Shown here: piece after piece, positions 1 through 64,000 of the stretch
Position numbering within the stretch: the stretch's first letter is position 1
How the letters are laid out: each line of letters opens with the position of its first letter
Assembly (NCBI GenBank): GCA_046330075.1
Contig: JAXLTL010000001.1
Coordinates: forward strand, 930,341-994,340
DNA from: Bacteroidia bacterium
Lineage (GTDB): Bacteria; Bacteroidota; Bacteroidia; AKYH767-A; OLB10
DNA length: 64,000 nucleotides
Reading direction: 5' to 3'
The notes under the pieces: generated by a model
What the model saw: the letters and a program-made list of their open reading frames with translations, nothing else
Database searches by the model: none
What the model was told of the DNA's origin: nothing
Made by a program: the position numbers and the translations under genes

Positions 1-296
1 GCAAGGCGCTCATTAAATGCAGAGGAGATGGAAATGCAGTATTTGAAATCCGCGACCTGTTCGTACAGATGAAATGCACACTTGTTGAACTCGAAGTCAT
101 CTCAGGATATGCACAGATGAACTGCAGCAACTTCAGCTATTTCCCGCCAGGATCACCATTTGCAAATAAAGGAAACGGCGGAGCCTGGAGCTTTACAAAC
201 GTATTTGAGAAGAATGCAGAGGTGAAATGGAAAACCGGTGCAGGTTACTCTCAACCGGTACCTGAACGTATCCGAAACATCAGAAAACTGATGTAA
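1..296 (+). CDS. hypothetical protein, 3' partial; the gene begins upstream of the window
   Basis: Frame 3 is open from the window edge to the TAA at 294-296. The ORF track gives 69..296. No recognisable domain. Confidence 0.3.
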   Translation, partial: KALIKCRGDGNAVFEIRDLFVQMKCTLVELEVISGYAQMNCSNFSYFPPGSPFANKGNGGAWSFTNVFEKNAEVKWKTGAGYSQPVPERIRNIRKLM

Positions 297-355
297 AAAT
301 GATATCAGTTTGACAAAAGAGCAGGATTTCAGGAGAGAACTCCGTTCTTCTTCCC

Positions 356-363
356 TATTTTTG
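356..363 (+). promoter_or_regulatory. putative Bacteroidota sigma-A -7 element (TAnnTTTG) upstream of the BNR gene
   Basis: TATTTTTG lies 18 nt upstream of the ATG at 381. No well-spaced -33 TTG was found. Confidence 0.25.
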
Positions 364-380
364 AGAGACACCACAAAACA

Positions 381-3074
381 ATGAATATGCGCTATATCAT
401 CACGGTATTGCTTGTCCTTTTTTTATCCGGACCATCCGGTTTCGCACAACAATATTTAAAAAACCGCCCCGACTCCGTTCGCTCCTTCCGTCAATTACAA
501 AGAGATTTTTACGAATGGAAAAAAGAAAAAAATATCAGCAAAATCCGTGGATGGAAATCCTTCAAACGTTTCGAACAGGAAGCACAAATGCATACCAACG
601 GGCATGGCGAGCAGGATGGTGTAGAAGCCTATCTCAACGCTATGATTCAGGCAGCAGCGGAAAAATCTTCAGCACGCTCTACCCTCGCGAGTGCGCCCTG
701 GTTTCCGGTGGGTCCTTATACCCTGCCCAACAACCTCACCGGCTACATGACGAATGGAATGGGGCGCGTGAACTGCATCGCTTTCGACCCGGTTAATCCT
801 GCGGTATTTTATATCGGTGTTGGCCAGGGCGGATTATGGAAAACAACCAACAACGGAATAAGCTATACCGCCCTCACCGATAATCTCCCTATCACCCGCA
901 TTTCAGATATTGCCATCGACCCCACAAACACAAATACACTCTACATTTCGCTCTGTGATTTTGAATACGTAGGCACCAGTCTGTTTACCAATGGACGGAA
1001 AAGAAACACACATTACGGACTCGGTGTTTACAAATCTACCGACGGCGGACTCACCTGGGCACCTACCGGATTAAGCTTCCAGTTGTCGAACGGTGATGCA
1101 TCACTGATCCGGAAAATTATTGTTGATCCTGCCAACAGTAACAACGTTGTTGCCTGTGGAGTAAGTGGCATGTACAAATCCCTGAATGGCGGAACAACAT
1201 TTACACAAATCAATGATTCACTATACTGGGATATGCTGCAGGATCCGGCAAACCCCAATGTACTATATGCTGCAACCGGATGGATCATGGTTGCCGGCAT
1301 AGGCAGTGCCAATATCTTCAAGTCAACCGACTTCGGCTCTACATGGACGTTATTAAACACCGGCATTCCGCCAACCGGTTCCGTACAACGCGTTAAACTG
1401 GCCCAATCGCACAGCAACCCTTCAATTCTCTATGCATTAGGTGTTGACACACAAGGTGGCTCCTATGCGGTATACAAATCAACCGACAGTGGAGTAACAT
1501 GGACCACTACTTTTTCGGGCATGAATATTCTGGGTTATGATGATGTCACCTCCCCTGGTGGCCAGGGCAACTACGATCTCGGATTAGCAGTAGATCCACA
1601 GAACCCTGACCGGCTGATTGCCGGCGGTGTCAATCTCTGGGTGTCGGACGACGGTGGTATTAATTTTAATCCTGCCAGCCACTGGACCACCAGCTATGGC
1701 CCATCCATTCACGCCGACATCCATGATATTAAATTCCATCCATCTACCGGATACCTCTATGTATGCAACGACGGTGGAGTAAACAGAACTCAAAATCTGA
1801 TACCGGAGTCATGGGTTAACCTGAACCTGGGCACCCAGTTTCAAACCATGTGGTCCAATCTCAGCAATGGAATGAACACCACCTCCTTTTATCGGATATC
1901 CTCTTCAAAAAGCAATACAGACGAACTCATTGCCGGTGCGCAGGACAACGCGACGTTTTATTTCGATGGTGCCAACTGGATGACAGTATTCGGGGGAGAT
2001 GGGATGGACAACCTGATGGACACCACACAACAGGGATATTTCATTGCTTCATCGCAATACGGAAATTTCAGTCAGACAACCGATGGCGGAAACAGTTTCA
2101 ACGGGATTTTTGCCAATGTAAACAACGAAAATGCAGAGTGGACTTCACCGATTGCAGGAGACCCTTCAGATCCGTTGACCATGTACTGCGGTTTTCAGAA
2201 TGTAACCGTTTCCTACGATGGCGGATTATTCTGGAACGCTACCACCTCCTTACCCCTGCCACCAAATTTTTATGGCAATGAACTTTCAGCACTTGCCGTA
2301 TCACCTGTGACAAGCGGCGTACTTTGGGCGGGACGAAGGGTCAGGTATGAATTCGCCAATCCGGCCGCACTCTTTCTCAGCACCAACGACGGACAGAGCT
2401 GGACCGATGTTACCTCCAACCTCCCCGACTCACTCTATTACACCTCCCTCGAAGCAGACCGGTTCAATGCTGCTGCCGCGTATGTTAGTATGGCTGGATT
2501 TGTTTCCGGCCAAAAAGTTTATAAAACCACTACTAACGGCAATGCATGGACGAACATTAGTTACAACCTGCCCAACATTCCCGTAAACTGCATCAAACAG
2601 ATTCCCGGAAAACAGGATTTACTCGCCGCTACTGACATCGGCATCTATCTGCTTCCTGCAGGCAGCACCAGCTGGATTAATGTCAGCACCGGACTTCCCA
2701 ACGTCATTGTAACTGACATTGAATTCAACATCACCCGCAACAAAGTATTCATCTCCACCTTCGGGCGGGGCATCTGGTCAACGGACCTCAGCCTGCTCAC
2801 CGGACTCACCCATCCCGAACAGGTGTTGCTGGATTTCCGCTTAACACCCACACTCAACAACGGTCATTTCAGCATCACCATAAATGAAGCTGTTACCACA
2901 CCCGCTTCACTGGAAATACTTGACGTTAGCGGAAAATGTATCGACAACCGATCACTCAGCAAGGGAACAACTGAAATTGGATTAAGCCTGCCCGGAGGCA
3001 CCTACTTCGCCCGACTCCGGAGTGAAAAGAAGTTAGGTGTAGCACGATTTATTGTTACCGATCCGGGTTTCTGA
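381..3074 (+). CDS. secreted BNR/Asp-box repeat protein (sortilin/GH74-like beta-propeller) with a T9SS C-terminal sorting domain
   Basis: Signal peptide MNMRYIITVLLVLFLSGPSGFAQ. Multiple S-x-D-x-G-x-T-W motifs (STDGGLTW, STDFGSTW, STDSGVTW, TNDGQSW). C-terminal ~80 aa resemble a Por secretion tail. Confidence 0.8.
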   Translation: MNMRYIITVLLVLFLSGPSGFAQQYLKNRPDSVRSFRQLQRDFYEWKKEKNISKIRGWKSFKRFEQEAQMHTNGHGEQDGVEAYLNAMIQAAAEKSSARSTLASAPWFPVGPYTLPNNLTGYMTNGMGRVNCIAFDPVNPAVFYIGVGQGGLWKTTNNGISYTALTDNLPITRISDIAIDPTNTNTLYISLCDFEYVGTSLFTNGRKRNTHYGLGVYKSTDGGLTWAPTGLSFQLSNGDASLIRKIIVDPANSNNVVACGVSGMYKSLNGGTTFTQINDSLYWDMLQDPANPNVLYAATGWIMVAGIGSANIFKSTDFGSTWTLLNTGIPPTGSVQRVKLAQSHSNPSILYALGVDTQGGSYAVYKSTDSGVTWTTTFSGMNILGYDDVTSPGGQGNYDLGLAVDPQNPDRLIAGGVNLWVSDDGGINFNPASHWTTSYGPSIHADIHDIKFHPSTGYLYVCNDGGVNRTQNLIPESWVNLNLGTQFQTMWSNLSNGMNTTSFYRISSSKSNTDELIAGAQDNATFYFDGANWMTVFGGDGMDNLMDTTQQGYFIASSQYGNFSQTTDGGNSFNGIFANVNNENAEWTSPIAGDPSDPLTMYCGFQNVTVSYDGGLFWNATTSLPLPPNFYGNELSALAVSPVTSGVLWAGRRVRYEFANPAALFLSTNDGQSWTDVTSNLPDSLYYTSLEADRFNAAAAYVSMAGFVSGQKVYKTTTNGNAWTNISYNLPNIPVNCIKQIPGKQDLLAATDIGIYLLPAGSTSWINVSTGLPNVIVTDIEFNITRNKVFISTFGRGIWSTDLSLLTGLTHPEQVLLDFRLTPTLNNGHFSITINEAVTTPASLEILDVSGKCIDNRSLSKGTTEIGLSLPGGTYFARLRSEKKLGVARFIVTDPGF

Positions 3075-3190
3075 GGCCAAGCTCTAGTCCAACCCCCTCT
3101 TTTACAATACGCTATATAAAATAATAGAGAGCAAACCTCCTTATTTTAGAATATTTATCTGATTTGCTACCTTTGCAGCGCTCAAAAGCA

Positions 3191-3265
<75 letters not shown>

Positions 3266-3266
3266 A

Positions 3267-3300
3267 AAAGCCCTCCTATGCTTTAGCATCGGAGGGCTTT
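3267..3300 (+). terminator. hairpin immediately 3' of the tRNA (AAAGCCCTCC...GGAGGGCTTT)
   Basis: A 10-bp perfect stem followed by a T-containing tract. Its 3' arm is also the start of the downstream repeat unit. Confidence 0.4.
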
Positions 3301-3866
3301 GTCATTAAAAACATAGAGCGCTTGCATGCCCCGAAAGTTTTCGGGGAAGAGGTCACCGGGCGCTCTTCGCTCCGGATTGCTATCCACTAATTCTGCCCTC
3401 TGATCCTAAACTTATAGAGGGCTTTGTCATTAAAAACATAGAGCGCTTGCATGCCCCGAAAGTTTTCGGGGAAGAGGTCACCGGGCGCTCTTCGCTCCGA
3501 ATCACCATTCACTAATTCTGCCCTCCGATCCTAATCTTATTGAGGGCTTTGTCATTTATATAACATGTTTTACGTTTATTTCATTTACTCAGCACGTTTA
3601 GATCGATATTATGTCGGTTACACATCTGACCTTCAGAAGAGATTGAATGATCATAATTGTGGAATTTCTGCATTTACATCTAAGTCTAAGGACTGGGTAC
3701 TGGTGTATCAGGAAGCTTTTGAATCTCGAGAAGAGGCCGCTGAAAGAGAACGAATCATTAAAAAGAAAAAAAGCAGGAAGTATCTCGAATGGCTCATTGC
3801 AGGGAATAATTCATAGAGCGCTTGCATGCCCCGAAAGCTTTCGGGGAAGAGGTCACCCCTTCCGGC
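3294..3866 (+). repeat. tandem tRNA-Ala-derived repeats: two complete 125-bp units (3294-3418, 3419-3543) and a third unit split by the GIY-YIG ORF
   Basis: Each unit reads GGGCTTTGTCATT..CATAGAGCGCTTGCATG + hairpin CCCCGAAAG(T/C)TTTCGGGG + AAGAGGTCACCGG..ATTCTGCC. This mimics the D-stem, anticodon stem, T-arm and acceptor 3' of the adjacent tRNA-Ala, with the anticodon loop replaced by a new hairpin. Confidence 0.65.
3565..3816 (+). CDS. GIY-YIG nuclease family protein (URI domain, COG2827/UPF0213-like)
   Basis: N-terminal FYVYFIYSARLDRYYVGYTSDLQKRLNDHN matches the GIY-x10-YIG motif plus the conserved R and N. It is 83 aa. The ORF starts and stops exactly at repeat-unit junctions. Confidence 0.75.
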   Translation: MFYVYFIYSARLDRYYVGYTSDLQKRLNDHNCGISAFTSKSKDWVLVYQEAFESREEAAERERIIKKKKSRKYLEWLIAGNNS

Positions 3867-3987
3867 AGGCAGGCAGGATTTGTTACATTCTACATCGCCT
3901 CCTACAACCACTGATTTGCACGGTTGGTTATGATGGGTTATGTTCAAACATGACTGTTCATTTGAGGTGATTTTTTATCTTTGAAAG

Positions 3988-5511
3988 ATGGGTTACTTCC
4001 GCTACTTGTTTTTATTGATGATTTTGCTGCCGGGATCAGCAACAGCACAGTATAATGGTAATTACTGGTGTTTTGGGGATAGTGTTATGATAAATTGGAG
4101 TAACCCTAACAACCCTGTAATTGGGGCTTCTTCTTTTGATTTCCGAAACGGATCATCAAGTATTGCTGATTCTAACGGCATACTTTTATATACAGGTTAT
4201 AATTACAATGTTCAACCAGTCAGACCCTCGGTTTGGAACAAATATAATAATGATATAAATGATTCAATACGGATCAAAGGTGGCCTTTGGTATCATGCCA
4301 GTTTATTTGTACCTGATCCTGGAAATGATTCAATTATTTATTTATTTACAATTGGTGTTACTCAAGCTGAACAGTACGGTCTATACTACTCCAAAATCAA
4401 CTATAAAGCGAACAATGATTCAGGAATAGTCATTCAGAAAAATGTGCAGCTCAATAATTTTCCTGCCTTTGACGCACTCATGTCCGTGCGGCATGGTAAC
4501 GGTAGAGACTGGTGGGTGATATTTCAGAGATATACAACCAGCCTTACCCCATTTAATTCATTTTACCTTTTTCTTGTTTCGCCATCTGGTATTTCAGGTC
4601 CTGCAATTCAGAATATTGGTTCATTACGTAAAACCGGCGGCGGGCATCTGATTTTTAATAGTGATGGTACTCAATTTGTGCAATGCTCTTGGTTAGGTAT
4701 GATCGAACTCTACAATTTCGATCGCTGTACAGGTACCATCACTTCCACCATCCCTATTGAACAAGAACCATCTGTAGCTCCCTACCCACATTGGTATTCC
4801 AGCTGTGCTTTTTCACCAGATGATTCGAAATTATATGTAGCAGACTATTCGCAAACCACTTCACCATCTTATTTATGGCAATATGATTTATTAGCTACGA
4901 ATGTACCTGCGAGCAAAACCTTGATTGATTCATTTGTTGATCCTGATATGGGAATAGCGCAACTTCGCTTGGCCCCCGATAATAAAATATATTTATCAGC
5001 CTCAGATGAAGGTTTTCCATGGCCTTACCCAGATACCATCACCGCCTACACCACCATCAACAACAACCTCAGTGTTATCAACCACCCGGATAGCCTGGGT
5101 GCTGCCTGCGATTTTCAACCCTTCAGCTTTTCCCTCGGTGGTGCCCGCACCTACTACGGCCTTCCCAACAACCCCGATTACGAGTTGGGGGCTTGGGTAG
5201 GTAGTCCTTGTGATACGCTAACTGTGGGCCTCACCCCCGGCCCATCAGAGGAGAAGGGAGCATGGATGCAGGCATGGTATAACCACGAATGGAACATGAT
5301 TCACGTCAACGCGGCGCAGTTGAAAGGGAAGAAAGGTGTGTTGCGGTTGTTTGATATCGAAGGAAGAATCGTTTTCGAAAAACCGGCGGAGGTGGTGGCG
5401 GGTGGGTATTATACGACGGAGATTTATATGAATGAGTTGTCAAGTGGGGTTTATGTCGTCAACCTGGTCACGGATCGGGAGACGTTGTCGTTTAAGACTA
5501 GTAAATACTAG
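3988..5511 (+). CDS. secreted T9SS cargo protein, paralog A of a 3-member family (conserved N-terminal WCFGDS motif plus T9SS CTD)
   Basis: Signal peptide MGYFRYLFLLMILLPGSATAQ. The C-terminal ~115 aa are about 90% nucleotide-identical to 9287..10837 and 39123..40664, ending GVYVVNLVTDRETLSFKTSKY. Confidence 0.75.
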   Translation: MGYFRYLFLLMILLPGSATAQYNGNYWCFGDSVMINWSNPNNPVIGASSFDFRNGSSSIADSNGILLYTGYNYNVQPVRPSVWNKYNNDINDSIRIKGGLWYHASLFVPDPGNDSIIYLFTIGVTQAEQYGLYYSKINYKANNDSGIVIQKNVQLNNFPAFDALMSVRHGNGRDWWVIFQRYTTSLTPFNSFYLFLVSPSGISGPAIQNIGSLRKTGGGHLIFNSDGTQFVQCSWLGMIELYNFDRCTGTITSTIPIEQEPSVAPYPHWYSSCAFSPDDSKLYVADYSQTTSPSYLWQYDLLATNVPASKTLIDSFVDPDMGIAQLRLAPDNKIYLSASDEGFPWPYPDTITAYTTINNNLSVINHPDSLGAACDFQPFSFSLGGARTYYGLPNNPDYELGAWVGSPCDTLTVGLTPGPSEEKGAWMQAWYNHEWNMIHVNAAQLKGKKGVLRLFDIEGRIVFEKPAEVVAGGYYTTEIYMNELSSGVYVVNLVTDRETLSFKTSKY

Positions 5512-5536
5512 TTACAAGAGCATTTGTTGGTTTAAC

Positions 5537-5556
5537 CCTGCCTGCCGGCAGGCAGG
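5537..5556 (+). promoter_or_regulatory. perfect 20-bp palindrome CCTGCCTGCCGGCAGGCAGG in the 3' UTR shared by the CTD genes
   Basis: The identical palindrome and the following CGCAGCGAAAACGGCGACTCGCAACG recur at 11867-11912. A variant sits at 3871-3890. There is no T-tract, so it is not a canonical terminator. Confidence 0.35.
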
Positions 5557-5583
5557 CGCAGCGAAAACGGCGACTCGCAACGT

Positions 5584-7035
5584 CCCGATAGCTATCGCAT
5601 TGGCGTTAAGCTAAGCCGATTACTTTTCAACTCAAACTTCTTGATAATTAGCTTGGTATTAGAATAAAAAAGGCTTCCCCTTTGCATAATTATGTTGCGC
5701 TAACAAACTCTAACATGCGCACGGGAAGCCAAAACAAATATATGCAACATGACTTGAATTCAAAGTTAAAGTTGCTAGGTATCACAAAACTGGAGAGAGA
5801 ATTGGGTTTTAGAAAACGACGTACAGGCAAGATCAGATTGCAAGCACTTGTTGAAAGTTTTTATAAGTCATGTTTTCGGAGTAAATTTTCATTGTCAAGC
5901 TGGGCTTTTCAGTTGTCGGCTCAGGAAGGACTCTGCATTAGCAAGCAAGCTGTCTTTTACAGGGTCAATAGTTCATTAACTAAATTATTGGAAAGACTGC
6001 TCAACAATGCACTCGTTGCACAGATAAAGCCGAGCCAGACTTCACAGAATAGCAGATTTAAAAATGTATATATCCAGGATGGAATGGCAATTAAGTTGCC
6101 GGACAATTTAAGTACAAAATACAAAGGAAATTACTCGCGCGGCAAGATAAAAGCGGTAGCGAAATTGCAAGTAATTTATAATGCCAGTAAACGAAATTTT
6201 AAATCTATTCTGCTAACTCCTTTCACAAGAAATGACCAGACAGCCTCATCCGACATATTGCCGTTACTAAAGAAGGGAGATTTGGTCATACGCGATATGG
6301 GATATTTTGTAATGCCCACCTTTAGACAAATCGTACAACGTAAGGCAGACTTCATCAGTCGATATAAAAAAGATGTGGCCATAATTGATTTAAAGAGTAA
6401 GCAGGCGGTGTCAATAATACAATTATTGAGAGGAAAAACGGTTTTGAAACGAAAAGTTATTCTTGGTGCAAAAGAACAGCTTGAATGCACGTTGATAGCG
6501 GTTAAGGTAGCTCCATGTTTGGCGGAGGCAAGACGAAGAAAAGCCATGAAAGATCGTGATAAGCGACTAAGGTATACCCAGGATAAAAAAATATTGCTTG
6601 GATGGGATATTTATCTGAGTTCTTCACATGATCTGGACGTAAAAGACGTTCAAGATTATTATGCAGCTCGTTGGCAAATAGAGATCATTTTTAAGTCTTG
6701 GAAAAGTGGTTTGAGTTTAGAGAAGTCCATTCCGGGTCAACTGAATTATGATCACTTAGCGGTAACAGTTATCTATCTTCATTTGTTACTGATTGTACTT
6801 ATGATTACGCCCATATACAACACCTTGAAATCACTTATACGTAGGCCCGAAGATAGAGTAAGCCTCTTGAAATCAGTTAAAATCATCTTAATGATGATCA
6901 TTAACAATCGAATACAATTTGACTTAAATGTTGCCTCTAAATTGGCCAACTTTACTCTTTATGAAGTTAGGAACCGGGACACGATGGCAGATAAACTGAG
7001 GATTTTAGCTTAACGCTAATGCGATAGCTATCGGG
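5584..7035 (+). mobile_element. IS4/IS5-superfamily insertion sequence (~1.45 kb) with 28-bp terminal inverted repeats
   Basis: IRL 5584-5611 CCCGATAGCTATCGCATTGGCGTTAAGC and IRR 7008-7035 are reverse complements with 1 mismatch. They flank a single DDE transposase ORF. No clear target-site duplication. Confidence 0.8.
5682..7013 (+). CDS. IS4-like DDE transposase
   Basis: Motif DYYAARWQIEIIFKSWK fits the Y(2)R(3)E(6)K IS4 signature. Candidate catalytic D residues lie in YIQDGMAIKLPD and LVIRDMGYF. The stop codon lies inside IRR. Confidence 0.8.
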   Translation: MHNYVALTNSNMRTGSQNKYMQHDLNSKLKLLGITKLERELGFRKRRTGKIRLQALVESFYKSCFRSKFSLSSWAFQLSAQEGLCISKQAVFYRVNSSLTKLLERLLNNALVAQIKPSQTSQNSRFKNVYIQDGMAIKLPDNLSTKYKGNYSRGKIKAVAKLQVIYNASKRNFKSILLTPFTRNDQTASSDILPLLKKGDLVIRDMGYFVMPTFRQIVQRKADFISRYKKDVAIIDLKSKQAVSIIQLLRGKTVLKRKVILGAKEQLECTLIAVKVAPCLAEARRRKAMKDRDKRLRYTQDKKILLGWDIYLSSSHDLDVKDVQDYYAARWQIEIIFKSWKSGLSLEKSIPGQLNYDHLAVTVIYLHLLLIVLMITPIYNTLKSLIRRPEDRVSLLKSVKIILMMIINNRIQFDLNVASKLANFTLYEVRNRDTMADKLRILA

Positions 7036-7179
7036 AGCAGAGAAATCTTCATAACATTAAAAACATTTTAACCATTTAACACTTTAACTCCCGCCTTACG
7101 GGATTAACATTTATAATACTTATAACCTTCCCCCTACGGTAACCTCAGTTTAATTCAGGATTTTTCTTAAATTTGATTG

Positions 7180-9279
7180 ATGCTCCTCCGCTCCAACACC
7201 TTCACCTCCTCCGGCGGCTATTTGCTGGCACCCTACAATACCGTTCACAAATTTGCGGCTATCGTGCTGGATGATGTGGAAAGGGTGGTGATTGGGGATA
7301 GTTCGCTGGATGGGTCGGTGAGTGCGAATTTGTTTGAAAACTCAAATTTTGGAATCAGAGCAAATAAATCGAGTTTTGAACTTTACAATAATACCTTCAA
7401 TAACATCACTGAATTGGATGGTTCGGCACTGCCAGTTGATCGAAATGGGACTTGCGTATTTAATCGTTCTGCCAGTGATTATAATGACCGTAAACTCATT
7501 GTAGGAAATCTGGATTATACATTGACTTCTCCAGCTGTGTCCCGAAGAAATAGTTTCACAAACTCACGTACAGCAATTTTCAGTATTGGCGAGTCAAACA
7601 TAACCATCTATAACAATGAGTTTGGTTCTCCTGTCAGCAACCAGAATTTCATTGAACAGAATTGTGTTTCAATTTTCAACAATCCAAACAAATCCATTAA
7701 CATTAGCAGGGAAAATGATTTCTACGATTACAGGCTTGGTATTTTGATCAGAGGTCTTAACGATCAAACCCAAATAGACATAAGTAAGAATAGTTTTTAC
7801 AATTGTCGTCTGACCGCACCCGTAGCCAATTTCGACGGTACCGCCATTTTAGTAACATCCGTTCTTCCTGTCAACCGTATGCTGGATGCCCGGATCCACA
7901 ATAATCAAATCGGCATTTTGGATGGCTCGAACTATTACCAGCCCCGAATAGGTATCCATATTGCCAATACGGGTGGGGTGAAGATTGAAGAGAACGAAAT
8001 CCGATTTAATCTTACTTCAGTTCCCGGTGACCTATATAGGGGCATCAGATTAGAATCTGCTCCGGAATGTGTAGTATCAACTAATACAATTGAAAACACA
8101 GGGACTGTATCTTTGATCGGCAATCAATTGGTAGGAATACGGACGGATCAGTCATCTATGCCAATAATAAAATGCAACACGTTGGTCAGATTAGGACAAT
8201 CGTTGCAGTTTGTGAATAGTAACGATTATGTATCATTGATCTCAAATTTTTTAAATGGTTATGATTTAGGGGTTCAGTTAGGTGATGGTGGCGCAGGTAC
8301 TTTCATTGGAGACTTTCAAGGTGCGCCTGGCATTGGATTAGATAATCTCTGGATGGACAGTCAGAATGACCGGGTGGAAGGATTTTTATCGAATTTCTCA
8401 CCTATGCCATGGTACCATCACGGGTCTGAAATCTTCAGCAACAATGGAGCCCCGGTTAGATCCGACAATTCAAGTTCAGGTTCGATTGATCCAATTGGAA
8501 ACCAGCCAGCATATCTTGATCAACCTTGCGGCGATGATAACTCAACGGAAAGGAGTACGGGTTTTGGCTCTATTGCTGCCGATACTGCCCGCTATGAAGG
8601 CCCATATGCGGATCAATTTCTATATACTCGAAAAGCTACCGCATTCTCCTATCTGATGGCTGATACCGGGAGAATTACCATGGGACGCAGTGATGATCAG
8701 GTATTTGAAAAACTTATCAATGATCTTTCCATTTCGAATATTGGAAAGTTCGATGCAATTATTAAACTATCACAAATCGACAGATGGAATGAAGCCAATG
8801 AAATATTGAGTACAATCAACGATACCAATAATCATGAATACTATTTGAAGCAGGTGCTTTCAATTCTAATTGAAACAGCAATAGAAGAACGTGAACTTAA
8901 TAGCAGCGACACCAACTTACTTTTTGAAATTGCCCATTTGCATTCAATGGAAGGAGGTCTCGCAGTGAAAATCGCAAGGGTGGCATTGCAACTGGAGTTG
9001 GAAGACATTGGCAGCGGCAGCAGATTGTATTCACAACTAGAAGACAAATCTTTGCCGGAAATAACGCTCTGGCCGAATCCGGTACGCAGCACAATAAATA
9101 TTAACCGGCACGAAACTTTCAGGTATCAGATTTATGATGCAGCAATGCGATTGGTTTTAAGTGGTGAAAAGAAGGATGGGATGATTAATGTGGAGGTTCT
9201 TGCGAATGGGTATTATTCTCTAATTGTCACAGACAAAGAAAGAAGGTATAAGCCACTTGGGTTTTGCAAAATAGATTAA
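7180..9279 (+). pseudogene. right-handed parallel beta-helix repeat protein with a T9SS CTD that lacks a signal peptide; probably a 5'-truncated cargo gene
   Basis: N/G-rich imperfect repeats typical of a pectin-lyase-like beta-helix. C-terminal ...YYSLIVTDKERRYKPLGFCKID matches a Por secretion tail. An in-frame TGA sits at 7174-7176 and the N-terminus MLLRSNTFTSSGG is not a signal peptide. The gene lies 145 bp downstream of the IS4 element. Confidence 0.55.
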
Positions 9280-9286
9280 TGAAACC

Positions 9287-10837
9287 ATGTTTAGAATACA
9301 AAAAATAATTTATATAATCGGGGCCCTAATCTATATTAGCCTGAAAACTCATGCGCAGTTTACGAATAACAACTGGTGTTTCGGTGATAGTGCTGGTGTT
9401 CGTTTTGATTCGGCGATAAGTATATTTCGATGTGGAACTGGCTTCACCAGAGGGACAGCAACAATTTCTGATATCAATGGGGATTTGATTTTCTATGGGG
9501 CAACCAGTAACACGACAAATGAATTTACCGGTCAAATTAAACAAGGTAAATTGTTTAATAAATACCATACTGAACTAATAAATGGTGACACTTTAGTTGG
9601 TGGCAATTGGTATCATTGTATGCTTGTTTTACCAAAATCAATAATCGACAGTACATTTTATGTATTTGTGGCTGGGGTGGTAGTACCTGACACCGGTTTA
9701 TGGTATAGCATTGTGGATATGAAATTACAGGGGGGAGTGGGTGCAGTGGTACAAAAAAATGTCAGATTTGAAACGCACCCTGTTCAGGATATGCTCACTG
9801 CCGTGAAACATGGCAATGGCAAGGATTGGTGGTTGGTAACCAGACGATGGCGTTCAAGTGGTGCCGGAATCGGGAATGATGAATTCTGGGTTTATCTTGT
9901 AGATTCAATTGGAATTCATCCATTAGCTGTACAGCATATTGGAACCTCAAATTATAATGGAGCCGGTGATATGAGTTTCAATTCTACAGGTGACAAATTG
10001 GCCTTGTGTGGCTGGGGTAATTATTTGGGTGTTTTCGACTTCGATCGATGCACCGGCCAAATCTCAAATGAAACCCTGATAGAACCGAACACCCAACTGG
10101 GCAACCACCCATACCGTTGGTACACCAGTGTTGTTTTTTCACCAAGTGGGCAATTTTTATATGTGAATTCATCGCAGGAAGCATATCAGACAAGTGGTAA
10201 ACTATATCAGTTTGATTTAACTGCCACAAATATTGCTACTAGCAGGGTATTAATTGACTCTTTTCCTACAAATGCAGAGAATCATGGAATGGAATTAGGA
10301 CCAGATGGGAAAATTTATATTAGTGCACAGGAATTTGGAGGGTGCACTTACCCATGGCCTAGTGGTTGTTTTAGCACTATAAATTCAAACCTCAGTGTAA
10401 TTAACTCTCCAGATAGCTTGGGGTCTGCATCAAACTTCCAACTATTTGCTCTTAACTTAGGAGGCTATCGTGCTTATAGGGGTCTCCCCAACAACCCCGA
10501 TTACGAGCTGGGGGCATGGGTGGGCAGTCCTTGTGATACGTTAACTGTGGGCCTCACCCCCGGCCCCTCTCCAGAGGAGAGGGGAGCCTGGCTGCAGGCA
10601 TGGTATAATCACGAATGGAATATGATCCATGTGAATGCGGCGCAGTTGAAAGGAAAGAAAGGAATGTTGAGGTTAATGGATATAGAAGGCAGAATCGTTT
10701 TCGAAAAACCGGCGGCGGTGTTGGCAGGAGGGTATTATACGACGGAGATTTACATGAATGAGTTGTCAAGTGGGGTTTATGTTGTCAACCTGGTTACGGA
10801 TAGAGAGACGTTGTCGTTTAAAACCAGTAAATTCTAG
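9287..10837 (+). CDS. secreted T9SS cargo protein, paralog B
   Basis: Signal peptide followed by NNNWCFGDSAGVRFD. Homologous along its whole length to 39123..40664(-), with a conserved 3' end ...VNLVTDRETLSFKTSKF. Confidence 0.75.
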   Translation: MFRIQKIIYIIGALIYISLKTHAQFTNNNWCFGDSAGVRFDSAISIFRCGTGFTRGTATISDINGDLIFYGATSNTTNEFTGQIKQGKLFNKYHTELINGDTLVGGNWYHCMLVLPKSIIDSTFYVFVAGVVVPDTGLWYSIVDMKLQGGVGAVVQKNVRFETHPVQDMLTAVKHGNGKDWWLVTRRWRSSGAGIGNDEFWVYLVDSIGIHPLAVQHIGTSNYNGAGDMSFNSTGDKLALCGWGNYLGVFDFDRCTGQISNETLIEPNTQLGNHPYRWYTSVVFSPSGQFLYVNSSQEAYQTSGKLYQFDLTATNIATSRVLIDSFPTNAENHGMELGPDGKIYISAQEFGGCTYPWPSGCFSTINSNLSVINSPDSLGSASNFQLFALNLGGYRAYRGLPNNPDYELGAWVGSPCDTLTVGLTPGPSPEERGAWLQAWYNHEWNMIHVNAAQLKGKKGMLRLMDIEGRIVFEKPAAVLAGGYYTTEIYMNELSSGVYVVNLVTDRETLSFKTSKF

Positions 10838-11277
10838 TTGAATTCAGAATTCAGGATGCAGAATTCAGAATTGCCCAACCTCTCGGGACACTTTTTTGAT
10901 TTTGCGATCAAACACCCAATAGAATCAAAACCTACAGGGTTGTTTTAGTTAATGAAGTCAGAGAAAAAAACGGCCCTCAGCACCGCTGGTTTTTGAAGCG
11001 CAGTGAACGGTGGAATAGACGGAGGGAAGCGGCGAATGGAATGAGCCGATCACCCGACGGCCCGCCGTACACAAGCGAAAAAAATTCCGCGATAGCGGAA
11101 AGGCGGTGGCGGTTCCTGAGCCTGTCGAAGGATGCAGGCCTTGATCTTTTTGGGTTACCCTGAAGCAGAACGAAGTACGCTTCAGGGTGACTGGGGGTTT
11201 AAGGGGACAGCGTCCCCTTGGGATGTTTAAGTATGGAGAATGCTGAATGAAATGGACAGATTTGCCGGATTGGGAGA

Positions 11278-11345
11278 ATGGGGTTTATGTTGTCAACCTG
11301 GTCACGGACAGGGAGACGTTGTCGTTTAAGACTAGTAAATTCTAG
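11278..11345 (+). pseudogene. 3'-terminal fragment of a T9SS CTD coding sequence, unit 1 copy
   Basis: Encodes ...GVYVVNLVTDRETLSFKTSKF* with no upstream gene body. About 94% identical to the 3' end of 9287..10837. Confidence 0.5.
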
Positions 11346-11775
11346 TCGAATTCAGAATTCAAGATGCAGAATTCAGAATTGCCCCCGCCCCGGAATACAA
11401 TTTTTAATTTTGCTGATTAAATAACCAATAGCAAACAAAAACCGACAGGCATTTTAATAGCAATAGAAACAAGAGAAAAAAATCGGCCCTCAGCATATCC
11501 GGTTTTTTGAGTGAAGGAAGTGGCGGAAAAGTTCGAGGGTACCCCGATAGCTATCGGGGCCGAATGAAATGAGGAGATCCCCCCTGAGAACCCGCCACGG
11601 ACAAGCTCAAAAAATTCCGCGAAAGCGGAAAGGATATGGTGCAGGCCTTGATCTTTTTGGTTACTTTTTCTATCAAGAGAAAAAGTGACCAGGGGTTTAA
11701 GGGGACAGCGTCCCCTTGGGATGTTTAAGTATGGAGAATGCTGAATGAAATGGACAGATTTGCCGGATTGGGAGA

Positions 11776-11843
11776 ATGGGGTTTATGTTGTCAACCTGGT
11801 CACGGACAGGGAGACGTTGTCGTTTAAGACCGGGAAATTCTAG
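11776..11843 (+). pseudogene. 3'-terminal fragment of a T9SS CTD coding sequence, unit 2 copy
   Basis: Same fragment ending ...SFKTGKF*. It is followed by the palindrome and 3' UTR sequence that also follows gene 3988..5511. Confidence 0.5.
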
Positions 11844-12016
11844 TTACAGCAGCATTTGTTGGTTTAAACCTGCCTGCCGGCAGGCAGGCGCAGCGAAAAC
11901 GGCGACTCGCAACGAACGCAACGGCACGGGGGAAAACATTTATATCCCTGAGGCTTCGCTCCGGGCGCAAGCGCTTCGCAACTCTGTAACTCAGTAGCTC
12001 TGTAACTCTGTAACTC

Positions 12017-13291
12017 CTACAACCCCGTAGGAACCCATTCCCCCTGATTGTAAATACCAATGGGCTTGCCTTTAAACGTGGTGCCGGTGAAAGGTGTATT
12101 GGACGACTTCGACTGAATATGCTCTTTACCGAAGGTCCACGCTGTAGCCGGATGATAAACAGTGAGGTTGGCGATAGCGCCTTTCGTGATGGAGGGGACA
12201 TCTATACCCAATATACGGCGCGGATTTTTCACCAGTACTTCGTACATCCGTTCCCGTGAGAGGCTTCCCTTAAAGGCTGCATTGAGTACACCGTAAAAAC
12301 TCTCCAGTGATATCATGCCATAGGCTGCGTAGTCAAACTCCACATCCTTCGACTCCAGATCCTCCGGCGAATGGTCGCTGCAGATCACATCGATGGTTCC
12401 GTCGATGACGGCTTCTCTGAGAGCAAGTACATCATCAGCCGTACGCAGTGGTGGCTTCACTTTATACATACTGCTGAATCCTTCCAGGGAGGTATCATCC
12501 AGCAGCAGATGATATACATAAACTTCCGCCGTCACCGGTACTCCTTCTTTCTTCGCTTCACGGATTCTGTTCACTGCATCACGGGTGCTGATACCGGATA
12601 TGTGTATTGGCACTCCTGCATATTTCACCAGACTGAGATCACGTTGTACCGCAATCTCTTCGGCAATGGCAGGTGCTCCCTTGAACCCGAGTAATGTGGT
12701 GAACGGGCTTTCTGTCGCCTGCAGCTTTGCTGTTAAGCCAGGATCATCAGCATATGAAATAACAGGCGCTCCCAGATTGCCCGCATACTGCAGCGCTCTC
12801 AACATGACTCCGCTGTTTCCAATGGCCCGCTTTACGTCCGTGAATGCTACTGCTCCGGCAAGTTTCATATCGTACATTCCCGCAAGCTCTTTTCCCTCGA
12901 GCTGTTCTGTTAATGCTCCACCCGGAAATACATCCACCGGATATCCCGTGGCTCTGGCTTTGATAAAACTAACATCGGCATGCGTTTGTATAGCTGGATG
13001 GGTGGAAGGCATCACTACAACTCCGGTAAAACCTCCTTGTGCAGCGGCCTTTTGACCCGAACGTATCGTTTCTTTTTGCTCATCGCCGGGTTCTCTGAAA
13101 AATGCACGTAAATCAAGCCATCCGGGTGATACTTCCACCCCGGCTTCTTCAACAACCACCGTTTCTGCCGGTGCTGTGAGCCCGTTTCCTGTTTCCTGAA
13201 TGATCCCGTTGTTTACAAGAACATCCGTGTTTTTACCGTGGAGTGATGAGGACGGATCGTTGATCCGTACGTTTTTCAGGAGAAGGTTCAT
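12017..13291 (-). CDS. dihydroorotase-like cyclic amidohydrolase
   Basis: Amidohydrolase fold motifs: VSPGWLDLRAFFREPG, DVICSDHSPE, and a metal-binding HxH-type region. Likely start is MNLLLKNVRI. The start overlaps the upstream stop by ATGA. Confidence 0.7.
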   Translation of the reverse strand: MNLLLKNVRINDPSSSLHGKNTDVLVNNGIIQETGNGLTAPAETVVVEEAGVEVSPGWLDLRAFFREPGDEQKETIRSGQKAAAQGGFTGVVVMPSTHPAIQTHADVSFIKARATGYPVDVFPGGALTEQLEGKELAGMYDMKLAGAVAFTDVKRAIGNSGVMLRALQYAGNLGAPVISYADDPGLTAKLQATESPFTTLLGFKGAPAIAEEIAVQRDLSLVKYAGVPIHISGISTRDAVNRIREAKKEGVPVTAEVYVYHLLLDDTSLEGFSSMYKVKPPLRTADDVLALREAVIDGTIDVICSDHSPEDLESKDVEFDYAAYGMISLESFYGVLNAAFKGSLSRERMYEVLVKNPRRILGIDVPSITKGAIANLTVYHPATAWTFGKEHIQSKSSNTPFTGTTFKGKPIGIYNQGEWVPTGL

Positions 13292-15429
13292 GCGGTTTTC
13301 CAGTATCGGATGAGTAATATTTCTATGAGCAGAAAGAGTAAAGCCAGTGTGACAGCATACTTCCATAAGGGTGTTCCCTGATGCAGTGTTTGCAGCGCCT
13401 TCGTAAGATCAGGAATACCGGCCTGCATTAAATCCCAGTTCTTGTATCCGGCCTGACCGGCGGCAGCACTGATAACAGCTTCGTCCTGGAATTTCATGAC
13501 CGATTCCCGCCGGTTGTAGTTGTATGAGAGGATGGCCACCCGCTGATTACCCCGCTTAAGTTCATATTGTCCGGCTGCCGGTACCTGATCTCCTGCCGAA
13601 ATGAGCAACCCTCCGTTCACTTGCTTTACGGAAGGAATAATATCAGTCTTAAGCCGTTCATTGACCAGATGGAACGTCTCGTCACCGGTAAGAGCCGGCA
13701 GATTAAGTAATAACGGTTGCGCATGTCCGAGAATAGACGAAATCGCGATCGGCCGGGTGCTGAGCAATGCCATTCGGTATAACAGCGGTGCAAAGATCGC
13801 ATGGCGGGAAAGGTTGCTGAATCCGCCTTCCATCGGAACAGTGAAGAGATAAATGGCTCCTTTACCGGATGGATATTGTTCGAGCAGACTTCCACCACCC
13901 TGTAATTTCATGAGTGATTGTCCCGCACTGCCGTTGGTGTTGATAAGATCAAAATGACGTGCAACGGATGGGTAGTCAATGCGACCATCGCGCATCTGTT
14001 TTGTTTCAAACACTTCGTTAAAGACCGGATGCTGCACATCTACAGAAATGACCTTATCAGCAGATGCGTTGATTCCACCCATTTGATCAATACCTAATGC
14101 AGCAAAGGCGGCGTTTAAGCTGGGGTCAGCAATCGCGGAATCAGGGAATATGCACAGTGTTCCTCCGGCTTCGGTGAATTTCCTGAGCTCCTGCGCCAGC
14201 CCACTGGAAATCTCACGAATATCTTCCAGCAATACCATCTCCGTATTTTGCAGTGCGCTAAAGTCGACGGTGCCGGTTGTTGCTCTTTTCAATACAAAGG
14301 ATGGATCCTTGCCAAAGAGGGCTTCAAGGTATTTCAGCGGTGTGCCGTCCCCTATTATCAATAAGTCAGTTTTTTCACGCACTTCAAAGGAAGTGTAGTA
14401 GCTGTCATCAAAAGTGATGGGGTGATCGGTAAGTTGAACTTCCAGTCGCTGCCAGCCGGGAGCCGACACGGTAAAACTGAAGGTGACTGTGGATGATTGT
14501 CCGGCAGGAACCAGCACACTCGACACGGCCTTCTGTGCGTCATTGAGTAATAATCTGACCGGCACATTTTCCGCATCCTTTTCGCCAGTATTCAATACCT
14601 TCACTGTAATTTCGGAAGGTTGGTTCAGTTGTACTACCGGACCCGACAACCAGCAGGAGTCGATCAGCACATTTGGCGTTTCCTGCAAAGGCAAGGCTAC
14701 AAAGGATACGTGGATGGCAGAATCGGGTGTGGAGCCAGCTATTTTAAATGTACTCTCCTGAAAATCGCTGATGATAAACGACCGGAAGCCGTCAGATCCG
14801 TTAGCGTTCAAGGCTTCCTTCTGACGCAGCATTACTTCATCCAGCGTTCTGCTCACCGGTGAGAATTGTATCCTGCTAAGCTCCTCCATAAAATCATCCT
14901 TACTTAGCATACGCTGCTGCACTGCAGAAAATTCGTTCGTGAGCAACTGGAATCGGGTACTGGCCGGATAAGCGCCAGCAATCTCCTTTGCTTTGCGCCG
15001 GGCCACTTCCAGTAAAACACCTTCGTTGCCAACTGCATCCATACTAAAGGAGTTATCGACATAAATACCGACGGTACCTTGCTGTACCTGAGCGGCTGCA
15101 TGACCAGCCGGAATATAAGGCTGCGCAAAAGCCAGTACGATGAAGGCAACAGCGAGTAACCGGGAGCAGAGAATGAGCAGATGTTTCAGACGGGAAATTC
15201 GGGTCGTTTCCTCCTTCAGCTCGGTGAGAAATTTCACATTGGTGAAGAGTATTTTCTTGTACCGGCGGAAATTAAAGAGGTGAATGATGACCGGAATGGC
15301 CAGCAATGAAAGGGCGAAGAGATAATGGGGAGCGATAAACCTGATCACCGTGGGCGAATGTTTTGCAAAGGTAATAAATAGAAGGTCGTGTAGCAGCAGA
15401 AACGCAACAGTCGCTTTATTATTTCCCAT
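13288..15429 (-). CDS. BatA N-terminal-domain (aerotolerance-related) membrane protein, large extracytoplasmic form
   Basis: N-terminus HDLLFITFAKHSPTVIRFIAPHYLFALSLLAIPVIIHLF..RRYKK resembles the BatA_N double-TM segment. About 700 aa. Translationally coupled to the downstream amidohydrolase. Confidence 0.55.
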   Translation of the reverse strand: MGNNKATVAFLLLHDLLFITFAKHSPTVIRFIAPHYLFALSLLAIPVIIHLFNFRRYKKILFTNVKFLTELKEETTRISRLKHLLILCSRLLAVAFIVLAFAQPYIPAGHAAAQVQQGTVGIYVDNSFSMDAVGNEGVLLEVARRKAKEIAGAYPASTRFQLLTNEFSAVQQRMLSKDDFMEELSRIQFSPVSRTLDEVMLRQKEALNANGSDGFRSFIISDFQESTFKIAGSTPDSAIHVSFVALPLQETPNVLIDSCWLSGPVVQLNQPSEITVKVLNTGEKDAENVPVRLLLNDAQKAVSSVLVPAGQSSTVTFSFTVSAPGWQRLEVQLTDHPITFDDSYYTSFEVREKTDLLIIGDGTPLKYLEALFGKDPSFVLKRATTGTVDFSALQNTEMVLLEDIREISSGLAQELRKFTEAGGTLCIFPDSAIADPSLNAAFAALGIDQMGGINASADKVISVDVQHPVFNEVFETKQMRDGRIDYPSVARHFDLINTNGSAGQSLMKLQGGGSLLEQYPSGKGAIYLFTVPMEGGFSNLSRHAIFAPLLYRMALLSTRPIAISSILGHAQPLLLNLPALTGDETFHLVNERLKTDIIPSVKQVNGGLLISAGDQVPAAGQYELKRGNQRVAILSYNYNRRESVMKFQDEAVISAAAGQAGYKNWDLMQAGIPDLTKALQTLHQGTPLWKYAVTLALLFLLIEILLIRYWKTA

Positions 15430-15603
15430 CGAAGCGTCCCCCCTGCCCGCTCTATACCCTGATTCCACCAGCTGGTTTCGCTGACTTCCCGCTATTCAAT
15501 AGGTTAGAACGATCACTATTAACATTGGATTGTAGATTACGGCCGGAGATCCTGCGATTCACCGACCCTGATCTGCCGTTAAATTCGGAAAAACACATGG
15601 CCT

Positions 15604-16956
15604 ATGCCCAGGATCTCCACTAAAGACAAAGACAGAAAGATCTTTGTACTCGATACCTCTGCTATCCTTTTTGATCACAACGCCTTTTTTAATTTTAAGG
15701 AGCATGATGTAGCTATTCCCATTACCGTACTCGAGGAAATTGACCGGTTTAAGAAAGGAAATGACGTGATCAACTTTGAAGCACGTGAATTCATCCGGGC
15801 GATTGACAAGTTATCGGCCAGTTATTCCTTGCAGGACTGGATTCCGCTCAATGGTCCTACCAAGGGCAAATTCCGCGTGCTGATGCATGAAAAAAGCAGC
15901 ACCATCGACGCCGATCAGGTATTTGGCGAGCGTAAAGCGGATCACCGAATCATCAATGCGGCAATGAGCATACAGGAAGAATATCCGCACCGCAAGGTTG
16001 TGCTGGTGAGCAAGGATATCAACCTGCGTCTCAAAGCCCGTTCCCTCAACCTCGCTTCAGAAGATTATGAAACCGGAAAGGTTAAGGATATAAAGGATCT
16101 CTACACCGGTAAATCAGTCATTGAGAACGCACCGAAAAAAGCAATAGACAAGTTATATCAGGATGGCTGGTGCGCCTGGAAGGATATCGTAAAAGAACGC
16201 CCGATTAAAAATCATTATTTTATACTCCGCAGTAAAACAGAGTCGGGCTCCGCACTCGCCTGGTATAATCCGCTGAGCGATCGCATCGAGCGAATCCAGA
16301 AAGAACCGGCAGCAGGTATACGACCCAGAAATGCTGAACAGGCTTTTGCTATCCATTCGGTACTGAATCCAAATATTCTGCTCAGTTCTATTATGGGCAT
16401 CGCCGGGTCGGGAAAGACTTTACTGGCATTGGCTTCTGCTCTCGAGCAGAAGAGTAAATTCAGGCAGATCTATCTGGCAAGGCCCATCGTACCGCTCAGC
16501 AACAAAGACATCGGCTACTTGCCGGGAGATATTAAATCGAAGATTAACCCCTACATGGAGCCTTTATGGGATAACCTGAAGTTCATCCAGAGTCAATACA
16601 AGGAAACTGATAAGGAATTTCAGAAAATCAATGATATGGTGGAGAATGAAAAACTGCATATTACGCCGCTGGCCTATATCCGCGGACGCAGTTTGAGCAA
16701 TATCTGCTTTATCATTGATGAAGCACAGAATCTCACGCCTCATGAAGTAAAAACGATAATCACCAGAGCCGGAGAAGGCACTAAAATTATTTTCACAGGA
16801 GATATCTTTCAGATCGATACTCCGTATCTCGATTCACACAGCAACGGACTCAGCTCCCTCATTGACAAAATGAAAAATCAGGAGCTTTACTCCCACATCA
16901 CGCTTGAAAAAGGTGAACGCAGTGACCTGGCGAATCTGGCAGGGCATCTGCTTTAA
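15604..16956 (+). CDS. PhoH-like ATPase with an N-terminal PIN domain (YlaK-type)
   Basis: PIN-like N-terminus (FVLDTSAIL....ITVLEEID). Walker A GIAGSGKT and Walker B FIIDEAQN of the PhoH family. Confidence 0.8.
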   Translation: MPRISTKDKDRKIFVLDTSAILFDHNAFFNFKEHDVAIPITVLEEIDRFKKGNDVINFEAREFIRAIDKLSASYSLQDWIPLNGPTKGKFRVLMHEKSSTIDADQVFGERKADHRIINAAMSIQEEYPHRKVVLVSKDINLRLKARSLNLASEDYETGKVKDIKDLYTGKSVIENAPKKAIDKLYQDGWCAWKDIVKERPIKNHYFILRSKTESGSALAWYNPLSDRIERIQKEPAAGIRPRNAEQAFAIHSVLNPNILLSSIMGIAGSGKTLLALASALEQKSKFRQIYLARPIVPLSNKDIGYLPGDIKSKINPYMEPLWDNLKFIQSQYKETDKEFQKINDMVENEKLHITPLAYIRGRSLSNICFIIDEAQNLTPHEVKTIITRAGEGTKIIFTGDIFQIDTPYLDSHSNGLSSLIDKMKNQELYSHITLEKGERSDLANLAGHLL

Positions 16957-16973
16957 TTAGGATCATTTAAAAC

Positions 16974-17007
16974 GAAAAGGGCTTCAACCGGAAGCCCTTT
17001 TCGTTTT
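16974..17007. terminator. bidirectional rho-independent terminator (AAAAGGGCTTC..GAAGCCCTTTTCGTTTT)
   Basis: An 11-bp GC-rich stem flanked by an A-tract and a T-tract, between convergent genes. Confidence 0.7.
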
Positions 17008-17021
17008 ACTGAGAGTCTGAC

Positions 17022-17246
17022 TTATTTCGCAGCCGAACTATCTGCAACAGTGCTGTCAGCAGCAATGGTAGTGTCAGCCGCCATAGCAGCCATGGCAGCT
17101 TCTTCTGCTGCTTTCATTGCCGATTCTGCAGCAGCTACAGAATCATCAAACCGCTTTTTCTCAGCCGCCTTTTCTTCGGCACTCGGTCCGCAGGATGCCC
17201 ATACAGTCATCAGTCCGGCAATCAGTACATAGATGCTTTTTCTCAT
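17022..17246 (-). CDS. small Ala/Glu-rich lipoprotein
   Basis: Lipobox LMTVWASC, then low-complexity AEEKAAEKKR..AAMAAMAA. Paralogous to the next gene. Confidence 0.5.
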   Translation of the reverse strand: MRKSIYVLIAGLMTVWASCGPSAEEKAAEKKRFDDSVAAAESAMKAAEEAAMAAMAADTTIAADSTVADSSAAK

Positions 17247-17278
17247 GTCAATTACTTGTATTTCAGAGATATTAAAGA

Positions 17279-17641
17279 TTATCCACGACCACGGGTGGCG
17301 TCTTTCACTTCTTTAATTTCCTTTTCAATTTTCTTTTGTTCAGGAGTTTTCTTCGGAGCCGGCTTTACAGCTTTCTTCTTCGCAGCTGCAATAGAGTCAG
17401 CCGTTGCTTTGGCAGCAATTGAATCAGCCTGTTGCTTTTCAATAAGTGCCAGAGAATCCTTCGTGGCAGCTTCAACTTTCATGATGCTGTCCTGAACGCG
17501 AGCAGCAGCTTCAGCAGCAGCTACACCGGCAATAGAATCCTGTACTCGTTTTTCTTCAGCAGCCTTTTCCTCAGCGCTGGGTCCGCAGGCAGCTACCAGG
17601 GTAACGGCAACTCCGGCAATTAAATAAATTACCTTTTTCAT
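17279..17641 (-). CDS. small Ala/Glu/Lys-rich lipoprotein, tandem paralog
   Basis: MKKVIYLIAGVAVTLVAAC lipoprotein signal. Shares the GPSAEEKAAE(E/K)KR motif with 17022..17246. Confidence 0.5.
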   Translation of the reverse strand: MKKVIYLIAGVAVTLVAACGPSAEEKAAEEKRVQDSIAGVAAAEAAARVQDSIMKVEAATKDSLALIEKQQADSIAAKATADSIAAAKKKAVKPAPKKTPEQKKIEKEIKEVKDATRGRG

Positions 17642-17761
17642 GATGTGTTCTTGAATTTGAGCCACAAATGTATTCAATAAAAAAACACAGTGACAAGGAA
17701 AAAATTCAGTGAATTCTACATTTTTTCAATTACTTTTGCCACAAACACGACTAATACAACC

Positions 17762-18427
17762 ATGAAAAAAACAATGTTATTCGCCGGCATTCTTGCCGCA
17801 TCATCTTTGTTTGTGACCAGTTGCAGCAAGGATGATACTGAAGCACCTTTGATTACCCTTATCGGAGACAATCCTCATGAAATCGACATGTTCGATACAT
17901 ACACTGATCCGGGTGCTACTGCTGAAGACAATGAAGACGGAAATCTTTCCAGCTCTATCACAGTTGACGCTTCTGACGTGGACAACACTATGCCTGGCCA
18001 TTATGAAGTTTATTATTCTGTATCAGATGCAGCAGGCAATACCGGTACCGCAACCCGCGAAGTGCATGTACATGCTACTGCAGCTGCAATGGCTGATACA
18101 TATAACGTGTTCGATACGTGTGGAACAGGTGCCGCAGCACAGGCTTTTTCTTATACGCAAACCGTAACTGCTGTTAATGCTACCACTATGGGTTTCAATA
18201 AATTTGCTGATTACTCCGGCAATACCGGCATTACTACTACCATTGATGAAGAAGGTGTTATCACCCTTGCTTCTCAACCAGCACTCGATATCGGCAGCTC
18301 ACTGGATGACCATACATTCAGCGGAACAGGTTCAGTTACTGCAAATGGTTTTAAATTAAGTTATAATGATCAAAATATTACGACCTCTTCCATCGCACAA
18401 TGCCGCGCTTGGTTTGTTCGTCAATAA
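17762..18427 (+). CDS. lipoprotein with an Ig-like (DUF5011-type) domain
   Basis: MKKTMLFAGILAASSLFVTSC lipobox. ITLIGDNPHEIDMFDTYTDPGATAEDNEDGNLSSSITV..YEVYYSVSDAAGNTGTATREVHV resembles bacterial Ig-like HYR/DUF5011 domains. Confidence 0.5.
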   Translation: MKKTMLFAGILAASSLFVTSCSKDDTEAPLITLIGDNPHEIDMFDTYTDPGATAEDNEDGNLSSSITVDASDVDNTMPGHYEVYYSVSDAAGNTGTATREVHVHATAAAMADTYNVFDTCGTGAAAQAFSYTQTVTAVNATTMGFNKFADYSGNTGITTTIDEEGVITLASQPALDIGSSLDDHTFSGTGSVTANGFKLSYNDQNITTSSIAQCRAWFVRQ

Positions 18428-18445
18428 TTTGATGCTGAATACATT

Positions 18446-18480
18446 AAAAAGGCTGTCGTGACGACAGCCTTTTTTGTTTT
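18446..18480 (+). terminator. rho-independent terminator (AAAAAGGCTGTCGTGACGACAGCCTTTTTTGTTTT)
   Basis: Perfect 10-bp stem plus a T-tract. Confidence 0.8.
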
Positions 18481-18532
18481 CGTCCGTTTCAACCGTCCGC
18501 ATTGCACCTGAAATATCCCTATTTTTGAAGCC

Positions 18533-20455
18533 ATGTCATCTTTAACCGGCTTCCACTATCGGCTGTTGTTTCGACGGATCGTGGCTGCACTTTTAATTTT
18601 TATGCTGGGGCGATTGATTTTCGTGTGGATGAACCCTTCCACCTATACAGGAAGTTTCATTGAAATCTTAACAGCATCCTTGCGGTATGACCTTACCGCT
18701 GTTTCCATCCTACTGATTCCGGTAGTATTGTTACACCTCTTTCCTTTAAAAATAAACAACCATCCCGTTTGGCAAGGTGCCATTTCTACATATCTTATTT
18801 TAATACTGTCCCTGTCTTCACTGTTAAACTGTATCGACGCTGCCTGGTTTGAATACACACAGAAGCGTACCGGATTTGACTTCTTCGCACTGATCACCAC
18901 CGGCGATGATGTTGGAAACAATATCGGAACCTATATCATCGATTTCTGGTATGTTGCCCTGTTCTGGATAGGTCTTGTTGGGCTGCTTGTTCGTACCGAA
19001 ACGATGAATCGCCGCCGGGTGACTGAGTACGCAAAGTCGCCATTTACAACTGCTTCTCCTCTCGTGAAAATTTCAGGTTTACTGGTGCTGATTGCTTTGA
19101 ATGTTATTGGATTTCGCGGCGGACTCCAGCTCAAGCCTCTTTCGTTGCAGGCCGCAGCCCGAATGGTGCCCCCGGCTTCCATTCCACTCGTGCTGAACAC
19201 CCCGTATTCTATCATTAAAACAATGGGGCGTGAATCGCTGACAGATCCACATTATATGACGCCTGCTGAAGCTGAAATTATTTTCGCATCCCATCAGCAC
19301 CTGACTGCCGCTGACACAGTCACAAAGAAAAATATCGTGGTCATCGTGCTGGAAAGTTTTTCGCACGATTATATCAGCTACTATCATCCTGAAAAAAACA
19401 CCACTCCTTTTTTTGATTCACTGATGCGGCATGCGGAGTGCTGGCCGAATACGTTTGCCAATGCCAAACGATCCATTGAAGGAATACCGGCCATTGTTGC
19501 TTCCTTGCCGAATCTGATGGATATGGCCTTTATCAATTCAGCATACAACGTTACCCGCATAAACAGCCTGGCTTCCCTGCTGAAACCTAACGGCTATACC
19601 GCCGGATTTTTTCACGGAGGAAACAACGGCACCATGGGATTCGACAATTTCTCACGGCTATGCGGATACGAAAAATACTATGGCCGCAATGAATATACCG
19701 GTCCGGGAACCGATTATGATGGCCAATGGGGCATCAGTGATCACGCATTTTATCATTTCATGACCGGCGAACTGAATCAATGGAAGGAACCCTTTACAGC
19801 TACCTTCTTTTCGCTCTCTTCTCATCACCCTTATTTCATTCCTCCGGCGTTCCGTCAACTGATTCCTGCTGCGCTGAGTCCTGTAGAAAAAGGCATCTGC
19901 TACGCCGACCTTTCTCTTCGCCTGTTCTTCCGCGAAGCAGCACAACAACCGTGGTACAAAAACACTATATTCATTATTACAGCTGATCATGCGGGACCTT
20001 CAGCTACCGCTTACACCTCCGGAAAAACAGGAGCTTTTCATATCCCCCTGGTAATCGTTCAACCTTCAGATTCATCTCACCACATCCACGAAGAAACCGC
20101 ACAGCAAACAGATGTGCTTCCCACCGCCCTTGCTCTGGCCGGTTATTCAGGCGCCTATACTGCTTTTGGCCGGAATCTGCTGGCAGCAGGTGATGGTTGG
20201 TCGGTGAATTATTCGAATAATGCATGGAGCATCATCAATGATCGCTTTCTGGTAATGTTCGACGGGAACAGTATCTCACATGTTTATGAGCGCTCCGACC
20301 TGCTGCAGGAACACGATCTTACCGCTCAACATCTCAACGACCCTGAGGTCAGAAAACTCGAACGGTTACTCAAATCCGTTCTGCAGCAATATACCAACGG
20401 ACTCATCCATAATTCAATCGTACCGGCTGATGAAAAAACTGCGCATACTGATTAA
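18533..20455 (+). CDS. LTA synthase family / sulfatase-like membrane protein (phosphoglycerol or phosphoethanolamine transferase type)
   Basis: N-terminal multi-TM region, then an alkaline-phosphatase-superfamily core (VVIVLESFSHDY, ...ITADHAGP). Confidence 0.7.
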   Translation: MSSLTGFHYRLLFRRIVAALLIFMLGRLIFVWMNPSTYTGSFIEILTASLRYDLTAVSILLIPVVLLHLFPLKINNHPVWQGAISTYLILILSLSSLLNCIDAAWFEYTQKRTGFDFFALITTGDDVGNNIGTYIIDFWYVALFWIGLVGLLVRTETMNRRRVTEYAKSPFTTASPLVKISGLLVLIALNVIGFRGGLQLKPLSLQAAARMVPPASIPLVLNTPYSIIKTMGRESLTDPHYMTPAEAEIIFASHQHLTAADTVTKKNIVVIVLESFSHDYISYYHPEKNTTPFFDSLMRHAECWPNTFANAKRSIEGIPAIVASLPNLMDMAFINSAYNVTRINSLASLLKPNGYTAGFFHGGNNGTMGFDNFSRLCGYEKYYGRNEYTGPGTDYDGQWGISDHAFYHFMTGELNQWKEPFTATFFSLSSHHPYFIPPAFRQLIPAALSPVEKGICYADLSLRLFFREAAQQPWYKNTIFIITADHAGPSATAYTSGKTGAFHIPLVIVQPSDSSHHIHEETAQQTDVLPTALALAGYSGAYTAFGRNLLAAGDGWSVNYSNNAWSIINDRFLVMFDGNSISHVYERSDLLQEHDLTAQHLNDPEVRKLERLLKSVLQQYTNGLIHNSIVPADEKTAHTD

Positions 20456-21314
20456 TCCGATCGCAGGTCACGGATTTGCCCCTCGCATCGCCGCATTAGT
20501 GGATAAGTCTGTCCTGCGCCGGCACTATGAAGTAGAAGTTCAAACCACAGAATATGCAGGCCATGCGGCTGAACTGGCAGCAGATGCAGTACAATCCGGT
20601 TTTGCAGGCGTGATTGCTGCCGGTGGAGACGGAACGGTAAATGAAGTAGCCTCGCAATTGATACATACCAATACTGCGCTCGGTATCATTCCGGCAGGAT
20701 CAGGGAACGGACTTGCCCGTCATTTGGGTTATGCACTGAAATATCCGGAAACGCTCTCACAGATTGCACATGCTTCTCTTCAGAAAATCGATGCACTGAA
20801 CATAAACGGACGTTTTGCAGTCAATGTCAGCGGATTCGGTTTCGATGGTCTGGTAGCCTGGCGATTCAACCACGAAGGAAAAAGAGGCTTAAGCAATTAT
20901 ACCCGGATCGGGATGTCGGAATACTTTAAATATCCGGTTGTAAAGTTTCAGATTGAGGCAGATGGAAGAACGTTTGAAAAAGCAGCTCATATGCTTGTTA
21001 TTGCCAATGCCAGCCAGTTTGGAAATGCAGCCGTCATCGCACCCAATGCGCGTCTGGATGATGGACTCATCGATCTGGTGATGGTACACCGTCCTCCGTT
21101 CTGGCAACTGCCCGGATTGTTTTTCAGGCTCTTCAATGGAAATCTCCGGGACAACCAGTATATCCATACCTTACAATGCAGAAAATTCACAGCTCGCAGC
21201 AATCGTCCGATCCATCTGCATATTGATGGTGAAGCACATAAAGAAATCTCAGAAATTCAGGTAGAAATAATACCTTCCTCTTTAATGGTTTTTAATCCCA
21301 CATCAAAAACATGA
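20430..21314 (+). CDS. diacylglycerol kinase family lipid kinase (YegS/DgkA catalytic domain)
   Basis: MKKLRILINPIAGHG..., and AAGGDGTVNEV ATP-binding motif. Overlaps the upstream gene by 26 nt. Confidence 0.75.
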   Translation: MKKLRILINPIAGHGFAPRIAALVDKSVLRRHYEVEVQTTEYAGHAAELAADAVQSGFAGVIAAGGDGTVNEVASQLIHTNTALGIIPAGSGNGLARHLGYALKYPETLSQIAHASLQKIDALNINGRFAVNVSGFGFDGLVAWRFNHEGKRGLSNYTRIGMSEYFKYPVVKFQIEADGRTFEKAAHMLVIANASQFGNAAVIAPNARLDDGLIDLVMVHRPPFWQLPGLFFRLFNGNLRDNQYIHTLQCRKFTARSNRPIHLHIDGEAHKEISEIQVEIIPSSLMVFNPTSKT

Positions 21315-21895
21315 ACAAACTCGACGCCGCCTTCTGGCAAAGCAGATATACCGAAGGCTCCACCGGATGGGATATCGGATACCCTTCGCCCCCGTTAAAA
21401 AAACACATAGACGCATTGCCTGACCGTACCATCAAAGTGCTGATTCCGGGCTGCGGAAATGCATATGAAGCGGGATACATGTACGAACAAGGTTTTAGCA
21501 ATGTCTATATCATCGACATTGCCCCGGCTCCCATCGAACAGTTTAAAGCAAAGTTTCCCGGCTTCCCCTCCGACCATATACTGCTTGGCGATTTTTTTCA
21601 GCTGAACCAATCATTCGATCTCGTCCTCGAACAAACCTTCTTCTGCGCACTTGATCCTTCTATGCGGGAAGATTATGTGAAAAAAATGGCCGAAATCATC
21701 AAACCCAGCGGAAAACTGGCCGGACTACTCTTTTCAGTGGAATTCGAAAAACAAGGCCCGCCCTTCGGTGGCTCAAAGCAAGAGTACCTGGAATTATTCA
21801 ACAAACACTTCAATATCAACAAATTGGAAGACGAAACCAACTCAATTCCACCCCGGGCAGGAAACGAGGTGTTCATAGAATTCATCAGGCCTTAA
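21311..21895 (+). CDS. SAM-dependent methyltransferase, thiopurine S-methyltransferase (TPMT)-like
   Basis: WQSRYTEGSTGWDIG, LKKHIDAL, VLIPGCGNAYE match the TPMT family N-terminus and SAM-binding motif I. Confidence 0.65.
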   Translation: MNKLDAAFWQSRYTEGSTGWDIGYPSPPLKKHIDALPDRTIKVLIPGCGNAYEAGYMYEQGFSNVYIIDIAPAPIEQFKAKFPGFPSDHILLGDFFQLNQSFDLVLEQTFFCALDPSMREDYVKKMAEIIKPSGKLAGLLFSVEFEKQGPPFGGSKQEYLELFNKHFNINKLEDETNSIPPRAGNEVFIEFIRP

Positions 21896-21922
21896 GGCGG
21901 TATTCGCTATTTTTGCCGCCGC

Positions 21923-22468
21923 ATGCGGATCTTGTTATTCATATTGACCAGTTTGGTGGCCTTTGTGGCTCAGGCTCAAGACAGTCTGCAGAAGGAAAAC
22001 GACCTGCTCACGGGGTACAAAGTTTCCTGGCTCGAGCAGGAATTGGGGATTCCCCTTTCAGAAGATGGGAACCTGATGCTATATGATACCATCGCCAGCT
22101 GGCTTGGAACTCCGTATCGCTTTGCAGGAAGTTGCGAAAAAGGTATTGACTGTTCCGGTTTTGTGAATGTGCTGTTCGACCGTGTTTACGGAAAACGACT
22201 GGGTGCCAGAAATTCTGCAGAGATCTACAATTCCATCTATAAACTTGATCGTTCTGAACTTCAGGAAGGCGATCTTGTTTTCTTTCGTATTTACCGCCAT
22301 CGGATTTCACACGTAGGACTTTATCTCGGAAACAATAAATTTGTTCACGCCAGTACATCACGCGGAGTCATCATCAGCGACCTCGACGAACCTTATTACC
22401 GCAGGTACTTCGCCGGTGCGGGAAGATATAAGGCAGATGCATTGAGTGAGACCCCCACTAATCCCTGA
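21923..22468 (+). CDS. NlpC/P60 family (C40) cell-wall peptidase
   Basis: Catalytic Cys in IDCSGFVNVLF. His in HVGLYLGNNKFVHAS. Signal peptide present. Confidence 0.8.
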   Translation: MRILLFILTSLVAFVAQAQDSLQKENDLLTGYKVSWLEQELGIPLSEDGNLMLYDTIASWLGTPYRFAGSCEKGIDCSGFVNVLFDRVYGKRLGARNSAEIYNSIYKLDRSELQEGDLVFFRIYRHRISHVGLYLGNNKFVHASTSRGVIISDLDEPYYRRYFAGAGRYKADALSETPTNP

Positions 22469-22470
22469 GT

Positions 22471-22977
22471 ATGACAGCGTCGGCTACCTTATTGCTAAAC
22501 AGTTTGCAGATTCAGCAACGGATCGACCGGCTGGCCTGTCAGATTTACGAAGACAATTTTGACCAGTCAGCCTTACTGATTGCCGGTATTGCCAATAGCG
22601 GATATGTGTTCGCCGAACGGCTTTGTGCTGCACTCGAAAAAATCTGCCCGGTTCCGACTTCGCTCATCCGACTGGAGATGGACAAAGAAGAACCAACACG
22701 AATTACCATCTCCCCGAATATCACCAGAGAAGAATTAAAGGATAAAGTAGTGATTGTGGTAGATGATGTATTAAATTCCGGCAAAACCCTGATTTATAGT
22801 CTGCGTCCTTTTCTGGATGCCGATATGCGCAAAATCCGCACAGTATTATTGGTAGACCGCGACCATAAACGCTATCCCGTTGAGGCTGACTTTGTAGGGA
22901 TCACCCTGAGCACCACCTTACAGGAACATATCCGTGTTGACCTAACTCCCGGCCATGAAGCGGTGTATCTGGATTAA
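22471..22977 (+). CDS. phosphoribosyltransferase family protein (PyrR-like)
   Basis: PRPP-binding motif VVIVVDDVLNSGKT. 168 aa. Confidence 0.6.
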   Translation: MTASATLLLNSLQIQQRIDRLACQIYEDNFDQSALLIAGIANSGYVFAERLCAALEKICPVPTSLIRLEMDKEEPTRITISPNITREELKDKVVIVVDDVLNSGKTLIYSLRPFLDADMRKIRTVLLVDRDHKRYPVEADFVGITLSTTLQEHIRVDLTPGHEAVYLD

Positions 22978-23060
22978 CAATCCCGTTAAGGATTGGTTAA
23001 ATTCAAACGATTTTCATGGCAGATACGTTTAATTTGTGCTCGCGTAATTCACTTCGTGAT

Positions 23061-24923
23061 ATGATGAATAAAAAATGGTCTGTTCCCGGCTTTTTGGCGT
23101 TGTTGGGAATTCTATTGCTGCAAGCAGTTACCGGGTGGGCTCAGTCGCCCTTTTTAGCCGGTACCGCCAATAAAACGACAGTAGCGCTGGGTGAACAGTT
23201 TCAGATTTCCTTTACCCTGAATACCGGTGGCCGTTCTTTTCAAGGTCCCGACCTGAAAGACTTTGTTGTACTGTCGGGTCCGAATCAGAGTACCAACATG
23301 CAGTTTATCAATGGCAATATTTCGCAGTCCATCAGTTTTACATATTACCTCCAGCCCAGAAACACCGGCAACTATAAAATTGGTCCGGCCAGTATTGAAG
23401 TGGAAGGAAAACGGATAGCCTCTAACGTTATACAGATTAATGTGGTGAAGGGGAATCCGCAGGCGCAGGGAGGACAACAGGGACAAGGTCAGCAGGGGAA
23501 CCGCCAACAGCAAAACAATTCAGGTGGCCTCACTGACAAAAACATTTTTGCCAGAGCCATCGTCAATAAAAGTTCGGTATTAAAGGGAGAAAGCCTGCTG
23601 CTCACTTTTAAATTATATGCAAACGTCAACATCACCGACTTCGCCATTCCGAAAATGCCATCGATGGATGGTTTCTGGAACCAGGAAATTCAACTACCGC
23701 AAAATCTGGAGCGAACGGTAGAGATTGTTGACGGGCAGCGTTACACGGTGTGGGAAATCAAAAAACTCGTATTGTTTCCCCAGCAAACCGGCGTACTTAC
23801 CATTGATCCCATGGAGCTCGAATGTCTCGCCCGGATTAAAGTACAACGGCAGGCCAGCAACGATCCATTCGGTTTTTTCAGCGATCCGTTTTTTGGAATG
23901 GGCAGTGTACAGGATGTAAAATATGCATTCAAAAGTCAGCCCGTAAAAGTCACCGTACGTGATCTTCCGCCCAATGCGCCAACCGGTTTCAGCGGAGCTG
24001 TTGGAAACATTAATTTTGACGCTACCGTTGACCGCACCGAAACGAAAGCCAACGAACCGGTTACACTGAAAATAAAAATCAGTGGTAACGGAAACCTTAA
24101 ACTCGCTGATGTTGAGACGCCGGAGCTGCCGCCCGATCTCGAAACCTATGAACCCAAAATCGGAGAGAACTACAAAGCCTCGGAATCAGGAGTCAACGGT
24201 TCAAAATCTTTCGAATACCTGATCATTCCCCGCCATGAAGGCGACTATGAAATTCCTGCCATCAACTTTTGTTATTACAACCTCAGCAAAAAGCAATACG
24301 TTTCCAAACAAGCCGGTCCTTTTCACATCAAAGTAGGAAAAGGAACCTCCGGCAGCAGTGCAGGAATCTCCGCCGGTCCGGGAGAAAAAAGTGAATTCAA
24401 ACTCATCTGCAGCGATATCCGGTACATTAAAACGGGTACTCCCGACTTTGAATCAGTTGACGGACTCCGTTACGGAACACCGGCCTATTATGCCTTGGCA
24501 CTCTTGCCTTTTCTGATTTTCGGTGGAATGGCCTCCTGGGTTAGGTATAAAAACAAATCGATGGGCAATGCTGCTGCACTTCGGGTCAAGAATGCAACAG
24601 GTGTGGCAAAAAAACGCCTGGCGACAGCAAAAAAACTGATGGGCGGAGATGAACAAAAAGTGTTTGAAGAAATACACAGAGCTGTTTGGGGATACCTCGG
24701 AGATAAATTTGCGATCCCTACGGCACAACTTTCCAAAGAATATGCCGGCAGCATACTGGCAGAAAAAAACATACGGCCGGAACTTATTGACGATATTCTG
24801 AAGTCAATCGACCAATGTGATCTTGCCCGTTATGGCGGCGCCTTTGCAGGGATTAAAGCGGACGATCTGTACAGAAATACGGAACGCATCATCACAGCCA
24901 TCGAAGAGGAGGTAAAAGCATGA
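23061..24923 (+). CDS. BatD-like aerotolerance operon protein
   Basis: Signal peptide, ~600-aa extracytoplasmic region, a Gln/Gly-rich linker and a C-terminal TM helix (YYALALLPFLIFGGMASWV), as in BatD. Confidence 0.6.
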   Translation: MMNKKWSVPGFLALLGILLLQAVTGWAQSPFLAGTANKTTVALGEQFQISFTLNTGGRSFQGPDLKDFVVLSGPNQSTNMQFINGNISQSISFTYYLQPRNTGNYKIGPASIEVEGKRIASNVIQINVVKGNPQAQGGQQGQGQQGNRQQQNNSGGLTDKNIFARAIVNKSSVLKGESLLLTFKLYANVNITDFAIPKMPSMDGFWNQEIQLPQNLERTVEIVDGQRYTVWEIKKLVLFPQQTGVLTIDPMELECLARIKVQRQASNDPFGFFSDPFFGMGSVQDVKYAFKSQPVKVTVRDLPPNAPTGFSGAVGNINFDATVDRTETKANEPVTLKIKISGNGNLKLADVETPELPPDLETYEPKIGENYKASESGVNGSKSFEYLIIPRHEGDYEIPAINFCYYNLSKKQYVSKQAGPFHIKVGKGTSGSSAGISAGPGEKSEFKLICSDIRYIKTGTPDFESVDGLRYGTPAYYALALLPFLIFGGMASWVRYKNKSMGNAAALRVKNATGVAKKRLATAKKLMGGDEQKVFEEIHRAVWGYLGDKFAIPTAQLSKEYAGSILAEKNIRPELIDDILKSIDQCDLARYGGAFAGIKADDLYRNTERIITAIEEEVKA

Positions 24924-25678
24924 AAAAGCAACTGAACGTTTTGCTGCTCTTTATCATACTCTGCCACACAGCGGGAGCAGTAGGTGTATCTGAACGATAT
25001 GAAGCTGCGAATAAATTATATCGCGGGAAAAATTATCAGGAAGCAGCGCAGCAATATGAAACACTGATTAAAGAAGGTGCCGTATCGCCGGAAGTTTATT
25101 TTAATCTCGGCAATGCATACTATAAGTCGGGCATCGTTTCCAAAGCTATTCTGAATTATGAACGCGCGAAGATACTCGACCCATCTGACGAAGACATTCA
25201 GTTTAACCTCCGACTTGCTTACTCAGGAACGGTAGATAAAATTGAACCGATTCCATTGCTTTTTTATCAGCGGTGGTGGCTGTCCTTTTTGCATATTACG
25301 AGCCCTTCCGGCTGGAGCTGGGCTTCTATCCTCTGCATCTGGCTCACGCTCGTCATTGCCATTTACTATCTCTTCGCCCCCACTCCCAATGCCAAACGAA
25401 ATTCCTTTCTGGCTGCATTCACTTTTTTACTGATCAGTCTGACCGGATTTTTTATCAGCTATGCCGCAGAACATGCGCTGAATGCAAAGAACAGCGCTGT
25501 GGTGATGGAATCAACAGCGTACATCAAGAGTTCACCAGACGACAAAAGCACCAATCTTTTCCTGTTGCACGAAGGTACCAAGGTAGAAGTGCTGAAAGAA
25601 GCCGATGGCTGGAAGCAGATCCGTATCGCCAACGGCAACGTAGGCTGGGTGCAGGAAAGTCAGCTGGAGATGATTTGA
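24920..25678 (+). CDS. TPR-repeat plus C-terminal SH3b domain protein (BatE-like)
   Basis: TPR motifs (YFNLGNAYYKSG). Central TM helices. C-terminal GWKQIRIANGNVGWVQESQL resembles SH3_3. The start overlaps the batD-like stop. Confidence 0.6.
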   Translation: MKKQLNVLLLFIILCHTAGAVGVSERYEAANKLYRGKNYQEAAQQYETLIKEGAVSPEVYFNLGNAYYKSGIVSKAILNYERAKILDPSDEDIQFNLRLAYSGTVDKIEPIPLLFYQRWWLSFLHITSPSGWSWASILCIWLTLVIAIYYLFAPTPNAKRNSFLAAFTFLLISLTGFFISYAAEHALNAKNSAVVMESTAYIKSSPDDKSTNLFLLHEGTKVEVLKEADGWKQIRIANGNVGWVQESQLEMI

Positions 25679-25684
25679 CAAGGC

Positions 25685-26203
25685 ATGAAGAAAATTTTAC
25701 TGCTGAGCGATACGCATGGTCATCTGGATGAATCTGTTATAAAGCACTGCCGCGAGGCTGATGAAATTTGGCATGCGGGTGATATCGGCAGCATTGAACT
25801 GACTGACACGCTGCAAAAAATAACCACAGTTCGTGCTGTGTACGGTAACATCGACAACCACACGACCCGGAACGTATGGCCTGAAAATAATTTTTTTATT
25901 TGCGAAGGCCTTCCTGTATTAATAACTCATATTGCAGGTTATCCCGGAAAATACTCCACCCGTGCGAAGGAACTCATCACAGCACATCGTCCGGGATTAT
26001 TTATCTGCGGACACAGTCATATGCTCAAGGTTATGAAAGATCAGAAGTACGGGCATCTCCACATGAATCCGGGAGCAGCCGGTATTCATGGATTTCATAT
26101 TATACGCACCATGATCCGTTTCCGGATAGAAAACGGAGTGATCAAAGAGCCGGAAGTTATTGAACTGGGTAAACGTGGCGCCTTACCGCAAACGGTCGGC
26201 TGA
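25685..26203 (+). CDS. metallophosphoesterase (YfcE-type)
   Basis: LLLSDTHGHLD, GDIG, GNID, ICGHSH motifs. Confidence 0.8.
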   Translation: MKKILLLSDTHGHLDESVIKHCREADEIWHAGDIGSIELTDTLQKITTVRAVYGNIDNHTTRNVWPENNFFICEGLPVLITHIAGYPGKYSTRAKELITAHRPGLFICGHSHMLKVMKDQKYGHLHMNPGAAGIHGFHIIRTMIRFRIENGVIKEPEVIELGKRGALPQTVG

Positions 26204-26665
26204 GCGCACCAGTGCTTCGTCTTTCTTGATTCCGCCTACCGCCATACGTACCAGCACAACCTGTATCACCGGCAACGCCGAATACAGATTGTAGGCAATC
26301 ATATGGGTAGAAGCAGCGCCCGAGCGCAAACGATCAACGTCAAGGGCAAACAACACAAGTAAAACCAGAATCATCAGCATCAGACCGTTTGCACACTTTA
26401 TCTGCAAGGGACGTTTTTTGTACTGAAGGATGGTATAAAAAGAAAAGGCAATGATCAGCGCATTCAACACCAGGGTTGGCCAATACCGCACATACAGATC
26501 AGAAGTACCATTCACCAGTGACTCCACCTGCAAGGCAGAAATATGGTAAATGACCGGCAATGCTCCGGCCTGGGAAGGCACCAGACTCACGAGGGGAAAA
26601 CAATAGAGCAATACACCGATAACGGCCACCAGCAAGAGATAGACGGACTGAATACGCTGAATCAT
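26183..26665 (-). CDS. small polytopic membrane protein (DUF4293-like, commonly rho-adjacent in Bacteroidota)
   Basis: Four predicted TM helices. The chosen start MIQRIQSVYLLLV is uncertain; the ORF extends to 26779. Confidence 0.4.
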   Translation of the reverse strand: MIQRIQSVYLLLVAVIGVLLYCFPLVSLVPSQAGALPVIYHISALQVESLVNGTSDLYVRYWPTLVLNALIIAFSFYTILQYKKRPLQIKCANGLMLMILVLLVLFALDVDRLRSGAASTHMIAYNLYSALPVIQVVLVRMAVGGIKKDEALVRSADRLR

Positions 26666-26915
26666 AGGATATCTTTCTGCAAAGATGAGCATTAGGCTGT
26701 TGATAAAAAACATTCGCGATAAAGCACAACATTTTTGCCCGATATCCGTAAATATTGTACTATTGCATTGTAATTGCACATTGCTGCAGTTTTTAAACCA
26801 TTTGAGAGTTCATCTCCCCGGCTAAATCCGCCGGAAATCCCTCCCAAAGCCCTTACGAACAAGCCTCACAATCAGGCTATTACGTTCTAATAATCACCCT
26901 ATAATCTTATTTTAA

Positions 26916-28649
26916 ATGTTTGACATCATTCAACTGAATGAAAAACATCTGCCGGAATTGAAAGATATTGCGCGCAAGATGAGTATTGAGAATTTTGACC
27001 ATCTGAAAAAGCAGGACCTCGTTTACAAGATCCTCGACCATCAGGCTCTCAATCCCGAAATCAATTTTGAAGCACTGGGCATCGAAATGCCCGAAAAGGC
27101 CGAACCTGTAAAGAAAACCCGAGCTGCATCAAAAACCCGGGAAAAAACACCGAAAACAGAAGCTGTTGCTGAAGAAAAACCAATAGCTGCTCCTGCCCCT
27201 GCCCCTGCAATGAGTGTTGCAACAACTGACAACGGTGATGGCGGCCGCCCTAAACGTCAGCGTATCATCCCGCAACGTCCCGAAGGAGAACCGGAGAAAC
27301 CAGCCGCTGTGGTTTATCAGCCACATTCTTTTGGCAATGAAAAACCGGCAAAGACAATTCAACGCGAACCGCAGGAAGAGATCAGAGCAGAACAACCTGC
27401 CGGCGAACCGGCTCCACGTCCTGCCGTTCAGGAGCAACCACGAATACCAGCCTATCCACAGCAACGGGAAATGCCACAGCGTGAGATGCCCAATCGCGAA
27501 CGCCGCATTGGCAATGCTGAGCCCGCATTTGATTTTGGCAATGCCATCGTAGCAGAAGGAGTACTGGAATTAATGCCGGAAGGTGTTGGATTCCTTCGCT
27601 CATCCGACTACAACTATCTGCCTTCTCCCGATGATATCATGGTAACCCCCGTACAGATCAAACAATATGGTCTGAAACCGGGAGATACCGTTAAATGTTC
27701 GGTAAGGCCTCCCCGTGAGGGCGAAAAATATTTTCCGCTGGTGCGCATCGAGCTCATCAACGGACTTGCTCCGGAAGTAGTGCGCGACCGTGTGCCCTTC
27801 GACTTCCTGACACCGCTTTTTGCCCACGAAAAGTTCAACCTGATTTACGGGATGGGAAATTACTCCACCCGTGTGATGGACATGTTCACACCGATTGGCA
27901 AAGGCCAGCGCGGTCTCATCGTTGCGCAGCCAAAAACGGGTAAAACTGTATTGCTGAAGGAAGTGGCCAATGCCATCGCCGCCAACCATCCTGAAGTGTA
28001 TCTGATCATCCTCCTCATCGACGAACGTCCGGAAGAGGTAACGGATATGGCCCGCAGCGTACGTGCAGAAGTAGTATCATCAACGTTCGATGAACCGGCT
28101 GACCGTCACGTGAAGATTGCCAATATCGTTCTTGAAAAAGCAAAACGACTTGTAGAATGCGGACACGATGTCTGCATCCTCCTCGACTCCATCACCCGTC
28201 TGGCCCGTGCCTACAATACCGTTGCTCCTGCATCCGGTAAAGTACTCTCCGGTGGTGTGGAAGCCAATGCACTCCAGAAACCAAAGCGTTTCTTCGGAGC
28301 AGCCCGTAAAATTGAAAACGGAGGTTCACTCACCATCCTCGCAACAGCATTGATTGATACCGGATCTAAAATGGACGAGGTGATCTTCGAGGAATTCAAA
28401 GGAACCGGTAACATGGAATTGCAACTCGACCGTAAGCTGGCCAACAAACGTATTTTCCCGGCTATCGATCTGGTTGCATCCAGTACCCGTCGTGATGATC
28501 TTCTGCTGGATCGGGAGATGTTGCAGAAGATGTGGATTCTCCGCAATCACCTCGCCGATATGAATCCGATGGAAGCGATGGAATTCCTCCTCGACCGCAT
28601 GAGGGGAACAAAATCGAACGAAGAGTTTCTGGTATCGATGAACTCATAA
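26916..28649 (+). CDS. rho: transcription termination factor Rho with a Bacteroidota-type N-terminal low-complexity insertion
   Basis: RNA-binding domain ([14 protein letters not shown]...) with cold-shock-like fold motifs. ATPase Walker A AQPKTGKT and Walker [16 protein letters not shown]-loop/Q-loop regions. About 150 aa of P/E/A-rich insertion after residue ~50. Confidence 0.9.
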
Positions 28650-28658
28650 AAAAAAGGA

Positions 28659-28983
28659 GCCTGAGCGTAGCCGATACCCGCACCCTTCGGTTACGCTCAG
28701 GGTCCGGGTATTTTGGATTAAAAAAATACGCTCAGGGTCCGGGTATTTTGGATTGAAAAAAAATAATACGCTCAGGGTCCGGGTATATTAGATAAAAAAA
28801 ATAATACGCTCAGGGTCCGGGTATTTTGGATTAAAAAAAATACGCTCAGGGTCCGGGTATTTTGGATTAAAAAAAATACGCTCAGGGTCCGGGTATATTA
28901 GATAAAAAAAATAATACGCTCAGGGTCCGGGAATTTTGGATTGAAAAAAAAATAATACGCTCAGGGTCCGGGTATTTTGGATA
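28659..28983. repeat. tandem array of 8 copies of a ~28-bp unit TACGCTCAGGGTCCGGGTATTTTGGAT(T) separated by A-runs, preceded by a partly complementary segment
   Basis: Copies start at about 28692, 28727, 28767, 28805, 28841, 28877, 28915 and 28956. The leading segment CCTGAGCGTA..GATACCCG is complementary to parts of each unit. Lies between convergent rho and the Mur ligase gene. Confidence 0.8.
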
Positions 28984-29016
28984 GAAGAAAAAAATATTTC
29001 AATCCAATAACAACTA

Positions 29017-30381
29017 TTATTTTTCCGCCAGCATCTTTCCAAATGCATTGAGATCGATGCCATCGAAATTTCCGGAGCTCATCAGCAAGAGCACATCTTT
29101 TTTGTAGTGCTGATTTTCGAGAAAGGCGCGAACATCGGCAGAGGCATTCATGACAATCAGATCATCGCGGCCGAAGGCTTTCTTCACTTGTTCTGTTGAT
29201 ATAGCCTCGAGTTTTTTATGTGCAATGGTATGCGGATTAAAATATACCACTGCCACATCTGCCAGTTTCATCGCATCCCTGTACTCATCGAGGAAGGCTG
29301 CATTCAAACTGGAAAACGTATGTAACTCCATGCAGGCCACCAGGCGGCGCTCAGAAAATTGTGTCTTCACCGCGTCCGTCGTTGCTTTTAACTTAGAAGG
29401 TGAATGCGCGAAATCCTTGAACACGATGAGTTTTTCAGAACGGGCAATGAGTTCGAGTCGCCGTGCCGCACCCTTGAAAGAACCAATGGCTTCGTAAAAC
29501 TGCTGATCACTGATACCGGCTTCATTACACATCATCCTTGCACCTTCGAGATTCATCAGGTTATGGGTTCCAAAGATCTGCAATGACACATCCCCCAGCG
29601 ATGTCTCGAGGATAGTAGTACCATCAATGATCCGGTGCTGCGGAATGCCGTATGGCGATTTTGTCTTCACCGGCGCAGCCGCTTCGCAAACCTTCTTCAC
29701 TTCCGGATCTTCTATGCAATAGATCAAGCGTCCGTTTTCAGGTATGCCGTTCACGTAAATCCGGAATTGCTCCACGTAATTATCAAACGTCGGAAACACA
29801 TTGATATGATCCCAGGCAATGCCACTCAACAATGCAACATCAGCTTTGTAGAGATGGAATTTCGGGCGACGGTCAATTGGTGAAGAAAGATATTCGTCTC
29901 CTTCCAGAATAATCAGCGGTGCTGTTTCAGAAAGACGAACCATCCGTTCAAATCCTTCCAGCTGCGAACCTACCATGTAATCAAAATCCACATGATGAAA
30001 GTTCAACACATGCAGAATCATGGCGGTGATGCTGGTTTTTCCATGACTTCCGCCAACTACAAAACGACGTTTGTTTTTCGATTGCTCGTAGAGATACTCT
30101 GGGTATGAAAAAACAGGAATACCCAGCTCTTTCGCCCGCAGCAACTCAGGGTTCTCTGCTCTTGCATGCATGCCAAGAATGACGGCATTGAGCCCGCTGT
30201 GGATCCTCTCCGGAAACCAACCCATTTCCGAAGGCAGCAATCCGGCTTTCTCCAGTCTGCTCCGCGAAGGCTCGTTGATCTCATCATCTGATCCGGTAAC
30301 CACATATCCTTTATGCTGCAAAGCAAGAGCGAGATTATGCATCGCCGCTCCGCCAATCGCAATAAAATGAACGTTCATCAT
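29017..30381 (-). CDS. Mur ligase family protein (Mpl/MurC-like UDP-N-acetylmuramate-peptide ligase)
   Basis: HFIAIGGAAMHNLALAL...VTGSDD N-terminal Rossmann motif. GSHGKTSITAMI P-loop. Mur ligase central and C-terminal domains. Confidence 0.75.
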   Translation of the reverse strand: MMNVHFIAIGGAAMHNLALALQHKGYVVTGSDDEINEPSRSRLEKAGLLPSEMGWFPERIHSGLNAVILGMHARAENPELLRAKELGIPVFSYPEYLYEQSKNKRRFVVGGSHGKTSITAMILHVLNFHHVDFDYMVGSQLEGFERMVRLSETAPLIILEGDEYLSSPIDRRPKFHLYKADVALLSGIAWDHINVFPTFDNYVEQFRIYVNGIPENGRLIYCIEDPEVKKVCEAAAPVKTKSPYGIPQHRIIDGTTILETSLGDVSLQIFGTHNLMNLEGARMMCNEAGISDQQFYEAIGSFKGAARRLELIARSEKLIVFKDFAHSPSKLKATTDAVKTQFSERRLVACMELHTFSSLNAAFLDEYRDAMKLADVAVVYFNPHTIAHKKLEAISTEQVKKAFGRDDLIVMNASADVRAFLENQHYKKDVLLLMSSGNFDGIDLNAFGKMLAEK

Positions 30382-30489
30382 TCAACAAAAATATTCATTT
30401 GCAGAACACAAAATCAAGACTTTAGAACATCCGCTAACAAGCGGGAACGCAGATAAAACCGATCAGGCGGATTTACGCGGATTTTGACA

Positions 30490-30645
30490 ACAAAGGCATT
30501 CACCAATTTCCCCCGAGGCTCGCTCCTCACTTGAGCCTTGCGGCCTGAGGCCTGCAGCCATCGAGGCAAGCATGCGGCTTGAGGCCTGCAGCCATTGAGG
30601 CCTTCGGCATCCCGCATTGCGAAGCAATGACGGGACACCAATTTC
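30490..30645. repeat. ~140-bp intergenic element bounded by 12-bp direct repeats CACCAATTTCCC, with internal GAGGCCTGCAGCCAT(C/T)GAGGC duplications
   Basis: Direct repeats at 30492-30503 and 30634-30645. Internal 21-bp duplication and hairpin potential. Confidence 0.3.
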
Positions 30646-30679
30646 CCAATTCCCTACATTTGCGGATATTCCCTTGATC

Positions 30680-31519
30680 ATGAAACTACATTCCATCGAT
30701 ACCGGTTTCTTCAAACTCGACGGCGGCGCTATGTTTGGCGTGGTACCAAAAACCATGTGGAACAAACTCAACCCGGCCGATGAAAACAATATGTGCACCT
30801 GGGCCATGCGTTGTCTGCTGATTGAAGATGGCAACCGCCTGATTCTGGTCGATAACGGGATCGGCAACAAGCAGGACGAAAAATTCTTCGGACATTATTA
30901 TCTCCACGGCGATGCGACGCTGGAGAAATCACTCAAAGCACTTGGCTTCGGCTTCGATGATATTACGGATGTGTTTCTCACCCATCTGCATTTCGACCAT
31001 TGTGGCGGAAGCATCGTCCGTACGAACGATGGAAAGCTGCTACCCGCTTTTAAAAATGCAACGTTCTGGAGCAATGAAAACCACTGGAAATGGGCGACTC
31101 AACCCAATGCCCGTGAGAAAGCAAGTTTTCTGAAAGAAAATATCCTGCCGATCCAGGAAAGCGGACAATTGAAATTCACGACTGATGGCGCCGAACTTTT
31201 TCCGGGTGTAAAAATCAAATACATGAATGGTCACACCGATGGCATGATGTTACCACATATTCAGTACAAAGGCAAAACCATTGTATTTATGGCCGACCTC
31301 CTTCCCTCTGCAGCGCATATTCCCGTACCCTTTGTGATGGCGTACGACACCCGTCCATTGCTGACGCTTGAAGAAAAAGCAGCGTTTATTACAGAAGCAC
31401 AAACCAATGATTACATCCTGTTCTTCGAACATGATCCGGTGAACGAATGTTGCAACCTGCAGATGACAGAGAAAGGAATCCGTCCAAAGGAATATTTCAA
31501 ATTATCAGAAGTAGTCTGA
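30680..31519 (+). CDS. MBL-fold metallo-hydrolase
   Basis: THLHFDHCGG metal-binding motif with downstream His/Asp ligands. Confidence 0.75.
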   Translation: MKLHSIDTGFFKLDGGAMFGVVPKTMWNKLNPADENNMCTWAMRCLLIEDGNRLILVDNGIGNKQDEKFFGHYYLHGDATLEKSLKALGFGFDDITDVFLTHLHFDHCGGSIVRTNDGKLLPAFKNATFWSNENHWKWATQPNAREKASFLKENILPIQESGQLKFTTDGAELFPGVKIKYMNGHTDGMMLPHIQYKGKTIVFMADLLPSAAHIPVPFVMAYDTRPLLTLEEKAAFITEAQTNDYILFFEHDPVNECCNLQMTEKGIRPKEYFKLSEVV

Positions 31520-33167
31520 TTATCGTCATCAGGATGATCAATATTAGTATTCGTGCCAAGGGCATAAATTTCTTTGTGCGCAGCCAGGCTTCGCTATCCA
31601 GAATGACCGCATATAACAACACCGCTTCCCACGCATATATTTTCCAGTAACTCACAGCACCCGGCCATTCTTTCATTTCCATCACAATAAAATTGGAAAT
31701 TCTGAGCAGCCAGAGATTCAGCGAAGTAACATAATCGCAAAGTAATTCTACCGGTGAAAGCACTACCTGTGCAATCAGACTGTATATACAGGCTGTGGTA
31801 ATGGGGATCACCATCAAATTGGCAATGATAAAATAGTTGGGGAATTGTCCGAAATTAAAAAGAGATACTGGCAGCGTCAGTATCTGCGCGGCCAATGACA
31901 CGCTGGTCATTTCCCAGAGCTTATACGCAATAATATTTTTGGGTAGCCAGATTCTGAAAATCGGACGCTGCAGCCAGATAATTCCCAGCACAGCGAAAAA
32001 AGAAAGCTGCATGCCAGGCTCATAAAGGTTAAACGGATTTATTAAAAGGATAATAAACAACGATGCGCCCAATGCGCCGAAGCCTTGATTCCGCCGGTCG
32101 ATCCACTTGGCAATGAGAAAAAACATACACATCATCGCTGCTCTTACAATGGAGGGCGCTCCACCGGCCACAAACGCGTAACACCACACCAATAACATGA
32201 TCAGCGGGTAGTATATGTGCTGACCGTGTTTCCATTTCAGCAAAGGCTTACAGATAAAACTGAGCAGAAAAAAGATGAGGCCAACATGCATTCCTGAAAC
32301 ACTCAGTACATGCAGCGTTCCGGTGGCAGCATAAGCTGCATTGATTTCATCATCAATTGCCACCTCCTCGCCTACTAATAACGCTATCGCAATTGCAGCT
32401 TCCTTTGAATGATGCATCTGCTGCAAAAAAAGTCCGGTTACCCACAACCTGCAATCCGCAGCTGTCTTGAAAAAAGAAAAATCATCCGAACAACTTGCAT
32501 CCCTCCTGAACTGCTGAACGAAGGCTCTGTGGCAGATCTGCCTGTGCGCATATAATGCTGCCGCAGGACTGGTGGCAGGATCTATTCGTTCCGGCATCAT
32601 CTTCAAAACCAATTTTTCACCATAAGCCGGCAATGGTCCGCCATTCTTTTTGAAATAACACATCACTTTTCCCTCAGCAGCCTGCCACTTGCGTTCTGTA
32701 AAAACAGCATCAATTTTCACCAGCGCCTTGAACGAGTGAGGCTTCTCCCGTACCGTCGACTCCATAGTGCCATGATAAAACTTCACCATTTGCATAGCCG
32801 ACAAATGACACGGGTGAAAAATTTCCGTTCTGAGCTGTGCAAAAAGGCAACCCTGCATCAAAAACAACGCTCCCAGCAACATACCGAAATGATGCCGGCG
32901 CCGGAATCCGGTTCTGTAAAACAGAAGCAATCCTGCCCAACCGATGATCTGCAGCAACAACGACCCATAAACACCTGTTTCATCCGGCGCAACCTGAAAA
33001 ACCTCCGAAAGCAGGGTTCCGGCTGTAAATGGAATCAGGAAGCGCAGCACAGGTACTTTTCGCAGCAATGGCCATGAATGACCAAAAATGACAGAGGCAG
33101 GCTTTTTCATCTCAATCCCGCAAAAGAACAAACCGGAATCCGGATAGCCGTTTGTAAGCGGATACAA
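31497..33167 (-). CDS. ComEC/Rec2 family DNA internalization-related membrane protein
   Basis: Polytopic. Competence-domain motif GTLHVLSVSGMHVGLIFF. N-terminal DUF4131-like region. Confidence 0.75.
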   Translation of the reverse strand: MYPLTNGYPDSGLFFCGIEMKKPASVIFGHSWPLLRKVPVLRFLIPFTAGTLLSEVFQVAPDETGVYGSLLLQIIGWAGLLLFYRTGFRRRHHFGMLLGALFLMQGCLFAQLRTEIFHPCHLSAMQMVKFYHGTMESTVREKPHSFKALVKIDAVFTERKWQAAEGKVMCYFKKNGGPLPAYGEKLVLKMMPERIDPATSPAAALYAHRQICHRAFVQQFRRDASCSDDFSFFKTAADCRLWVTGLFLQQMHHSKEAAIAIALLVGEEVAIDDEINAAYAATGTLHVLSVSGMHVGLIFFLLSFICKPLLKWKHGQHIYYPLIMLLVWCYAFVAGGAPSIVRAAMMCMFFLIAKWIDRRNQGFGALGASLFIILLINPFNLYEPGMQLSFFAVLGIIWLQRPIFRIWLPKNIIAYKLWEMTSVSLAAQILTLPVSLFNFGQFPNYFIIANLMVIPITTACIYSLIAQVVLSPVELLCDYVTSLNLWLLRISNFIVMEMKEWPGAVSYWKIYAWEAVLLYAVILDSEAWLRTKKFMPLARILILIILMTIIRLLLII

Positions 33168-33207
33168 ATGTTTGACTTCAAACGAAGGGAATCTTTATCT
33201 TTACAGC

Positions 33208-33825
33208 ATGGATCTGAACACCACAATTATTCTCCTGCTGGCCACCATCGGTGCTTCACTGTTAGCTTTCAGCAATGAAGAACTGATGCGCAAATGGATT
33301 CTGAATCCCTATATGGTACAGCACAGGAAACAATGGTGGCGTATGCTGACTTCGGGATTCATACATGCCGACTTTGCACATCTTGCGTTCAATATGATTG
33401 CGTTCTATGGTTTTGGAATGGCTGTTGAATCTTATTACCTGGCCGTTTTTGGTGACCATGGATTGTTTTACTATCTTATTCTTTATCTTGGCGGCATACT
33501 GGTCGCCAACGCCCCCTCGCTGGCTAAGCACAAGAACAATCATTATTATAACTCTCTCGGTGCATCCGGCGCCGTATCCGCCATCATTTTTGCTGCTATT
33601 CTCTTTGACCCCTGGTCGAAAATCTATTTCTTCGGTATCATTGGAATACCAGGAGTTATCTTTGGCCCACTCTACCTCATTGGCGAAAAAATGATGAGTA
33701 AACGCGAAGGTACAGGTATCAATCACGATGCTCATTACTGGGGAGCGATTTTCGGACTGGTGTATACGATTGCGCTGAAGCCCGGCCTCATCTTGTTCTT
33801 CTTCGATCAAATTACAGGACGATGA
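33208..33825 (+). CDS. rhomboid family intramembrane serine protease
   Basis: GASGAVSAIIFA serine motif, a downstream catalytic His, 6 TM helices. The ORF track start at 33172 is a TTG; the ATG at 33208 is preferred. Confidence 0.8.
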   Translation: MDLNTTIILLLATIGASLLAFSNEELMRKWILNPYMVQHRKQWWRMLTSGFIHADFAHLAFNMIAFYGFGMAVESYYLAVFGDHGLFYYLILYLGGILVANAPSLAKHKNNHYYNSLGASGAVSAIIFAAILFDPWSKIYFFGIIGIPGVIFGPLYLIGEKMMSKREGTGINHDAHYWGAIFGLVYTIALKPGLILFFFDQITGR

Positions 33826-34667
33826 CGCAATCCTTCTCTCCGGTCGTGCTGCTGAATGGCGATTTCATCCAATCAGAAAACTCCGGCTGGATGAACAACC
33901 GTGCGTTCCTGTACGGTGACGGATTTTTCGAAAGCATGCGGGTCCATCAAGGAAGAATCATTCATGCTGATCTTCACGAATCACGTATCCGTCATGCCAT
34001 GGAACTGCTCGAATTTGAGGGACCTGACCTGGCCGACTTCAGCAAGCTGGAGGATAAAATCAATGCATTGATACGGAAAAATCAACTAAGTACGTATGTC
34101 CGTATCCGTTATACACTTTTCCGTCAGGCGGATGGATTCTATGCACCGGACAACAACAACACCGGCTATCTGATCAGTGCCTTCCCGCTGGAGGACACCT
34201 ATACCTTTCCCGGGCAAGGAAAGCCTGCTATTCTCTACACCCGGCAGGCCAAAGCCCGCGGACCATTCTCCTGCATTAAATCCATCAGCAGTCTTTTTTA
34301 CGTGATGGCCGGCATTGCAGTGAAGCATGCAGGAGTTGAAGATTGTTTATTGCTGAATACCTCCGGCAATGTGATCGAAGCTCTGAGCAGCAATGTATTT
34401 TTCTGGTACAACAATACCCTCATCACACCTCCCTTATCAGAAGGATGTGTAGACGGTGTATTGCGCAGGAAAATTCTCGATCTGGCTGATAAAAACGGGA
34501 TCCCCTGCCGTGAACAGATGATTGCAGAATCGGAAGTGATGCTGGCCGATGAAATCATTACTACCAACGCCATCCGGGGTATACAATACTTTTCAACGCT
34601 CAACGGAAAGACCTATGGATCGGCCAAAGCCCGTGAACTCCACGAACTTCTGCTTGCTTCCCTTTGA
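33822..34667 (+). CDS. aminotransferase class IV (aminodeoxychorismate lyase / branched-chain aminotransferase-like)
   Basis: Fold-type IV PLP enzyme length and motifs (FLYGDGFFE, catalytic-Lys region). Overlaps the upstream stop. Confidence 0.65.
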   Translation: MTQSFSPVVLLNGDFIQSENSGWMNNRAFLYGDGFFESMRVHQGRIIHADLHESRIRHAMELLEFEGPDLADFSKLEDKINALIRKNQLSTYVRIRYTLFRQADGFYAPDNNNTGYLISAFPLEDTYTFPGQGKPAILYTRQAKARGPFSCIKSISSLFYVMAGIAVKHAGVEDCLLLNTSGNVIEALSSNVFFWYNNTLITPPLSEGCVDGVLRRKILDLADKNGIPCREQMIAESEVMLADEIITTNAIRGIQYFSTLNGKTYGSAKARELHELLLASL

Positions 34668-34708
34668 TTTAGTGGGAAGAAAGCACGCTTCTACGTACTT
34701 TTGCACCT

Positions 34709-36580
34709 ATGAACATCTTCACCGCCGAGAGCATCTCCAAAGCTTATAACGAGAAACCGCTTTTTACGAAGATTGATATATCGCTGGGAGAAAACCAGAA
34801 GATGGCGCTGATAGCAGCCAATGGCAGCGGCAAAACCACACTGATGCGGATGCTGGCCGGCAAAGAAGTGCCGGACGAAGGCAAGATATCTTTCCGTAAC
34901 GACTTACGTGTGGGCTACCTCGAACAGGACCCGTATTTCCATCCGGAATCAACCGTGATGGATTGTATCTTCGAACCCGGCCATCCCATTCTGCATGCAA
35001 TTGGAGAATACGAACGTTTACTCGACGAAGGCGAAATCGACCAGTCGAAGCTGCAGATCGTGATGGACACCATCGACTCGCTCAATGGCTGGGACTATGA
35101 AGCGAGAGCGGCGGAGGTGCTTGGAAAACTGGGAATCCATCATCTTGAAAAACCAACTGCGCAACTCAGCGGCGGACAGAAAAAACGCATTGCCCTGGCC
35201 CGTTTACTGATCGAAGACTTCGACTTTCTTCTCCTCGACGAACCTACCAACCATCTCGATCTGGATATGATTGAATGGCTGGAGCAATATCTGAAGAGGC
35301 AAAACAAACCACTGGTGCTGATTTCGCACGACCGGTATTTTCTCGATAACGTATGTAACTACATCGTAGAGCTCGAGAACAACAAAGTGTACAACTACAA
35401 CGGCAACTACGCGTATTATCTCGAGAAAAAAGAAGAACGCGAAGCACAGGAACGGGCGAGCATTGATAAAGCCAGAAATTTATACCGTCGTGAACTCGAC
35501 TGGATGCGCCGACAGCCCAAAGCCCGCACTACGAAATCGAAGTCGAGGCAGGATGCTTTTTATGATGTAGAAGAAGAAGCAAAAGGAAAACGCACCGAAG
35601 CCCGGATGCAGATTACGATGCAGATGAATCGCCTCGGCAGTAAAATTCTTGAGCTGGAAAATATCTGCAAAGCTTACGATGGCCGCCAGTTACTGAAAGA
35701 CTTCTCCTACACCTTCAAACGTGGCGAAAAAATCGGACTGATCGGCAGAAACGGAGCCGGCAAATCGACACTGCTCAACATTATCATGGAACTGGTAAAG
35801 CCTGATCAGGGTCGTGTGAAATCAGGCGAGACCGTGGTGTATGGCTACTATTCGCAGCAGGGCATGCAGTTGCCGGAGGATAAACGTGTGATTGAAGTCG
35901 TGAAAGATATTGCAGAATACGTGGAAACCGGCAATGGAAACTGGATGGGTGTTTCGCAGTTCCTGAATCACTTTCAGTTCACCGGGCCCAAGCAACATGC
36001 CTTTGTCAGCAAACTCAGCGGAGGAGAAAAGAAACGATTGTATTTGCTTACCATTCTGCTGAAAAACCCGAACTTCCTCATTCTTGACGAGCCCACCAAT
36101 GATCTTGACATCGTTACCCTGAACATCCTTGAAGAGTTCCTCGAAGGCTATCAGGGATGTTTGTTAATGGTAACGCACGACCGTTATTTCATGGACCGGC
36201 TGGTGGATCATGTGTTCGTACTGGATGGAAATGGAGGTGTAAAAGACATTCACGGCAACTACACAGAATACCGTGAGAACTTTGGAAGTCTGACGCCAAC
36301 TAAGGAAGAAAAGAAAGAAACTGTCTCAAAAAAAGAAGAACCTGCAGCTCCTGTCCGGAAAAAAGGCAAACTCAGCTTCAAGGAACAAAAAGAACTCGAA
36401 CAAATCGAGAAGGAGATCTCCGATCTGGAGGAGAAAAAGAAGATCCTGGTGGATAAAATGAACTCGGGCTTATCGCACACCGAAATGCAGCAATGTTCGG
36501 ATGAATTCGAAAAATGCAATAATGCACTCGATGAAAAATCGATGCGATGGCTTGAATTGCAGGAACTGCTGGAGGGATGA
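34709..36580 (+). CDS. ABC-F family ATPase (two tandem ABC domains, no TMD; translation-factor type)
   Basis: Two Walker A motifs (GANGSGKTT, GRNGAGKST). Two LSGGQ/LSGGE signatures. Inter-domain linker. C-terminal coiled-coil. Confidence 0.85.
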   Translation: MNIFTAESISKAYNEKPLFTKIDISLGENQKMALIAANGSGKTTLMRMLAGKEVPDEGKISFRNDLRVGYLEQDPYFHPESTVMDCIFEPGHPILHAIGEYERLLDEGEIDQSKLQIVMDTIDSLNGWDYEARAAEVLGKLGIHHLEKPTAQLSGGQKKRIALARLLIEDFDFLLLDEPTNHLDLDMIEWLEQYLKRQNKPLVLISHDRYFLDNVCNYIVELENNKVYNYNGNYAYYLEKKEEREAQERASIDKARNLYRRELDWMRRQPKARTTKSKSRQDAFYDVEEEAKGKRTEARMQITMQMNRLGSKILELENICKAYDGRQLLKDFSYTFKRGEKIGLIGRNGAGKSTLLNIIMELVKPDQGRVKSGETVVYGYYSQQGMQLPEDKRVIEVVKDIAEYVETGNGNWMGVSQFLNHFQFTGPKQHAFVSKLSGGEKKRLYLLTILLKNPNFLILDEPTNDLDIVTLNILEEFLEGYQGCLLMVTHDRYFMDRLVDHVFVLDGNGGVKDIHGNYTEYRENFGSLTPTKEEKKETVSKKEEPAAPVRKKGKLSFKEQKELEQIEKEISDLEEKKKILVDKMNSGLSHTEMQQCSDEFEKCNNALDEKSMRWLELQELLEG

Positions 36581-36596
36581 ATCAGGCTGCAAGGCG

Positions 36597-36665
36597 CTTG
36601 CGTCCCGAGCGAAGCCTCAGGGCTAAAAGGCGCTTGCGTCCTGAGCGAAGCCTCAGGGCTTCAGG
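36597..36665 (+). repeat. two tandem copies of a 33-bp element AAGGCGCTTGCGTCC(C/T)GAGCGAAGCCTCAGGGCT, also present inverted at 11941-11973
   Basis: Direct sequence comparison shows 2 mismatches against the reverse complement of 11941-11973. Confidence 0.45.
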
Positions 36666-36715
36666 CTACAGTCCCGCAGCGAGCTGCGGGAGCAGGCTAC
36701 AAGTCTGCATAACTA

Positions 36716-36976
36716 TCGTCCCACCTATCAATCACATCCCCCATATCATCACCCCTATCAATCAAATCCTCCCATATCATCACCCCTATCAATCACATCC
36801 CCCATATCATCACCCCTATCAATCAAATCCCCCCATATCATCACCCCTACCAATCACATCCCCCATATCATCACCCCTATCAATCACATCCCCCATATCA
36901 TCACCCCTATCAATCACATCCCCCATATCATCACCCCCTATCAATCACATCCCCCATATCATCACCCACTTCAATC
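36716..36976 (+). repeat. 30-bp minisatellite (about 9 copies of CATCACCCCTATCAATCACATCCCCCATAT)
   Basis: Head-to-tail copies with point variants. The overlapping ORF 36577..36981 is a translation artefact. Confidence 0.8.
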
Positions 36977-37018
36977 TGTAGCAACCCCCTATTAACTGGA
37001 GAGATTCTATGATTTTCA

Positions 37019-38038
37019 TTAGTAGTGCTGTCCATGGCTTTGGTCAACTGTTATGCAAAGGTAGGCATCGGCTGCGGGCTTGTCAAGGCTCATGCCGAGC
37101 GGTTGATTTGTCGGTTTTGATACAGCGGTATCAACCGGCCTTGACAAGCCATCATCCGCTGCAAAGGTGCTCTGCATAAGAGTTGACAAAGCCATTCCTT
37201 GATCCCATTTTTGCTGAGGCGTAATGCGGCCCAGATTTTTATGCTTTCGTTTATTATTATACCAATGCATGTAATCTTCAATATGCTTCTTAGCTTCATA
37301 ATAACTTAGAAATTGATATCGGCAATATAATTCCCTCTGTTGGATGCTGTGGAAGGATTCAATATAGGCGTTTTCTTCGGGTGTAGCAACGTGGGTAAAC
37401 TCTTGACGCGCTTCCATTTCTTGTAATGTGCGTCTGACTTCATTAGCCAGGAACTGCGAACCATTGTCATTGCGGATAATTACGCCCTTTAAATCATATT
37501 TAAGATGCAGATACCGGAACATATCTATCACATCCTTTTTTCGTACACTGGACTGGAATATCCAGTGAATGATCTTTCGGCTGTATATATCCATAATCGA
37601 CAGCTGATAATACCATCTGCTTTCTCCGTGCACCCAGACATACTTGATATCAAGACATAAATACTCCATTGGGCGGGAGGCTTCGACCTTGCGATACTGA
37701 ACCCTCTCTCTCTTGCCCTTTGTCCGGATAACTTTCCCCAATAGCAACTTTTCTTCATCCATGATCCGGTACACTTTTTTATCGTCAATCCAATATCCCA
37801 TTTCCCGAAGCTCTGCCGTCACATTCTGATAGCCATATGCATTGTAAGGTCCCAGAATAATGCCTTTGATCTCCGCTACGACTTGTTGATTCTCTACCAA
37901 CTCATTCTTGAAGAGTGTATGCGTACTCGGCTTTCGGCCCGGTTTACCCTCTGTGGGCTTGTAGTAATAGGAGCTGGAGGGAATTCCTAGCCACTTCATC
38001 AGATCCGTTGTGCTCGCCTTACCTATATACGCCTGCAT
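37019..38038 (-). CDS. IS3 family transposase OrfB (rve integrase core; expressed as OrfAB by -1 frameshift)
   Basis: DDE integrase core. HWYNNKRKHKNLGRITPQQ C-terminal motif typical of IS3/IS150. The -1 frame is open back to the A_AAA_AAA site. Confidence 0.8.
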   Translation of the reverse strand: MQAYIGKASTTDLMKWLGIPSSSYYYKPTEGKPGRKPSTHTLFKNELVENQQVVAEIKGIILGPYNAYGYQNVTAELREMGYWIDDKKVYRIMDEEKLLLGKVIRTKGKRERVQYRKVEASRPMEYLCLDIKYVWVHGESRWYYQLSIMDIYSRKIIHWIFQSSVRKKDVIDMFRYLHLKYDLKGVIIRNDNGSQFLANEVRRTLQEMEARQEFTHVATPEENAYIESFHSIQQRELYCRYQFLSYYEAKKHIEDYMHWYNNKRKHKNLGRITPQQKWDQGMALSTLMQSTFAADDGLSRPVDTAVSKPTNQPLGMSLDKPAADAYLCITVDQSHGQHY

Positions 38039-38043
38039 AATGG

Positions 38044-38355
38044 CTACTTTCGTTTGATTTGGATAGGAGTTTTTTTTAAAAGCTCCTCCTTCACCTCAAG
38101 CTCTAATGCCTGACGTGCGATGATCTTCTTCAACCGCTCGTTCTCTTGTTCCAACTCCTTTACTTTGGGATCAACTGCCACACGACTAGGCTTTAAGCCC
38201 CCCAAACCCTGCTCAAGGTACTTTTTCTTCCACCTGTTTAACAATGACGGTGCCAGGTTATACTTCCGGCATGTCTGGGCAAATCCCTCTCTGGAGGCCT
38301 CCTGAATGAGGCTCAGGCGCTCCTCAGGACTGAATGTTCTTTTGACTCTTGTCAT
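38044..38355 (-). CDS. IS3 family transposase OrfA (HTH plus leucine zipper)
   Basis: HTH_21-like N-terminus. LELEVKEELLKK coiled coil ending at the slippery site. Confidence 0.8.
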   Translation of the reverse strand: MTRVKRTFSPEERLSLIQEASREGFAQTCRKYNLAPSLLNRWKKKYLEQGLGGLKPSRVAVDPKVKELEQENERLKKIIARQALELEVKEELLKKTPIQIKRK

Positions 38356-38443
38356 AATTCCCTAAATTTATGGTTCTAATTCGACTTGGCGAATTCCTCC
38401 AGTCATTTAGGGGGCTAGTACAAATCTCAATAAAGAAAAATAC

Positions 38444-38944
38444 TTGTCATCAAACCTCTCCATAACAAAAGCAACTTCTACTGACTGCAAAACAATTTCG
38501 CAGTTAGCGGAGATCATCTGGAAAAAACATTATCCGGACATTATCTCTATGGAACAAATCAAATACATGCTGCAACTCATGTATTCAGAAGAAGCATTGA
38601 AAAAGCAGATGTCGGAAGGTCAGCAATTCTTTCTGCTGCAAGCAAATGGAACTCCGGTTGGTTATATTTCATTCACGGATCGCGGTAACGGAGAGTACTT
38701 CCTGCATAAATTTTATCTCGATCATGAAAAACAGGGAAAAGGCCTGGGCACCTATTTCTTTCATGAAATGATCGGACTGTTAGGCAACCCGAAATCGATC
38801 CGACTCACCGTTAACCGTCAGAATTTTAAATCCATCAACTTCTATTTTAAAAACGGATTCATCATTGAAAAAGTAGCCGACTTCGACATCGGAAACGGAT
38901 ATGTGATGAACGATTTTGTGATGTTGAGATTACAAACAACTTGA
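38444..38944 (+). CDS. GNAT family N-acetyltransferase
   Basis: Acetyl-CoA-binding motif QGKGLGTYF. 166 aa. TTG start 22 nt from the IS3 end. Confidence 0.7.
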   Translation: MSSNLSITKATSTDCKTISQLAEIIWKKHYPDIISMEQIKYMLQLMYSEEALKKQMSEGQQFFLLQANGTPVGYISFTDRGNGEYFLHKFYLDHEKQGKGLGTYFFHEMIGLLGNPKSIRLTVNRQNFKSINFYFKNGFIIEKVADFDIGNGYVMNDFVMLRLQTT

Positions 38945-39122
38945 TATTTTTCTCTATCGTTGTCATTTTCTGGCTGTAGCAGGTTTTAAAAGTTGTAAGG
39001 GTTATAAATGTTATAAATGTTAAAATGTTATCCGCCGTCCGGCGGAGAGTTATGAGAATTTCCCCGCGCTCTCCGCGTAACCGCCGCGCTCTCCGCGTTT
39101 AAAACGAAAGATGATCCGGTAA

Positions 39123-40664
39123 CTAGAATTTACTGGTCTTAAACGACAACGTCTCCCGATCTGTGACCAGGTTGACCACATAAACCCCCTCCGAAATTTC
39201 ATTCATATAAATCTCCGACGTATAATAACCTCCCGCCAATACTTCCATCTGTTTTTCGAAAACGATTCTGCCTTCGATATCCAGCAACCGCAACACCCCT
39301 TTCTTCCCCTTCAACTGCGCAGCATTCACATGAATCATATTCCATTCATGGTTATACCACGCCTGCATCCACGATGCCTCCGGTGTTGGGCCGGGGATGA
39401 GGCCCACAGTTAACGTATCACAGGGACTACCCACCCAGGCGCCCAGCTCGTAATCGGGATTGTTGGGGAGGCCGTAGTAGGTGCGGGCACCGCCGAGGGA
39501 AAAACTGAAGGGTTGAAAATCACAGGCGAGACCAAGGGAATCGGGTTGGTTGATGACGGAGAGGTTTTCGTTGATATAATTCCAGCAGGTAGAAGGATAC
39601 GGAAAGCCGGAGCCTGGACCAGCATAAACACAACTGATGTAAATTTTACCATCCGGTGCCAGCTCCATTCCACCGGGAGTTGCTTCAATTGGAAATGAGT
39701 CTAGTAACACTCTTGAGTTGGGAATATTTGACGCGTTCAAATCAAACTGGTAAATTTTGCTGTTTAGATTATAGATGTCCTGTGCAGAAGTAACATATAG
39801 TTTATTGCCGTCTTCTGAAAATACCGCATCCATATATAGTTTGAACAGGCTTCCTGGAGGCGCATATTGTTCAATTACTGTTTCATTTGAAATCAATCCG
39901 GAACATCTGTCAAAATCAAATACTCCAAGATAACTGCCAAGTCCGGCTAATACTATTCTATCACCTGAATGATTGAAGCTTATATCACCACCATTATCAA
40001 AATGCGAAGTTCCTACAAATTGAGTGGGCAATGGATGTATACCTACTGAGTCTACCAGATACACCCAGAATTCATTGTTCTTTACATACCCCGGCGCATA
40101 GGTCCATCTGCGTGTTACCAGCCACCAGTCCTTTCCATTTCCATGACGTACTGCAGCCAGCATATCTTGCACGGGATGTGTTTCAAATCGGAAATTCTTT
40201 TGCACCACCTGACCTAAACCTCCCTGCAATTTCATGTCCACAATATTTACCCATAAGCCCGTATCGGGATAAACAACTCCGGCCACAAACACATAAAAGG
40301 TGCTGTCCGTAACCGACTTTGGGAGAACGAGCATATCATGATACCATTCACCTCCAACTAAGGTGTCACCATTAAATAACTTTTGATGTAGTTTATTAAA
40401 AAGTTTACCTATCCTTAATAGACTACTATTAGAGTTTGTTGAGTTGCCGGTTGCACCATAAAACAGCAGATTGCCTTGTACATCAGAAATAGAAGAAGTT
40501 CCTCGAAAAAAGCCACTCCCACTTTTGAAAAAGGCAATACCATTATCGAAATTAATTCCAGCACTATCACCAAACACCCAATTATTATTCCTGAATTGAG
40601 CATATGTTTTCAACTGACAGAACGATATCAGTATTAACAGCCAGATAATGTTTCGACTCATCAT
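39123..40664 (-). CDS. secreted T9SS cargo protein, paralog C
   Basis: MMSRNIIWLLILISFCQLKTYAQFRNNNWVFGDSAGINFD N-terminus. Full-length homology to 9287..10837. The same near-identical CTD. Confidence 0.75.
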   Translation of the reverse strand: MMSRNIIWLLILISFCQLKTYAQFRNNNWVFGDSAGINFDNGIAFFKSGSGFFRGTSSISDVQGNLLFYGATGNSTNSNSSLLRIGKLFNKLHQKLFNGDTLVGGEWYHDMLVLPKSVTDSTFYVFVAGVVYPDTGLWVNIVDMKLQGGLGQVVQKNFRFETHPVQDMLAAVRHGNGKDWWLVTRRWTYAPGYVKNNEFWVYLVDSVGIHPLPTQFVGTSHFDNGGDISFNHSGDRIVLAGLGSYLGVFDFDRCSGLISNETVIEQYAPPGSLFKLYMDAVFSEDGNKLYVTSAQDIYNLNSKIYQFDLNASNIPNSRVLLDSFPIEATPGGMELAPDGKIYISCVYAGPGSGFPYPSTCWNYINENLSVINQPDSLGLACDFQPFSFSLGGARTYYGLPNNPDYELGAWVGSPCDTLTVGLIPGPTPEASWMQAWYNHEWNMIHVNAAQLKGKKGVLRLLDIEGRIVFEKQMEVLAGGYYTSEIYMNEISEGVYVVNLVTDRETLSFKTSKF

Positions 40665-41134
40665 GTTTATTTCAACTTGATAAATTTCAAACTATGCTGT
40701 TTGTCGTTTTCAGGAAGGACAATAATTGTATAGACGCCCGGGGCCATCACCATCAACAAAAACAAATAGCGGAACAAGGTCATGAATCAAAGGTAAGGAA
40801 AATTGAGTTGAATGATACTGTTTCAATCGCTTGCGATGCAAGGGTTCAGAACCTGTCCCGAGCAAAGCCTCGGGATCCTGAACCATTGCACCTGATACAT
40901 CTCGCCTGCATTTTCAAGAATCAACATTGCCGAAAGGGGGAACGCGGATGAAGCCGATTTGGCGGATGGTCGCTGATTTTATTTGTCTTTAGACCGGTCA
41001 CCACCGGATAATATTTGTCTCATGGCCGGTCGCGACCGGCCACTACCATCTCTTGCCCCTTTACCCCTATTCTACTCCCGCACTCTGTGCGGGATGCCCC
41101 TCCTTTTCTCTCTTTTCTTCTCTATCTTTACCCC

Positions 41135-42229
41135 ATGGCTGGCAACTCTTTCGGACAACTCTTCCGCATGACTGGTTTCGGTGAATCGCATGGTCCTGCT
41201 ATCGGTGTGGTGATTGATGGTTGTCCTGCCGGACTGGATATTGACCTTTCTTTTATTGAATATCAGCTTCAACGTCGCCGGCCCGGACAAAGCAGCATTA
41301 CCACCTCCCGCAATGAGCAGGATATTCCGGAAATTCTCAGCGGTGTTTACGAAGGGAAATCAACCGGCGCTCCGATTACATTACTGATCCGAAATCAGGA
41401 TCAGCGTCCGCAGGATTATAAACACCTCGAAAACACCTGGCGTCCCGGCCATGCCGATTTCACGTACGATCAGAAATACGGTCACCGTGATCCCCGCGGT
41501 GGCGGAAGGTCTTCGGCCCGTGAAACTGCCGCCCGTGTGATGGCAGGGTCAGTCGCTCATCAACTCCTGCAAACGGCCAACATTGAGATTATCGCCTGGG
41601 TAAGTCGTGTGAAGGATATCGAACTGGACAAAGACTACCGCACACTCGATTTTTCTGCTATCGATCAGAATGCCATCCGTTGCCCCGATGCGGATACAGC
41701 TGCGAAAATGATTGCGCTGATTGAGGAAACGAAAAAGAAAGGAGATACCGTCGGTGGTGTTATCACCTGCATCGCCCGGAATGTACCTCCCGGACTCGGC
41801 GAACCCATCTATCATAAACTGCAGGCCGATCTGGCTGCAGCCATGATGGGTATTAACGCAGTAAAAGGTTTTGAACTGGGCAGCGGGTTTTCCGGCACCA
41901 CCCTCTACGGAAGTGAACACAACGACCGCTTTACCGCCGAAATTGATCCCCACGGACATCCCCGCTTCCGCACCCTCACGAACAATAGCGGAGGCATTCA
42001 GGGCGGCATCAGCAATGGCTCTGACCTGCTCTTCAGGGTCGCCTTCAAGCCGGTTTCTACCCTGATGCAAACGCAGGAAACCGTTGATAAAGAGGGTAAA
42101 AACATAACGCTCGAGGGAAAAGGTCGCCACGACCCCTGCGTGCTTCCACGGGCTGTTCCGATTGTTGAAGCCATGTGCGCTCTTGTTTTGGCCGACCACT
42201 GGCTGCTCAATAAAACAGCGAAACTCTGA
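41135..42229 (+). CDS. aroC: chorismate synthase
   Basis: [31 protein letters not shown]..., and [32 protein letters not shown] signatures. Confidence 0.9.
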
Positions 42230-42330
42230 GCTGTTAATTTTCTTTTCATAAACCATTCATCCTTCCGCGCCGGATTCGCACAATTTCTGCCGAATTTTGC
42301 GTTCTCACCGAATCATTCCACATTTCACTC

Positions 42331-44982
42331 ATGCTGAAAAAAATATTCATCGGACTGGGCATTCTGATTGTCCTGCTACTCGGCGCTGCCATTCTACTTC
42401 CTGTCATCTATAAAGACAAAATTGTAGCCATGGTCAAAGAGGAAGTCAACAAAAACATCAATGCAAAAGTTGACTTCGGCGATTTCGACCTCACCATCCT
42501 GAGTTCCTTTCCAGACTTCACCCTCTCCATCAGCAACCTCAGCGTGGTAGGCGTAGCGCCGTTTGAAGGGGACACCCTCACCTCCGCCAAAACCCTTTCG
42601 CTTACCGTAGATGTAATGAGTGTCATCAACGGCGGACAAATCGACATCAAAAAGATCAATCTCCAACAACCGCTCATCAATCTGATTGTATTGAAAGACG
42701 GTAAAGCCAACTGGGATATTTCCAAACCGGATTCATCAGCAACATCTACTACCGGCGAGCCTTCGAAATTCAAGGTGGCATTGAAGTCGTACAGTATTGA
42801 AAATGGCCGGGTATCTTACGATGATGCGTCGCTGGGCTTTAAAATGACCATGGAAGACCTCAACCACTCCGGCAAAGGTGATTTTACGCAAGATCTTTTT
42901 GTTTTAAGTACCAACACTACCGCCGCCGCTACCGACCTCTGGTACGGAGGTGTGAAATATCTCCACCGGGCCGAAACCAAACTCAAGGCCGATCTTGACA
43001 TGGATATGCCGAATTTCAAATTCACATTCAAAGAAAATGAACTCGTGCTGAACCGGCTGGTACTCGGTATGGATGGATGGCTCGCTATGCCGAAAGAAGA
43101 CATTGTAATGGACCTGAAATTTGAGGCGAAGCAGAATGAATTCAAAAATTTCATCTCCATGGTTCCCGGTGTATTCAGAGAAGGATTTGATGGCATGAAG
43201 ACCTCCGGTACACTGGCGCTGAAAGCATGGGTAAAAGGAACCTACAACGAAAAACAGATGCCGGGCTTCGGTGTTAACCTGAAAATCGGCAATGGAATGT
43301 TCCAATATCCTTCACTGCCGGTAGCTGTCAACAATGTACAGGTAGATCTGAACATTGCCAACGCGGATGGTGTTCCCGATCACACCCTGATCGACCTCAA
43401 CAAAATGCACGTCGAGCTCGGCCGCGAACCCTTCGATGCACGTTTACGGGTACGCACACCCGTTAGTGATGCAGACATCAATGGGAACATCAAAGGATTC
43501 GTGAACTTCGCCAATATCAGCAAGATTGTCCCGCTTGAACAGGGAACCACCATCGCCGGCTCCATGAATGCCGACCTGAACTTCAACGGACGATTATCGG
43601 CTATCGAACAAAAACGCTATGAAGATTTCCAGGCTGCGGGCTCTCTCCTGTTGAGCAAATTCAATTATACCAGCAAAGATTACAAACAAGGGTTCGACCT
43701 CAACGAATGTCACCTCACCTTTAATCCGCAGAACATCACACTCAACAACTTCGACGCGAAAATGGGCGCCAGCGATATCCGCGCAAACGGAACCCTCGAC
43801 AACCTGCTCGCCTATCTCTTCAAGAACGAAACACTCAAGGGAAGTCTCAATCTCCTCTCTAACAAACTTGATCTGGCGGCGATGAACTCCGGCGAACCTG
43901 CCGGAACAACCACCACCGACACCGCGGCGATGACTCTTATTGAGGTCCCGGCCAACATCGACTTCATCGCCAATGCCAATATTGGCACGTTATTATACGA
44001 TGATGTACGCCTTGACAATCTTTCAGGAAAAGTAATCATCCGGGATCAGGCCGTCAACATGGAAAACCTCAGTTTTACTACGCTGGGCGGATCTATGAAG
44101 CTGAGCGGACTTTATGCCACCCGCGAACGTAAAAAAGCTGACATCGCCTTAACGATGGACATCTCCGGTTTCGATATTCAGCAAACCGTAAAGACTTTTA
44201 ACACGGTAAAGAAGATGGCACCGATTGCTGAGAAAGCTACCGGCCGTTACAGCACGCTATTCACCATGAATGGCAAGCTCAACGACAAGATGGAACCCGA
44301 CCTGCAAACACTCACCGGAGGCGGGAAATTAAGCACCGCCAATGTGACCATTGCCAATTTCCCTCCGCTACAGAAAGCAGCCGATGTACTGAAGATGGAG
44401 CAATTCCGCCAGCTCAACGTAAGTAATGTCAACCTCAGTTTCACCTTTGAAAACGGACGCGTAAACGTAAAACCGTTTGATGTAACGTTAGCGGGTATCC
44501 CCACCAATGTAGCAGGTAGCACAGGATTCGATCAAACAATCGACTACAATCTGGCCATGAATATTCCTACTTCAAAGATGCCTTCGTCGGCGACGGGTGC
44601 CATCAACGGACTCATCTCACAAGCCAACGCCAAAGGAGCCAACTTCAGCATGTCGGAAAATATCAAAATGAACCTGAAGATGGGTGGTACAGTCTCCAAT
44701 CCAACGGTTGGCACTGACATTAAAGAAACCGGTGGAAAGATGGTTGATCAGCTGAAAGACAAAGCGAAAGCAGAAGCCGACCGTATAAAAGCAGAAGCAG
44801 AAGCCAAAGCACGGGCGGAAGCAGATCGCCTGAAATCAGAAGCGGAAGCCAAAGCCAAAGCGGAAGCCGATAAATTAAAGAAGGAAGCCGAAGCGAAAGC
44901 CAAAGCAGAAGCCGATAAGCTGAAAAAAGAAGCCGAAAAGAAAGCGAAAGATGCTTTAAAGAACGTTTTCGGTCCGAAATAA
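42331..44982 (+). CDS. AsmA family outer-membrane biogenesis protein with a C-terminal Lys/Ala/Glu coiled-coil repeat tail
   Basis: N-terminal TM anchor and AsmA-like beta-rich repeats (DFxxFDLTILSSFPDFTLSISNL...). The last ~70 aa are KAEAEADRLKxEAEAKAKAEADKLKKEAE repeats. Confidence 0.7.
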   Translation: MLKKIFIGLGILIVLLLGAAILLPVIYKDKIVAMVKEEVNKNINAKVDFGDFDLTILSSFPDFTLSISNLSVVGVAPFEGDTLTSAKTLSLTVDVMSVINGGQIDIKKINLQQPLINLIVLKDGKANWDISKPDSSATSTTGEPSKFKVALKSYSIENGRVSYDDASLGFKMTMEDLNHSGKGDFTQDLFVLSTNTTAAATDLWYGGVKYLHRAETKLKADLDMDMPNFKFTFKENELVLNRLVLGMDGWLAMPKEDIVMDLKFEAKQNEFKNFISMVPGVFREGFDGMKTSGTLALKAWVKGTYNEKQMPGFGVNLKIGNGMFQYPSLPVAVNNVQVDLNIANADGVPDHTLIDLNKMHVELGREPFDARLRVRTPVSDADINGNIKGFVNFANISKIVPLEQGTTIAGSMNADLNFNGRLSAIEQKRYEDFQAAGSLLLSKFNYTSKDYKQGFDLNECHLTFNPQNITLNNFDAKMGASDIRANGTLDNLLAYLFKNETLKGSLNLLSNKLDLAAMNSGEPAGTTTTDTAAMTLIEVPANIDFIANANIGTLLYDDVRLDNLSGKVIIRDQAVNMENLSFTTLGGSMKLSGLYATRERKKADIALTMDISGFDIQQTVKTFNTVKKMAPIAEKATGRYSTLFTMNGKLNDKMEPDLQTLTGGGKLSTANVTIANFPPLQKAADVLKMEQFRQLNVSNVNLSFTFENGRVNVKPFDVTLAGIPTNVAGSTGFDQTIDYNLAMNIPTSKMPSSATGAINGLISQANAKGANFSMSENIKMNLKMGGTVSNPTVGTDIKETGGKMVDQLKDKAKAEADRIKAEAEAKARAEADRLKSEAEAKAKAEADKLKKEAEAKAKAEADKLKKEAEKKAKDALKNVFGPK

Positions 44983-45000
44983 CACAAGTAACAGAACACA

Positions 45001-45033
45001 AAAGCCCGGAGAATCCTCCGGGCTTTTTAATTT
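45001..45033 (+). terminator. rho-independent terminator (AAAGCCCGGAGAATCCTCCGGGCTTTTTAATTTT)
   Basis: 9-bp GC stem and a T-tract immediately after the AsmA-like stop. Confidence 0.8.
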
Positions 45034-45091
45034 TCTTCCTGAATAGTTGAATTGCCTTGCTAAATATTATATCTTGCAACGCGCGTTGAAA

Positions 45092-45586
45092 ATGAAAACC
45101 AAGTACACCCTATTCCTGCTTCTTCCTCTGTTCATGGCCCTCACCTTCATCACTGCCTGCGGTGACGATGATGACGATCCGAATACGAATGCTGTCACCG
45201 ATGGATGTTCATTACCTAACGGACATTTAAAATGGACTACGCAGGGTACGCAGTATTGTGCCAATGCCACTCTTTTCGGAGATCAGGCTATTGAGATGAC
45301 CATCAATGGAATTACCCAATCGGGAATTTCTATGACGCTCGAACTTGACAGTGTGGACCCAGGCACTTACACCATGAATGACAATATCAACCATCTCCTT
45401 TTCACTGATCAGTTCGCCTTCGACTGGCAATCTTCAGATGATGCCCCCGGCACGCTGGTGATTACCAAAAACGATAAAACCGCCAATCTTATTGAAGGCA
45501 GCTTTTCTGTAAATGCTAAAAATGCGCTCACCGGAACCATGCGTCAGATCAGCAATGGAAGCTTCCGGATCAACTACACCGAATAA
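45092..45586 (+). CDS. hypothetical lipoprotein
   Basis: MKTKYTLFLLLPLFMALTFITAC lipobox, followed by a poly-Asp linker. Confidence 0.5.
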   Translation: MKTKYTLFLLLPLFMALTFITACGDDDDDPNTNAVTDGCSLPNGHLKWTTQGTQYCANATLFGDQAIEMTINGITQSGISMTLELDSVDPGTYTMNDNINHLLFTDQFAFDWQSSDDAPGTLVITKNDKTANLIEGSFSVNAKNALTGTMRQISNGSFRINYTE

Positions 45587-46050
45587 TGAAAATTACAACA
45601 TACCTCCTCCTCGCTCTACTCGCCGTTTCACTGACCACTTCCTGTAACCGCTCTACCGGGAATGCCACCATTACCGTCGACACATTGGTAACGGATGAAG
45701 CGGAAACAGAAGCATTGCTGAATTCCATGTCGATCGACTTTGAGGGTGTTCTGCCCTGCGCCGATTGCCCGGGTATCGCAACACTCCTGCACCTCAACAA
45801 AGACAGTATGACGTATTTCCTCACGGAGATATACAAAGGAAAAGCCGACTCCGTATTTATGCGGTCCGGCAGCTACCGGCTCATGACCGGGATCGATTCA
45901 ACGACGAGTATTTTAGAGATCTCGGGCGTAAAGGAGGCAGGACCCAGATACTATGAGCTTTCAGGCGACACGGTACTTTATGTGCTTGACAAAGATGCCC
46001 GAAGAACGCAGGGAGATCAGAATAATGCCCTGCGTAAAAAACAGGAGTAA
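45586..46050 (+). CDS. NlpE-like (copper-resistance/envelope-stress) lipoprotein, N-terminal domain type
   Basis: Lipobox LTTSC. FEGVLPCADCPGIATLLHL matches the NlpE N-domain CXXC motif. The start overlaps the upstream stop. Confidence 0.5.
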   Translation: MKITTYLLLALLAVSLTTSCNRSTGNATITVDTLVTDEAETEALLNSMSIDFEGVLPCADCPGIATLLHLNKDSMTYFLTEIYKGKADSVFMRSGSYRLMTGIDSTTSILEISGVKEAGPRYYELSGDTVLYVLDKDARRTQGDQNNALRKKQE

Positions 46051-46130
46051 AATCAGTTTTCAGCATCTTTTAATTCCTGTTACTTTTGCCGCATCTTCCG
46101 AAAGCATTACTGCCGGAAGTAATCACCTGC

Positions 46131-46985
46131 ATGAAAAATAAGTTGTATCTCCTTACGATGCTTGCCATCACCGTATTCAGCCAGACTGCATTCAGCGGTC
46201 CTGGCGACTCACTATCCGTTTATCCCAGCCGAAAACACCAGCTTTACTTTTACTGGGGATGGAACCGTGGTTTTTACAGCCATTCAGACATTCAGTTTAC
46301 CGGCGACAATTACAATTTCACACTCGAAAATGTCGTTGCAAAAGACCGTCAGACGCCTCTGGCTGCTGATCCATATCTCAGAGTTGATCAGGTTACGATT
46401 CCCCAAACCGATCTGCGCCTGGGCTTCTTTATCAACGACCATTGGGAAATTTCTTTGGGCGATGACCATATGAAATATGTGATGGTTCAAAATCAAAAAG
46501 TAAAGATCAACGGTCAGATTTCCGGAACCGGAACTATATATGATGGTACTTATGCGGATGACGAAATTTACCTGACCAATGACTTTTTAATGTATGAACA
46601 TACCGATGGATTGAACTACCTCAACGCTGAAATCAGAAGATCTGACAATATCTCCAGATTTCTGCGACTGAAGCCCAATGCATTTGTTCAGGTCTATTCA
46701 ATGGCCGGTTTCGGAGCCGGAATCATATATCCTCGTACCAATTGTACGCTCATGCAGAATCAGCGTCATGATGAGTTTCATGTTGCCGGCTATGGATTTG
46801 CACCGGTAGCAGGTGTTAACTTTATTTTTTTCAGACATATCCTGTTGCAGGGTGAACTCAAAGGCGGATTCATAAACCTTCCGGATGTACAGACAACGTA
46901 TAACGATGCCGATAAAGCTAAACAGCACTTTTGGTTTTTTGAAACGTTGTTCTCTCTGGGAGCCACGTTTAAAATCGGAAAATAA
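46131..46985 (+). CDS. hypothetical secreted, possibly outer-membrane beta-barrel protein
   Basis: Signal peptide. Alternating hydrophobic pattern. C-terminal aromatic residue (…ATFKIGK). Confidence 0.45.
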   Translation: MKNKLYLLTMLAITVFSQTAFSGPGDSLSVYPSRKHQLYFYWGWNRGFYSHSDIQFTGDNYNFTLENVVAKDRQTPLAADPYLRVDQVTIPQTDLRLGFFINDHWEISLGDDHMKYVMVQNQKVKINGQISGTGTIYDGTYADDEIYLTNDFLMYEHTDGLNYLNAEIRRSDNISRFLRLKPNAFVQVYSMAGFGAGIIYPRTNCTLMQNQRHDEFHVAGYGFAPVAGVNFIFFRHILLQGELKGGFINLPDVQTTYNDADKAKQHFWFFETLFSLGATFKIGK

Positions 46986-46991
46986 GAAGAC

Positions 46992-48233
46992 TTAGCTCTT
47001 CTCCGTCTGAACATTCAGTTCACCTTCCCATTTGCTGACGACGGCGGTAGCTACTGCATTCCCGACCACATTGGTTGCACTGCGACCCATGTCGAGCAAC
47101 TGATCGATTCCCAGCAACAATAAAAGTCCGGCTTCCGGAATATGAAACGCACTCAGCATTCCCGCAATCACCACTAACGAAGCTCTGGGAACGCCGGCCA
47201 TTCCCTTACTGGTCACCAACAACATTAGCATCATGGTAATTTCCTGTTGCAGGGTGAGTTCGATGCCATAGGCCTGCGCAATGAACACGGTGGCAAACGT
47301 CATATACATGATAGATCCGTCGAGATTAAACGAGTATCCCAGCGGCAATACAAAACTGATGATCCGGTTACTGCAGCCGTATTTTTCGAGCGCTTCAACG
47401 GTTTTCGGGAAAGCAGATTCGCTGGAGGCCGTTGAGAAAGCCAGCAGAATTGGCTCTTTAATTTGTCCGAGAAGTTTAAAGAAGGGAATTTTCAGCACAA
47501 AGCAGATTGTGCCAAGAATAACGAGACCGAAAAATATTAGGCCAAAATAAAAACAGGCGATCAGATACAGATATCCGCCGATAATGCCCAACCCTTGTTT
47601 TGCAACCACGGCAGCAATGGCGCCGAATACACCGAAAGGAGCAAACAGCATTACATAATTGGTCACTTTGAACATGATATGACCGATGGTATCAAAAGCA
47701 TGCACCACGGTTTTGGCTTTCTCGCCCATCGATGCAGCAGCAACCCCAAAAAACAAAGAGAATATCACAATCGGCAAGATTTCATTATTCGCCATCGCTT
47801 CCACTACACTTTTAGGAATAACGTGGGTAATGAATTCTTTCAAAGCGGGAGCCTTGGTTGCGACACCGCTACTGGCATCGGCTGCGGGCAACGGGAGATG
47901 CATCACATGGCCGGGTTCGAAGATGTTCACTAGCATGAGCCCAAGTGCCAATGCCAGAATGGTGGCAAACTGGAAATAAAGAATGGTTTTTAACCCGATA
48001 CGTCCAACGCTTTTAAAGTCGCCCACCTTGGCAACGCCATACACCAGGGTACTGAACACCAGGGGGGCAATAATCATCTTGATCAGCCTTAAAAAGATAT
48101 CGCTGAGGATCTGTATCTGCTCTGCAAAATCGTTATAATCAGCAGGATCGGGATGCGATTCACGGTATAAATGACCCACCAGAATGCCGAGCAGCATGCC
48201 GATGAATATGCGGGTGGTGAGGTTAATCTTCAT
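46992..48233 (-). CDS. dicarboxylate/amino acid:cation symporter (DAACS, GltP-like)
   Basis: Polytopic, with conserved DAACS re-entrant loop motifs (…SSSGAT…, NVDG-like region). Confidence 0.8.
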   Translation of the reverse strand: MKINLTTRIFIGMLLGILVGHLYRESHPDPADYNDFAEQIQILSDIFLRLIKMIIAPLVFSTLVYGVAKVGDFKSVGRIGLKTILYFQFATILALALGLMLVNIFEPGHVMHLPLPAADASSGVATKAPALKEFITHVIPKSVVEAMANNEILPIVIFSLFFGVAAASMGEKAKTVVHAFDTIGHIMFKVTNYVMLFAPFGVFGAIAAVVAKQGLGIIGGYLYLIACFYFGLIFFGLVILGTICFVLKIPFFKLLGQIKEPILLAFSTASSESAFPKTVEALEKYGCSNRIISFVLPLGYSFNLDGSIMYMTFATVFIAQAYGIELTLQQEITMMLMLLVTSKGMAGVPRASLVVIAGMLSAFHIPEAGLLLLLGIDQLLDMGRSATNVVGNAVATAVVSKWEGELNVQTEKS

Positions 48234-48346
48234 ATCTTCTGCTCAAAAATAACCGAAATCGTTGAATTCAAAGCTATTCGGGTGGACTCAAGGCGCGCCG
48301 TTTCTTATCTTTGCGCCTCCGGAAAAATCCGGTGTTATTGCAGATT

Positions 48347-51022
48347 ATGGAAATCCCAAAGACGTTTCAACCCGATACCGCTGAGAAAAAATGGTATGCT
48401 TACTGGATGGAAAAGAAGTACTTCCGTTCAGTTCCGGACCATCGTGAACCTTACACCATCGTCATTCCTCCTCCCAATGTAACCGGAGTGTTGCACATGG
48501 GCCATATGTTAAATAATACGATTCAGGACGTATTGATCCGCCGTGCCCGTATGCTCGGTAAAAATGCCTGCTGGGTACCCGGTACCGACCATGCATCCAT
48601 TGCCACCGAAGCAAAGGTTGTTCAAATGCTACGGGAGAAAGGCATCAGGAAAGCCGATCTCAGCAGGGAAGACTTTCTGAAATATGCCTGGGAATGGAAG
48701 GAAAAATACGGAGGTATTATTCTCGAACAGCTGAAGAAACTCGGAGCCTCCTGCGACTGGGACCGAACCCGTTTTACGATGGAAGACGATCTCAGCGAAG
48801 CAGTAATCGATGTATTCATCGACCTCTATAAAAAAGGATACATCTACCGTGGTATGCGCATGGTGAACTGGGATCCTGCAGGACTCACGGCTGTAAGTGA
48901 CGAAGAGGTAATTCACAAAGAAGTACAGTCGAAGCTGACCTATGTACGTTATGTGATCGTTGATAAAGATGAAGCCTTTGATCCTTCTGATGCAGCGGCT
49001 CTTCAGCGAAAGTTCGACAATAACGAAACCATCACTATTGCAACGGTACGTCCTGAAACAATTTTAGGAGATACTGCGGTTTGTGTGCATCCCAACGATC
49101 CACGATATGCAGGTTTAAAAGGCAAGTACGCCATCATTCCGATGGTCAACCGTCGCGTACCGGTGATTTTTGATGAATACATTCTGATGGAATTCGGAAC
49201 CGGTGCATTGAAAGTAACACCGGCTCACGATATCAACGACTATAACCTGGGCGTTAAACATAAACTGGAAGTAATCGACACGTTGAATGCCGACGGAACG
49301 CTGAGTGCTGCCGCCGGGCACTATGTCGGTGAAGATCGTTTTGTTGTCCGTAAGAAGATTGTGAAAGATCTTCAGGAGATGGGACACGTGGTGAAGATCG
49401 AAGACTACACCAATAAGGTGGGTTACAGCGAGCGTACCGATGCGGTAATTGAACCCCGTTTAAGTATGCAGTGGTTTGTGAAGATGAAAGAATTCTCCAA
49501 ACCGGCACTTGACGCTGTTATGGACGGAGAGGTAAAGCTCCATCCCGAGAAATTCGTAAATACCTACCGCCACTGGATGGAAAACGTACACGACTGGTGC
49601 ATCTCCCGGCAGCTCTGGTGGGGACAACGCATACCGGCCTGGTACGACAACAAAGGCAACTTCACGGTTTGCAAAACCGCAGAAGAAGCACTGGCACAAC
49701 TCAAGCAACAGAATGCCGGTGTAACGGCTGCGGATATCCGTCAGGACGAAGACGTACTCGACACATGGTTCAGTTCCTGGCTCTGGCCGATTTCGGTATT
49801 TGACGGATTCAAAGACCCTGACAATGCCGACATCAAATACTACTACCCCACCAACGACCTCGTTTCCGCTCCGGAGATTCTCTTTTTCTGGATTGCACGG
49901 ATGATCATGGCCGGTTATGAATACCGGGGAAATAAACCCTTCGAAAACGTGTACCTTACCGGGATTGTTCGCGATAAGCAAGGACGCAAGATGAGCAAGT
50001 CGCTCGGCAACTCTCCCGATCCGCTCGACCTGATCGCCAAACACGGCGCGGACGGTGTACGTGTGGGCATGCTGCTCTCTTCACCTGCCGGCAACGACTT
50101 GTTGTTTGATGAAGGACTCTGTGAACAAGGCAGGAATTTCAGCAATAAAATCTGGAATGCCTTCCGACTGGTAAAAGGCTGGGAAGTGAGTACAACCATT
50201 CCACAACCGGATGTAAACAAAGCCGCTATTGCCTGGTTTGATGCACGCCTCAGCGAAGCCATTGGTGAAATCAACGAACATTACGAAAAGCTGCGCATCT
50301 CCGATGCCCTGATGAGCAGTTATAAACTGGTATGGGATGATTTCTGCGCCTGGTATCTCGAGCTTATCAAGCCGGCCTATCAGCAACCCATCGATGCGGC
50401 TACCCTCGAAAGCACAACGGTGTTCTTCGAAAAAATTCTCAGCATCATGCATCCGTTCATGCCGTTTATCACCGAAGAAATCTGGCATTTACTGAGAGAT
50501 CGCGCTGCCGGTGATGACATCATCATCGCTCATTGGCCGAAAGCAGGTACCATGGACAAGGCCATCCTCTCTGAGTTCCCTGTAGCGGCAGAGTTGATTT
50601 CAGAAATCCGGAATTTCCGACAGAGCAAAGGACTGAGTCCGAAGGAATCACTGGAGCTGATGGTCCGCACCAACGGTGATGTGCCTGCGCTGCATCGATT
50701 CGGAGAGGCTATCATCAAACTTGGAAATCTGAGTGCTATCCGTGCCATTACAGAAAAACCTCAGGGCGCATTTCCTTTCGTCATCCGCGAACTGGAATGT
50801 TTCATTCCAATGAGTGAAAACGTTGACAAAGATGCTGAACGGAAACGTTTGCAGGAAGAGCTTACCTATACACAGGGATTTCTGAAATCAGTGATGGGTA
50901 AGCTTGGAAATGAACGGTTCGTTTCCAATGCCAAACCTGAAGTTGTTGCCGCCGAACAAAAGAAAAAAGCTGACGCGGAAGCAAAGATCCGTGCCATTGA
51001 AGAAGCCTTATCTGCACTCTGA
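48347..51022 (+). CDS. valS: valine--tRNA ligase
   Basis: HMGH ([16 protein letters not shown]) and KMSKS (RKMSKSLGN) class I motifs. Editing domain. C-terminal coiled-coil. 890 aa. Confidence 0.95.
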
Positions 51023-52221
51023 TGCAACTGACCATTCGTCAATTATTCCTTCAGCATGTTGCTCAAACGAGTCCGGCACCTATGGGACTCGAACCTGAAC
51101 GGGCTGAAGGAATTTTTATTTACGGACGAAACGGGGAACGCTGGATGGATCTCATCAGCGGAATATCGGTAAGCAATGTCGGACACCGTCACCCGAAAGT
51201 GCTCGATGCAATAGAGACACAGCTGTCGAAATACATGCACCTGATGGTATACGGAGAGTATATTCAGTCGCCACAGGTACTCCTTGCTCAGCGACTGAGC
51301 TCTGTACTGCCGTCGCTTGACAGTGTTTACTTTGTTAACTCGGGCACCGAAGCCACCGAAGGCGCCATCAAGCTGGCGCGCAGAGCAACAGGACGAAAAA
51401 AAATCATCTCCTTCCGGAATGCCTATCATGGATCCACGAATGGCGCATTGAGTCTGATGAGCGATCCTTACTTCACCACACCATTTCACCCTCTCCTGCC
51501 GGAAGTCTATCATCTGGACTCAGGTGACTTTGGTGCATTGGAACAGATCGACGAACACACAGCCGGTGTCTTTGTGGAAATTATCCGCGGAGAAGCCGGT
51601 GCGGAAGAAGTTTCCCCGGACTTCCTCATGGCTCTCCGAAAACGCTGCCAGGAAACAGGAGCGCTGTTTATCGCAGATGAAATCCAAACGGGATTTGGAC
51701 GAACGGGAAAATTCTTCGCCTGCATGCATTACGATCTTGTTCCCGACATACTGCTCACTGCAAAAGGCATGGGTGGTGGTATGCCGATCGGAGCCTTCAT
51801 GAGCAACCGACGAATCATGCAAACGCTCAGTGATCAGCCGGTGCTGGGACATATTACCACCTTTGGCGGACATCCGGTAAGCTGTGCTGCATCCATCGCC
51901 ACTTTCGACATCGTTCAATCTCTCAACATTGAACACCGTATCCCTCAACTCGAGGCAATTTTCCGAACTGAATTAACACATCCGGCCATTCGTAAAATAA
52001 GTGGTAAAGGACTCTTACTGGCACTTGAGTTTGATACTGAGGAAGCCGCACGGCACATCATCACAGCCTGTATCGAACGGGGACTGATTACCGATTGGTT
52101 TCTTTTTGCCGCCCATAAACTGAGAATTTGTCCTCCGCTGACCATTTCCGAAGAACAGATCAGAGAAGCCTGCAGCATTCTCAGGGCCGCCATCGATTCC
52201 ACCTATCCTATTGGAAAATAA
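51022..52221 (+). CDS. class III PLP-dependent aminotransferase (acetylornithine/ornithine aminotransferase-like)
   Basis: GSGTEATEGAIKLAR, DEIQTGFGRTG, and a catalytic-Lys region (TAKGMGGG). The start overlaps the valS stop (TGATG). Confidence 0.75.
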   Translation: MQLTIRQLFLQHVAQTSPAPMGLEPERAEGIFIYGRNGERWMDLISGISVSNVGHRHPKVLDAIETQLSKYMHLMVYGEYIQSPQVLLAQRLSSVLPSLDSVYFVNSGTEATEGAIKLARRATGRKKIISFRNAYHGSTNGALSLMSDPYFTTPFHPLLPEVYHLDSGDFGALEQIDEHTAGVFVEIIRGEAGAEEVSPDFLMALRKRCQETGALFIADEIQTGFGRTGKFFACMHYDLVPDILLTAKGMGGGMPIGAFMSNRRIMQTLSDQPVLGHITTFGGHPVSCAASIATFDIVQSLNIEHRIPQLEAIFRTELTHPAIRKISGKGLLLALEFDTEEAARHIITACIERGLITDWFLFAAHKLRICPPLTISEEQIREACSILRAAIDSTYPIGK

Positions 52222-52318
52222 CCGATAACGGGGAATCAACCTCAAATCTTCATGCTTTGGCAGTACTTTTGTTCGCTGCAGGACCGACCGTTAAATCAGG
52301 TCTCTAAAACGATAAAAC

Positions 52319-52993
52319 ATGAACGTATTGATTGTGGAAGATGAGCGCTCGCTCTCTCACGAAATGGAAATCTACCTCACCCGACAGAACTTCAACTGTG
52401 ATGTTGCTTTCAATGGTAAAAGCGGGTCGGATAAAATCCACGCCAACAGTTACGACTTCGTATTGCTTGACCTCGGCTTGCCCGACATTGACGGACTTGA
52501 ATTGCTGAAAGAATCTAAAAAATCAGGAATTGAAAGCGCCTTTATCATTCTCACCGCACGCGGAGAAGTAGAAGATAAAATTACCGGGCTGGATCTGGGT
52601 GCTGACGACTATATCCCAAAACCATTTTCACTTGCAGAACTCCACAGCCGGATGCAGGCCATCTTACGCAGAAAACACGGCTTAAAGTCGAATGTCATGC
52701 ATGTACATGACTTCGCCATCGATATTCAAAACAGAACGGTAGCCTGCAACGGACAAAATATCAACCTCACCAAGAAAGAATTCGACCTTTTGCATTATCT
52801 TGCCCTGCATAAAAACCGTGTCCTGACACGTATGCAGTTAACCGAACACATCTGGGGGGATGTACTTGAAGACGATTACGAATCAAATTACATCGACGTC
52901 CACGTGAAAAACCTGCGAAAGAAGCTCTCCACACATGCACCTATCGAATGGTTTGAAACCGTTCGAGGAGTGGGGTATCGCATAAACGCCTGA
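52319..52993 (+). CDS. OmpR-family response regulator
   Basis: Receiver domain (VLIVEDE, D54-equivalent in LLDLGLPD). Winged-helix trans_reg_C at the C-terminus. Confidence 0.85.
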   Translation: MNVLIVEDERSLSHEMEIYLTRQNFNCDVAFNGKSGSDKIHANSYDFVLLDLGLPDIDGLELLKESKKSGIESAFIILTARGEVEDKITGLDLGADDYIPKPFSLAELHSRMQAILRRKHGLKSNVMHVHDFAIDIQNRTVACNGQNINLTKKEFDLLHYLALHKNRVLTRMQLTEHIWGDVLEDDYESNYIDVHVKNLRKKLSTHAPIEWFETVRGVGYRINA

Positions 52994-52998
52994 GTGAA

Positions 52999-54342
52999 TT
53001 GATAAGGCTGCCCTGGAACAGCACCATGACCATTCAGGTCAAGTTCGCAGTATACAATGCTGTGTCGAAGGCGCTTATTATTCTTGCTTTTACGGCATTG
53101 CTGCCGGTGCTGGTAGAGCGTATCGTTTATGAGCACATTGACAAACGGCTCATCGCCCGCAGTGAACGCGTACTGCTGACTGTTCGCAAGGGAAGCATCG
53201 CAGATATCGTTCGCGAGCAGGACTGCAGTTTTGAAAGTTACAATATCCTGAAAGAGGAATTTGTCGCCATTTATCCGATTACAGATTTTAAACGACTGTC
53301 ACAGGGTACCATTATACGTGACGAAACCTGGTCGATTGAAGGTGAACTTCTGCAACACCGGATTATCAAGCGACCGTTTCTGTACGATAATCAGATGTAT
53401 GAACTTAACATTGGTGAAGGAACCGGTGCCATAGATGATCTCAAATCGATTATACAACGCTTCATGCTGCTGATGATGGTTGCTGTCATCACGATTTCAC
53501 TGTTTGTTGACTTAGGATTCGTACGGTTATTGTTACGACCGCTCAATAAAATTATCGATACCAAACTCAAACCGGTACCTGCTCCTACCAACTTTAATTT
53601 TGAACCCATCCCCAGTTCCACCACTGAATTCACCCAGCTCGACAACCGTATCAATGAAATGATGCATAAACTGAAAGATTCCTTTCTGATCGAAAAGGAA
53701 TTCATCAGCAATGTATCACATGAATTGCAAACGCCCATCAGCATCATTCAGAATCGTCTGGAAAACATCATGATTGAAGGCAATGTTTCGGACGAAGTAC
53801 TGATCAAGCTTTCGGAATCACAACGTACGCTGAACCGGATGAGCAGGATCATCAAAGCGCTGCTGCTGATTTCAAAAATCGAAAACGACCAATACCTGAA
53901 ACAGGAGAATGCAAGTATTACCGGCATCCTTGATGAAGTATTGGAAGAAGTTGAAGAACGGCTGCAGGAAAAAGAACTTAAATTACACAAGCACTTTTAC
54001 AACGATTTTGAATACGGGCCCTGCAACAAAGCCTTGTTATTTACGATGTTCATGAACCTTGTAAACAACGCGATCAAGTACAATAAAGAAGGAGGGCAGA
54101 TAATCATAACAACGCGCTACTCCGATCAGCGTTTCGAAGTTGAAATCAAGGATTCAGGTATTGGTATGGAACAGGCTGAACTTCCCGGAATATTTGACCG
54201 GTTCCGCCGTCTCAATAAAGCCAAGGCTGACGGTTACGGACTTGGATTACCGATTGTAAAAACGATTGCAGCCTTTCATCATATTGAAGTGCGTGTAAGT
54301 TCAAAGCCTGACGAAGGCACTGTATTTACACTTACATTCTGA
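52999..54342 (+). CDS. sensor histidine kinase
   Basis: Two TM helices. HisKA H-box SHELQTPIS. HATPase_c N, G1 and G2 boxes (NAIKYN, DSGIGM, GYGLGL). Confidence 0.8.
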   Translation: MIRLPWNSTMTIQVKFAVYNAVSKALIILAFTALLPVLVERIVYEHIDKRLIARSERVLLTVRKGSIADIVREQDCSFESYNILKEEFVAIYPITDFKRLSQGTIIRDETWSIEGELLQHRIIKRPFLYDNQMYELNIGEGTGAIDDLKSIIQRFMLLMMVAVITISLFVDLGFVRLLLRPLNKIIDTKLKPVPAPTNFNFEPIPSSTTEFTQLDNRINEMMHKLKDSFLIEKEFISNVSHELQTPISIIQNRLENIMIEGNVSDEVLIKLSESQRTLNRMSRIIKALLLISKIENDQYLKQENASITGILDEVLEEVEERLQEKELKLHKHFYNDFEYGPCNKALLFTMFMNLVNNAIKYNKEGGQIIITTRYSDQRFEVEIKDSGIGMEQAELPGIFDRFRRLNKAKADGYGLGLPIVKTIAAFHHIEVRVSSKPDEGTVFTLTF

Positions 54343-54343
54343 A

Positions 54344-54706
54344 TCAGTACTGACCAGTACCCAGCATAACAAGCGTGCAGGCTTCCAGCACTTCTACTCC
54401 GTCTTTCCGCAGATCTTCCTGAAACGATACCGACTCTGTTCCCGGATTAAAAATCACTCTGCGGGGATGCAGGCTTCGGACATACTCTTCCACTTCCGCC
54501 TGATGTTGTGGTCCTACATACAAGGTAACGGTATCCACATCCGAAAACAAGGGGTGACCGGTTTCAATTTCCACATCTTCTACCCTGCCCTTTTTAAGAC
54601 CAACAGCATGTACCGGTATACCTTTTGACCTCAGCCGGCGAATGGCCATATTGGAATAACGCTGAGGGTTTTCAGAAGCTCCTATGACGAGCGTATGTGT
54701 TTTCAT
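54344..54706 (-). CDS. CoA-binding domain protein (YccU-like)
   Basis: VIGASENPQRYSNMA Rossmann motif. 120 aa. Confidence 0.65.
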   Translation of the reverse strand: MKTHTLVIGASENPQRYSNMAIRRLRSKGIPVHAVGLKKGRVEDVEIETGHPLFSDVDTVTLYVGPQHQAEVEEYVRSLHPRRVIFNPGTESVSFQEDLRKDGVEVLEACTLVMLGTGQY

Positions 54707-55956
54707 GATACTTCCAGATAATCCAGGTCTTTGGAGAAGGTCTCCTTTATACTCATGGTCGCCAGCATGGCCAGTCCGATACAGATTATTCCGACTACCA
54801 CAGCGCCCATTACACTCCCATTGGATAGTTCAAGTGATTTAAACCCGAGTGTAATGGGTATCACGGCACCGCGCACAAAATTAGGGACAGTGGTTGTAAC
54901 CGTTGCGCGGATGTTCGTACCAAACTGTTCGGACGCTATCGTCACAAACAATGCCCAGTAGCCTGTAGCACACCCCAGCATAAAACACATAAAATAATAA
55001 GCATTTGCCGGCATTCCTTTGGCAAAGAGGAAAACAGCCACCAACAACACCGTGCCCCAGAGATATCCCATTACAATTTTCTTCCTGCTTCTGAATATCT
55101 GACTCAGAATTCCGGAAATCAGATCGCCTACTGACAATCCGATGTAGGCATACATAATGGCGAAGCCCACTTTTACCTCACCAACAACACCCGAAATGGC
55201 TGCGAATTTCTCCGAGAATTTTATCAGGATGCCAATGCAATACCACACCGGCAATCCGATCAGGATGCAGGCCAGATATTTTCTGAAACGCTTTCCATCA
55301 GCAAAGAGCATAAAGAAATTCCCTTTCTGTATATTTTTTTGCTTCCTGACCTGATCAAACATACCCGATTCATAAGTGCCAACCCGCAGCAGCAGCAAGA
55401 GCAATCCAAGTCCGCCACCGATGAGATACGCAATCTGCCAGGGCTGCAATCCAAATACATGAAATGGATTGTTGGAGATCAACGCTGCTGCAACGGCACC
55501 GAGTGCCCCCATGGTAACAATCAGCATGGTGCCATAACCGCGGTGTTCTTTATGCATTATTTCCGACACCAGCGTGATCGCCGCGCCAAGTTCTCCGGCC
55601 AATCCTACTCCCGCAACAAAACGAACCAGACTGTACTGGTCCAGATTCACCACAAAAGCATTGGCAATATTCGCGAGTGAATACAACAGGATGGAACCGA
55701 AGAGTACTGACTTTCGTCCTTTCTGATCACCCAAAACGCCCCACAACAATCCGCCGGTCAGCATGCCCGCCATCTGCCACAAAAACAAGATATAGTCAAA
55801 TCTGTCTACGATAGCAGGATCAGCAATGCCAATGCCGCGTATGCTCGTTTTACTCACCACATTGAACAATTGCAGATCATAGATATCTACAAAGTACCCA
55901 AGGGCAGCAACAAGCACGATCAGGTTAAATGGATTCTTGGTTCCTTGTTTCGACAT
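54703..55956 (-). CDS. MFS transporter
   Basis: 12 TM helices and MFS signature loops (GDQKGRK). Confidence 0.8.
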   Translation of the reverse strand: MSKQGTKNPFNLIVLVAALGYFVDIYDLQLFNVVSKTSIRGIGIADPAIVDRFDYILFLWQMAGMLTGGLLWGVLGDQKGRKSVLFGSILLYSLANIANAFVVNLDQYSLVRFVAGVGLAGELGAAITLVSEIMHKEHRGYGTMLIVTMGALGAVAAALISNNPFHVFGLQPWQIAYLIGGGLGLLLLLLRVGTYESGMFDQVRKQKNIQKGNFFMLFADGKRFRKYLACILIGLPVWYCIGILIKFSEKFAAISGVVGEVKVGFAIMYAYIGLSVGDLISGILSQIFRSRKKIVMGYLWGTVLLVAVFLFAKGMPANAYYFMCFMLGCATGYWALFVTIASEQFGTNIRATVTTTVPNFVRGAVIPITLGFKSLELSNGSVMGAVVVGIICIGLAMLATMSIKETFSKDLDYLEVS

Positions 55957-55965
55957 ATCACGAAA

Positions 55966-57756
55966 TTAATATAACTCCACGACTTTTGCGCTCATCGGTT
56001 CAAGCTGCAGGGGAATACCACTAAACCTGTTTTCCTGTACATGCAGCTTATCGGTTTTGATTTCTCCTGCAAGAGGTTCATTGTTCAGTATCTTATACCG
56101 AATGGATTTCTTTCCCGACAACCCGATATTCATGAGTGCATCGTCAGGAATTTTAACATGTACCGCGTACGGCGAAGATGGATTAAAATTGACCACAATC
56201 AGCAGTTTCTGCTCTTTGGCATGGCGAATAAACGCATAAATATATCGTTCATCAAACCCTTCACTCTGATGGTGCCTGTTTACATACTGTAAATCATAAA
56301 AACCTCCGTTTGCGATCGCCGGTGAATCAGCTGCCAGTTTCAGCAACTCTTTATACGCCCGGTATAACTGTTGCTGTTCCTCGGTGAACTGTCCTCCGTC
56401 ACATTTCCCTTTATTGTACCAGCGCAAATGCTCCGGCACACTGCAATAATCGAAAATGGAAGTGCGCTGTCGGGATCCTGCAAAACCAACATTTTCTTCG
56501 GCCCTGACTCCCGATTCCTGTCCGAAATAGATCATCACCGGGCCTTTTGAAATCAATGCACAAACATACATGGCGGGAATGACCGCCAGAGGATTTCCCA
56601 CACTTGCAAAATTTGCCAGTCGTTCTTCGTCGTGATTCTCCATAAACGACAACATTTTTTCCGAGTGATATTCCACACTTCGTGTACAATGGGTAATATC
56701 ATCTGCTGCAGTCTGACCTTTTAATACAGCCAGCAGTGTATCATATAAGGAAACCTTGTCGTAGAGGTAGTCGAAGTACCCTTTCTCCAGGTACCGCAGA
56801 TACAGTTCAGGTTTATAAATTTCGGCGATAAAAAGAACTTCCGGGTAATGGGTTTTCACACATGGTATCACCCACTCCCAAAACTCCGCAGGCACCATCT
56901 CGGCCATATCACATCGGAAGCCGTCTACACCTTTCGCCGACCAATACAATAAGATATCCAGTAGTTTTTGCCACACCGGAGGTATCGGATCAAAATGGCA
57001 TTCATGCGGAGGATGCGGGTTTACTCCAAAATTCAGCTTCACTGTTTCAAACCAGTCTTGTGAAGATGGCGCAGCACTGTACACATCGTTCCCTGTAACA
57101 CGAGCAGGGTTTTCAGAAAAGTGCTGCATGGCAGAAGATAATTTCAGTCCGCCCAATGGCTGATAATCAGCAGGCGGCCGGAAAGATTGATGCGGCAGAT
57201 ACAGGAAATCATTTTCAGGGCTAAACAACACCTCACGGTTGTCGTGCGTTCCGAAGTCGGGGAATTTTCCGGGGTTTAGATCTGAATGATAGTTTCGCCC
57301 CAGATGATTCGGAATGAAATCGATGATCGCCTTCATTCCTGCTGCGTGGGTACGGTCAATCATCGCAACAAATTCTTCGATTCTCTTGCCCGGGTCATTG
57401 GAGAGGTCAGCATCCACATCGTAATAATCCCTGACTGCATAGGGAGAACCGGCACGACCTTTTACGATACGCGGATCATCTGCTTCAATTCCATGTTCAG
57501 GATATGCAGTAACGCTGCTGTGTTCAAGCACACCGGTATACCAGATATGCGTAACTCCAAAATCGCGCAACGCCTTCAGAACAACCGGAGTGATATCATC
57601 AAACTTTCCACAACCATTCTCGCGGATGGTACCATAAGGCTTGTTCTTCGTACGGGTATTCGAGAATAACCGGACAAACAGCTGATAAACTATATGTTTA
57701 TGTGACGCAGAAGAGAAATGGCCCATTTTCATACCTGAAGCATGAAAATAGGCCAT
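55966..57756 (-). CDS. GH13 alpha-amylase family glycoside hydrolase
   Basis: GVDGFRCDMAEM catalytic nucleophile region. FIAEIY (Glu acid/base). NHDE region. Start could be M9 or M11 (57732/57726). Confidence 0.8.
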   Translation of the reverse strand: MAYFHASGMKMGHFSSASHKHIVYQLFVRLFSNTRTKNKPYGTIRENGCGKFDDITPVVLKALRDFGVTHIWYTGVLEHSSVTAYPEHGIEADDPRIVKGRAGSPYAVRDYYDVDADLSNDPGKRIEEFVAMIDRTHAAGMKAIIDFIPNHLGRNYHSDLNPGKFPDFGTHDNREVLFSPENDFLYLPHQSFRPPADYQPLGGLKLSSAMQHFSENPARVTGNDVYSAAPSSQDWFETVKLNFGVNPHPPHECHFDPIPPVWQKLLDILLYWSAKGVDGFRCDMAEMVPAEFWEWVIPCVKTHYPEVLFIAEIYKPELYLRYLEKGYFDYLYDKVSLYDTLLAVLKGQTAADDITHCTRSVEYHSEKMLSFMENHDEERLANFASVGNPLAVIPAMYVCALISKGPVMIYFGQESGVRAEENVGFAGSRQRTSIFDYCSVPEHLRWYNKGKCDGGQFTEEQQQLYRAYKELLKLAADSPAIANGGFYDLQYVNRHHQSEGFDERYIYAFIRHAKEQKLLIVVNFNPSSPYAVHVKIPDDALMNIGLSGKKSIRYKILNNEPLAGEIKTDKLHVQENRFSGIPLQLEPMSAKVVELY

Positions 57757-57805
57757 TGGTTATTTGGCTTTACTGTGTGTCGCTGTGATTTTAAACAACC
57801 CGTTG

Positions 57806-58393
57806 TTAACCCTTCACTCCGCGAAGAATTAAACGGGTAGTAAACCTGATATCTTCAATAGCGGCTGATTCAGCATGTTGCAGATCAGTACCATTCGGCT
57901 GCACTTTGAATGCCGAAGCTACTTTCAGCAACACCTCTGATAATTTACCGGAATCCGTACGATTGATTTCACCTCTGTGGATTCCTTCTTCCAATACTTC
58001 CTTCAGCAGGTTTTTCTCTTCACTCAGGATTCCCTGACGCAATGTATTGAAAATAGGTTCGATCTTCTTGACTACATCATTTGTAATATCCTGCAGATGC
58101 TTGATCCGTTTGTAAAACCGGGTTCTTTCCGAAAGGAAGTAGATCACTTTCTCTTCCGCTGTACGGAAAGTATGGAGTTTATTACGGACCTCTTCTCTGA
58201 AGCGCTGAGCTTCTGCATAAATCACATCACAGAACAGATCTTCCTTGCTGTTATAATAGTAGTACAAGGAAGCTTTATTCAATTTCACCTTTCCGCCGAT
58301 ATCATCCAGCGTTGTTTTGTCGTATCCGAGTTGGGAAAAACACTCGGTGGCTGCATTCAGAATCATTTGCTTTTTTTCTTCCCTTTTTACCAT
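57806..58393 (-). CDS. TetR/AcrR family transcriptional regulator
   Basis: N-terminal HTH (TTLDDIGGKVKLNKASLYYYY). Confidence 0.8.
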   Translation of the reverse strand: MVKREEKKQMILNAATECFSQLGYDKTTLDDIGGKVKLNKASLYYYYNSKEDLFCDVIYAEAQRFREEVRNKLHTFRTAEEKVIYFLSERTRFYKRIKHLQDITNDVVKKIEPIFNTLRQGILSEEKNLLKEVLEEGIHRGEINRTDSGKLSEVLLKVASAFKVQPNGTDLQHAESAAIEDIRFTTRLILRGVKG

Positions 58394-58658
58394 TTCGTTG
58401 GTTATTGTAAAAGCAAATTTAAGTTCCCCATACTCCTGAGGAATTAAAAATGCTCGAACAAAGCGTTAGAAATGCTGAACGAGAATATCAGGAAACTGAA
58501 CCGGAAAATGGCATTTCTAAACCGGAAAAAGGGGTGATTCGCCCAAGAATTGCCTGAATTCACCTACATTTTTCTATAATTTGCCAAAATACAGGGTTTG
58601 ACATAACTTAGATTAGGGATACAAAAAGGACTTTCAGGTCGTTTTGAATGAACAATCG

Positions 58659-60218
58659 TTAAAACCAGGACTTCTTCCGGCTTCTTGAACTTCCACCCAA
58701 TCCAAGCACACCGAGTAAGCCACGGGTGACTTCGCGGGCGATGGTGCGGGCTACCTGACGGCCAACGGTACTGTCAAGCGCATCTCCGATTACAGAGCCT
58801 TCCTCCTTTTCTGCCTTTTTGGAAGATGCTGTTGGCTCAGCTTCTCCGGCTTCCTGTTTACCCGCTGCATCCAGTTTCCCATTCAGAATTTCATACGCAC
58901 TCTCCCGGTCTACCTGCTGACTGTATTTCTTAAATAGCGGAGAATTACTGATGATTGCATCCTGCTCACTTTCTGTTAACACATCCATTCTGGAGCCGGG
59001 AGCACATAAACAGGTATGCACTAACGGCGAAGGAGTACCTTTTTCAGTGAGTGCGGTAACCAGTGCTTCTCCGATTCCCAATTCGGTAATTAACGTATCT
59101 ACTTTGTAAAAATCTGATTCCGGATAATTCTCAGACACCATTTTAATCGCTTTGCGGTCGTTGGCAGTAAAAGCACGCAGGGCATGCTGAATTTTTAATC
59201 CCAACTGTCCAAGTATTGCTGCAGGAATGTCGACAGGCGTTTGAGTACAGAAAATAATCCCTACACCTTTTGAACGAATGAGTTTAATGATGGACTCTAG
59301 CTGATCCAATAATGCCTTACTCGCTTCTTTAAAGATCAGATGTGCTTCGTCGATAAAGAGTACCAGTTTCGGTTGCTCCATATCGCCTTCTTCCGGAAAG
59401 TGCTGATAGATCTCTGCCAAGAGGCAAAGCATAAAAGTTGAAAAGAGTTTTGGTTTATCCTGGATATCGGTAAGCCGGACAATATGAATAAATCCTTTCC
59501 CGTCATCGCTGATGCGCAGCAGGTCTTCTGTGTCAAAGGATAACTCGCCAAAAAACAATTCAGCACCCTGCTCTTCAATCTCAATAATCTTCCGAAGTAT
59601 AGTCGAGGCAGAAGCTGTTGATATAGCTCCGTACTCTTTCTTAATCTCTTCCTTGCCTTCGTTGGTGCAATATTGCAGTACCTTTTTAAAATCCTTCAGA
59701 TCGAGCAAAGCAAGGCTCTTATCATCGGCATATTTAAACACCAGTGATACAACACCGGATTGCGTATCGTTGAGTCCGAGAATTTTTGAAAACAGCACCG
59801 GCCCGAATTCAGATACCGTAGCTCGCAGGCGCACACCTTTCTCACCCGACAGACTCATCAGTTCACAAGGAAACGATTGTGCCTTCCAGGGTATACCCAG
59901 TTTTTCGTGGCGGGAAGATATCTTATCATTTACAGTACCCGGAGCTGCAATTCCGCTCAGGTCACCTTTGATATCCATCATCATTACATTCACACCGTGT
60001 GCAGACAGTCCTTCCGCAAGTCCTTGCAGCGTTTTTGTTTTTCCGGTTCCTGTTGCGCCGGCAATTAAACCATGCCTGTTCAGGGTAGCAAGCGGAATCT
60101 GAATTTTTGCCTCCGGAACAATCTCCCCGTTCAGCATCCCGGCGCCAATGAGCAGGCTGCCGCCTTTAGGAGTGTAGCCTTTCAGGATTTCTTCTTTGAA
60201 AACTTCTGCGTTACTCAT
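58659..60218 (-). CDS. HerA-like / DUF853 family P-loop ATPase (YjgR-like)
   Basis: Walker A GATGTGKT. Walker B LVLFIDEAH. About 520 aa with a basic C-terminal tail. Confidence 0.7.
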   Translation of the reverse strand: MSNAEVFKEEILKGYTPKGGSLLIGAGMLNGEIVPEAKIQIPLATLNRHGLIAGATGTGKTKTLQGLAEGLSAHGVNVMMMDIKGDLSGIAAPGTVNDKISSRHEKLGIPWKAQSFPCELMSLSGEKGVRLRATVSEFGPVLFSKILGLNDTQSGVVSLVFKYADDKSLALLDLKDFKKVLQYCTNEGKEEIKKEYGAISTASASTILRKIIEIEEQGAELFFGELSFDTEDLLRISDDGKGFIHIVRLTDIQDKPKLFSTFMLCLLAEIYQHFPEEGDMEQPKLVLFIDEAHLIFKEASKALLDQLESIIKLIRSKGVGIIFCTQTPVDIPAAILGQLGLKIQHALRAFTANDRKAIKMVSENYPESDFYKVDTLITELGIGEALVTALTEKGTPSPLVHTCLCAPGSRMDVLTESEQDAIISNSPLFKKYSQQVDRESAYEILNGKLDAAGKQEAGEAEPTASSKKAEKEEGSVIGDALDSTVGRQVARTIAREVTRGLLGVLGLGGSSRSRKKSWF

Positions 60219-60227
60219 GTGTGAATA

Positions 60228-61820
60228 CTATTCTTCAATTATTATCATTTCACTGCTGAACGGCTCCATCAGCGTCAGCAAGGCCTGCACCAGTGCATCT
60301 CCGTGACGCGGATAAAACTGAAAAATGTTCACCAGCCGCTCCTGTGGTGTATCATTCGGACTCGCTTTTTCAAGGATATTCCGGATCTGATTGAGTGCTA
60401 CTTCATGCTTTCTTTTTAGTGCAGCATTTCCTTTGCGCATCAGATTTTCGAGACTGTTAACGGCCTTCTGCGCTTCCGCCTTAACAGAAGGTGCCAGTGT
60501 GGGATCAATTGATTCAAAGGAAGCAGCGAGCGCATCAAATACCTGTTGTAACGATTGCCGGGTCTCCTCCATCTTCGATGAAAGATCTTCCTGAGACGAC
60601 AGCCATTCACGACTCAGCACATCAAATGCACGAAAGACGTCTTTGTTATCAAATCCCATTTGAATAAACTTCCCGAGCATACGCGAAGGCAGAATAACTC
60701 CATTGTTCCTTGGCACAAGCATCGGATAGAATACCTGGTAATGTTCAAACGTGGACTTTAACTGCAGCCAATAAGCGATTTCGCCGGGACCACCAATATA
60801 GGCGATATTGGGCAGTATGATTTCCTGATAAACCGGCCGCAAGATCACATTCGGGCTGAATCGCTCCGGTTGACGGTCAGCAAGGTCAAGAATAAATTCC
60901 TTTGAAAAATCAAGATCGGTATTTACAATATCATAATGTCCGCGTTCATCGCGAACGATTCTTTCTCTCAATTGATCATCCAGATAAAACAGATTAATTT
61001 CCCTCGGATTCACCTGCAGTTTGTAATTGCGGCTCAACTTTTCGTTGGTAGCCACCAGCAGCTGAAAGGAGGGCTGAATAGCCAATTCCTGATGAATGAC
61101 ATTACGCAGGAACTTTTTCAATGAAGGGCGGTCCGCATCCAGCACCAGCAAGCCTTCCTGAGCAAAGAACTGTAAGGCAAAAGCCCGTGTGGCATCTGCC
61201 AGATTCGTTTCACCAAGATACGCTCTCTCCAATAAAGCAATAGCATTGTCTGCAAACTGATCATTGGCGAATAAAGATTTAAGTTCTGACAAAAATGTAT
61301 CCAGTCCTGCTGTCGACATTCGCCCTGTTGCACCGGTCTGATGTGATGACCATCGTATCGTTTTACCATGCAGAAAAACATGGTTTACCTCATCCAGATC
61401 ATGATCCTCTGCACCAAGCCAGAAAACAGGAACGAAATGATAGTCGCTGTATTTTTCATTGAGCCTGTGTGCAAGATTAATCGTCGTGATCAGTTTATAA
61501 AAAAAGAACATGGGTCCGCCGGCCAGACAAGGCTGATGACCTGTTGTAACAGTAAATGTATTGTTACTCCGGAGTGTATTGATCTGTTGTTCCAGCTGTG
61601 GATATTTCCCGAACCAGGCTCTGTGCTGATCAGTCAGTTCGCCGGCAAGTTCTTCGCGATGAAAAGGAAACTCCATCCGGTCACGGATAGCGTCAGGAAA
61701 TGATTCTATTGCCGGTATATATTTGTAAAATTCACGGAGCAGAGGATGGCCTTCCAGATAGTCCATCATCATCTTTCCGTAGATTCCGGTTTCTGACAGC
61801 GGAAGTTTATGCGCTTTCAT
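60228..61820 (-). CDS. bshC: bacillithiol biosynthesis cysteine-adding enzyme BshC
   Basis: 530 aa. N-terminal ...GIYGKMMMDYLEGHPLLREFYKY... matches the BshC family pattern. C-terminal coiled-coil. Confidence 0.6.
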   Translation of the reverse strand: MKAHKLPLSETGIYGKMMMDYLEGHPLLREFYKYIPAIESFPDAIRDRMEFPFHREELAGELTDQHRAWFGKYPQLEQQINTLRSNNTFTVTTGHQPCLAGGPMFFFYKLITTINLAHRLNEKYSDYHFVPVFWLGAEDHDLDEVNHVFLHGKTIRWSSHQTGATGRMSTAGLDTFLSELKSLFANDQFADNAIALLERAYLGETNLADATRAFALQFFAQEGLLVLDADRPSLKKFLRNVIHQELAIQPSFQLLVATNEKLSRNYKLQVNPREINLFYLDDQLRERIVRDERGHYDIVNTDLDFSKEFILDLADRQPERFSPNVILRPVYQEIILPNIAYIGGPGEIAYWLQLKSTFEHYQVFYPMLVPRNNGVILPSRMLGKFIQMGFDNKDVFRAFDVLSREWLSSQEDLSSKMEETRQSLQQVFDALAASFESIDPTLAPSVKAEAQKAVNSLENLMRKGNAALKRKHEVALNQIRNILEKASPNDTPQERLVNIFQFYPRHGDALVQALLTLMEPFSSEMIIIEE

Positions 61821-61829
61821 ACAAGATGA

Positions 61830-63143
61830 TTAGCCGGCGATTTCACCATAGAGGTCGAAGGCTGCTGTAGAAGTAATCTTCACATCAGCAAAATCTCCCA
61901 CACGAATATACGTTTCTTTCGCCGAAACCAGCACCTCGTTGTCAACTTCCGGAGAATCAAACTCTGTGCGGCCAACAAAATAATCTCCTTCTTTACGGTC
62001 AAACAGCACTTTGAATACCTGTCCAACCTTCTGCGCATTGATATCTTCAGAGATCTCCTGCTGCACAGCCATCACAGCTTCTGCACGTTCCTGTTTAACT
62101 TCATCCGGCACATCATCGTTCAGTGAATAGGCATGTGTATTTTCCTCATGAGAGTAAGTAAAAATACCCAGACGATCGAACCTTGCTTTCTCCACGAAAC
62201 GCAGCATGGCCTCATGATCGGCTTCAGTTTCGCCCGGATACCCGGCAATCATGGTTGTGCGCAACGCAATACCCGGCACTTTCTCCCTGAAACGGTCAAT
62301 CAGTTCATAGGTCTTTGCTTCTGTCGTACCACGGCGCATCGACTTCAGCATATGGTCAGAAATATGCTGGAGTGGTATATCGATGTATTTGCAAATGTTC
62401 TCCCTTTCACGCATCACATCCAGTACATCTTCCGGAAACCCACTGGGAAATGCGTAATGCAGGCGTATCCATCCGATGCCTTCTACATCGCTCAGCCGCG
62501 CCATCAGTTCAGCCAGCTTCCGGTCTTTGTAAATGTCCAGTCCATAATAGGTAGAATCCTGCGCAATGAGCAATAACTCTCTGGTGCCGGCAGCCGCAAG
62601 GCTTTTTGCCTCCTTCACCAGTTCATCCATTGGGCGTGATACATGCTTACCACGCATCAGCGGAATCGCACAAAAAGAACAGGGGCGATCACAGCCTTCA
62701 GAGATTTTCATGTAGGCAAAGTGGCGGGGAGTAGTAAGCAATCGTTCGCCGATCAGCTCGTGCTTGTAATCGGCGCCCAGCGTTTTCAACAACAAGGGAA
62801 GGTCACGTGTGCCGAAATAGGCGTCCACATTGGATATTTCTTTTTCCAGATCAGGTTTATATCGTTCCGAGAGGCAACCTGTTACAATCAGCCGGTCGAT
62901 TTTACCCTGTTCTTTCTTTTTTGCGTAGTGCAGAATCGTATCCACAGATTCCTGCTTTGCATTGTCGATGAAGCCACAGGTGTTGATGATTACGATGGAT
63001 GCATCATTTCTGGAACTTTCGTGCACTACTTCAAAATCGTTTGCACGTAACTGACCCATCATTACTTCTGAGTCAACGAGATTCTTCGAGCATCCCAGTG
63101 TGATGACGTTGACTTTATTTTGCCTGAGCGTTTTGGTTTTCAC
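61830..63143 (-). CDS. rimO: ribosomal protein S12 methylthiotransferase RimO (radical SAM MTTase)
   Basis: UPF0004 N-domain Cys triad (LGCSKN, NTCGF, TGCL). Radical SAM CDRPCSFC. TRAM C-terminus. Confidence 0.85.
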   Translation of the reverse strand: MKTKTLRQNKVNVITLGCSKNLVDSEVMMGQLRANDFEVVHESSRNDASIVIINTCGFIDNAKQESVDTILHYAKKKEQGKIDRLIVTGCLSERYKPDLEKEISNVDAYFGTRDLPLLLKTLGADYKHELIGERLLTTPRHFAYMKISEGCDRPCSFCAIPLMRGKHVSRPMDELVKEAKSLAAAGTRELLLIAQDSTYYGLDIYKDRKLAELMARLSDVEGIGWIRLHYAFPSGFPEDVLDVMRERENICKYIDIPLQHISDHMLKSMRRGTTEAKTYELIDRFREKVPGIALRTTMIAGYPGETEADHEAMLRFVEKARFDRLGIFTYSHEENTHAYSLNDDVPDEVKQERAEAVMAVQQEISEDINAQKVGQVFKVLFDRKEGDYFVGRTEFDSPEVDNEVLVSAKETYIRVGDFADVKITSTAAFDLYGEIAG

Positions 63144-63145
63144 TT

Positions 63146-63643
63146 TTAGTAAAAGACGTTAAATTTCGATTTGTCGAATGGAATAATTGTTTCCTGCGGC
63201 ACCATTGAATTGACAAGTTCAAAGACCCTGTTGTATAGTCCAACCCAGGCATTGGTTGCCTTTGAGACATACGTTGTTTCTTTTCTCGTTATCATCAGGT
63301 CGATGGAGCGGGGATAATGCTGCTCATCAATGATGGTGTAATTACTGTAATCATCGAAGTATACTTCACGCAAGGAGTCGACGGGAAACTTCGAAACAAA
63401 GTCGGCTACCGACTTTTTCTCTGCTGCTGTCAGCTTACGGTTCAGATAATTTACATGGGTGCGGCCGTTGTCTGAAACGGCAGTGATTACCAGGCTATCA
63501 TTCGTAAAACGATAGTTCTGTTCCATGTTCATCCTTCCCATGTTATCACGTATCACGACTTCGAAAGTCTGTGCTTCTGCCGACAACATCGCCATGCAAA
63601 GAATCAGGGCTGCAGTTATTGATTTCATCCTTTTATTTTTCAT
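63146..63643 (-). CDS. hypothetical secreted protein
   Basis: Signal peptide MKNKRMKSITAALILCMAMLSAEAQ. The start overlaps the ftsY stop by 11 nt. Confidence 0.45.
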   Translation of the reverse strand: MKNKRMKSITAALILCMAMLSAEAQTFEVVIRDNMGRMNMEQNYRFTNDSLVITAVSDNGRTHVNYLNRKLTAAEKKSVADFVSKFPVDSLREVYFDDYSNYTIIDEQHYPRSIDLMITRKETTYVSKATNAWVGLYNRVFELVNSMVPQETIIPFDKSKFNVFY

Positions 63644-64000
63644 CACTGAAGAGCGAATTAACGAATTCATTTCTGTCGAATAACTGAAGATCCTCCATTT
63701 TTTCACCAACACCGATATATTTAACCGGCACTTTGAACTGATCAGAAACGCCAATGACCACTCCACCCTTGGCAGTGCCATCCAGCTTGGTCAGCGCCAG
63801 TGCATTCACCTCTGTTGCTGCAATAAACTGTTTTGCCTGCTCAAACGCATTCTGTCCGGTGGAAGCATCCAGCACCAGCAAAATTTCATGTGGTGCATCC
63901 GGAATCACTTTCTGCATCACCCGTTTGATCTTCGACAATTCATTCATCAGATTGATTTTATTGTGAAGGCGTCCTGCGGTATCAATGATACACACATCGG
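63633..64000 (-). CDS. ftsY: signal recognition particle receptor FtsY, C-terminal part; the gene continues past the window end
   Basis: SRP-GTPase G4/G5 region DTAGRLH..LTKLDGTAKGG. Ends ~120 aa after DTAGR with no M-domain, so FtsY rather than Ffh. Confidence 0.8.
   Translation of the reverse strand, partial: DVCIIDTAGRLHNKINLMNELSKIKRVMQKVIPDAPHEILLVLDASTGQNAFEQAKQFIAATEVNALALTKLDGTAKGGVVIGVSDQFKVPVKYIGVGEKMEDLQLFDRNEFVNSLFSDEK

Follow-up and report, generated by a model that had tools for sequence, protein, structure and literature searches.

The 3′ modules of three paralogous genes, here called A, B and C, and of at least two further paralogs in the same metagenome-assembled genome (MAG) very probably co-evolve, genome by genome, through gene conversion between dispersed copies. 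Tree incongruence, a signal at synonymous sites, recombination breakpoints and generality across the family are demonstrated. A, B and C lie in the window, the 64,000-nucleotide stretch of DNA from an uncultured Bacteroidia bacterium analysed here, together with an unrelated cargo gene that served as a control:

3988..5511, + strand: paralog A, 507 amino acids, with signal peptide, seven-bladed propeller-like body, linker and T9SS-type CTD (predicted)
5158..5511, + strand: homogenised tail of A, from blastn and breakpoints; homology to C starts earlier, at about 5059
7177..9279, + strand: unrelated T9SS cargo gene just upstream of B (Por_Secre_tail, 26.7 bits); its CTD is the control
9287..10837, + strand: paralog B (U0Y08_03980), 516 amino acids, open reading frame with an AlphaFold model (pLDDT 86)
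10481..10837, + strand: homogenised tail of B, comprising the propeller end (GLPNNPDYELGAWVGSPCDTL), disordered linker and CTD beta-sandwich
39123..40664, − strand: paralog C, 513 amino acids, from open reading frame and translation
about 39123-39473 (to 39572 against A), − strand: tail of C, from blastn and breakpoints

The open reading frames of A, B and C are exactly those given in the preliminary description of this DNA, and its claim of a beta-propeller-like body was borne out for B, for which the AlphaFold model predicts a confident seven-bladed beta-propeller-like fold; A probably adopts the same fold. In the B model, a disordered linker (residues 419–432) lies ahead of a C-terminal beta-sandwich, with seven strands at residues 435–515 (pLDDT ∼85–90), and a helix at residues 3–18 coincides with the predicted signal peptide region. 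Putative Sec signal peptides, read from the translations, are hydrophobic N-termini ending in ATAQ, THAQ or TYAQ, and then Q. The motif NNNWCFGDS, described for all three proteins, is exact in B only; A has NGNYWCFGDS and C has NNNWVFGDS. Scores against the Por_Secre_tail model PF18962 (17.7–22.6 bits) and TIGR04183 (17–22 bits) fell below the respective cut-offs of 27 and 23 bits, and many family homologues have precomputed PF18962 matches and are called, for instance, 'T9SS type A sorting domain-containing protein' by NCBI. No T9SS machinery (PorU/V, SprA, GldKLMN) was identified among the window open reading frames scanned. A, B and C are 4–28 kb apart amid housekeeping genes on one 1.44-Mb contig, with C on the opposite strand. 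Although they form a three-member family within the window, as described, the MAG carries this tail on at least two additional complete paralogs (P0034 and P0047), and it also has two CTD-only open reading frames (P0132 and P0136).

Nucleotide identity between tails in blastn was 88.5% over 357 nt for A/B, 84.0% over 357 nt for B/C and 85.2–85.5% over 447–453 nt for A/C, with E-values of 1e-110 to 1e-148. The high-identity 3′ end reported earlier is therefore present, but at 84–89% over 357–453 nt its identity is somewhat lower than the ∼90% over the last ∼370 nt first given. Left of the breakpoints the bodies are only moderately similar, as had been stated, with 49% nucleotide identity for A/B, 44% for A/C and 61% for B/C. 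As identity in sliding windows is not uniform along the genes, and as breakpoints are present, a recent whole-gene duplication is ruled out. Maximum chi-square analysis placed these breakpoints at PNNPDYE in the A/B and B/C comparisons; that of A/C lies 36 codons earlier (permutation p ≤ 0.001 for all). The 5′ limits of the tracts thus vary, from codon ∼412 (A/B) and ∼376 (A/C) to ∼120 in P0034/P0047, a pair homogenised across three quarters of its length, and the 3′ anchor lies near the stop codon.

At synonymous sites, the tails of A, B and C show a dS of ∼0.5–0.7 (0.53–0.61 for the A tail) and the bodies are saturated; pS is 0.38–0.45 in the tail versus 0.75–0.82 in the body. Where residues are identical, the same codon is used at a fraction of 0.69–0.72 in window tails versus 0.40–0.45 in bodies (Fisher p = 3e-15). 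When the window tails are set against those of most foreign genomes, the same-codon fraction is at the 0.35–0.5 baseline. The control CTD of 7177..9279 is 28–35% identical to the family CTD with an alignment score of about 0, and has thus escaped homogenisation with the family. Apart from A, B and C, the window has two genes with a CTD, and these are 19–35% identical to the family tail, which rules out generic T9SS constraint, raised in the preliminary description as a possible refutation.

A search for the family across genomes returned >1,600 proteins, in which the tail was seen on a single body family only. Tail trees group paralogs by genome, and body trees group them by orthologue. In neighbour-joining bootstraps, the five paralogs of the MAG were monophyletic in 100/100 tail trees and 0/100 body trees, and likewise those of JAGOJO (100 versus 0), JBBRND (95 versus 0) and JBBQQQ (100 versus 0), where the assignment of genes to genomes depends on MAG binning, except for the window with its three genes on one contig. 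Among 1,335 triplets in which the foreign gene was closer in the body, the paralog was closer in the tail in 1,041 (1,041:294); the ratio was 84:0 for the window genome and 278:0 for JAGOJO. Cross-genome comparison, a check that had been proposed for the bodies, showed that each has an orthologue elsewhere that is closer than its same-genome paralogs and that bodies form stable orthogroups across genomes. At matched body identity, tails were 0.80–0.87 identical within a genome versus 0.47–0.72 between genomes, and linker identity was 0.25 between genomes, 0.63 within genomes and 0.71 in the window MAG. The tract profile was alike in seven genomes, with similarity decaying 40–80 nt past the stop codon. 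JAGOJO tails are 95–97% identical in amino acids. In JADKFA, JADJMG, JADJPB and CAZHSC, tails do not form clades by genome, and a single tail type occurs in several MAGs. Together, incongruence, synonymous excess, linker sharing and tracts reaching slightly past the stop codon uphold the earlier proposal of recombination or gene conversion limited to the 3′ region (linker and CTD).

These data suggest a model in which A, B, C and others are paralogs that separated long ago and differ in function, within a beta-propeller family secreted by the T9SS. A 3′ module that runs from the last propeller segment through the disordered linker and CTD into a few tens of nucleotides of 3′ flank would be homogenised within each genome by non-reciprocal homologous recombination between dispersed copies, presumably RecA-type conversion. 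Diverged copies would keep nearly the same tail because they repeatedly overwrite each other's 3′ ends. Such a process could be self-reinforcing: homologous pairing would be supported by the tail alone (≥85% nucleotide identity), and bodies at 45–60% nucleotide identity would stop tract extension, so that tracts would start and end in the tail because only this part is similar enough to pair. Conversions into bodies would be rare, or purged by selection. A selective benefit may lie, for example, in a uniform CTD and linker that fit the genome's own T9SS sorting machinery. As tail dS is 0.5–0.7, homogenisation in the window genome is old or infrequent; its latest round is not recent there and is more recent in JAGOJO.

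Concerted evolution by gene conversion is a known process. In Helicobacter pylori babA/babB and homA/homB, the 3′ 'segment 3' clusters by strain or genome and other segments cluster by gene (PMC2795765), which that paper attributes to intragenomic gene conversion, citing Pride & Blaser 2002 and Santoyo & Romero 2005. There, as here, the paralogs encode exported proteins and the conserved 3′ part encodes an export or anchoring module (PMC2795765). However, the module here is a T9SS CTD with linker and not a beta-barrel of the outer membrane. Each genome of these uncultured environmental Bacteroidia has five or more family members, species-level MAGs are compared instead of strains, and there is no evident tie to antigenic variation. 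In Porphyromonas gingivalis, the gingipain/HagA genes rgpA, kgp and hagA likewise are T9SS cargo genes of one genome with common C-terminal modules, which arose via domain rearrangement and recombination (PMC5266723). There, the genes share large blocks of adhesin domains, which show combinatorial modularity and undergo allelic exchange among strains, whereas here homogenisation affects one short 3′ module (linker and CTD) and leaves the catalytic or binding bodies distinct.

The DNA that adjoins the tails contains flank sequences, an insertion sequence and, downstream of B, two copies of a structured element (X), each followed by a tail-end fragment (F):

5512..5582, + strand: non-coding 3′ flank of A with palindrome CCTGCCTGCCGGCAGGCAGG, 96% identical to the flank after F2
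5583..7036, + strand: IS4-family insertion sequence (Pfam/NCBIfam IS4 transposase, 32-nt terminal inverted repeats)
10838..10959, + strand: B-type 3′ flank with GAATTCA(G) mini-repeats, again at 11346-11472; orthologous to the flank of loci L077/L080
10960..11259, + strand: X1, copy 1 of the structured RNA-like element (covariance model 158 bits; covariation)
11279..11345, + strand: F1, tail-end fragment (last 22 codons and stop)
11473..11757, + strand: X2, second copy of the element; identity to X1 is 79% for the whole unit and 97% over the 3′ 160 nt
11777..11843, + strand: F2, second tail-end fragment (last 22 codons and stop)
11844..11914, + strand: A-type 3′ flank after F2, 96% identical to 5512-5582
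39058..39103, − strand: GC-rich REP-like 3′-flank element (TTTAAACGCGGAGAGCGCGGCGG...), conserved in many genomes downstream of family genes

The IS4 element, whose inverted repeats at 5583-5614 and 7005-7036 are 97% identical, interrupts the 3′ flank of A and has no part in the mechanism. The REP-like element had blastn matches at 13 loci, aligned by eye, every one about 20 nt past a stop codon; in loci L086 and L091, a 1.25-kb IS110 is separately inserted in it. The A-type flank after F2 probably belonged originally to either the orphan CTD or the B locus.

The CTD-fragment cassettes noted earlier downstream of B exist as two fragments, but these comprise the last 22 tail codons only and no body sequence. 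F1 is the remnant, after internal deletion, of the orphan CTD that follows X, and both fragments derive, by decay and tandem duplication, from a separate multicopy module, in which the ∼270-nt structured RNA-like element, with good covariation, is joined to a 71-codon CTD-only open reading frame. The tandem layout is exactly that expected from unequal crossover between tail ends. An ancestral module of X and orphan CTD would have lost most of its CTD, and unequal crossover between the B tail end and the orphan tail end would then have given the tandem duplication downstream of B, with the tail-end fragments as by-products.

The covariance model of X has 161 positions. Predicted folding energy is −74.6 kcal/mol for the + strand versus −61.8 kcal/mol for the − strand, on which a T-run comes after a conserved hairpin. 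In a variable hairpin, the sequence is wholly changed between copies and the pairing is kept. X had no Rfam 15 match (permissive thresholds, two copies), is not a tRNA or tmRNA, and had no blastn match to plasmid or phage sequence. A decayed coding sequence of the family was rejected at a Smith-Waterman z of about 1, and coding by the 3′ domain was rejected as the reading frame differs among copies. Four of the 11 metagenome matches to a 20-mer are chance matches. Like IS110 bridge RNAs and Rfam families, X, at about 270 nt, is structured, conserved and RNA-like, and an IS110 transposase gene adjoins the module in two loci. However, a bridge RNA was rejected because L085 has X and CTD without an insertion sequence at a locus orthologous to L086, and tblastn found no transposase homologue beside X copies other than those at the two IS110-adjacent loci. 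It is conceivable, though rather unlikely, that X, the 71-codon CTD frame joined to it at a fixed junction and the REP-like flank constitute an undescribed functional module, such as a regulatory RNA, a mobile RNA element or the leader of a CTD-only product, which uses or feeds the tail-homogenising recombination.

The tails could also have been replaced by the module itself, if X with its orphan CTD, or a circular or duplicated intermediate, integrated into and excised from tails and so spread one CTD. Modules of X and CTD are multicopy and dispersed, and some immediately follow a family gene, as at B. There, a real tail end has recombined with an orphan one, and the direct-repeat layout fits a Campbell-type insertion. 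However, 70 family loci of most other genomes, among them JAGOJO with the strongest homogenisation, showed no X within 2.5 kb; the orphan CTD ends P0132 and P0136 differ from the tail ends of A, B and C; and homogenised tracts start ∼45 codons upstream of where orphan homology begins. We therefore consider this replacement improbable.

Purifying selection alone, by which T9SS demand would keep CTDs similar without DNA exchange, is already largely refuted and very improbable. Conservation in the family alignment is highest in the tail, whose dN/dS is 0.06–0.13. As the tail is the most conserved protein segment family-wide, part of the contrast between tail and body is ordinary purifying selection. 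Nevertheless, selection does not predict clustering by genome contrary to the body tree, a surplus of identical synonymous codons, similarity beyond the stop codon, or within-genome sharing of a disordered, otherwise hypervariable linker, and unrelated T9SS cargo of the window have unrelated CTDs.

The proposal that bodies are exchanged onto a constant tail as surface variation was not supported. In Neisseria pilE/pilS, Borrelia vlsE and Anaplasma msp2, one expression site is served by promoterless partial cassettes that carry the variable part. The present family resembles such systems in a constant 3′ end with divergent bodies, in gene conversion between related sequences with constant and variable parts, and in tail fragments downstream of B. 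Mosaicism also extends beyond the tail, with a C-like signal peptide on a B-like body in P0006 and the long homogenised tract of P0034/P0047. However, in place of a single expression locus with partial cassettes, every copy here is a complete gene with signal peptide, dispersed among housekeeping genes and on both strands; bodies have stable orthologues in other genomes, partial copies hold only the last 22 constant codons, and a tail dS of 0.5–0.7 speaks against frequent ongoing exchange. The window contains no invertase, tyrosine or serine recombinase or reverse transcriptase, its transposases being of the IS4 and IS3 families only, and the array that follows B yielded no inverted repeats. 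A diversity-generating retroelement with the fragments as template repeats was rejected, as no reverse transcriptase is among the window open reading frames and mismatches are not adenine-biased; in the alignment, the B tail end and F1 differ by ordinary transitions, which occur at T, A, C and G. The shared tail is best read as the outcome of a known evolutionary process, not of a programmed surface-variation system, and shuffling of bodies from silent cassettes is highly unlikely. An assembly or binning artefact, with repeated tails collapsed or mis-joined in metagenome assemblies, is hardly credible: repeats of ∼360 nt can confuse short-read assemblers and several of the related loci were taken from long-read assemblies that are error-prone and contain frameshifts, but A, B and C lie on a single long contig, their tails differ at 11–16% of positions and are therefore not collapsed, and both the tail pattern and the X module recur in many independent assemblies.

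Overall, concerted evolution of the 3′ module means that, in a large T9SS family of uncultured Bacteroidia, secretion signal and linker form an evolutionary unit apart from the cargo body, homogenised genome by genome. Orthology of cargo cannot be inferred from CTD sequences, and cargo phylogenies built on CTDs will mislead. CTD 'dialects' that differ from genome to genome may stem from co-adaptation with the sorting machinery. Repeated tails are also recombination substrates that reshape adjoining DNA through tandem duplications, orphan CTDs and landing sites for insertion sequences. The RNA-like element X, an uncharacterised structured motif, is the most novel item in this analysis and merits separate study.

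All three open reading frames that the preliminary description assigned to a T9SS-secreted beta-propeller family were found in the window, at the stated positions:

3988-5511, + strand, paralog A, 507 aa
9287-10837, + strand, paralog B, 516 aa (locus tag U0Y08_03980, on a 1.44-Mb contig of a "Bacteroidia bacterium" MAG)
39123-40664, - strand, paralog C, 513 aa

The family counts >1600 members in public data, nearly all of ~500 aa; "T9SS type A sorting domain-containing protein" is a frequent annotation among them. An AlphaFold model (72 homologues as input; mean pLDDT 86) comprised an N-terminal signal-peptide helix, an all-beta body (residues ~25-400), a disordered linker (419-432) and a seven-strand beta-sandwich (435-515). 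The C-terminal T9SS sorting domain (CTD) scored slightly under the curated Por_Secre_tail cut-offs. Foldseek matched the body only to generic 7-bladed propellers, for example the lactonase-like 3hfq, 3u4y and 4qrj. The body cannot be given a specific function, and no solved structure was found for any sequence relative of the family.

Sliding-window analysis of a codon-based alignment confirmed near-identical 3' ends on diverged bodies. Body identity was ~0.45 (nt) and 0.35 (aa) for A versus B or C and ~0.62 (nt) for B versus C, whereas over the last ~118 codons it rose abruptly to 0.84-0.90 (nt). This tail, consisting of propeller end, linker and CTD, was also recovered by blastn (A/B 88.5%, B/C 84.0%, A/C 85%; E-values 1e-110 or better), and maximum chi-square placed the A/B and B/C breakpoints at PNNPDYE and the A/C breakpoint 36 codons further 5' (permutation p<=0.001 for all three). 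Synonymous divergence (pS) was 0.38-0.45 in tails and a saturated 0.75-0.82 in bodies, and identical residues used the same codon in 69-72% of cases in tails versus 40-45% in bodies (p=3e-15). As for whether CTDs of unrelated cargo are equally conserved, a control named in the preliminary description, the two window genes for other T9SS cargo (381-3074 and 7177-9279) have CTDs that shared only 19-35% identity with the family tail and aligned to it with scores of about zero.

A tail scan of species-representative genomes yielded 73 loci, with 3-9 paralogs in many MAGs, from which 62 full-length genes were extracted and split into body and tail at GLPNNPDY. At matched body identity, tails were 0.80-0.87 identical within genomes versus 0.47-0.72 between genomes. 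The closest body to that of A belonged to a gene from another MAG (L041; body 0.69, tail 0.62), whereas its closest tail was that of B (tail 0.94, body 0.37); B and C showed the same split. Among triplets in which a foreign gene was closer in body, the paralog was closer in tail in 1041 of 1335 (84:0 in the window genome, 278:0 in the MAG JAGOJO). With two more paralogs from the window MAG, P0034 and P0047, included, its five paralogs were monophyletic in 100/100 bootstraps of the tail tree and 0/100 of the body tree, and such incongruence was equally seen in JAGOJO, JBBRND and JBBQQQ. Against most foreign genomes, the same-codon fraction of family tails lay at the baseline of 0.35-0.5, so that tails are under no intrinsic constraint at the nucleotide level. 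The linker was hypervariable between genomes (identity 0.25) versus 0.63 within them, reaching 0.71 in the window MAG and near-identity in JAGOJO. Across seven genomes, identity climbed at about -440 nt, held a plateau of 0.85-0.95 between about -360 nt and the stop codon and dropped off within 40-80 nt past it. Taken together, tail identity at matched bodies, nearest neighbours, trees, synonymous sites, linker, tract shape and the unrelated-CTD control indicate that the 3' module very probably evolves in concert at the DNA level through gene conversion. Conversion had been proposed in the preliminary description, and tail/body incongruence, synonymous sites, linker sharing and tract shape support that reading.

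In the window MAG homogenisation is not recent, as tail dS is 0.5-0.7; JAGOJO was homogenised more recently (same-codon fraction 0.84). Homogenised tracts had a fixed 3' end and a variable 5' limit (codon ~412 in A/B, ~376 in A/C, ~120 in P0034/P0047). P0034 and P0047 were 82-100% identical from column ~120 on, with diverged N-termini, and P0006, from another MAG, was a mosaic in which a C-like signal peptide is joined to a B-like body and the pre-tail segment is A/C-like. The variable limits and this mosaic reflect ordinary homology-dependent conversion, not a precise programmed junction. The further proposal of a surface-variation system in which bodies are exchanged onto a constant tail is unsupported. 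Every paralog is a complete gene that encodes a signal peptide of its own. The paralogs are dispersed between housekeeping genes (Rho, ValRS, chorismate synthase, ComEC, Bat proteins, Mur ligase, BshC and others), with B and C 28 kb apart and on opposite strands. Bodies fall into orthogroups that are stable from genome to genome, the family tail was seen on one body family only in the scan of species-representative genomes, and no recombination enzymes were found in the window besides one IS4 and one IS3 transposase.

Downstream of B lie two tail-end fragments and two copies of an element, X:

10960-11259, X1
11279-11345, F1, copy of the last 22 codons plus stop
11473-11757, X2
11777-11843, F2, copy of the last 22 codons plus stop

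The order 3' of B is tail end, B-type flank, X1, F1, B-type flank, X2, F2, A-type flank, with a period of ~500 nt. The CTD fragments described earlier as cassettes exist, but they are remnants of a module of X and an orphan CTD, and a cassette role is unsupported. The 70-71-codon CTD-only frame that follows X is mostly deleted in the window copies; two loci that resemble orthologues of the B locus (L077, L080) have just one X, with its orphan CTD complete. The tandem layout is exactly what would result if the tail end of B and that of an orphan downstream underwent unequal crossover.

The core of X is conserved, non-coding and ~270-300 nt long. Its invariant 20-mer, TGCAGGCCTTGATCTTTTTG, was used to find X in metagenome contigs, in which a fixed junction leads into an intact 70-71-codon CTD-only frame, MIHVNAA...KF*. 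In every copy, a CTD-only reading frame follows directly downstream. Copies from other genomes and metagenomes were:

L023, 2930-3246 and 3322-3589, two in tandem after a family gene of another MAG
L074, L075, L077, L078, L080, L083-L086, L089 and L090, further copies

Of 69 predicted pairs, 21 had changed on both sides; 94.4% of cells were paired versus 86.3±0.8 in shuffles (0/500 reached this value), and the covariation score was 0.282, whereas shuffles gave 0.119 and slid partners 0.04-0.075. These results strongly support X as a structured RNA-like element. The + strand folds better than the - strand (-74.6 versus -61.8 kcal/mol) and is the tentative choice of strand. X matched nothing in Rfam, among tRNA and tmRNA, or in plasmid and phage sequences, and had no similarity to family coding sequence. 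A covariance-model search detected X in the window MAG and, beyond it, in just a few relatives; none was found near the other 70 family loci, including the strongly homogenised JAGOJO, and tail homogenisation can therefore occur without X.

CTD-only ORFs were widespread, forming 40 protein clusters (P0121-P0160; most exactly 71 aa) on dozens of metagenome contigs (loci including L074, L075, L083 and L085-L091). Two lie elsewhere on the 1.44-Mb contig of the window (U0Y08_04620, U0Y08_01745), and others occupy housekeeping intergenic sites (beside rplU/rpmA; between nifU and sucB), in some cases arranged as tandem pairs. Their dN/dS was 0.18-0.48 versus 0.05-0.27 for real tails; constraint is relaxed but not absent, as would fit either remnants that conversion refreshes now and then or a small ORF under weak constraint.

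An IS4-family element (5583-7036, 32-nt terminal inverted repeats) lies 71 nt past the stop of A and an IS3-family element (37019-38355, - strand, HTH_Tnp_1 orfA and rve orfB) ~0.8 kb beyond the 3' end of C, so two of three paralogs have an IS near the 3' flank. A 1.25-kb IS110-family element occupies the same target in L086 (~762-2013) and L091; it is an insertion separate from adjacent X, and the site is empty in L085. Its insertion point, ...AACCGCGGGGA^GCGCGG..., lies in a GC-rich REP-like 3'-flank element of two different modules, suggesting sequence-specific targeting. The palindrome CCCGATAGCTATCGGG occurs at 5584-5597 (IS4 inverted-repeat end), at 11541-11559 (an insertion inside X2), in L074 and in family-gene 3' flanks of other MAGs (L002, L004, L006), and may be a miniature IS-end or REP-like repeat. 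Short tandem arrays of 7-9-nt period and differing units (GAATTCA, AACTCTGT, AACAATTT, TACGAAT, CGAAATG, GCTTGCAG and others) are abundant in intergenic 3' flanks of the lineage, many in L001-L073. Repeats in the window were:

3292-3556 and 3565-3816, just 5' of A, a 125-nt unit x2.1 (94% identical) and, directly downstream of it, an 83-aa stand-alone GIY-YIG nuclease-domain ORF
7062-7088, 10840-10872, 11348-11380, 11980-12016 and 38983-39031, short arrays
28692-28996, 36-37-nt units x~8 (TACGCTCAGGGTCCGGGTATTTTGGAT plus A-run), between rho and a Mur ligase gene
36724-36976, 30-nt units x8.3, overlapping ORF 36577-36981

Several copies of this Bacteroidia T9SS family also occur in each of the MAGs CALQEU (L012, L022, L039) and CAZHSC (L023, L028, L029, L033), whose labels, "Bifidobacterium breve" and "uncultured Bifidobacterium sp.", look wrong.

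The closest documented phenomenon is in Helicobacter pylori: in babA/babB and homA/homB, the 3' "segment 3" undergoes concerted evolution by intragenomic conversion while other segments diverge (PMC2795765). Among T9SS cargo genes, C-terminal modules are common to several genes in the P. gingivalis gingipain/HagA group, through rearrangement (PMC5266723). In the full-text literature, the papers recovered that pair T9SS with "gene conversion" or with "concerted evolution", one for each, do not describe CTD-confined homogenisation. The putative module of X and orphan CTD is an unexpected by-product and the most novel lead from the window; homogenisation of the tail adds a clear new example, spanning the whole family, to an evolutionary process that is already known, and does not amount to a new kind of system.

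Follow-up and report, generated by a model that had tools for sequence, protein, structure and literature searches.

A palindrome-targeting IS231-type insertion sequence beside a member of a family of T9SS cargo genes without signal peptides in a Bacteroidota genome

The window analysed here, i.e. the whole 64-kb stretch of DNA given above, contains an insertion sequence (IS) that entered an intergenic palindrome in the normal way, and downstream of it a gene that is an intact member of a family of T9SS cargo genes. The members of this family, called short forms in the following, lack a signal peptide and cover the last ~700 aa of much longer T9SS proteins (long forms). The conserved blocks at the start of the short forms and at the end of a downstream partner gene seem to recombine, and the variable cassettes between the blocks may serve as a reservoir for the long forms. 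We give this reading, taken jointly, a probability of about 0.75; the reservoir function in itself is a tentative suggestion. The features of the locus are collected in Table 1.

Table 1. Features of the locus (positions in the window).
Feature	Position	Strand	Remarks
Upstream paralogue of the partner gene	3988..5511	+	507 aa; conserved C-terminal block
Hairpin-rich spacer	5512-5585		with the C-terminal block of the upstream paralogue, left side of the junction where the IS landed
Left arm TCC of the REP-like palindrome TCC-CGATAGCTATCG-GGA	5583..5585	.	right arm GGA at 7034-7036
Left TSD copy CGATAGCTATCG	5586..5597	.	12 bp, perfect palindrome; direct repeat D10
IS231-type insertion sequence proper	5598..7021	+	1424 bp; assigned to IS4 family, IS231 subgroup; ends by homology
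Terminal inverted repeats of the IS	5598-5614 (CATTGGCGTTAAGCTAA) and 7005-7021 (reverse complement CATTAGCGTTAAGCTAA)		17 nt, 1 mismatch
Transposase gene	5715..7013	+	432 aa; stop codon within the right inverted repeat
Right TSD copy CGATAGCTATCG	7022..7033	.	12 bp; direct repeat D10, other IS copies, empty sites
Conserved non-coding leader of the short-form family	7084..7179	+	3'-terminal TAAATTTGATTG adjoins the ATG
Short-form gene	7180..9279	+	699 aa from ATG; no signal peptide
Domains of the short-form protein	residues ~1-370, ~457-604, ~631-698		beta-helix, helical, T9SS C-terminal domain
Conserved 5' block, proposed recombination junction	7180..7359	+	first 45-60 codons; in short and long forms
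Partner gene	9287..10837	+	516 aa, signal peptide and CTD
Conserved 3' block of the partner gene	~10463-10837	+	last ~125 codons
Intact unoccupied target palindrome CCCCGATAGCTATCGGGG	11542..11559	.	same window; homologous site holds the IS in L102

The insertion sequence and its palindromic target

The first-pass annotation called the element IS4-like, and the transposase bears this out. It matches the NCBIfam model transpos_IS4_1 (NF033592, 156.7 bits; cut-off 115) as well as Pfam DDE_Tnp_1 (PF01609, 1.7e-22), and the DDE transposase is encoded in one ORF without a frameshift, as the IS4 family requires. The translation shows the YREK motif as Y-AA-R-WQI-E-IIFKSW-K, in accordance with the Y-(2)-R-(3)-E-(6)-K definition given for region C1 of the family (PMC2266710). 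Both ends, CATTGGCGTTAAGCTAA and CATTAGCGTTAAGCTAA, fit the signature CAT-------AA--TAA, which is listed together with direct repeats of 10-12 bp for the IS231 subgroup (PMC2266710, Table 1), and an alignment shows the same ends in Bacillus IS231 copies (L044-L048) and related ones in Bacteroidota relatives. We assign the element, on its sequence, to the IS4 family and, within it, to the IS231 subgroup. The exact transposase protein is recorded in two MAGs, and two collapsed-repeat contigs (L005 and L006) are stand-alone copies of the IS with the flanking target 12-mers, at 99.8-100% identity.

It is conspicuous that the inverted repeats appear longer than they are. The apparent repeats run from 5583/4 to 5614 and from 7005 to 7035/6, i.e. 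over 31-32 nt with a single mismatch (0 such matches expected by chance). The first-pass annotation had given them as 28 bp with one mismatch; the mismatch stands, whereas the length does not, the true repeats having 17 nt. The apparent repeats reach 31-32 bp, and the target-site duplication (TSD) is hidden, because the duplicated 12-mer CGATAGCTATCG is itself a perfect palindrome, and for the same reason direct and inverted repeats are indistinguishable in the window copy alone. Once the boundary is shifted inward to CAT, the TSD that had been reported as absent becomes visible on both sides of the IS; its 12 bp, of which the outermost CG/CG are placed in the TSD by homology with relatives only, lie within the 10-12 bp of the subgroup. 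With the TSD found, nothing indicates an IS-mediated deletion.

The IS transposed by the usual cut-and-paste of its family and landed in the 18-bp REP-like palindrome TCC-CGATAGCTATCG-GGA of an intergenic spacer, where it duplicated the central 12 bp without loss of DNA. It is a normal insertion with a 12-bp palindromic TSD and no deletion. A different reading would count the palindromic 14 bp (CCCGATAGCTATCG) as part of the IS, which would then have 31-bp inverted repeats with a sub-terminal hairpin and would transpose without duplication. The collapsed-repeat contig L005, which runs exactly CCCGATAG...CTATCGGG, speaks for it, as do distant relatives with a near-palindrome and TCC/GGA at both ends, at times unlike at the two ends of one copy. 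The 12-mer, however, differs between copies of the identical IS: the 13 metagenome contigs L090-L102 provide 14 flanks of it, in which five different 12-mers adjoin the constant CATTGGCG terminus and (T/C)CC adjoins the 12-mer in all 14, while the orientation of the asymmetric 12-mer CGATACCTATCG follows the flank and not the IS end (L096/L100 versus L092/L097). Moreover, single intact palindromes occur without the IS, both in the window (11542-11559) and elsewhere (L001 5820 and 9730, L089 1594, L092 714, L097 12528), and these include sites that are occupied in other copies of the region. The empty site at L001 9730 has one 12-mer; its flanks join the right end of the IS in L091 and the left end in L094, and each of these two junctions keeps a full 12-mer. 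The family end signature begins at CAT, and a number of relatives have unambiguous, non-palindromic TSDs abutting CAT...ATG, i.e. L016/L017 (10 bp) and L033 (12 bp, asymmetric centre), which are asymmetric true direct repeats, and also L034, L057, L082 and L083. To count the 14 bp as part of the IS is thus very hard to maintain, and duplication of the target palindrome is the reading that we follow.

The window's own IS site has empty homologues at L096 118-132, L001 5820 and L089 1594, these comparators being paralogous or orthologous sites. The best of them is L096, in which one degenerate copy of the palindrome (CCGATAGCTACCGGG) is followed by the same sequence as is found 3' of the IS in the window. 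Unlike sequences beside the left and the right end occur in a number of the more distant relatives, probably as a result of chimeric assembly or of recombination between copies, as shown for L091. When an IS targets palindromes, the palindromic TSD can pass for an extension of the inverted repeats and the element looks TSD-less; such an element should not be taken for a deletion scar until its ends have been compared with family members and empty sites. Beyond its very narrow REP-like target and the extension of the IS231 subgroup to Bacteroidota, the IS has nothing out of the ordinary.

The short-form gene and its family

The short-form ORF starts with ATG at 7180 (TTG at 7177), right behind an in-frame TGA and 145 bp past the apparent inverted repeat, as first described; stops are found in all three frames between 7036 and 7179, where there is no alternative start or frameshift. 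The N-terminus lacks a hydrophobic core, its best 10-residue Kyte-Doolittle mean being 1.53 as compared to 2.5-3.5 in the neighbouring secreted proteins and the full-length relatives. The C-terminal domain (CTD) scores 26.7 bits with PF18962 (Por_Secre_tail), just below the 27-bit cut-off, and most homologues have precomputed matches to the same model. In the AlphaFold2 model of the protein (pLDDT 72.9), residues ~631-698 match the solved T9SS CTDs 8qb1 and 8glk_D (Foldseek, probability 1.0, TM 0.65-0.75), and residues 1-370 are strand-rich, with weak (best E 5e-3) but consistent Foldseek matches to right-handed beta-helix proteins. The non-signal N-terminus, the T9SS CTD and the beta-helix of the first-pass annotation are all supported by these results. 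With respect to T9SS type A cargo, the gene product has the C-terminal sorting domain and does not have the N-terminal Sec signal peptide. A self-splicing intron was considered as the cause of the missing 5' end and dropped, since Rfam at gathering thresholds gave a single tRNA in the whole window and no RNA element upstream of the gene.

At least five equally long homologues, all in IS-free loci (L001, L002, L088, L089 and L096), begin at the same ATG, and their N-terminus is common to the other members of the family. The upstream DNA is common to L002, L096 and partly L001, it is reduced to ~20 nt in L089, the most divergent member, and L088 covers 68 nt of it. The leader is 94.8% identical to L002/L003 at the DNA level (96 nt) and 75-80% identical to L096, L001 and L088, and in L089 only its last ~20 nt (CTAAATTTGATAG) are conserved. 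It contains, 4 nt upstream of the ATG, the box TAAATTTG, which resembles the Bacteroidota -7 promoter box and which we take to be a putative one. The ATG lies exactly at the break point with respect to the long forms.

The full-length relatives have 2150-2344 aa and signal peptides, and the N-terminal block of the short forms is internal in them, at about residue 1460-1660. In these proteins the signal peptide is followed by a region that contains a glycoside-hydrolase-like ELGNEFY motif, then by the beta-helix and the CTD. One representative-search sequence (P0022) was left out of the comparison as a low-complexity repeat translation. The 700-codon frame is open in more than 10 copies of 26-50% identity, in which conservation decreases from codon position 2 through position 1 to position 3, and the short-form ORFs are complete through the CTD. 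A pseudogene, as was first proposed, is unlikely in view of this coding-type constraint. The ORF is, by these alignments, an intact member of a short-form family with a start that is common to all members and that immediately follows a conserved TAAATTTGATTG-type motif. T9SS-CTD genes without a signal peptide are usually dismissed as mis-called or broken, whereas here they constitute a conserved family.

The first-pass annotation took the missing TSD and the missing signal peptide as consistent with an IS-mediated deletion or rearrangement by which the gene had lost its 5' end. There is indeed no direct repeat outside the apparent 31-bp inverted repeats, i.e. none beyond the TCC/GGA arms (5583/7036) in this IS or in its relatives; the ORF begins without a signal peptide after an in-frame stop, and longer homologues with signal peptides do exist. 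Against this stand the 12-bp TSD that is present when the ends are set at CAT, the intact and constrained ORF, and the short forms with the same start in IS-free contexts. The flanks, moreover, are continuous with loci that have no IS: the 143 bp that separate the right-hand palindrome from the ATG have their counterpart at IS-free homologous loci, the left flank of the IS continues into the same spacer modules at such loci, and in L002 the match is unbroken from what is left of the C-terminal part of a partner-type gene, across the spacer, to the 5' block. A deletion by the IS has next to no probability in our view. The loss of the 5' end was correctly noted in so far as the gene is truncated with respect to its 2150-2344-aa relatives, but the IS is not the cause; the truncation is real, old and family-wide.

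Conserved blocks and the possible role of the short forms

The 5' block is 83-94% identical in DNA to the other short forms and ~84% identical to the long-form loci that were used for DNA comparison (L100 and L103-L106). Four-fold synonymous identity is 56-90% within the block as opposed to ~30% in the rest of the gene, and the substitutions within the block are mostly synonymous. The clades of the variable region mix long and short forms, and the short-form blocks are 67-93% identical across these clades. A partner gene of ~510 aa, with signal peptide and CTD, is found 3' of every short and long form wherever the downstream sequence is covered; the order of the two genes is conserved in L001, L004, L088, L089, L096, L103, L105 and L106, and it is partly preserved in L002, L087 and L104, which are cut short by a contig or locus end. 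The partner shows a comparable division, its C-terminal part having 76-95% amino-acid and ~50-78% synonymous identity (loci with short-form-type blocks) as against 37-82% (mostly 37-50%) amino-acid and mostly ~30% synonymous identity in the N-terminal part.

The short-form contig L096 (nt 311-4069) and the long-form contig L100 are 99.5% identical, with 19 mismatches, and unrelated upstream of nt 311. Thirteen of the mismatches fall in the first 71 nt of the block (18% divergence) and six in the other 3688 nt (99.84% identity), i.e. the switch maps inside the 5' block, though these are two metagenome contigs from two assemblies and a mis-join at the repeated block is possible. The 5' block looks like a recombination junction, and we infer from strong sequence evidence that the junction blocks recombine. 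The 5' block and the 3' block of the partner would be homogenised blocks around a hypervariable two-gene cassette, and homologous recombination within them would transfer cassettes from one locus to another, also from long-form to short-form contexts or vice versa. A local shufflon was considered and rejected: neither the 5' block nor the 700-aa protein has a match other than itself within the 64-kb window, where there are no paralogues or inverted copies of the block. No long form was found in the window. A literature search for gene conversion among T9SS cargo genes turned up one paper, on domain exchange in Porphyromonas gingivalis (PMC5266723), and no description of the short-form family.

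What the short forms do is a matter of two readings, each of which we hold with reserve. They may be a reservoir of two-gene variable cassettes for a signal-peptide-bearing long-form T9SS gene (~2200-2300 aa). Each cassette would then comprise ~650 codons of the beta-helix/helical/CTD protein and ~385 codons of the partner protein, and RecA-type recombination in the 5' block and in the 3' block of the partner would swap it into the long form. Such a role is in accordance with the copies that have neither 5' end nor export signal and with the blocks of low synonymous divergence on both sides of a hypervariable segment. It is also possible, if doubtful, that the short forms are autonomous, expressed genes with their own promoter (the TAAATTTG box) and perhaps a leaderless ATG, in which the N-terminal 45 residues are kept for a function such as the first beta-helix rungs or partner binding, recombination being incidental concerted evolution among paralogues. 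All short forms have an in-frame ATG at the junction and a conserved -7-like box 4 nt upstream, the mostly synonymous substitutions of the block indicate a peptide under purifying selection, and the ORFs run complete through the CTD. This ATG at the break point and this box argue that short forms may be expressed independently; a pure donor-cassette model needs neither of them. On the other hand, selection at the protein level does not explain the low synonymous divergence of the block, which extends even to long forms with an internal block, and L096 and L100 appear to have one cassette in both contexts. T9SS cargo first crosses the inner membrane through Sec, and a T9SS CTD makes sense only after such export. 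For this reason the short forms are less likely to be secreted themselves than to act as a cassette reservoir.

If the reservoir reading is true, environmental Bacteroidota would have a variation system, similar to pilS or msp2, for an enzyme-adhesin pair that is secreted or exposed at the surface. The gene family, with at least one apparent exchange with a full-length gene, is a more useful lead than the IS; its confirmation would mean a recombination-based diversification mechanism for T9SS cargo.

Comparison with known systems

The IS231 subgroup was almost restricted to Firmicutes in a survey of 2008, with insertion specificity for particular target sites, a typical size of 1450-5400 bp and many transposase pairs that are more than 50% similar (PMC2266710). 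Like IS231A and the subgroup in the Bacillus cereus group, the present IS has a single-ORF DDE transposase, YREK, the CAT-------AA--TAA ends and a TSD in the 10-12 bp class. It differs in its Bacteroidota host, in a size slightly under the 1450-bp lower limit, in its specific REP-like target palindrome (T/C)CC-CGATNNNNATCG-GG(A/G), and in the transposase, which is 24-29% identical to the Bacillus elements at the amino-acid level. Its identity to the Bacteroidota relatives is 32-46% (none above 46% in the scan of genome contigs). The IS may form a sister clade to the IS231 subgroup.

ISs that target REP or palindromic units are known from the IS3 family, e.g. IS1397 and ISKpn1, which prefer short extragenic palindromes, rarely disrupt genes and duplicate 3-4 bp in the loop of the hairpin. 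The present IS shares the strong preference for short extragenic palindromes and lands in intergenic hairpins. It belongs, however, to another transposase family and its duplication takes in essentially all of the 12-bp stem-loop and so imitates longer inverted repeats.

Donor-cassette or 'functional pseudogene' systems are represented by msp2/p44 of Anaplasma, pilS/pilE of Neisseria and the orphan CT modules of CdiA/Rhs toxins. In these systems 5'-truncated copies without start or signal have conserved 5' and 3' blocks, and recombination brings the variable part into an expressed gene of full length. The short forms are similar in that they are 5'-truncated and in that blocks flank a hypervariable centre; one cassette is apparently seen in both contexts (L096 and L100). 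In contrast, the cassette here is ~3.1-3.7 kb long and spans two genes, the short forms have retained an in-frame ATG as well as a promoter-like box, and the setting is environmental Bacteroidota with T9SS glycoside-hydrolase-like/beta-helix cargo and a 64-kb window without the long form.

In P. gingivalis, T9SS surface proteins are reported to undergo domain rearrangement and allelic exchange (PMC5266723). As in the present case, T9SS cargo genes would diversify there by recombination of paralogous or allelic segments. In P. gingivalis the exchange is described among full-length expressed genes and between strains, whereas the short-form family consists of truncated copies without a signal peptide and with a fixed junction.

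The insertion sequence and its target

The transposase of the insertion sequence (IS) scores 156.7 bits against the NCBIfam IS4 equivalog NF033592 (cut-off 115), also matches Pfam DDE_Tnp_1 and contains the YREK motif (Y-AA-R-WQI-E-IIFKSW-K). The apparent inverted repeat around its gene has the one mismatch reported by the first-pass annotation and is longer than the 28 bp given there; it has no further occurrence within the 64-kb window, where none is expected by chance.

Elements of the IS231 subgroup of the IS4 family have ends of the form CAT-------AA--TAA and direct repeats of 10-12 bp (PMC2266710, Table 1). Read from 5598, the left end (CATTGGCGTTAAGCTAA) is a perfect fit to this signature, and the right end is CATTAGCGTTAAGCTAA; the fetched Bacillus IS231 copies (L044-L048) end in CATGCCCATCAACTTAAGAA and the Bacteroidota relatives in CAT(T/A)GGCGTCAAG(T/C)TAA. 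Judged by its ends, YREK motif, single ORF and length of target-site duplication (TSD), the element fits the IS231 subgroup, yet it is a distant member (transposase only 24-29% identical to the Bacillus elements) in a phylum where the subgroup was all but absent from the 2008 survey, being almost restricted to Firmicutes (PMC2266710). We note that IS231-type ends (CAT..GCGTCAAGxTAA) are carried by many Bacteroidota MAGs (Chitinophagales, Ferruginibacter, Bacteroidales; genome-contig matches L008-L036). Two stand-alone contigs, L005 and L006, match the IS at 99.8-100% identity, which shows that it is multicopy in related MAGs, and L005 ends exactly at CCC...GGG, as expected if every copy occupies the same kind of palindrome.

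Principal features of the IS, the short-form gene and the partner genes (window positions)
Feature	Position	Remarks
Transposase gene, single ORF, 432 aa	5715-7013 from ATG	alternative ORF-list start TTG 5682
Apparent inverted repeat	5583/4-5614 and 7005-7035/6	31-32 nt, one mismatch; brackets the transposase gene
12-bp TSD copies, CGATAGCTATCG	5586-5597 and 7022-7033	outer 12 nt of each apparent inverted repeat
Short-form ORF, 699/700 aa	ATG 7180 (TTG 7177)	145 bp 3' of the apparent inverted repeat, right after an in-frame TGA
Partner gene	9287-10837	
Partner-gene paralogues (two)	3988-5511; 39123-40664	

The first-pass annotation was accurate on the inverted repeats, ORF start, N-terminus and sorting domain, and wrong in stating that the IS has no TSD, since a palindromic TSD of 12 bp was found. 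Because it is a palindrome, CGATAGCTATCG scores as a perfect direct repeat (D10) as well as an inverted repeat. Non-palindromic direct repeats abut CAT...ATG in the relatives L016 (TGGTTTCGCA) and L017 (TGCGACAGCA); that of L033 (CGATAACTATCG) has an asymmetric centre, identical on both sides on the same strand, with TCC/GGA outside, and unambiguous TSDs in this position are also seen in L034, L057, L082 and L083. A metagenome scan with the inner IS end sequence gave 13 contigs (L090-L102), in which the constant CATTGGCG terminus stands beside CGATAGCTATCG, CGATACCTATCG, CGATAGGTATCG, CGATAGCCATCG or CGATGGCTATCG, every 12-mer being preceded by TCC or CCC. The asymmetric 12-mer takes its orientation from the flanking DNA irrespective of the IS end attached: the flank ...GGCAGGCA-TCC-CGATACCTATCG carries the left end in L096 and the right one in L100, L091 and L093, and the opposite flank CGATACCTATCG-GGA-GCAGCGAAAACGG carries the right end in L092 and the left one in L097.

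Sites without the IS were compared as well. The empty site at L001 9730 (...GGCAGGCA TCCCGATACCTATCGGGA GCGAGGAGCGCAAGGG...) has a single copy of the 12-mer; in L091 its left flank abuts an IS end, as does its right flank in L094, both with the full 12-mer. The best empty comparator for the window's own site, L096 118-132 (GCGGA-CCGATAGCTACCGGG-AGCAGGGAAATCTTCATAACATTAAAAACATTTTAACC...), is one degenerate palindrome followed by the same sequence as lies 3' of the IS in the window, and palindromes occur at the equivalent position upstream of the homologous genes in L001 (5820) and L089 (1594). The window itself has an intact target palindrome at 11542-11559, and a homologous site is IS-occupied in L102.

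The family ends, the relatives' TSDs, the other IS copies and the empty sites show by comparison that the outer 12 nt are duplicated target and not element, which places the IS at 5598-7021 (1424 bp) with its TSD inside an 18-bp REP-like palindrome. The boundary between TSD and inverted repeat is formally ambiguous at perfectly palindromic positions: the variant 12-mers prove that the central positions are target DNA, and by homology to relatives having unambiguous TSDs the outer CG is counted as TSD. In other words, this is an ordinary IS231-type insertion into an intergenic REP-like palindrome, with no deletion.

Several relatives (L012, L014, L018, L020-L023, L028) and the copy in L091 have 10-12 nt at the two ends that are unlike each other, each still a near-palindrome bracketed by TCC/GGA. 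The two flanks in L091 can be traced to different sites, an indication of chimeric assembly or of recombination between copies. One downstream palindrome (L096 4053-4173, L100 1-121) is IS-occupied in both contigs, one having the left end of the IS there and the other the right end; the IS may have inserted independently, in opposite orientations, into a symmetric target, or a contig may have been extended into another copy. The window's intact target palindrome lies in the second unit of a ~500-bp sequence present in two to three tandem copies at 10771-11882 (spacings 508 and 498 bp), each unit ending in a ~65-nt fragment of the 3' end of the partner gene's C-terminal sorting domain (CTD). 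A different REP-like palindrome, GCATGC-CCCGAAAG(T/C)TTTCGGG-GAAGAG, has three copies (3330-3345, 3455-3470, 3830-3845) around a small GIY-YIG nuclease-domain ORF (3565-3816), beside a tRNA (3191-3264).

The start of the short-form gene

The short form, a T9SS cargo gene without signal peptide, begins with MLLRSNTFTSSGGYLL..., whose maximal Kyte-Doolittle mean of 1.53 (2.5-3.5 in neighbouring secreted proteins) reveals no hydrophobic core, and the frame upstream of the ATG is not open, stops being present in all three frames across 7036-7179. The non-signal N-terminus described earlier is thus confirmed. The CTD, which had been called intact, scores 26.7 bits against PF18962, just under the 27-bit cut-off; in an AlphaFold2 model (pLDDT 72.9) the protein consists of a strand-rich part of ~370 residues, a helical domain and, at the C terminus, a beta-sandwich, and the latter matches solved T9SS CTDs with a probability of 1.0. 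The strand-rich part has weak (best E 5e-3) but consistent matches to right-handed beta-helix proteins (AlgG, tailspikes, PfbA).

Sixteen homologues were found, most of them 693-722 aa long with the same N-terminus. Residues ~1-45, M[LFIV][LI]RSNTFTSSG..LLAPYNTVHKFAAIVLDDVERVVIGDSS, are nearly identical, and elsewhere the proteins are 26-50% identical. The shorter starts called for P0008, P0010 and P0012 are gene-calling choices; P0010, for example, is the L096 gene, called at an internal GTG. DNA alignments place the same ATG in five IS-free loci with differing neighbours (L001, L002/L003, L088, L089, L096). Over the 96 nt that precede the ATG, the window is 94.8% identical to L002/L003, and stretches of 75-80% identity are found in L096, L001 and L088 (68 nt compared in L088); in L089 the conservation is restricted to ~20 nt (CTAAATTTGATAG). 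Moreover, the L002 match is unbroken: it extends from what remains of the C-terminal part of a partner-type gene over the spacer, past the point at which the IS sits in the window, and on into the ORF. Between the insertion and the ORF are 143 bp, and the leader is unaltered.

Given the shared ATG and leader and the continuous L002 match, nothing is missing at the IS, and the proposal that an IS-mediated deletion or rearrangement removed the gene's 5' end is refuted: by these alignments the start is shown to be family-wide and inherited, not produced by this IS. Nor does the gene appear to be a pseudogene, as had been thought likely, since every copy retains an open frame and codon positions are conserved in the order 2>1>3, the pattern of genes that are not decaying.

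A real deletion, unlike the IS/short-form locus, is suggested at 39123-40756. Here the last 29 codons of a P0002-like short form (40670-40756, minus strand; 76% amino-acid identity) lie directly upstream of a solo 513-aa partner gene (minus strand; 83% DNA identity to the partner gene in L001) and look like what is left of a short-form gene that was deleted. An unrelated second transposase ORF (37019-38038, minus strand; integrase-core rve domains and HTH_21, IS3-like) is found ~1 kb from this partner gene.

Long forms, partner genes and junction blocks

When 1.84 billion representatives were searched with the first 60 residues, this block was located at the N terminus of short forms and inside long proteins (P0019, 915-971; P0023, 1185-1239; P0025, 1621-1676). 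P0019 as query led to a family whose members have 2150-2344 aa and bear the annotation 'T9SS type A sorting domain-containing', in which the intact members P0028 (MNTSFIRIVAVICVAMLSILNVNNALA), P0025 and P0030 have classic signal peptides; P0014 (L103) is a long form truncated where its contig begins. P0019, P0023 and P0025 contain ELGNEFY, which we take to resemble a glycoside-hydrolase catalytic motif. Aligned with these full-length homologues, the short forms correspond to the last ~700 aa of a large secreted protein and lack ~1450-1650 N-terminal residues, the signal peptide included. The L104 long form is split after 185 codons into a signal-peptide fragment (9397-9954) and a 2150-aa remainder (10001-16453) in separate ORFs, and the identical split occurs in L105 and L106 (three JGI samples). 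Wherever downstream sequence is present, each short or long form is followed by a ~510-aa partner gene with signal peptide and CTD.

Conserved blocks lie at the two ends of this gene pair. Four-fold synonymous identity between loci is 56-90% in the first 45 codons (5' block) and ~30%, i.e. saturated, in the remaining ~650. Among loci with short-form-type blocks, the last 125 codons of the partner gene (3' block) have 76-95% protein and ~50-78% synonymous-site identity, and its N-terminal ~385 codons 37-82% (mostly 37-50%) and mostly ~30%, respectively. The 5' block DNA of the window is ~84% identical to the long-form loci L100 and L103-L106, as similar as short forms are to one another (83-94%). 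The similarity groups of the variable region cross the long/short division (group 1: the window's protein, P0001 and P0002 with the extended P0003 and P0005; group 2: P0006 and P0007 with P0015 and P0025; group 3: P0008 and the L096 protein with P0019), and short-form blocks are 67-93% identical across these groups. By these comparisons both blocks are shown to be homogenised, a pattern consistent with homologous exchange or gene conversion having acted repeatedly at the blocks. The synonymous contrast between block and interior is not accounted for by selection on the protein alone.

Proposed cassette exchange and known systems

We propose that cassettes, i.e. the variable two-gene segments between the blocks, would move between loci by homologous recombination in the 5' and 3' blocks (probability roughly 0.6). 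The sharing of a cassette by L096 and L100 is as expected from recombination at the block. L096 (WBZP01028691.1) has a short form and L100 (WBZT01005934.1) a long form; in the latter a single HSP covers P0028 residues 445-2335, and the ORF stays open as far as the contig goes. From nt 311, two codons past the ATG, to nt 4069, L096 is 99.5% identical to L100 (3759 nt, 0 gaps), with 13 of the 19 mismatches in nt 323-381, in the first ~70 nt of the block, and 6 in the remaining 3688 nt. On the 5' side of nt 311, the non-coding leader of L096 (...TTAAATTTGATTGATGTTCAT) faces coding sequence in L100 (...GCGGCCAACTACCT). Within the common 3.7 kb are the variable portion of the large gene, the partner gene in full and the spacer to the IS insertion, and this one cassette apparently follows two different 5' contexts, the crossover lying within the block near CACAAATTTGC. 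An assembler mis-join at the repeated block could also have produced this pattern.

The short forms might serve mainly as donors for the signal-peptide-bearing long form, a tentative suggestion made because cargo of the T9SS needs a Sec signal to enter the periplasm. The alternative that short forms are expressed autonomously, from a putative TAAATTTG -7-like box with the ATG 4 nt downstream, is equally tentative; the in-frame ATG exactly at the break point speaks for it.

The IS and the truncated gene, as first observed, are thereby largely explained away, and the remaining interest lies in the cassette architecture of short and long forms. Palindrome targeting is known in REP-targeting ISs of other families, which the present IS resembles in this respect and from which it differs in duplicating the whole stem-loop. 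The short-form/long-form family, for its part, may resemble donor-cassette or orphan-module systems in its possible mode of working, a likeness that does not by itself establish membership.

Follow-up and report, generated by a model that had tools for sequence, protein, structure and literature searches.

Large orphan structured noncoding RNAs (ncRNAs) of bacteria, such as HEARO/omega-RNA, GOLLD, ROOL and raiA (Rfam, Breaker-lab motifs), have been described by comparative genomics. The RNA reported here lies in a 64,000-nucleotide stretch of a Bacteroidia genome (contig JAXLTL010000001.1, positions 930,341 to 994,340), which is referred to as the window. It is similar to these RNAs in its length of ~170-260 nt, its multi-helix junctions, its many invariant unpaired nucleotides and its strong covariation; they too are often multi-copy, with a function that is not evident from sequence. 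Unlike them, it has no match in Rfam 15 and no IscB/TnpB-type neighbour, is not present in phage or plasmid collections, and is always located in the 3' region of one T9SS cargo-gene family, usually fused to a truncated C-terminal secretion domain (CTD). The omega-RNA and bridge-RNA guides (IS200/605, IS110) lie beside a tnpB, iscB or IS110 recombinase gene on the same element, whereas for the RNA described here no such gene adjoins the copies of the window or of the long loci. An IS110 transposase gene was observed only once, beyond the CTD and on the opposite strand (L089). In Bacteroides, paralogous and 3'UTR-derived small RNAs, e.g., the FopS family, occur in several copies near genes for surface or secreted proteins. 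The RNA described here shares with them the several paralogous copies per genome and a conserved single-stranded stretch that could be a seed, but it far exceeds typical base-pairing small RNAs in size and in the complexity of its fold.

With respect to the arrangement of the repeats, comparable systems are the rhs/cdiA polymorphic-toxin genes, which have arrays of orphan C-terminal cassettes downstream. There, as here, copies of the 3' region that have no promoter and are truncated at the 5' end lie downstream of a full-length gene. These copies begin at a conserved motif (here in the window, L080, L083 and L087, at the junction WYNHEW/NMIHVN), and homologous recombination can therefore duplicate, delete or swap them. 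In contrast to rhs/cdiA arrays, where variable C-terminal domains come with immunity genes, the domain repeated here is a conserved secretion tag and not a variable toxin, so that swapping gives no diversity. Furthermore, a structured RNA and not an immunity gene lies between the repeats, and the orphan copies decay. CIMEs (ICESt1/ICESt3 family) and MITEs are also small, enzyme-less tandem units with a copy of a gene 3' end after each, but no fixed att core, terminal inverted repeats, short target-site duplication or cognate integrase was found here. Diversity-generating retroelements (TR/VR) likewise have a downstream copy of a gene 3' end that adjoins a structured RNA. However, a diversity-generating retroelement or a retron was rejected for this locus because the scanned ORFs of the window contain no reverse transcriptase and the changes from paralog B to unit 1 are not adenine-specific.

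Layout of the locus downstream of paralog B

Two tandem units lie 3' of the cargo gene paralog B (Table 1), namely unit 1 (10838-11345, 508 nt) and unit 2 (11346-11843, 498 nt). This layout agrees with the original prediction, according to which each unit closes with the 66-nt CTD 3' end and its TAG, and unit 2 is followed by the palindrome and 3'UTR of paralog A (93% identity between 5445-5582 and 11777-11914). The hairpins named in that prediction, here P4, P5 and P6, were also found at the claimed positions in both units. The unit motifs had no match in shuffled sequence, so none is expected by chance.

Table 1. Coordinates of the features discussed in the text (window numbering).
Feature	Position	Strand	Details and basis
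Paralog B, T9SS cargo gene, 516 aa	9287-10837	+	ORF list; Pfam Por_Secre_tail match; alignment with paralogs A and C; tblastn map
CTD of paralog B	10577-10837		3' end of 66 nt, repeated downstream, at 10772-10837
Unit 1 spacer	10838-10959	+	CAGAATT-type heptamer repeats (10840-10876), then A/T-rich stretch ending in an A-run
RNA core copy 1, subtype I	10960-11153	+	P1, P2, long P3, P4 (11085-11100), invariant tail UUGAUCUUUUUG
Optional 22-nt insert in RNA core copy 1	11105-11127
Unit 1 P5 (type 1 distal module) and G/C-rich P6	11153-11219	+	P5 11153-11191; P6 11201-11219
Unit 1 decayed orphan CTD	11223-11345	+	7-codon mini-ORF, then 32-codon ORF 11247-11345 (translation; tblastn)
Unit 1 CTD end, last 22 codons of the 32-codon ORF + TAG	11280-11345		CTD residues 65-86 (tblastn)
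Unit 2 spacer	11346-11472	+	Heptamer-repeat start as in unit 1, then diverged A/T-rich stretch
RNA core copy 2, subtype II	11473-11660	+	P4 11615-11630; 93% identity to L102
Palindrome CCCCGATAGCTATCGGGG	11542-11559		Inserted at the P3 tip of RNA core copy 2
Unit 2 P5 (type 2 distal module) and P6	11659-11717	+	P5 11659-11690; P6 11699-11717
Unit 2 decayed orphan CTD	11721-11843	+	32-codon ORF 11745-11843; 66-nt CTD end 11778-11843
Family-type 3'UTR, common to paralog A (5513-5582)	11844-11935	+	Contains palindrome CCTGCCTGCCGGCAGGCAGG (11869-11888)
Paralog A and its 3'UTR	3988-5597	+	Comparison locus without RNA

The five differences between the 66-nt ends of paralog B and unit 1 are all synonymous (T>C, T>C, A>G, A>G and C>T). 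The two units form a mosaic: they hardly differ over the left ~45 nt, their middle parts have indels and an identity of ~74%, and over the right ~150 nt the identity is 100% except for 3 nt close to the end. The spacer type of the units is also located upstream of the RNA in L080 and L083. Its A-run precedes CGGCCCUCAGC near the 5' side of the RNA, and its only inverted repeats are self-palindromic GAATTC repeats. At first sight, the integron attC motif GTTRRRY fitted only one of the unit junctions.

At paralog A, the UTR extends into the palindrome CCCGATAGCTATCG, the insertion site of an IS; beyond the IS, the UTR resumes with GGGAGCAGAGAAAT, followed by ordinary UTR (7022-7060). The IS4-family element that recurs upstream targets a UTR palindrome and is also present at sites without the RNA. 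The palindrome/UTR repeat interrupts short-read assemblies of the same organism, whose contigs begin at window position ~11891. The transposases among the scanned window ORFs, which lie outside 57806-63781, are one IS4-type DDE and one IS3-type rve. A recombinase of the tyrosine or serine type was not found among these ORFs, nor was a reverse transcriptase or a TnpB/IscB. No enzyme gene linked to the RNA was found, and its neighbours differ at every locus. Exact-protein look-ups of gene B, the 32-aa ORF, P0007 and P0027 gave no record.

A conserved RNA fold and its copies in related contigs

The RNA core comprises ~172 nt and contains a tight three-way junction, which is closed by P1 and P2 and also involves P4 and the long, irregular P3. 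P4 is a GNRA-type hairpin (TTCCGC-GNNA-GCGGAA in both units). The core is followed by the invariant single-stranded UUGAUCUUUUUG, then P5 and the G/C-rich P6 (AAGGGGAC-AGC-GTCCCCTT in both units), which gives a total of ~230-260 nt. Many unpaired nucleotides are invariant among the copies; the conservation of the tail is partly ascertained because several of the ~12 copies were found by searches keyed on conserved sequence.

The consensus structure was obtained with RNAalifold from 9 distinct, related core copies. Compensatory changes on both sides were observed in 18 of the 43 base pairs tested. The proportion of paired cells was 97.4%, compared to 86.4% in shuffles, and none of the 500 shuffles reached the observed value. 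In slid-register controls, 41-50% of the cells were paired and only 2-6 pairs covaried. The long-range helices P1 and P2, which enclose ~150 nt, covary as well (CACCGC/GCGGUG, CAUAUCC/GGAUAUG and CCCUUCC/GGAAGGG). The ~172-nt fold that is common to these nine related sequences is thus a conserved structure with compensatory changes well above both controls, as is expected for a structured functional RNA, and the proposal of a structured ncRNA under selection held when copies were aligned. The fold is under selection, is present in multiple copies and is older than the split of the sampled lineages. Together with the tight three-way junction, the invariant unpaired nucleotides suggest a specific ligand or protein partner.

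The orientation of the RNA was judged from G-U cells (8, versus 2 C-A cells) and from the folding energy (-110.7 kcal/mol for the + strand versus -89.2 kcal/mol for the - strand), both of which favour reading on the + strand. In addition, the single-sequence fold of RNA core copy 1 had a z of -4.5 on the + strand and -3.0 on the - strand. From the cell counts and the folding energies, the RNA would be read on the + strand. No Bacteroidetes-type -7 motif was seen by eye upstream of the RNA, and a sigma-70 promoter scan is uninformative for Bacteroidota.

The two P5 versions are alternative distal modules on a common basal stem (GGUUAC/GUGAC). Type 1, present in unit 1, also occurs in L030a, L078, L086 and L103, and type 2, present in unit 2, in L030b, L077, L087, L091 and L102. 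Because both versions recur unchanged elsewhere, the difference between them is a module swap and not stepwise compensatory substitution. The claim of compensatory stem changes, which had been made for P5, therefore failed for this hairpin, whereas real covariation was found in P2, P3 and P4. All six combinations of the three core subtypes with the two P5 types occur.

The search for further copies in related Bacteroidota revealed ~12 distinct RNA copies in contigs of activated-sludge and freshwater Bacteroidia, all of them 3' of a cargo-gene CTD or its 3'UTR. In all lineages but one (L030), the RNA is fused to a 5'-truncated CTD. The covariance model scored 173.4 bits (E 8e-45) for the core of unit 1 and 159.6 bits (E 4e-41) for that of unit 2. 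Its matches of 160-195 bits comprised the two window copies, L030 (two copies), L077, L078/81, L080/83, L087, L088/89, L091-93/96, L102 and L103, and nothing else matched. The core is 68-78% identical between the window and L030, and 86% identical between L030b and L078. Identity is 63% for the adjoining CTD DNA and 60% for the N-domain DNA. At the level of DNA identity, the RNA is thus more conserved than the neighbouring protein genes. The cores of units 1 and 2 are only 74% identical, while unit 2 is 93% identical to L102; therefore, they are old subtypes and not a recent duplicate. When a spurious ORF that reads across the RNA was used in a protein search, five matches were obtained, all at the same kind of locus.

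At least five RNA loci are present in one metagenome assembly, WBZP01 (L077, L078, L083, L086 and L088). L077 and L080 are 95% identical over positions -7 to +412, with homology that begins exactly at the RNA 5' end and unrelated upstream flanks. The L091-93 module is flanked by NifU and sucB and has no full-length paralog in its vicinity; mobility explains this position more easily than local unequal crossing-over. Comparison with genomes that lack the units, as called for by the original prediction, showed that five related species have the gene pair at the orthologous locus but no RNA. In ~10 reference MAGs, the module occurs at 1 of 65 paralog loci. The idea of a cassette-like module of the T9SS cargo family thus holds insofar as the RNA is confined to the 3' regions of one paralog family, but not as regards frequency, as it is rare there.

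At the gathering threshold, Rfam 15 identified only tRNA in the whole window. With all 4227 models and E <= 10, the best matches in the region 10700-12100 had 17.8 bits, against cut-offs of 58.6 and 41.4, which is chance level. No match at the RNA was obtained in four other RNA-carrying loci (E <= 1), whereas a canonical cobalamin riboswitch elsewhere in L030, serving as positive control, scored 105.9 bits. A resemblance of the RNA itself to the cobalamin riboswitch (GGGAAGC…CCCGCCAC) was rejected, as Rfam gave no support, and a tRNA or tmRNA was rejected because none was found. Phage, plasmid and viral-contig collections contained no match to the RNA, an exact 23-mer of hairpin P6 had none in the genome collection, and no description of the RNA was found in the literature. 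The impression that no described element is involved was thus confirmed, and the RNA of ~230 nt is previously undescribed. Derivation of the RNA from N-domain coding sequence of the paralogs was also rejected, as local alignment scores equalled those of shuffled sequence (z -1 to +2.9).

Orphan CTDs downstream of the RNA

The repeat that follows the RNA in related contigs (L077, L078, L080, L088, L091 and L102) is a whole CTD of 70-71 codons (~235 nt), starting at the WYNHEW/NMIHVN junction; in the window it is 66 nt. Because the relatives carry the full CTD copy, the 66-nt repeat is best read as a decayed remnant, and the orphan CTDs of the window appear to have lost ~150 nt internally, leaving only the ends. 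The orphan CTDs start at QAWYNHEWNMIHVN, the stretch with the highest conservation in the entire protein family. In the window, L080, L083 and L087, they are located 3' of full-length paralogs.

Intact orphan CTDs are present in 8 distinct loci; those of L083 and L087 are frameshifted, and those of the window are internally deleted. After the L030 RNAs, no CTD remnant was detectable, and remnants seen there by eye were rejected, as their alignment z values (0.4 and -0.2) are not significant. The ORF is thus frameshifted, deleted or absent in 4 of the ~12 distinct loci (L083, L087, window and L030), and the RNA is intact at all of these.

Wherever DNA upstream of a CTD-only ORF was recovered, the RNA is located directly 5' of the ORF and on the same strand, and in many copies a short mini-ORF runs up to or overlaps the start codon of the orphan CTD. 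Of the 38 database proteins of the CTD-only type, 24 have 70-72 aa, and the dN/dS of their DNA is 0.1-0.4. The orphan CTDs do not cluster separately from functional CTDs, a pattern that points to gene conversion. Purifying selection on the orphan ORF itself was not demonstrable, given the low dN/dS but no separate orphan clade. Intact orphan ORFs of 70-71 codons with such dN/dS values would also fit a translated gene.

Origin of the tandem arrays and possible roles of the RNA

We consider it moderately probable that the units carry a new multi-copy structured ncRNA family, whose arrays result from homologous recombination between CTD repeats. Each unit would be one copy of a module composed of the spacer, the structured ncRNA and a 5'-truncated, decaying T9SS CTD of the paralog family. 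Paralogs A, B and C resemble one another far more closely in their C-terminal ~130 aa than in their N-domains, and the CTDs inside one MAG are ~95% identical. CTDs and 3'UTRs of the family would evolve in concert and provide direct repeats of 250+ bp; by means of these repeats, the CTD-spacer-RNA segment could be duplicated, deleted, converted or moved between paralogs. This would occur by unequal or Campbell-type crossing-over, with no need for a dedicated recombinase. As the mosaic patterns suggest, the tandem array and the "regenerated" CTD ends are probably side effects of ordinary homologous recombination. Between module copies, homology has a sharp start at the RNA 5' end, and its 3' limit varies, inside or after the CTD. 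The RNA itself may act in its own right, with no dependence on the trailing CTD remnant. It would probably be a 3'UTR-embedded or 3'UTR-derived RNA whose transcription accompanies or immediately follows that of the upstream cargo gene, and it would probably bind a protein or ligand via its invariant unpaired nucleotides. Except in L030, the RNA-to-CTD junction is constant in all lineages, which could point to a functional link; here we read it as a scar.

The sharp 5' limit and the variable 3' limits also bear on the possibility that the RNA is part of a non-autonomous mobile or selfish module that spreads among the cargo paralogs, with a fold selected for propagation and not for host function. 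Help would then come in trans (reverse transcriptase, RNA-guided recombinase or nuclease), or the CTD copy would serve as homology arm. The multiple copies (two in the window, at least five loci in WBZP01), the near-identical L077 and L080 RNAs in unrelated flanks with homology from the RNA 5' end, the copy in the housekeeping interval NifU-sucB with no full paralog, the missing RNA at the orthologous locus of five related species and the junction at the most conserved stretch of the protein family (QAWYNHEWNMIHVN) all fit such a module. However, no linked enzyme gene was found, the neighbours of the RNA are different at each locus, terminal repeats and a constant-length target duplication are missing, the variable 3' homology limits are those expected for RecA-type tracts, phage, plasmid and viral-contig collections gave no match, and every copy is within the 3' regions of one paralog family. 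We therefore regard it as unlikely. Distinctly unlikely is a self-propagating RNA gene that promotes or directs its own copying into other paralogs, with the N-domain/CTD junction and the CTD carried along; this would proceed by a trans-supplied RNA-guided or templated step, or with the CTD as a built-in homology arm. The original prediction of small non-autonomous integrative or MITE-like elements, which insert at an att site in the CTD 3' end and duplicate 66 nt with each insertion, is extremely improbable. It would account for tandem units with a common 66-nt end and stop codon, for the original 3'UTR after the last unit and for the absence of units from the orthologous locus in related species. 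The length of the repeat varies, however (undetectable in L030, 66 nt in the window, ~235 nt and from a different fixed point, i.e., the whole CTD, in relatives), which does not agree with an att site. MITE-like ends are missing too: an inverted-repeat scan gave internal hairpins and GAATTC self-palindromes but no left-end/right-end pair, and there is no short target-site duplication. No integrase was found among the scanned window ORFs. Moreover, units 1 and 2 share the same internal deletion, so that this deletion was copied once and did not arise in two separate insertions.

The position of the RNA relative to the orphan ORF raises the question of a cis-regulatory leader, riboswitch-like or protein-binding, for the downstream 70-71-aa CTD-only ORF or perhaps, in arrays, for read-through into the next paralog. 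The same-strand location directly 5' of each CTD-only ORF with upstream DNA, the mini-ORF at the start codon in many copies, the 70-72 aa length of 24 of 38 database proteins with their dN/dS of 0.1-0.4, and the aptamer-like invariant unpaired nucleotides would be expected of a leader, and the insert in unit 1, L086 and L097 can pair with the P1 3' strand before a U-run, forming a terminator-like hairpin. This alternative hairpin is, however, limited to copies with the optional insert. The ORF has no signal peptide and therefore cannot be T9SS cargo. It is frameshifted (L083, L087), reduced to 32 codons (window) or absent (L030) next to an intact RNA. Orphan CTDs are also no closer to one another than to functional CTDs, so that the low dN/dS can stem from gene conversion. 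Such a leader is therefore quite unlikely. At the other extreme, there would be no functional RNA at all, but a decaying segmental duplication of gene 3' ends with DNA-level palindromes (REP-like, or terminators of convergent genes). Small palindromic modules are indeed gained and lost in these 3' regions (CCCGATAGCTATCGGG, CCTGCCTGCCGGCAGGCAGG and CTGAAGC..GCTTCAG), P4 followed by a U-run on the - strand looks like a terminator, and the CTD fragments are clearly decaying. Against this, P1 and P2 covary across ~150 nt, double changes in 18 of 43 pairs far exceed both shuffled and slid controls, conservation of the core exceeds that of the adjoining coding DNA, and the RNA has no similarity to the coding sequence of the gene; we regard this explanation as very improbable.

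The RNA represents a well-supported structured class with a length of ~230 nt. It comes from uncultured Bacteroidia of activated sludge and freshwater, for which, to our knowledge, few ncRNAs are known. For annotation, "hypothetical proteins" of 70-71 aa that begin with MIHVNA… are 5'-truncated CTD copies, with the RNA upstream in each one checked. The fixed fusion to a secretion-tag remnant offers a natural case of an RNA gene that rides on a repeated coding sequence without a recombinase of its own, with RNA copies shuffling among a T9SS cargo family that evolves in concert. If the RNA gene did propagate itself, it would represent a kind of non-autonomous mobile RNA module that is new and that targets the coding sequence of a secretion signal.

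Tandem units downstream of gene B

The N-domains of the T9SS cargo paralogs A, B, and C are 41–64% identical, while their last ~130 codons (linker plus C-terminal secretion domain, CTD) share 87–92% protein identity (10481-10837 vs 5158-5511 vs 39123-39480(-)). The original prediction of two tandem units with regenerated CTD ends after gene B was borne out, as U1 and U2 each terminate in a 66-nt copy of the CTD 3' end plus TAG. The end of gene B and the U1 copy differ at five positions, all synonymous. U2 is followed by a palindrome and 3'UTR as in paralog A (93% identity across 138 nt). All the predicted hairpins were found in place, and the unit motifs had no occurrences in shuffled sequence. 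U1 and U2 form a mosaic: they are nearly identical over the first ~45 nt and identical over the last ~150 nt, and the middle, which contains indels, is ~74% identical. Both units carry heptamer-type repeats (CAGAATT/GAATTCA) immediately 3' of the stop codon. Another MAG has such repeats after the stop codon of an unrelated gene; the tract is microsatellite-like and not a terminal repeat.

Coordinates of features in the window and at homologous loci (L-numbers)
Feature	Position	Strand	Description
Paralog A	window 3988-5511		T9SS cargo gene
IS4-family IS	window 5598-7021		TSD 5586-5597 and 7022-7033; DDE_Tnp_1 transposase ORF 5682-7013; also listed for L078, L081, L086, L088, L103
Gene B	window 9287-10837	+	516 aa; sole Pfam match is the T9SS sorting domain Por_Secre_tail
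U1	window 10838-11345		First unit, directly 3' of gene B stop codon
U2	window 11346-11843		Second unit, abuts U1
Heptamer-type repeats	window 10840-10876, 11348-11384; L071 5496-5537
Small palindromic modules	window 11542-11559, 11869-11888, 5537-5556, 11160-11185; L030 3164-3196; L078 ~395-415
IS3-type (rve) transposase gene	window 37019-38038	-
Paralog C	window 39123-40664	-	T9SS cargo gene
Cobalamin riboswitch	L030 7607-7798		Canonical; 105.9 bits
CTD-RNA-CTD module	L091 (JGI freshwater contig) ~2216-2910		Partial CTD (54-aa ORF), RNA, full orphan CTD (71-aa ORF); neighbor sucB, 2-oxoglutarate dehydrogenase E2
IS110-family transposase gene	L089 789-1805	-

A covarying RNA core

The core was aligned from nine distinct copies (~172 nt) and its structure was predicted by RNAalifold. 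It comprises P1 (GGCC/GGCC plus CA/UG), P2 (six pairs), the long, irregular P3 in a tight three-way junction, the P4 hairpin (UUCCGC-GNRA-GCGGAA), and an invariant, single-stranded tail, UUGAUCUUUUUG. Pairing was kept through changes on both sides at 18 of 43 pairs; the P2 variants are CACCGC/GCGGUG, CAUAUCC/GGAUAUG, CACCUCC/GGAGGUG, and CCCUUCC/GGAAGGG. Standard pairs occupied 97.4% of the cells compared to 86.4% in column shuffles, and none of 500 shuffles matched the observed values on any measure. When the 3' partners were slid by 1–3 columns, 41–50% were paired and 2–6 pairs covaried. With so many double changes and controls well below, the earlier structural intuition of an RNA under selection was right. 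The 8 G-U cells compared to 2 C-A cells, together with the stronger fold of the U1 + strand (-110.7 kcal/mol, z = -4.5, compared to -89.2, z = -3.0, for the - strand), indicate that the RNA is probably read in the cargo-gene direction. The invariant unpaired stretches are CUCAGCA, GGGAAGC, GAUCNCCC, the A-run before P4, and the 12-nt tail. Every copy scored 160–195 bits with a covariance model of the core, which gave no further matches in the window or ~0.9 Mb of related loci. In total, ~12 distinct copies were obtained, all from a small range of uncultured Bacteroidia; conserved-sequence keys were used to retrieve some of them.

Two hairpins, P5 and the G/C-rich P6, come 3' of the tail. The basal stem of P5 (GGUUAC/GUGAC) is shared, and its distal module is either …CUGAAGC-N12-GCUUCAG… (type 1) or …CUUUUUCU-AUCAAG-AGAAAAAG… (type 2). 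Since both types recur unchanged in other lineages, the P5 difference, previously read as compensatory substitution, is instead a module swap. All six combinations of three core subtypes and two P5 types exist. Perfect or near-perfect palindromic modules (CCCCGATAGCTATCGGGG, CCTGCCTGCCGGCAGGCAGG, CTGAAGC-N12-GCTTCAG, and CCCGAGCAACGCCTCGGG) come and go at various UTR positions and within variable regions of the RNA. In the window, these small palindromes are restricted to the cargo-gene 3' regions, and they resemble tiny insertable hairpins.

A search of the whole window with Rfam 15 at gathering thresholds returned only a tRNA. Rfam searches gave chance-level matches (≤17.8 bits) across the units and no match at the RNA in four other RNA-bearing loci. 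The cobalamin riboswitch found ~4 kb downstream of the tandem RNAs of L030 is unrelated and provided a positive control for this search. ARAGORN detected no tRNA or tmRNA, viral-contig, phage, and plasmid collections gave no matches, and no description of the RNA was found in the literature searched.

Orphan CTD copies and genomic context

When the units were compared by blastn with 65 loci encoding gene B homologues (~10 Bacteroidia MAGs, mostly activated sludge), one locus matched, L030, with two unit-like copies in tandem just 3' of the gene. The 20-mer TGCAGGCCTTGATCTTTTTG is invariant in these and the two window copies. A metagenome collection scanned for it yielded 11 contigs, seven of which carried the same element. 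There, a complete CTD copy (~235 nt) follows it, compared to 66 nt in the window; the window units are therefore a derived form. The complete copies lack the N-domain and begin at the most conserved stretch of the family (…WYNHEW|NMIHVN…). Most contigs have the copy as an intact 70–71-codon ORF that starts with MIHVNAA. Used as a protein query, this ORF retrieved 38 such proteins, of which 24 are 70–72 aa long. In U1 and U2, ~150 nt of the orphan CTD is absent relative to full-length orphans (judged by eye), and the remnant comprises a 7-codon mini-ORF, a 32-codon ORF, and the 66-nt end. This deletion is the same base for base in both units and thus arose once and was then copied.

The element lies immediately upstream of every CTD-only ORF whose upstream DNA could be fetched, as a cis-leader of that ORF would, and pairwise dN/dS among eight distinct orphan ORFs is 0.1–0.4. 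However, this low ratio can be inherited or refreshed by gene conversion, because orphan CTDs are no more similar to each other than to functional CTDs; the L078 orphan is 88% identical to paralog A of the window. Among copies with recovered DNA, eight distinct ORFs are intact, two are frameshifted (L083 and L087), and the window pair is deleted; no CTD remnant was detectable after the L030 RNAs (z = 0.4 and -0.2 vs shuffles). The orphan ORF has no signal peptide and therefore cannot be a T9SS substrate. We conclude that the RNA rather than the ORF is the conserved entity, although the ORF may also have a role; the cis-leader reading is quite improbable.

Where the upstream sequence was readable, RNA copies lie on the same strand, 65–130 nt 3' of a CTD stop codon or after a family-type 3'UTR (…CATTTGTYGRTTTAAACGC…). 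No Bacteroidetes-type -7 motif was seen by eye upstream of the RNA, which makes co-transcription with the upstream gene plausible from the sequence. Downstream neighbors vary by locus, being another paralog or convergent unrelated genes. In L091–93, NifU and sucB flank the module, which has a partial CTD on its upstream side and a full CTD downstream; no full-length paralog is on the contig. The orthologous locus of five related species contains a 700-aa gene, the gene B ortholog, and an ordinary 3'UTR, and the RNA is absent.

The paralog A 3'UTR in the window is also of the ordinary type, without the RNA, and is interrupted by the IS4-family IS, which is inserted into the palindrome CCCGATAGCTATCGGG and flanked by a 12-bp duplication, CGATAGCTATCG. 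In four other loci, this IS is present in the same palindrome, ~30 nt 5' of the RNA and in either orientation, which suggests that it targets the palindrome specifically. The L086 insertion is within a subtype-II RNA and truncates it. The IS3-type gene is ~1 kb from the paralog C 3' end, so that IS elements adjoin two of the three window paralogs. The IS110-family gene, seen at one locus only, is encoded on the strand opposite to the orphan CTD, just past it. Contigs from short-read assemblies of the same organism (Logan/SRA) stop exactly at the UTR after the palindrome (window ~11891 onwards; L001 and L011 contig ends). MAGs built from short reads therefore break or collapse this region systematically, and reference genomes may underestimate how common the RNA is.

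Origin of the array and nature of the RNA

The RNA cores of the window and L030 are 68–78% identical, compared to 63% for the neighboring CTD DNA, 60% for N-domain DNA, and ~42% for N-domain protein; L030b, one of the two L030 copies, is 86% identical to L078/L087. U2 is closer to L102 (93%) than to U1 (74%), so U1 and U2 are two old subtypes with homogenized flanks and not a recent duplication. CTDs within one MAG are ~95% identical in DNA, which indicates that the secretion tag and 3'UTR evolve in concert in a family that has at least a dozen copies. Homology between module copies starts sharply at the RNA 5' end and ends variably within or past the CTD; the copies carry cores, P5 modules, and optional inserts in shuffled combinations; and U1 and U2 have the same right flanks with different cores. 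Together with the concerted CTDs, these variable ends and exchanges argue for homologous recombination and gene conversion between CTD/UTR repeats. A CTD-spacer-RNA segment between two CTD copies could be duplicated, deleted, or inserted Campbell-style into another paralog, none of which would need a dedicated enzyme.

The att-site integration or MITE-like element proposed originally is not supported, since the repeat length is not fixed, the units have no terminal inverted repeats, and no integrase was found among the scanned window ORFs; we regard it as extremely unlikely, despite the tandem regeneration of CTD ends. Those ORFs likewise included no reverse transcriptase or TnpB/IscB, and only IS4-type and IS3-type transposases. 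That the RNA is part of a non-autonomous mobile module, for which the sharp 5' boundary and the copy between NifU and sucB might speak, is unlikely given the variable 3' ends. A DGR was excluded because mismatches of the CTD copies are not adenine-specific, and derivation of the RNA from the gene's coding sequence was rejected. A non-functional, palindrome-rich duplication would account for the small palindromes and is very unlikely beside the covarying pairs.

Because the RNA is folded, has invariant unpaired stretches, and is retained at loci with a decayed ORF, the most likely reading is a free-standing or 3'UTR-derived RNA, which would have a specific protein or ligand partner. Combined with arrays generated by homologous recombination, this is the account that we favor with moderate confidence. 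The element represents a new family of structured RNAs whose recurrent fusion to the remnant of a secretion tag is unusual.

Follow-up and report, generated by a model that had tools for sequence, protein, structure and literature searches.

An insertion sequence (IS) of IS231-like type has, with high probability, inserted into the 18-bp palindrome TCCCGATAGCTATCGGGA in the stretch of 64,000 nucleotides of Bacteroidia bacterium DNA that was analyzed in this study (the window), and the solitary palindrome CCCCGATAGCTATCGGGG located elsewhere in the window would be another, IS-free copy of that target. The evidence came from the boundaries of the IS, the direct-repeat flanks of its relatives, flanks that differ between identical copies of an IS, and a distribution of the palindrome that was independent of the IS. 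The features concerned are listed in Table 1.

Table 1. Features of the window discussed in the text; positions count from its first nucleotide.
Feature	Position	Strand	Evidence
Related 18-bp hairpin CCCCGAAAGTTTTCGGGG inside tRNA-Ala-like fragment, 125-bp unit 1	3329..3346	.	sequence
Second copy of CCCCGAAAGTTTTCGGGG, 125-bp unit 2	3454..3471	.	sequence
Perfect palindrome CCCCGAAAGCTTTCGGGG of related type, 13 nt beyond the GIY-YIG reading frame	3829..3846	.	sequence
Left target arm TCC, outside the putative duplication; with 7034-7036 rebuilds the target TCCCGATAGCTATCGGGA	5583..5585	.	inverted repeat reaches T/A
Left copy of the putative 12-bp target-site duplication, CGATAGCTATCG	5586..5597	.	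sequence
IS proper as delimited here, 1424 bp, IS4 family, IS231-like, termini 5'-CAT...ATG-3'	5598..7021	+	IS231-subgroup end signature; core found in relatives
Left terminal inverted-repeat core CATTGGCGTTAAGCTAA	5598..5614	+	sequence
Transposase gene, 432 aa (alternative call of 443 aa from TTG at 5682)	5715..7013	+	DDE_Tnp_1, transpos_IS4_1
Right terminal inverted-repeat core, reverse complement CATTAGCGTTAAGCTAA, one mismatch to left core	7005..7021	-	sequence
Right copy of the putative 12-bp target-site duplication, CGATAGCTATCG	7022..7033	.	sequence
Right target arm GGA	7034..7036	.	inverted repeat; arms in clade
Two tandem units of about 500 bp (cassette units 1 and 2)	10839..11846	+	palindrome in unit 2 only
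Solo 18-bp perfect palindrome CCCCGATAGCTATCGGGG	11542..11559	.	exact match, single occurrence in window

An earlier note on this DNA was right that the palindrome exists. It is unique in the window and lies 9 nt to the right of the interval 11533-11550 that had been assigned to it. Its 16-mer core had one exact match in the window, compared with 0.02 expected from shuffled sequences, and the inner 12-mer CGATAGCTATCG, which is its own reverse complement, occurred at exactly three sites (5586, 7022, and inside the palindrome), compared with 0.13 expected. Alignment of unit 1 (10839-11346) with unit 2 (11347-11846) revealed a gap of 15 columns at the palindrome, where AAAAGTTCGAGGGTA pairs with AATAGACGGAGGGAA of unit 1, rather than the insertion of about 30 bp described earlier. 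The 15 nt preceding the palindrome are homologous between the units, and the 18-mer occupies the place of approximately 3 nt in unit 1. A dispersed element, T/C-CCCGATAGCTATCGGG-A/G, is represented at 11542 by its C..G variant, which IS copies elsewhere (L094, L004, and others) also have as their target. For the 18-mer as single-stranded DNA, a hairpin with a stem of 7 bp and a loop of 4 nt was predicted at -6.3 to -7.4 kcal/mol, with -7.4 kcal/mol for the copy at 11542.

The window is rich in GC-clamped hairpins (nine CCCG-N-CGGG sites, compared with 3.7 expected), which could favor the view that the palindrome is an ordinary local hairpin, such as a terminator stem, and matches the flanks of the IS by coincidence. 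Given the expectation of 0.02 for a 16-nt identity and the recurrence of the same 18-mer in hundreds of contigs that are unrelated to one another, as well as at many IS junctions, the probability of such a coincidence appeared negligible. Separately, a terminator reading was rejected as no T-run follows the palindrome. In a search of Rfam over positions 3000-12300, a tRNA alone passed and no family was returned for the hairpins.

The inverted repeat that encloses the IS (5583-5614 and 7005-7036) spans 32 nt with 97% identity, and it places CCCGATAGCTATCG on the 5' side and CGATAGCTATCGGG on the 3' side of the transposase gene. The transposase matched the Pfam family DDE_Tnp_1 (PF01609; E = 1.7e-22) and the NCBIfam model transpos_IS4_1 (156.8 bits, with a cut-off of 115). 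It is encoded by one uninterrupted reading frame (5682/5715-7013) without a frameshift, and its translation includes YAARWQIEIIFKSWK, which corresponds to the YREK motif of region C1, defined for the IS4 family as Y-(2)-R-(3)-E-(6)-K (PMC2266710). Elements of this family generate target duplications of about 10 bp, or about one helix turn, while the IS231 subgroup is characterized by the end signature CAT-------AA--TAA--- and by direct repeats of 10-12 bp (PMC2266710, Table 1). Read from CAT, CATTGGCGTTAAGCTAA agreed with every specified position of the IS231 signature, and the repeat lengths implied in the clade were 10, 11, and 12 bp. The duplication in the window would measure 12 bp, a length that is ambiguous as the repeat is palindromic, and unambiguous duplications of 9-12 bp were found in relatives.

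The IS231 subgroup is coherent in that many of its pairs exceed 50% identity, and it is almost exclusive to the Bacillus cereus group, whereas the best Bacillus matches of the window's transposase were 23-29% identical, the nearest plasmid-borne relatives were IS4 transposases of the B. cereus group with 26-28% identity, and the hosts of the IS relatives were Bacteroidota MAGs. The element is best named IS231-like, as a sister clade of the IS231 subgroup. Its ends also agree with the ISH8 signature (CAT, T at position 15). A blastn search of the IS against the plasmid collection returned no match, and a comparison with the B. thuringiensis plasmid relative L312 was dropped after no inverted repeats were found in the range searched. 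A protein identical to the transposase (P0001) is on record and was found at at least five different sites in other samples. The earlier suggestion of IS activity in this repeat-rich part of the window is therefore reasonable.

The window alone cannot fix the boundary of the IS because CGATAGCTATCG is self-complementary, so that its direct duplication is indistinguishable from an extension of the inverted repeats. The copy in the window is compatible with three lengths of the duplication: 12 bp, 8 bp if the IS ended in CGCAT, and 4 bp if it ended in ATCGCAT. Relatives were fetched from 185,579 species genomes, the conserved core CATTGGCGTCAAGTTAA was located in more than 60 of them, and their flanks were then read. 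Where these flanks were not palindromic, they formed perfect direct repeats abutting CAT/ATG and poor inverted repeats. For example, the flank TGGTTTCGCA of L012 matched at 10 of 10 positions as a direct repeat and at six of 12 as an inverted repeat, the flank CGATAACTATCG of L029 at 12/12 and 10/12, and those of L070 and L072 at 11/11 and 0/12. Perfect direct repeats were also found in L013 (TGCGACAGCA, 10/10), L030 (9/9), and L079 (10/10). L012 and L013 come from two long-read MAGs, share the inverted-repeat core CATAGGCGTCAAGCTAA, and both have a TTCC...GGAA context. Duplications of 4 or 8 bp were rejected, since relatives sharing the core agree beyond CAT in CG at most, and the end also falls at CAT in the distant relatives L070 and L072. 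The placement of the termini at CAT (5598) and ATG (7021) is based on this homology and on the signature in the literature. The palindrome had been described as the fused outer 8 bp of the two IS ends; this is arithmetically true, but with termini at CAT/ATG those bases would be flanks of the target and not part of the IS.

Variable flanks were observed among copies of a single element. Six contigs encode an identical transposase (P0003, 60% identical to that of the window), and their flank interiors were of five types (ATGCTT, AAGCAT, AGGCAT, ATGCCT, and AGGCCT) inside constant TCCCGA...TCGGGA arms. Similarly, L100, a copy of the window's own IS, has the left flank CGATGGCCATCG. The window IS (P0001) and the P0002 IS were found at many sites with unrelated outer flanks, and every end of both carried the arm and a palindrome half, as expected of an IS that targets REP-like palindromes. 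A duplication outside CCC/GGG was absent at every IS site read. Of the 69 unique IS ends in the clade, 56 carried the CCCG arm, with implied direct repeats of 10 bp (14 ends), 11 bp (five ends), and 12 bp (37 ends), and CG abutted the IS at 55. The base before CCCG was T in 48 and C in eight of the 56, which is the same bias as in the solo palindromes.

The palindrome had been considered an excision footprint, a solo-IR minimal target, or a miniature derivative of the IS. The notion of a target came close to the truth, while the solo inverted repeat and the miniature derivative did not hold up, as the palindrome lacks the inverted-repeat core CATTGGCGTTAAGC of the IS. A MITE or footprint would be expected to contain the terminal inverted repeats and to show a constant tip in inverted-repeat relation; instead, the palindrome is without the conserved core CATTGGCGT(T/C)AAG and holds only bases that lie outside the IS in relatives, the interiors vary with an identical transposase, and the non-palindromic flanks are direct repeats. 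The footprint reading appears to have reversed cause and effect: the apparent outer ends would be halves of the palindrome that were duplicated at insertion.

It is of interest how far termini that include CCCGATAGCTATCG could explain the data, with the solo palindrome representing abutted ends, or a deletion between the 12-bp repeats, and the IS spreading its own footprint. Such termini would fit the equality of the palindrome with the joined IS flanks, and the ends of the stand-alone IS contigs L001 and L002 fall precisely at CCC/GGG, which would suit IS-borne tips as well. Nevertheless, this alternative was considered very unlikely, since copies that encode one and the same transposase differ in their flank interiors, non-palindromic flanks are direct rather than inverted repeats (L029, L012, L013, L070, and L072), no duplication was found outside the tips at any site although the IS4 family makes duplications of about 10 bp (PMC2266710), and the end signature in the literature begins at CAT (PMC2266710). 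Solo palindromes were sharply inserted into contexts that are unrelated to each other, among them microsatellites and hairpin loops, which would suit a footprint, but among the matches listed they were almost never near an IS. Identical tips, including the same 16-mer, also accompany transposases that are only 32-63% identical to that of the window; this would be natural for tips carried by the IS, and it counts against insertion into a target, which would require a palindrome conserved across distant hosts.

The distribution of the palindrome was examined in metagenome and viral contigs. In JGI metagenome contigs, at least 135 exact copies of the 16-mer were found in at least 120 stretches, where several contigs carried two to four copies each and, among the matches listed, only one stretch contained an IS-end remnant. 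This abundance without the IS, like the differing flanks of L100 and of the six P0003 copies, is what the earlier note had named as evidence against its own reading. In viral contigs of IMG/VR, the 16-mer was present in 51 stretches, compared with 0 and 1 for two composition-matched control palindromes, and other palindromes known from IS junctions were present in seven (TCCCGCACGTGCGGGA), 10 (CCCGAAAGCTTTCGGG), and 15 (TCCCGAATATTCGGGA) stretches. Among the matches listed, the positions at +/-1 were complementary in 95% of copies while complementarity was at chance level (0.20-0.35) from +/-2 outward, so the palindrome is sharply bounded. Within the 80 loci analyzed among these matches, the flanking pair was T..A in 71 and C..G in 11 of 92 solo copies, and 12 variants with one or two mismatches were found beside 92 exact copies. 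Contigs that carry the palindrome span 27-55% G+C, those of the JGI matches listed span 31-55% and have otherwise unrelated flanks, and 16-33% of the copies listed lay in long open frames, compared with 71-86% of random positions. The 18-mer is a dispersed and mostly intergenic element that exists independently of the IS, and unbroken copies were present both at 11542 and in hundreds of contigs. A literature search for CGATAGCTATCG returned an unrelated primer only, and the Bacteroidota LexA motifs (GGA-N5-TCC and CTAA-N5-TTAG) did not match the palindrome.

Several further arrangements of solo palindromes were observed. Some carried a tandem duplication of one half (e.g., TCCCGATAG x2 and AGCTATCGGG x2) or were nested in a second copy (L152 at 5679, L168 at 129, L176 at 3188, L203 at 14548, L236, L265 at 9038, L270, and L273). 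Others were located in microsatellites (L126, L156, and L148) or at the tips of terminator-like hairpins (L252 and L278). In addition, many contigs (L232, L244, L262, L277, L235, L243, L258, and L117) carry the 18-mer at a constant position within a different hairpin repeat, CCTCACCCC-T(palindrome)A-CTCTCC..GGAGAGGGG, and part of its copy number therefore stems from this composite repeat.

For the window, the preferred reading is that the IS inserted into TCCCGATAGCTATCGGGA by ordinary IS4-type cut-and-paste. Both strands of the target would have been cut between CC and CG, giving a stagger of 12 bp, and gap repair would have duplicated the central CGATAGCTATCG on both sides. Because CGATAGCTATCG is its own reverse complement, this duplication would mimic an extension of the IS inverted repeats, and joining the apparent outer ends would merely rebuild the empty target. 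A symmetric transposase complex may recognize the arms (T)CCCG...CGGG(A), and the spacing of the arms may place the two cuts 10-12 bp apart. As a family, the palindromes of the host could serve as a harmless landing pad in the manner of REP-like dispersed intergenic elements. An IS-free version of the locus would be expected to read ...GCAACGTCCCGATAGCTATCGGGAGCAGAG... / ...GGCGACTCGCAACGTCCCGATAGCTATCGGGAGCAGAGAAATC..., and not ...GCAACGT/AGCAGAG.... A P-nucleotide or hairpin-opening origin of the palindromic flanks was rejected, as it would yield site-specific palindromes and not one universal sequence.

On this reading, the copy at 11542 is a target with no IS in it, either never occupied or restored through precise excision, and both histories give the same sequence. 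Precise excision between target duplications is established for IS4-family transposons (Tn10/Tn5), which counts in favor of a past occupation that ended by slippage or annealing between the 12-bp repeats. The IS is also active and multi-copy in related populations, and half-duplicated or nested palindromes (L176, L203, L236, L265, and L270) suggest imperfect repair at such sites. Still, a former occupation of 11542 was judged unlikely: a restored site is identical to one that was never occupied, nothing in the window supports prior occupancy, and no metagenome contig was found with the IS at the flanks of the unit-2 palindrome (GTTCGAGGGTAC / GCCGAATGAAATG). For the insertion at 5598, the pattern of an empty orthologous site, GACTCGCAACG-N(0-30)-GCAGAGAAATCTTC, had no match in metagenome contigs. 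Exact-protein look-up of the flanking genes at 3988-5511 and 9287-10837 found neither on record, and the contigs reached through 12017-13366, 15604-16956, and the GIY-YIG protein all break in repeats before the IS site or the palindrome.

The flanks of some IS copies did not form matching pairs, which weighs against the preferred reading. Unequal left and right flanks were found in many short-read MAG contigs (L008, L010, L014-L019, and L024), and non-palindromic flanks that were inverted rather than direct repeats were found in L034 (11/12; 2815/4539), L071 (12/12; 2787/4279), L317 (12/12), L043, and L054. These flanks probably resulted from chimeric assembly, or from inversion or recombination between copies. 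One of these loci, L034, belongs to a long-read MAG assembly, however. Shuffled pairings were also observed: the flank GCAGATCCCCT is on the left end in L103 and, reverse-complemented, on the right end with other partners in L104 and L105, the left flank of the window is joined to a different right flank in L098 and L099, and the two flanks of L043 each form a proper direct-repeat pair in L070 and L072, respectively. Hybrid repeats are known to arise by recombination between IS copies in REP palindromes (PMC1525189). The center of the duplicated 12-mer was AGCT or AGGT/ACCT, even at the same site in different samples (L095 and L097; L104 and L105), and this may reflect sequencing error at a hairpin or real variation. 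An AGGT/ACCT center in one copy of the 12-mer was also seen among L094, L098, L099, L103, L106, and L107.

Dispersed intergenic palindromes are familiar from REPs. Classical REPs are 20-40 nt long and imperfectly palindromic, begin with a conserved GTAG head, are species-specific, and are associated with a RAYT transposase. The 18-mer is mostly intergenic and hairpin-forming as in REPs, while its length, its perfect symmetry, the absence of GTAG, and its identity across taxa are atypical. IS elements of five families, including ISRm22 of the IS4 family, insert at the symmetry axis of REP palindromes, and the broken halves of such targets have previously been confused with repeats of the IS (Tobes and Pareja, 2006; PMC1525189). 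Like ISRm22, IS1397, ISKpn1, ISPsy8, and ISPpu9/10, which are DDE elements that insert almost exclusively into a dispersed intergenic palindrome at its axis (PMC1525189), the window IS is flanked by palindrome halves and a short duplication. It differs in that the duplication of 10-12 bp covers most of the palindrome and leaves 3 bp per side outside, whereas ISRm22 makes 6-bp repeats, and in that the target is perfect, only 16-18 bp long, and without a GTAG head or a known RAYT partner. In addition, REPs are usually species-specific, while the palindrome described here is common to IS relatives (32-63% transposase identity) in very different Bacteroidota hosts.

A second comparison is with IS231A of Bacillus thuringiensis, the target consensus of which was reportedly found by Hallet et al. 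in 1994 to be the symmetric GGG(N)5CCC, in the terminal repeat of Tn4430. The window IS resembles IS231A in the CAT termini, the AA--TAA signature, the repeats of 10-12 bp, the single YREK reading frame, and a marked insertion specificity (PMC2266710). In contrast, its transposase is only 26-28% identical to the B. cereus-group elements, its host belongs to the Bacteroidota, and its symmetric arms, CCCG...CGGG, lie partly outside the duplication.

Insertion of IS into palindromes is already known; the present case is set apart by its clade, by a palindromic duplication of 12 bp, and by the very wide distribution of the 18-mer. For annotation, IS boundaries in the clade would be overcalled by 14-15 bp per side where the target is palindromic, and footprints inferred from such ends would be empty targets. 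The Bacteroidota IS231-like clade would have a very strict specificity for palindromic targets, which would make its insertion sites predictable and mostly harmless, being intergenic. A symmetric target with cuts set by CCCG arms would also be tractable for the study of target capture by transposases of the IS4/Tn5 type. Five loci (L070, L072, L043, L054, and L063; IS core CATAGCCGTCAGGYTAA) formed a second, Bacteroidales sub-clade with 11-bp duplications in a different G-rich repeat (GGGGNNGGGGGTGAGG-like), which suggests that the IS group as a whole targets dispersed repeats. Degenerate solo right ends of the IS were found near hairpins in L024 (4373-4585), where a second right end lies 212 bp downstream of the IS, and in L156 (approximately 2460-2480), where TTAACTTAACGCCATTG lies about 30 bp from a solo palindrome. 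These ends indicate repeated use and decay at such sites.

Related hairpins were also observed beside a tRNA gene of the window. After the gene for tRNA-Ala(GGC) (3191-3265) come two tandem units of 125 bp each (3292-3416 and 3417-3541) and then a small GIY-YIG reading frame (3565-3816, 83 aa, Pfam E = 1e-18), which lies between the tRNA and the last tRNA fragment. The three tRNA-Ala-like fragments of this region (3191-3857) are of the form CATAGAGCGCTTGCATG[hairpin]AAGAGGTCACC, where an 18-bp hairpin, C[CCCGAAAG(T/C)TTTCGGG]G, takes the place of GCATGC in the anticodon arm. Flanks of the AAAG..TTT type, as in CCCCGAAAGTTTTCGGGG, serve as targets of the IS relatives L007, L008, L021, and L024. 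A tblastn search with the GIY-YIG reading frame among the retrieved loci gave eight matches, six of which were 17-77 bp from such a hairpin. L332, from another organism, encodes a 61%-identical GIY-YIG protein in the same architecture as the window, with the order tRNA-Ala and terminator, GIY-YIG, and a duplicated tRNA 3' part with T[CCCGAAAGCGTTCGGG]A. The region at 3191-3857 looks like a tRNA-associated GIY-YIG cassette. The hairpins might, with low probability, be linked to a mobile cassette of this kind or to another active process. GIY-YIG relatives were not found in viral contigs. The number of 125-bp hairpin units upstream of the GIY-YIG gene varied between samples (L322-L331, matching approximately 2850-5250 of the window), with up to three hairpins in these partly truncated contigs and two in the window.

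The canonical 18-mer was also associated with tRNA genes. Among the matches listed, it was enriched about nine-fold within 100 bp of such genes (11 of 195 copies, compared with about 0.6% expected). At at least 12 loci, it was located inside a partial copy of the neighboring tRNA, where it replaced 3-7 nt, mostly in the D-loop and also in the T-loop or the anticodon loop or stem. These loci included L121, L167, L169, L172, L183, L185, L186, L202, L209, and L267, and the partial copy usually preceded the intact tRNA by 50-80 bp and followed a promoter-like TAnnTTTG motif. A nearly invariant 18-mer has been found across distantly related genomes and phage contigs, repeatedly inside disabled tRNA copies, and we know of no mechanism for its propagation. 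One tentative and rather doubtful suggestion is that (T/C)CCCGATAGCTATCGGG(A/G) and siblings such as CCCGAAAGCTTTCGGG form an actively propagated mini-element of Bacteroidota and their phages, that an enzyme, perhaps the GIY-YIG nuclease, creates or spreads it, and that the IS231-like clade evolved homing to it. Such an element would be far smaller than any known MITE or REP.

Short, GC-clamped, hairpin-forming elements that are mostly intergenic, present in many copies, and arranged in mosaics with other hairpins are also represented by REP/BIMEs and by mobile palindromes of organelles (GC clusters of yeast mitochondria and double-hairpin elements); unlike these, the window element is 18 bp long, perfect, nearly invariant, sharply bounded, and also present in viral contigs. 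Other repeats were also found in the window. The segments at 5353-5512, 10679-10838, 11187-11346, and 11685-11844 are repeated 3' ends of several secreted-protein genes that encode a type IX secretion C-terminal sorting domain, and units 1 and 2 end in two such copies that are remnants without a gene. The perfect palindrome CCTGCCTGCCGGCAGGCAGG, 20 bp in length, was found at 5537-5556 and 11869-11888, with a related copy near 3858 (3858-3880). It adjoins the 18-bp hairpins, and it was also found beside IS-occupied hairpins in other samples (right flanks of L094-L099) and in L191. The recurrence of CCTGCCTGCCGGCAGGCAGG by the 18-bp hairpins suggests a BIME-like mosaic of intergenic hairpins.
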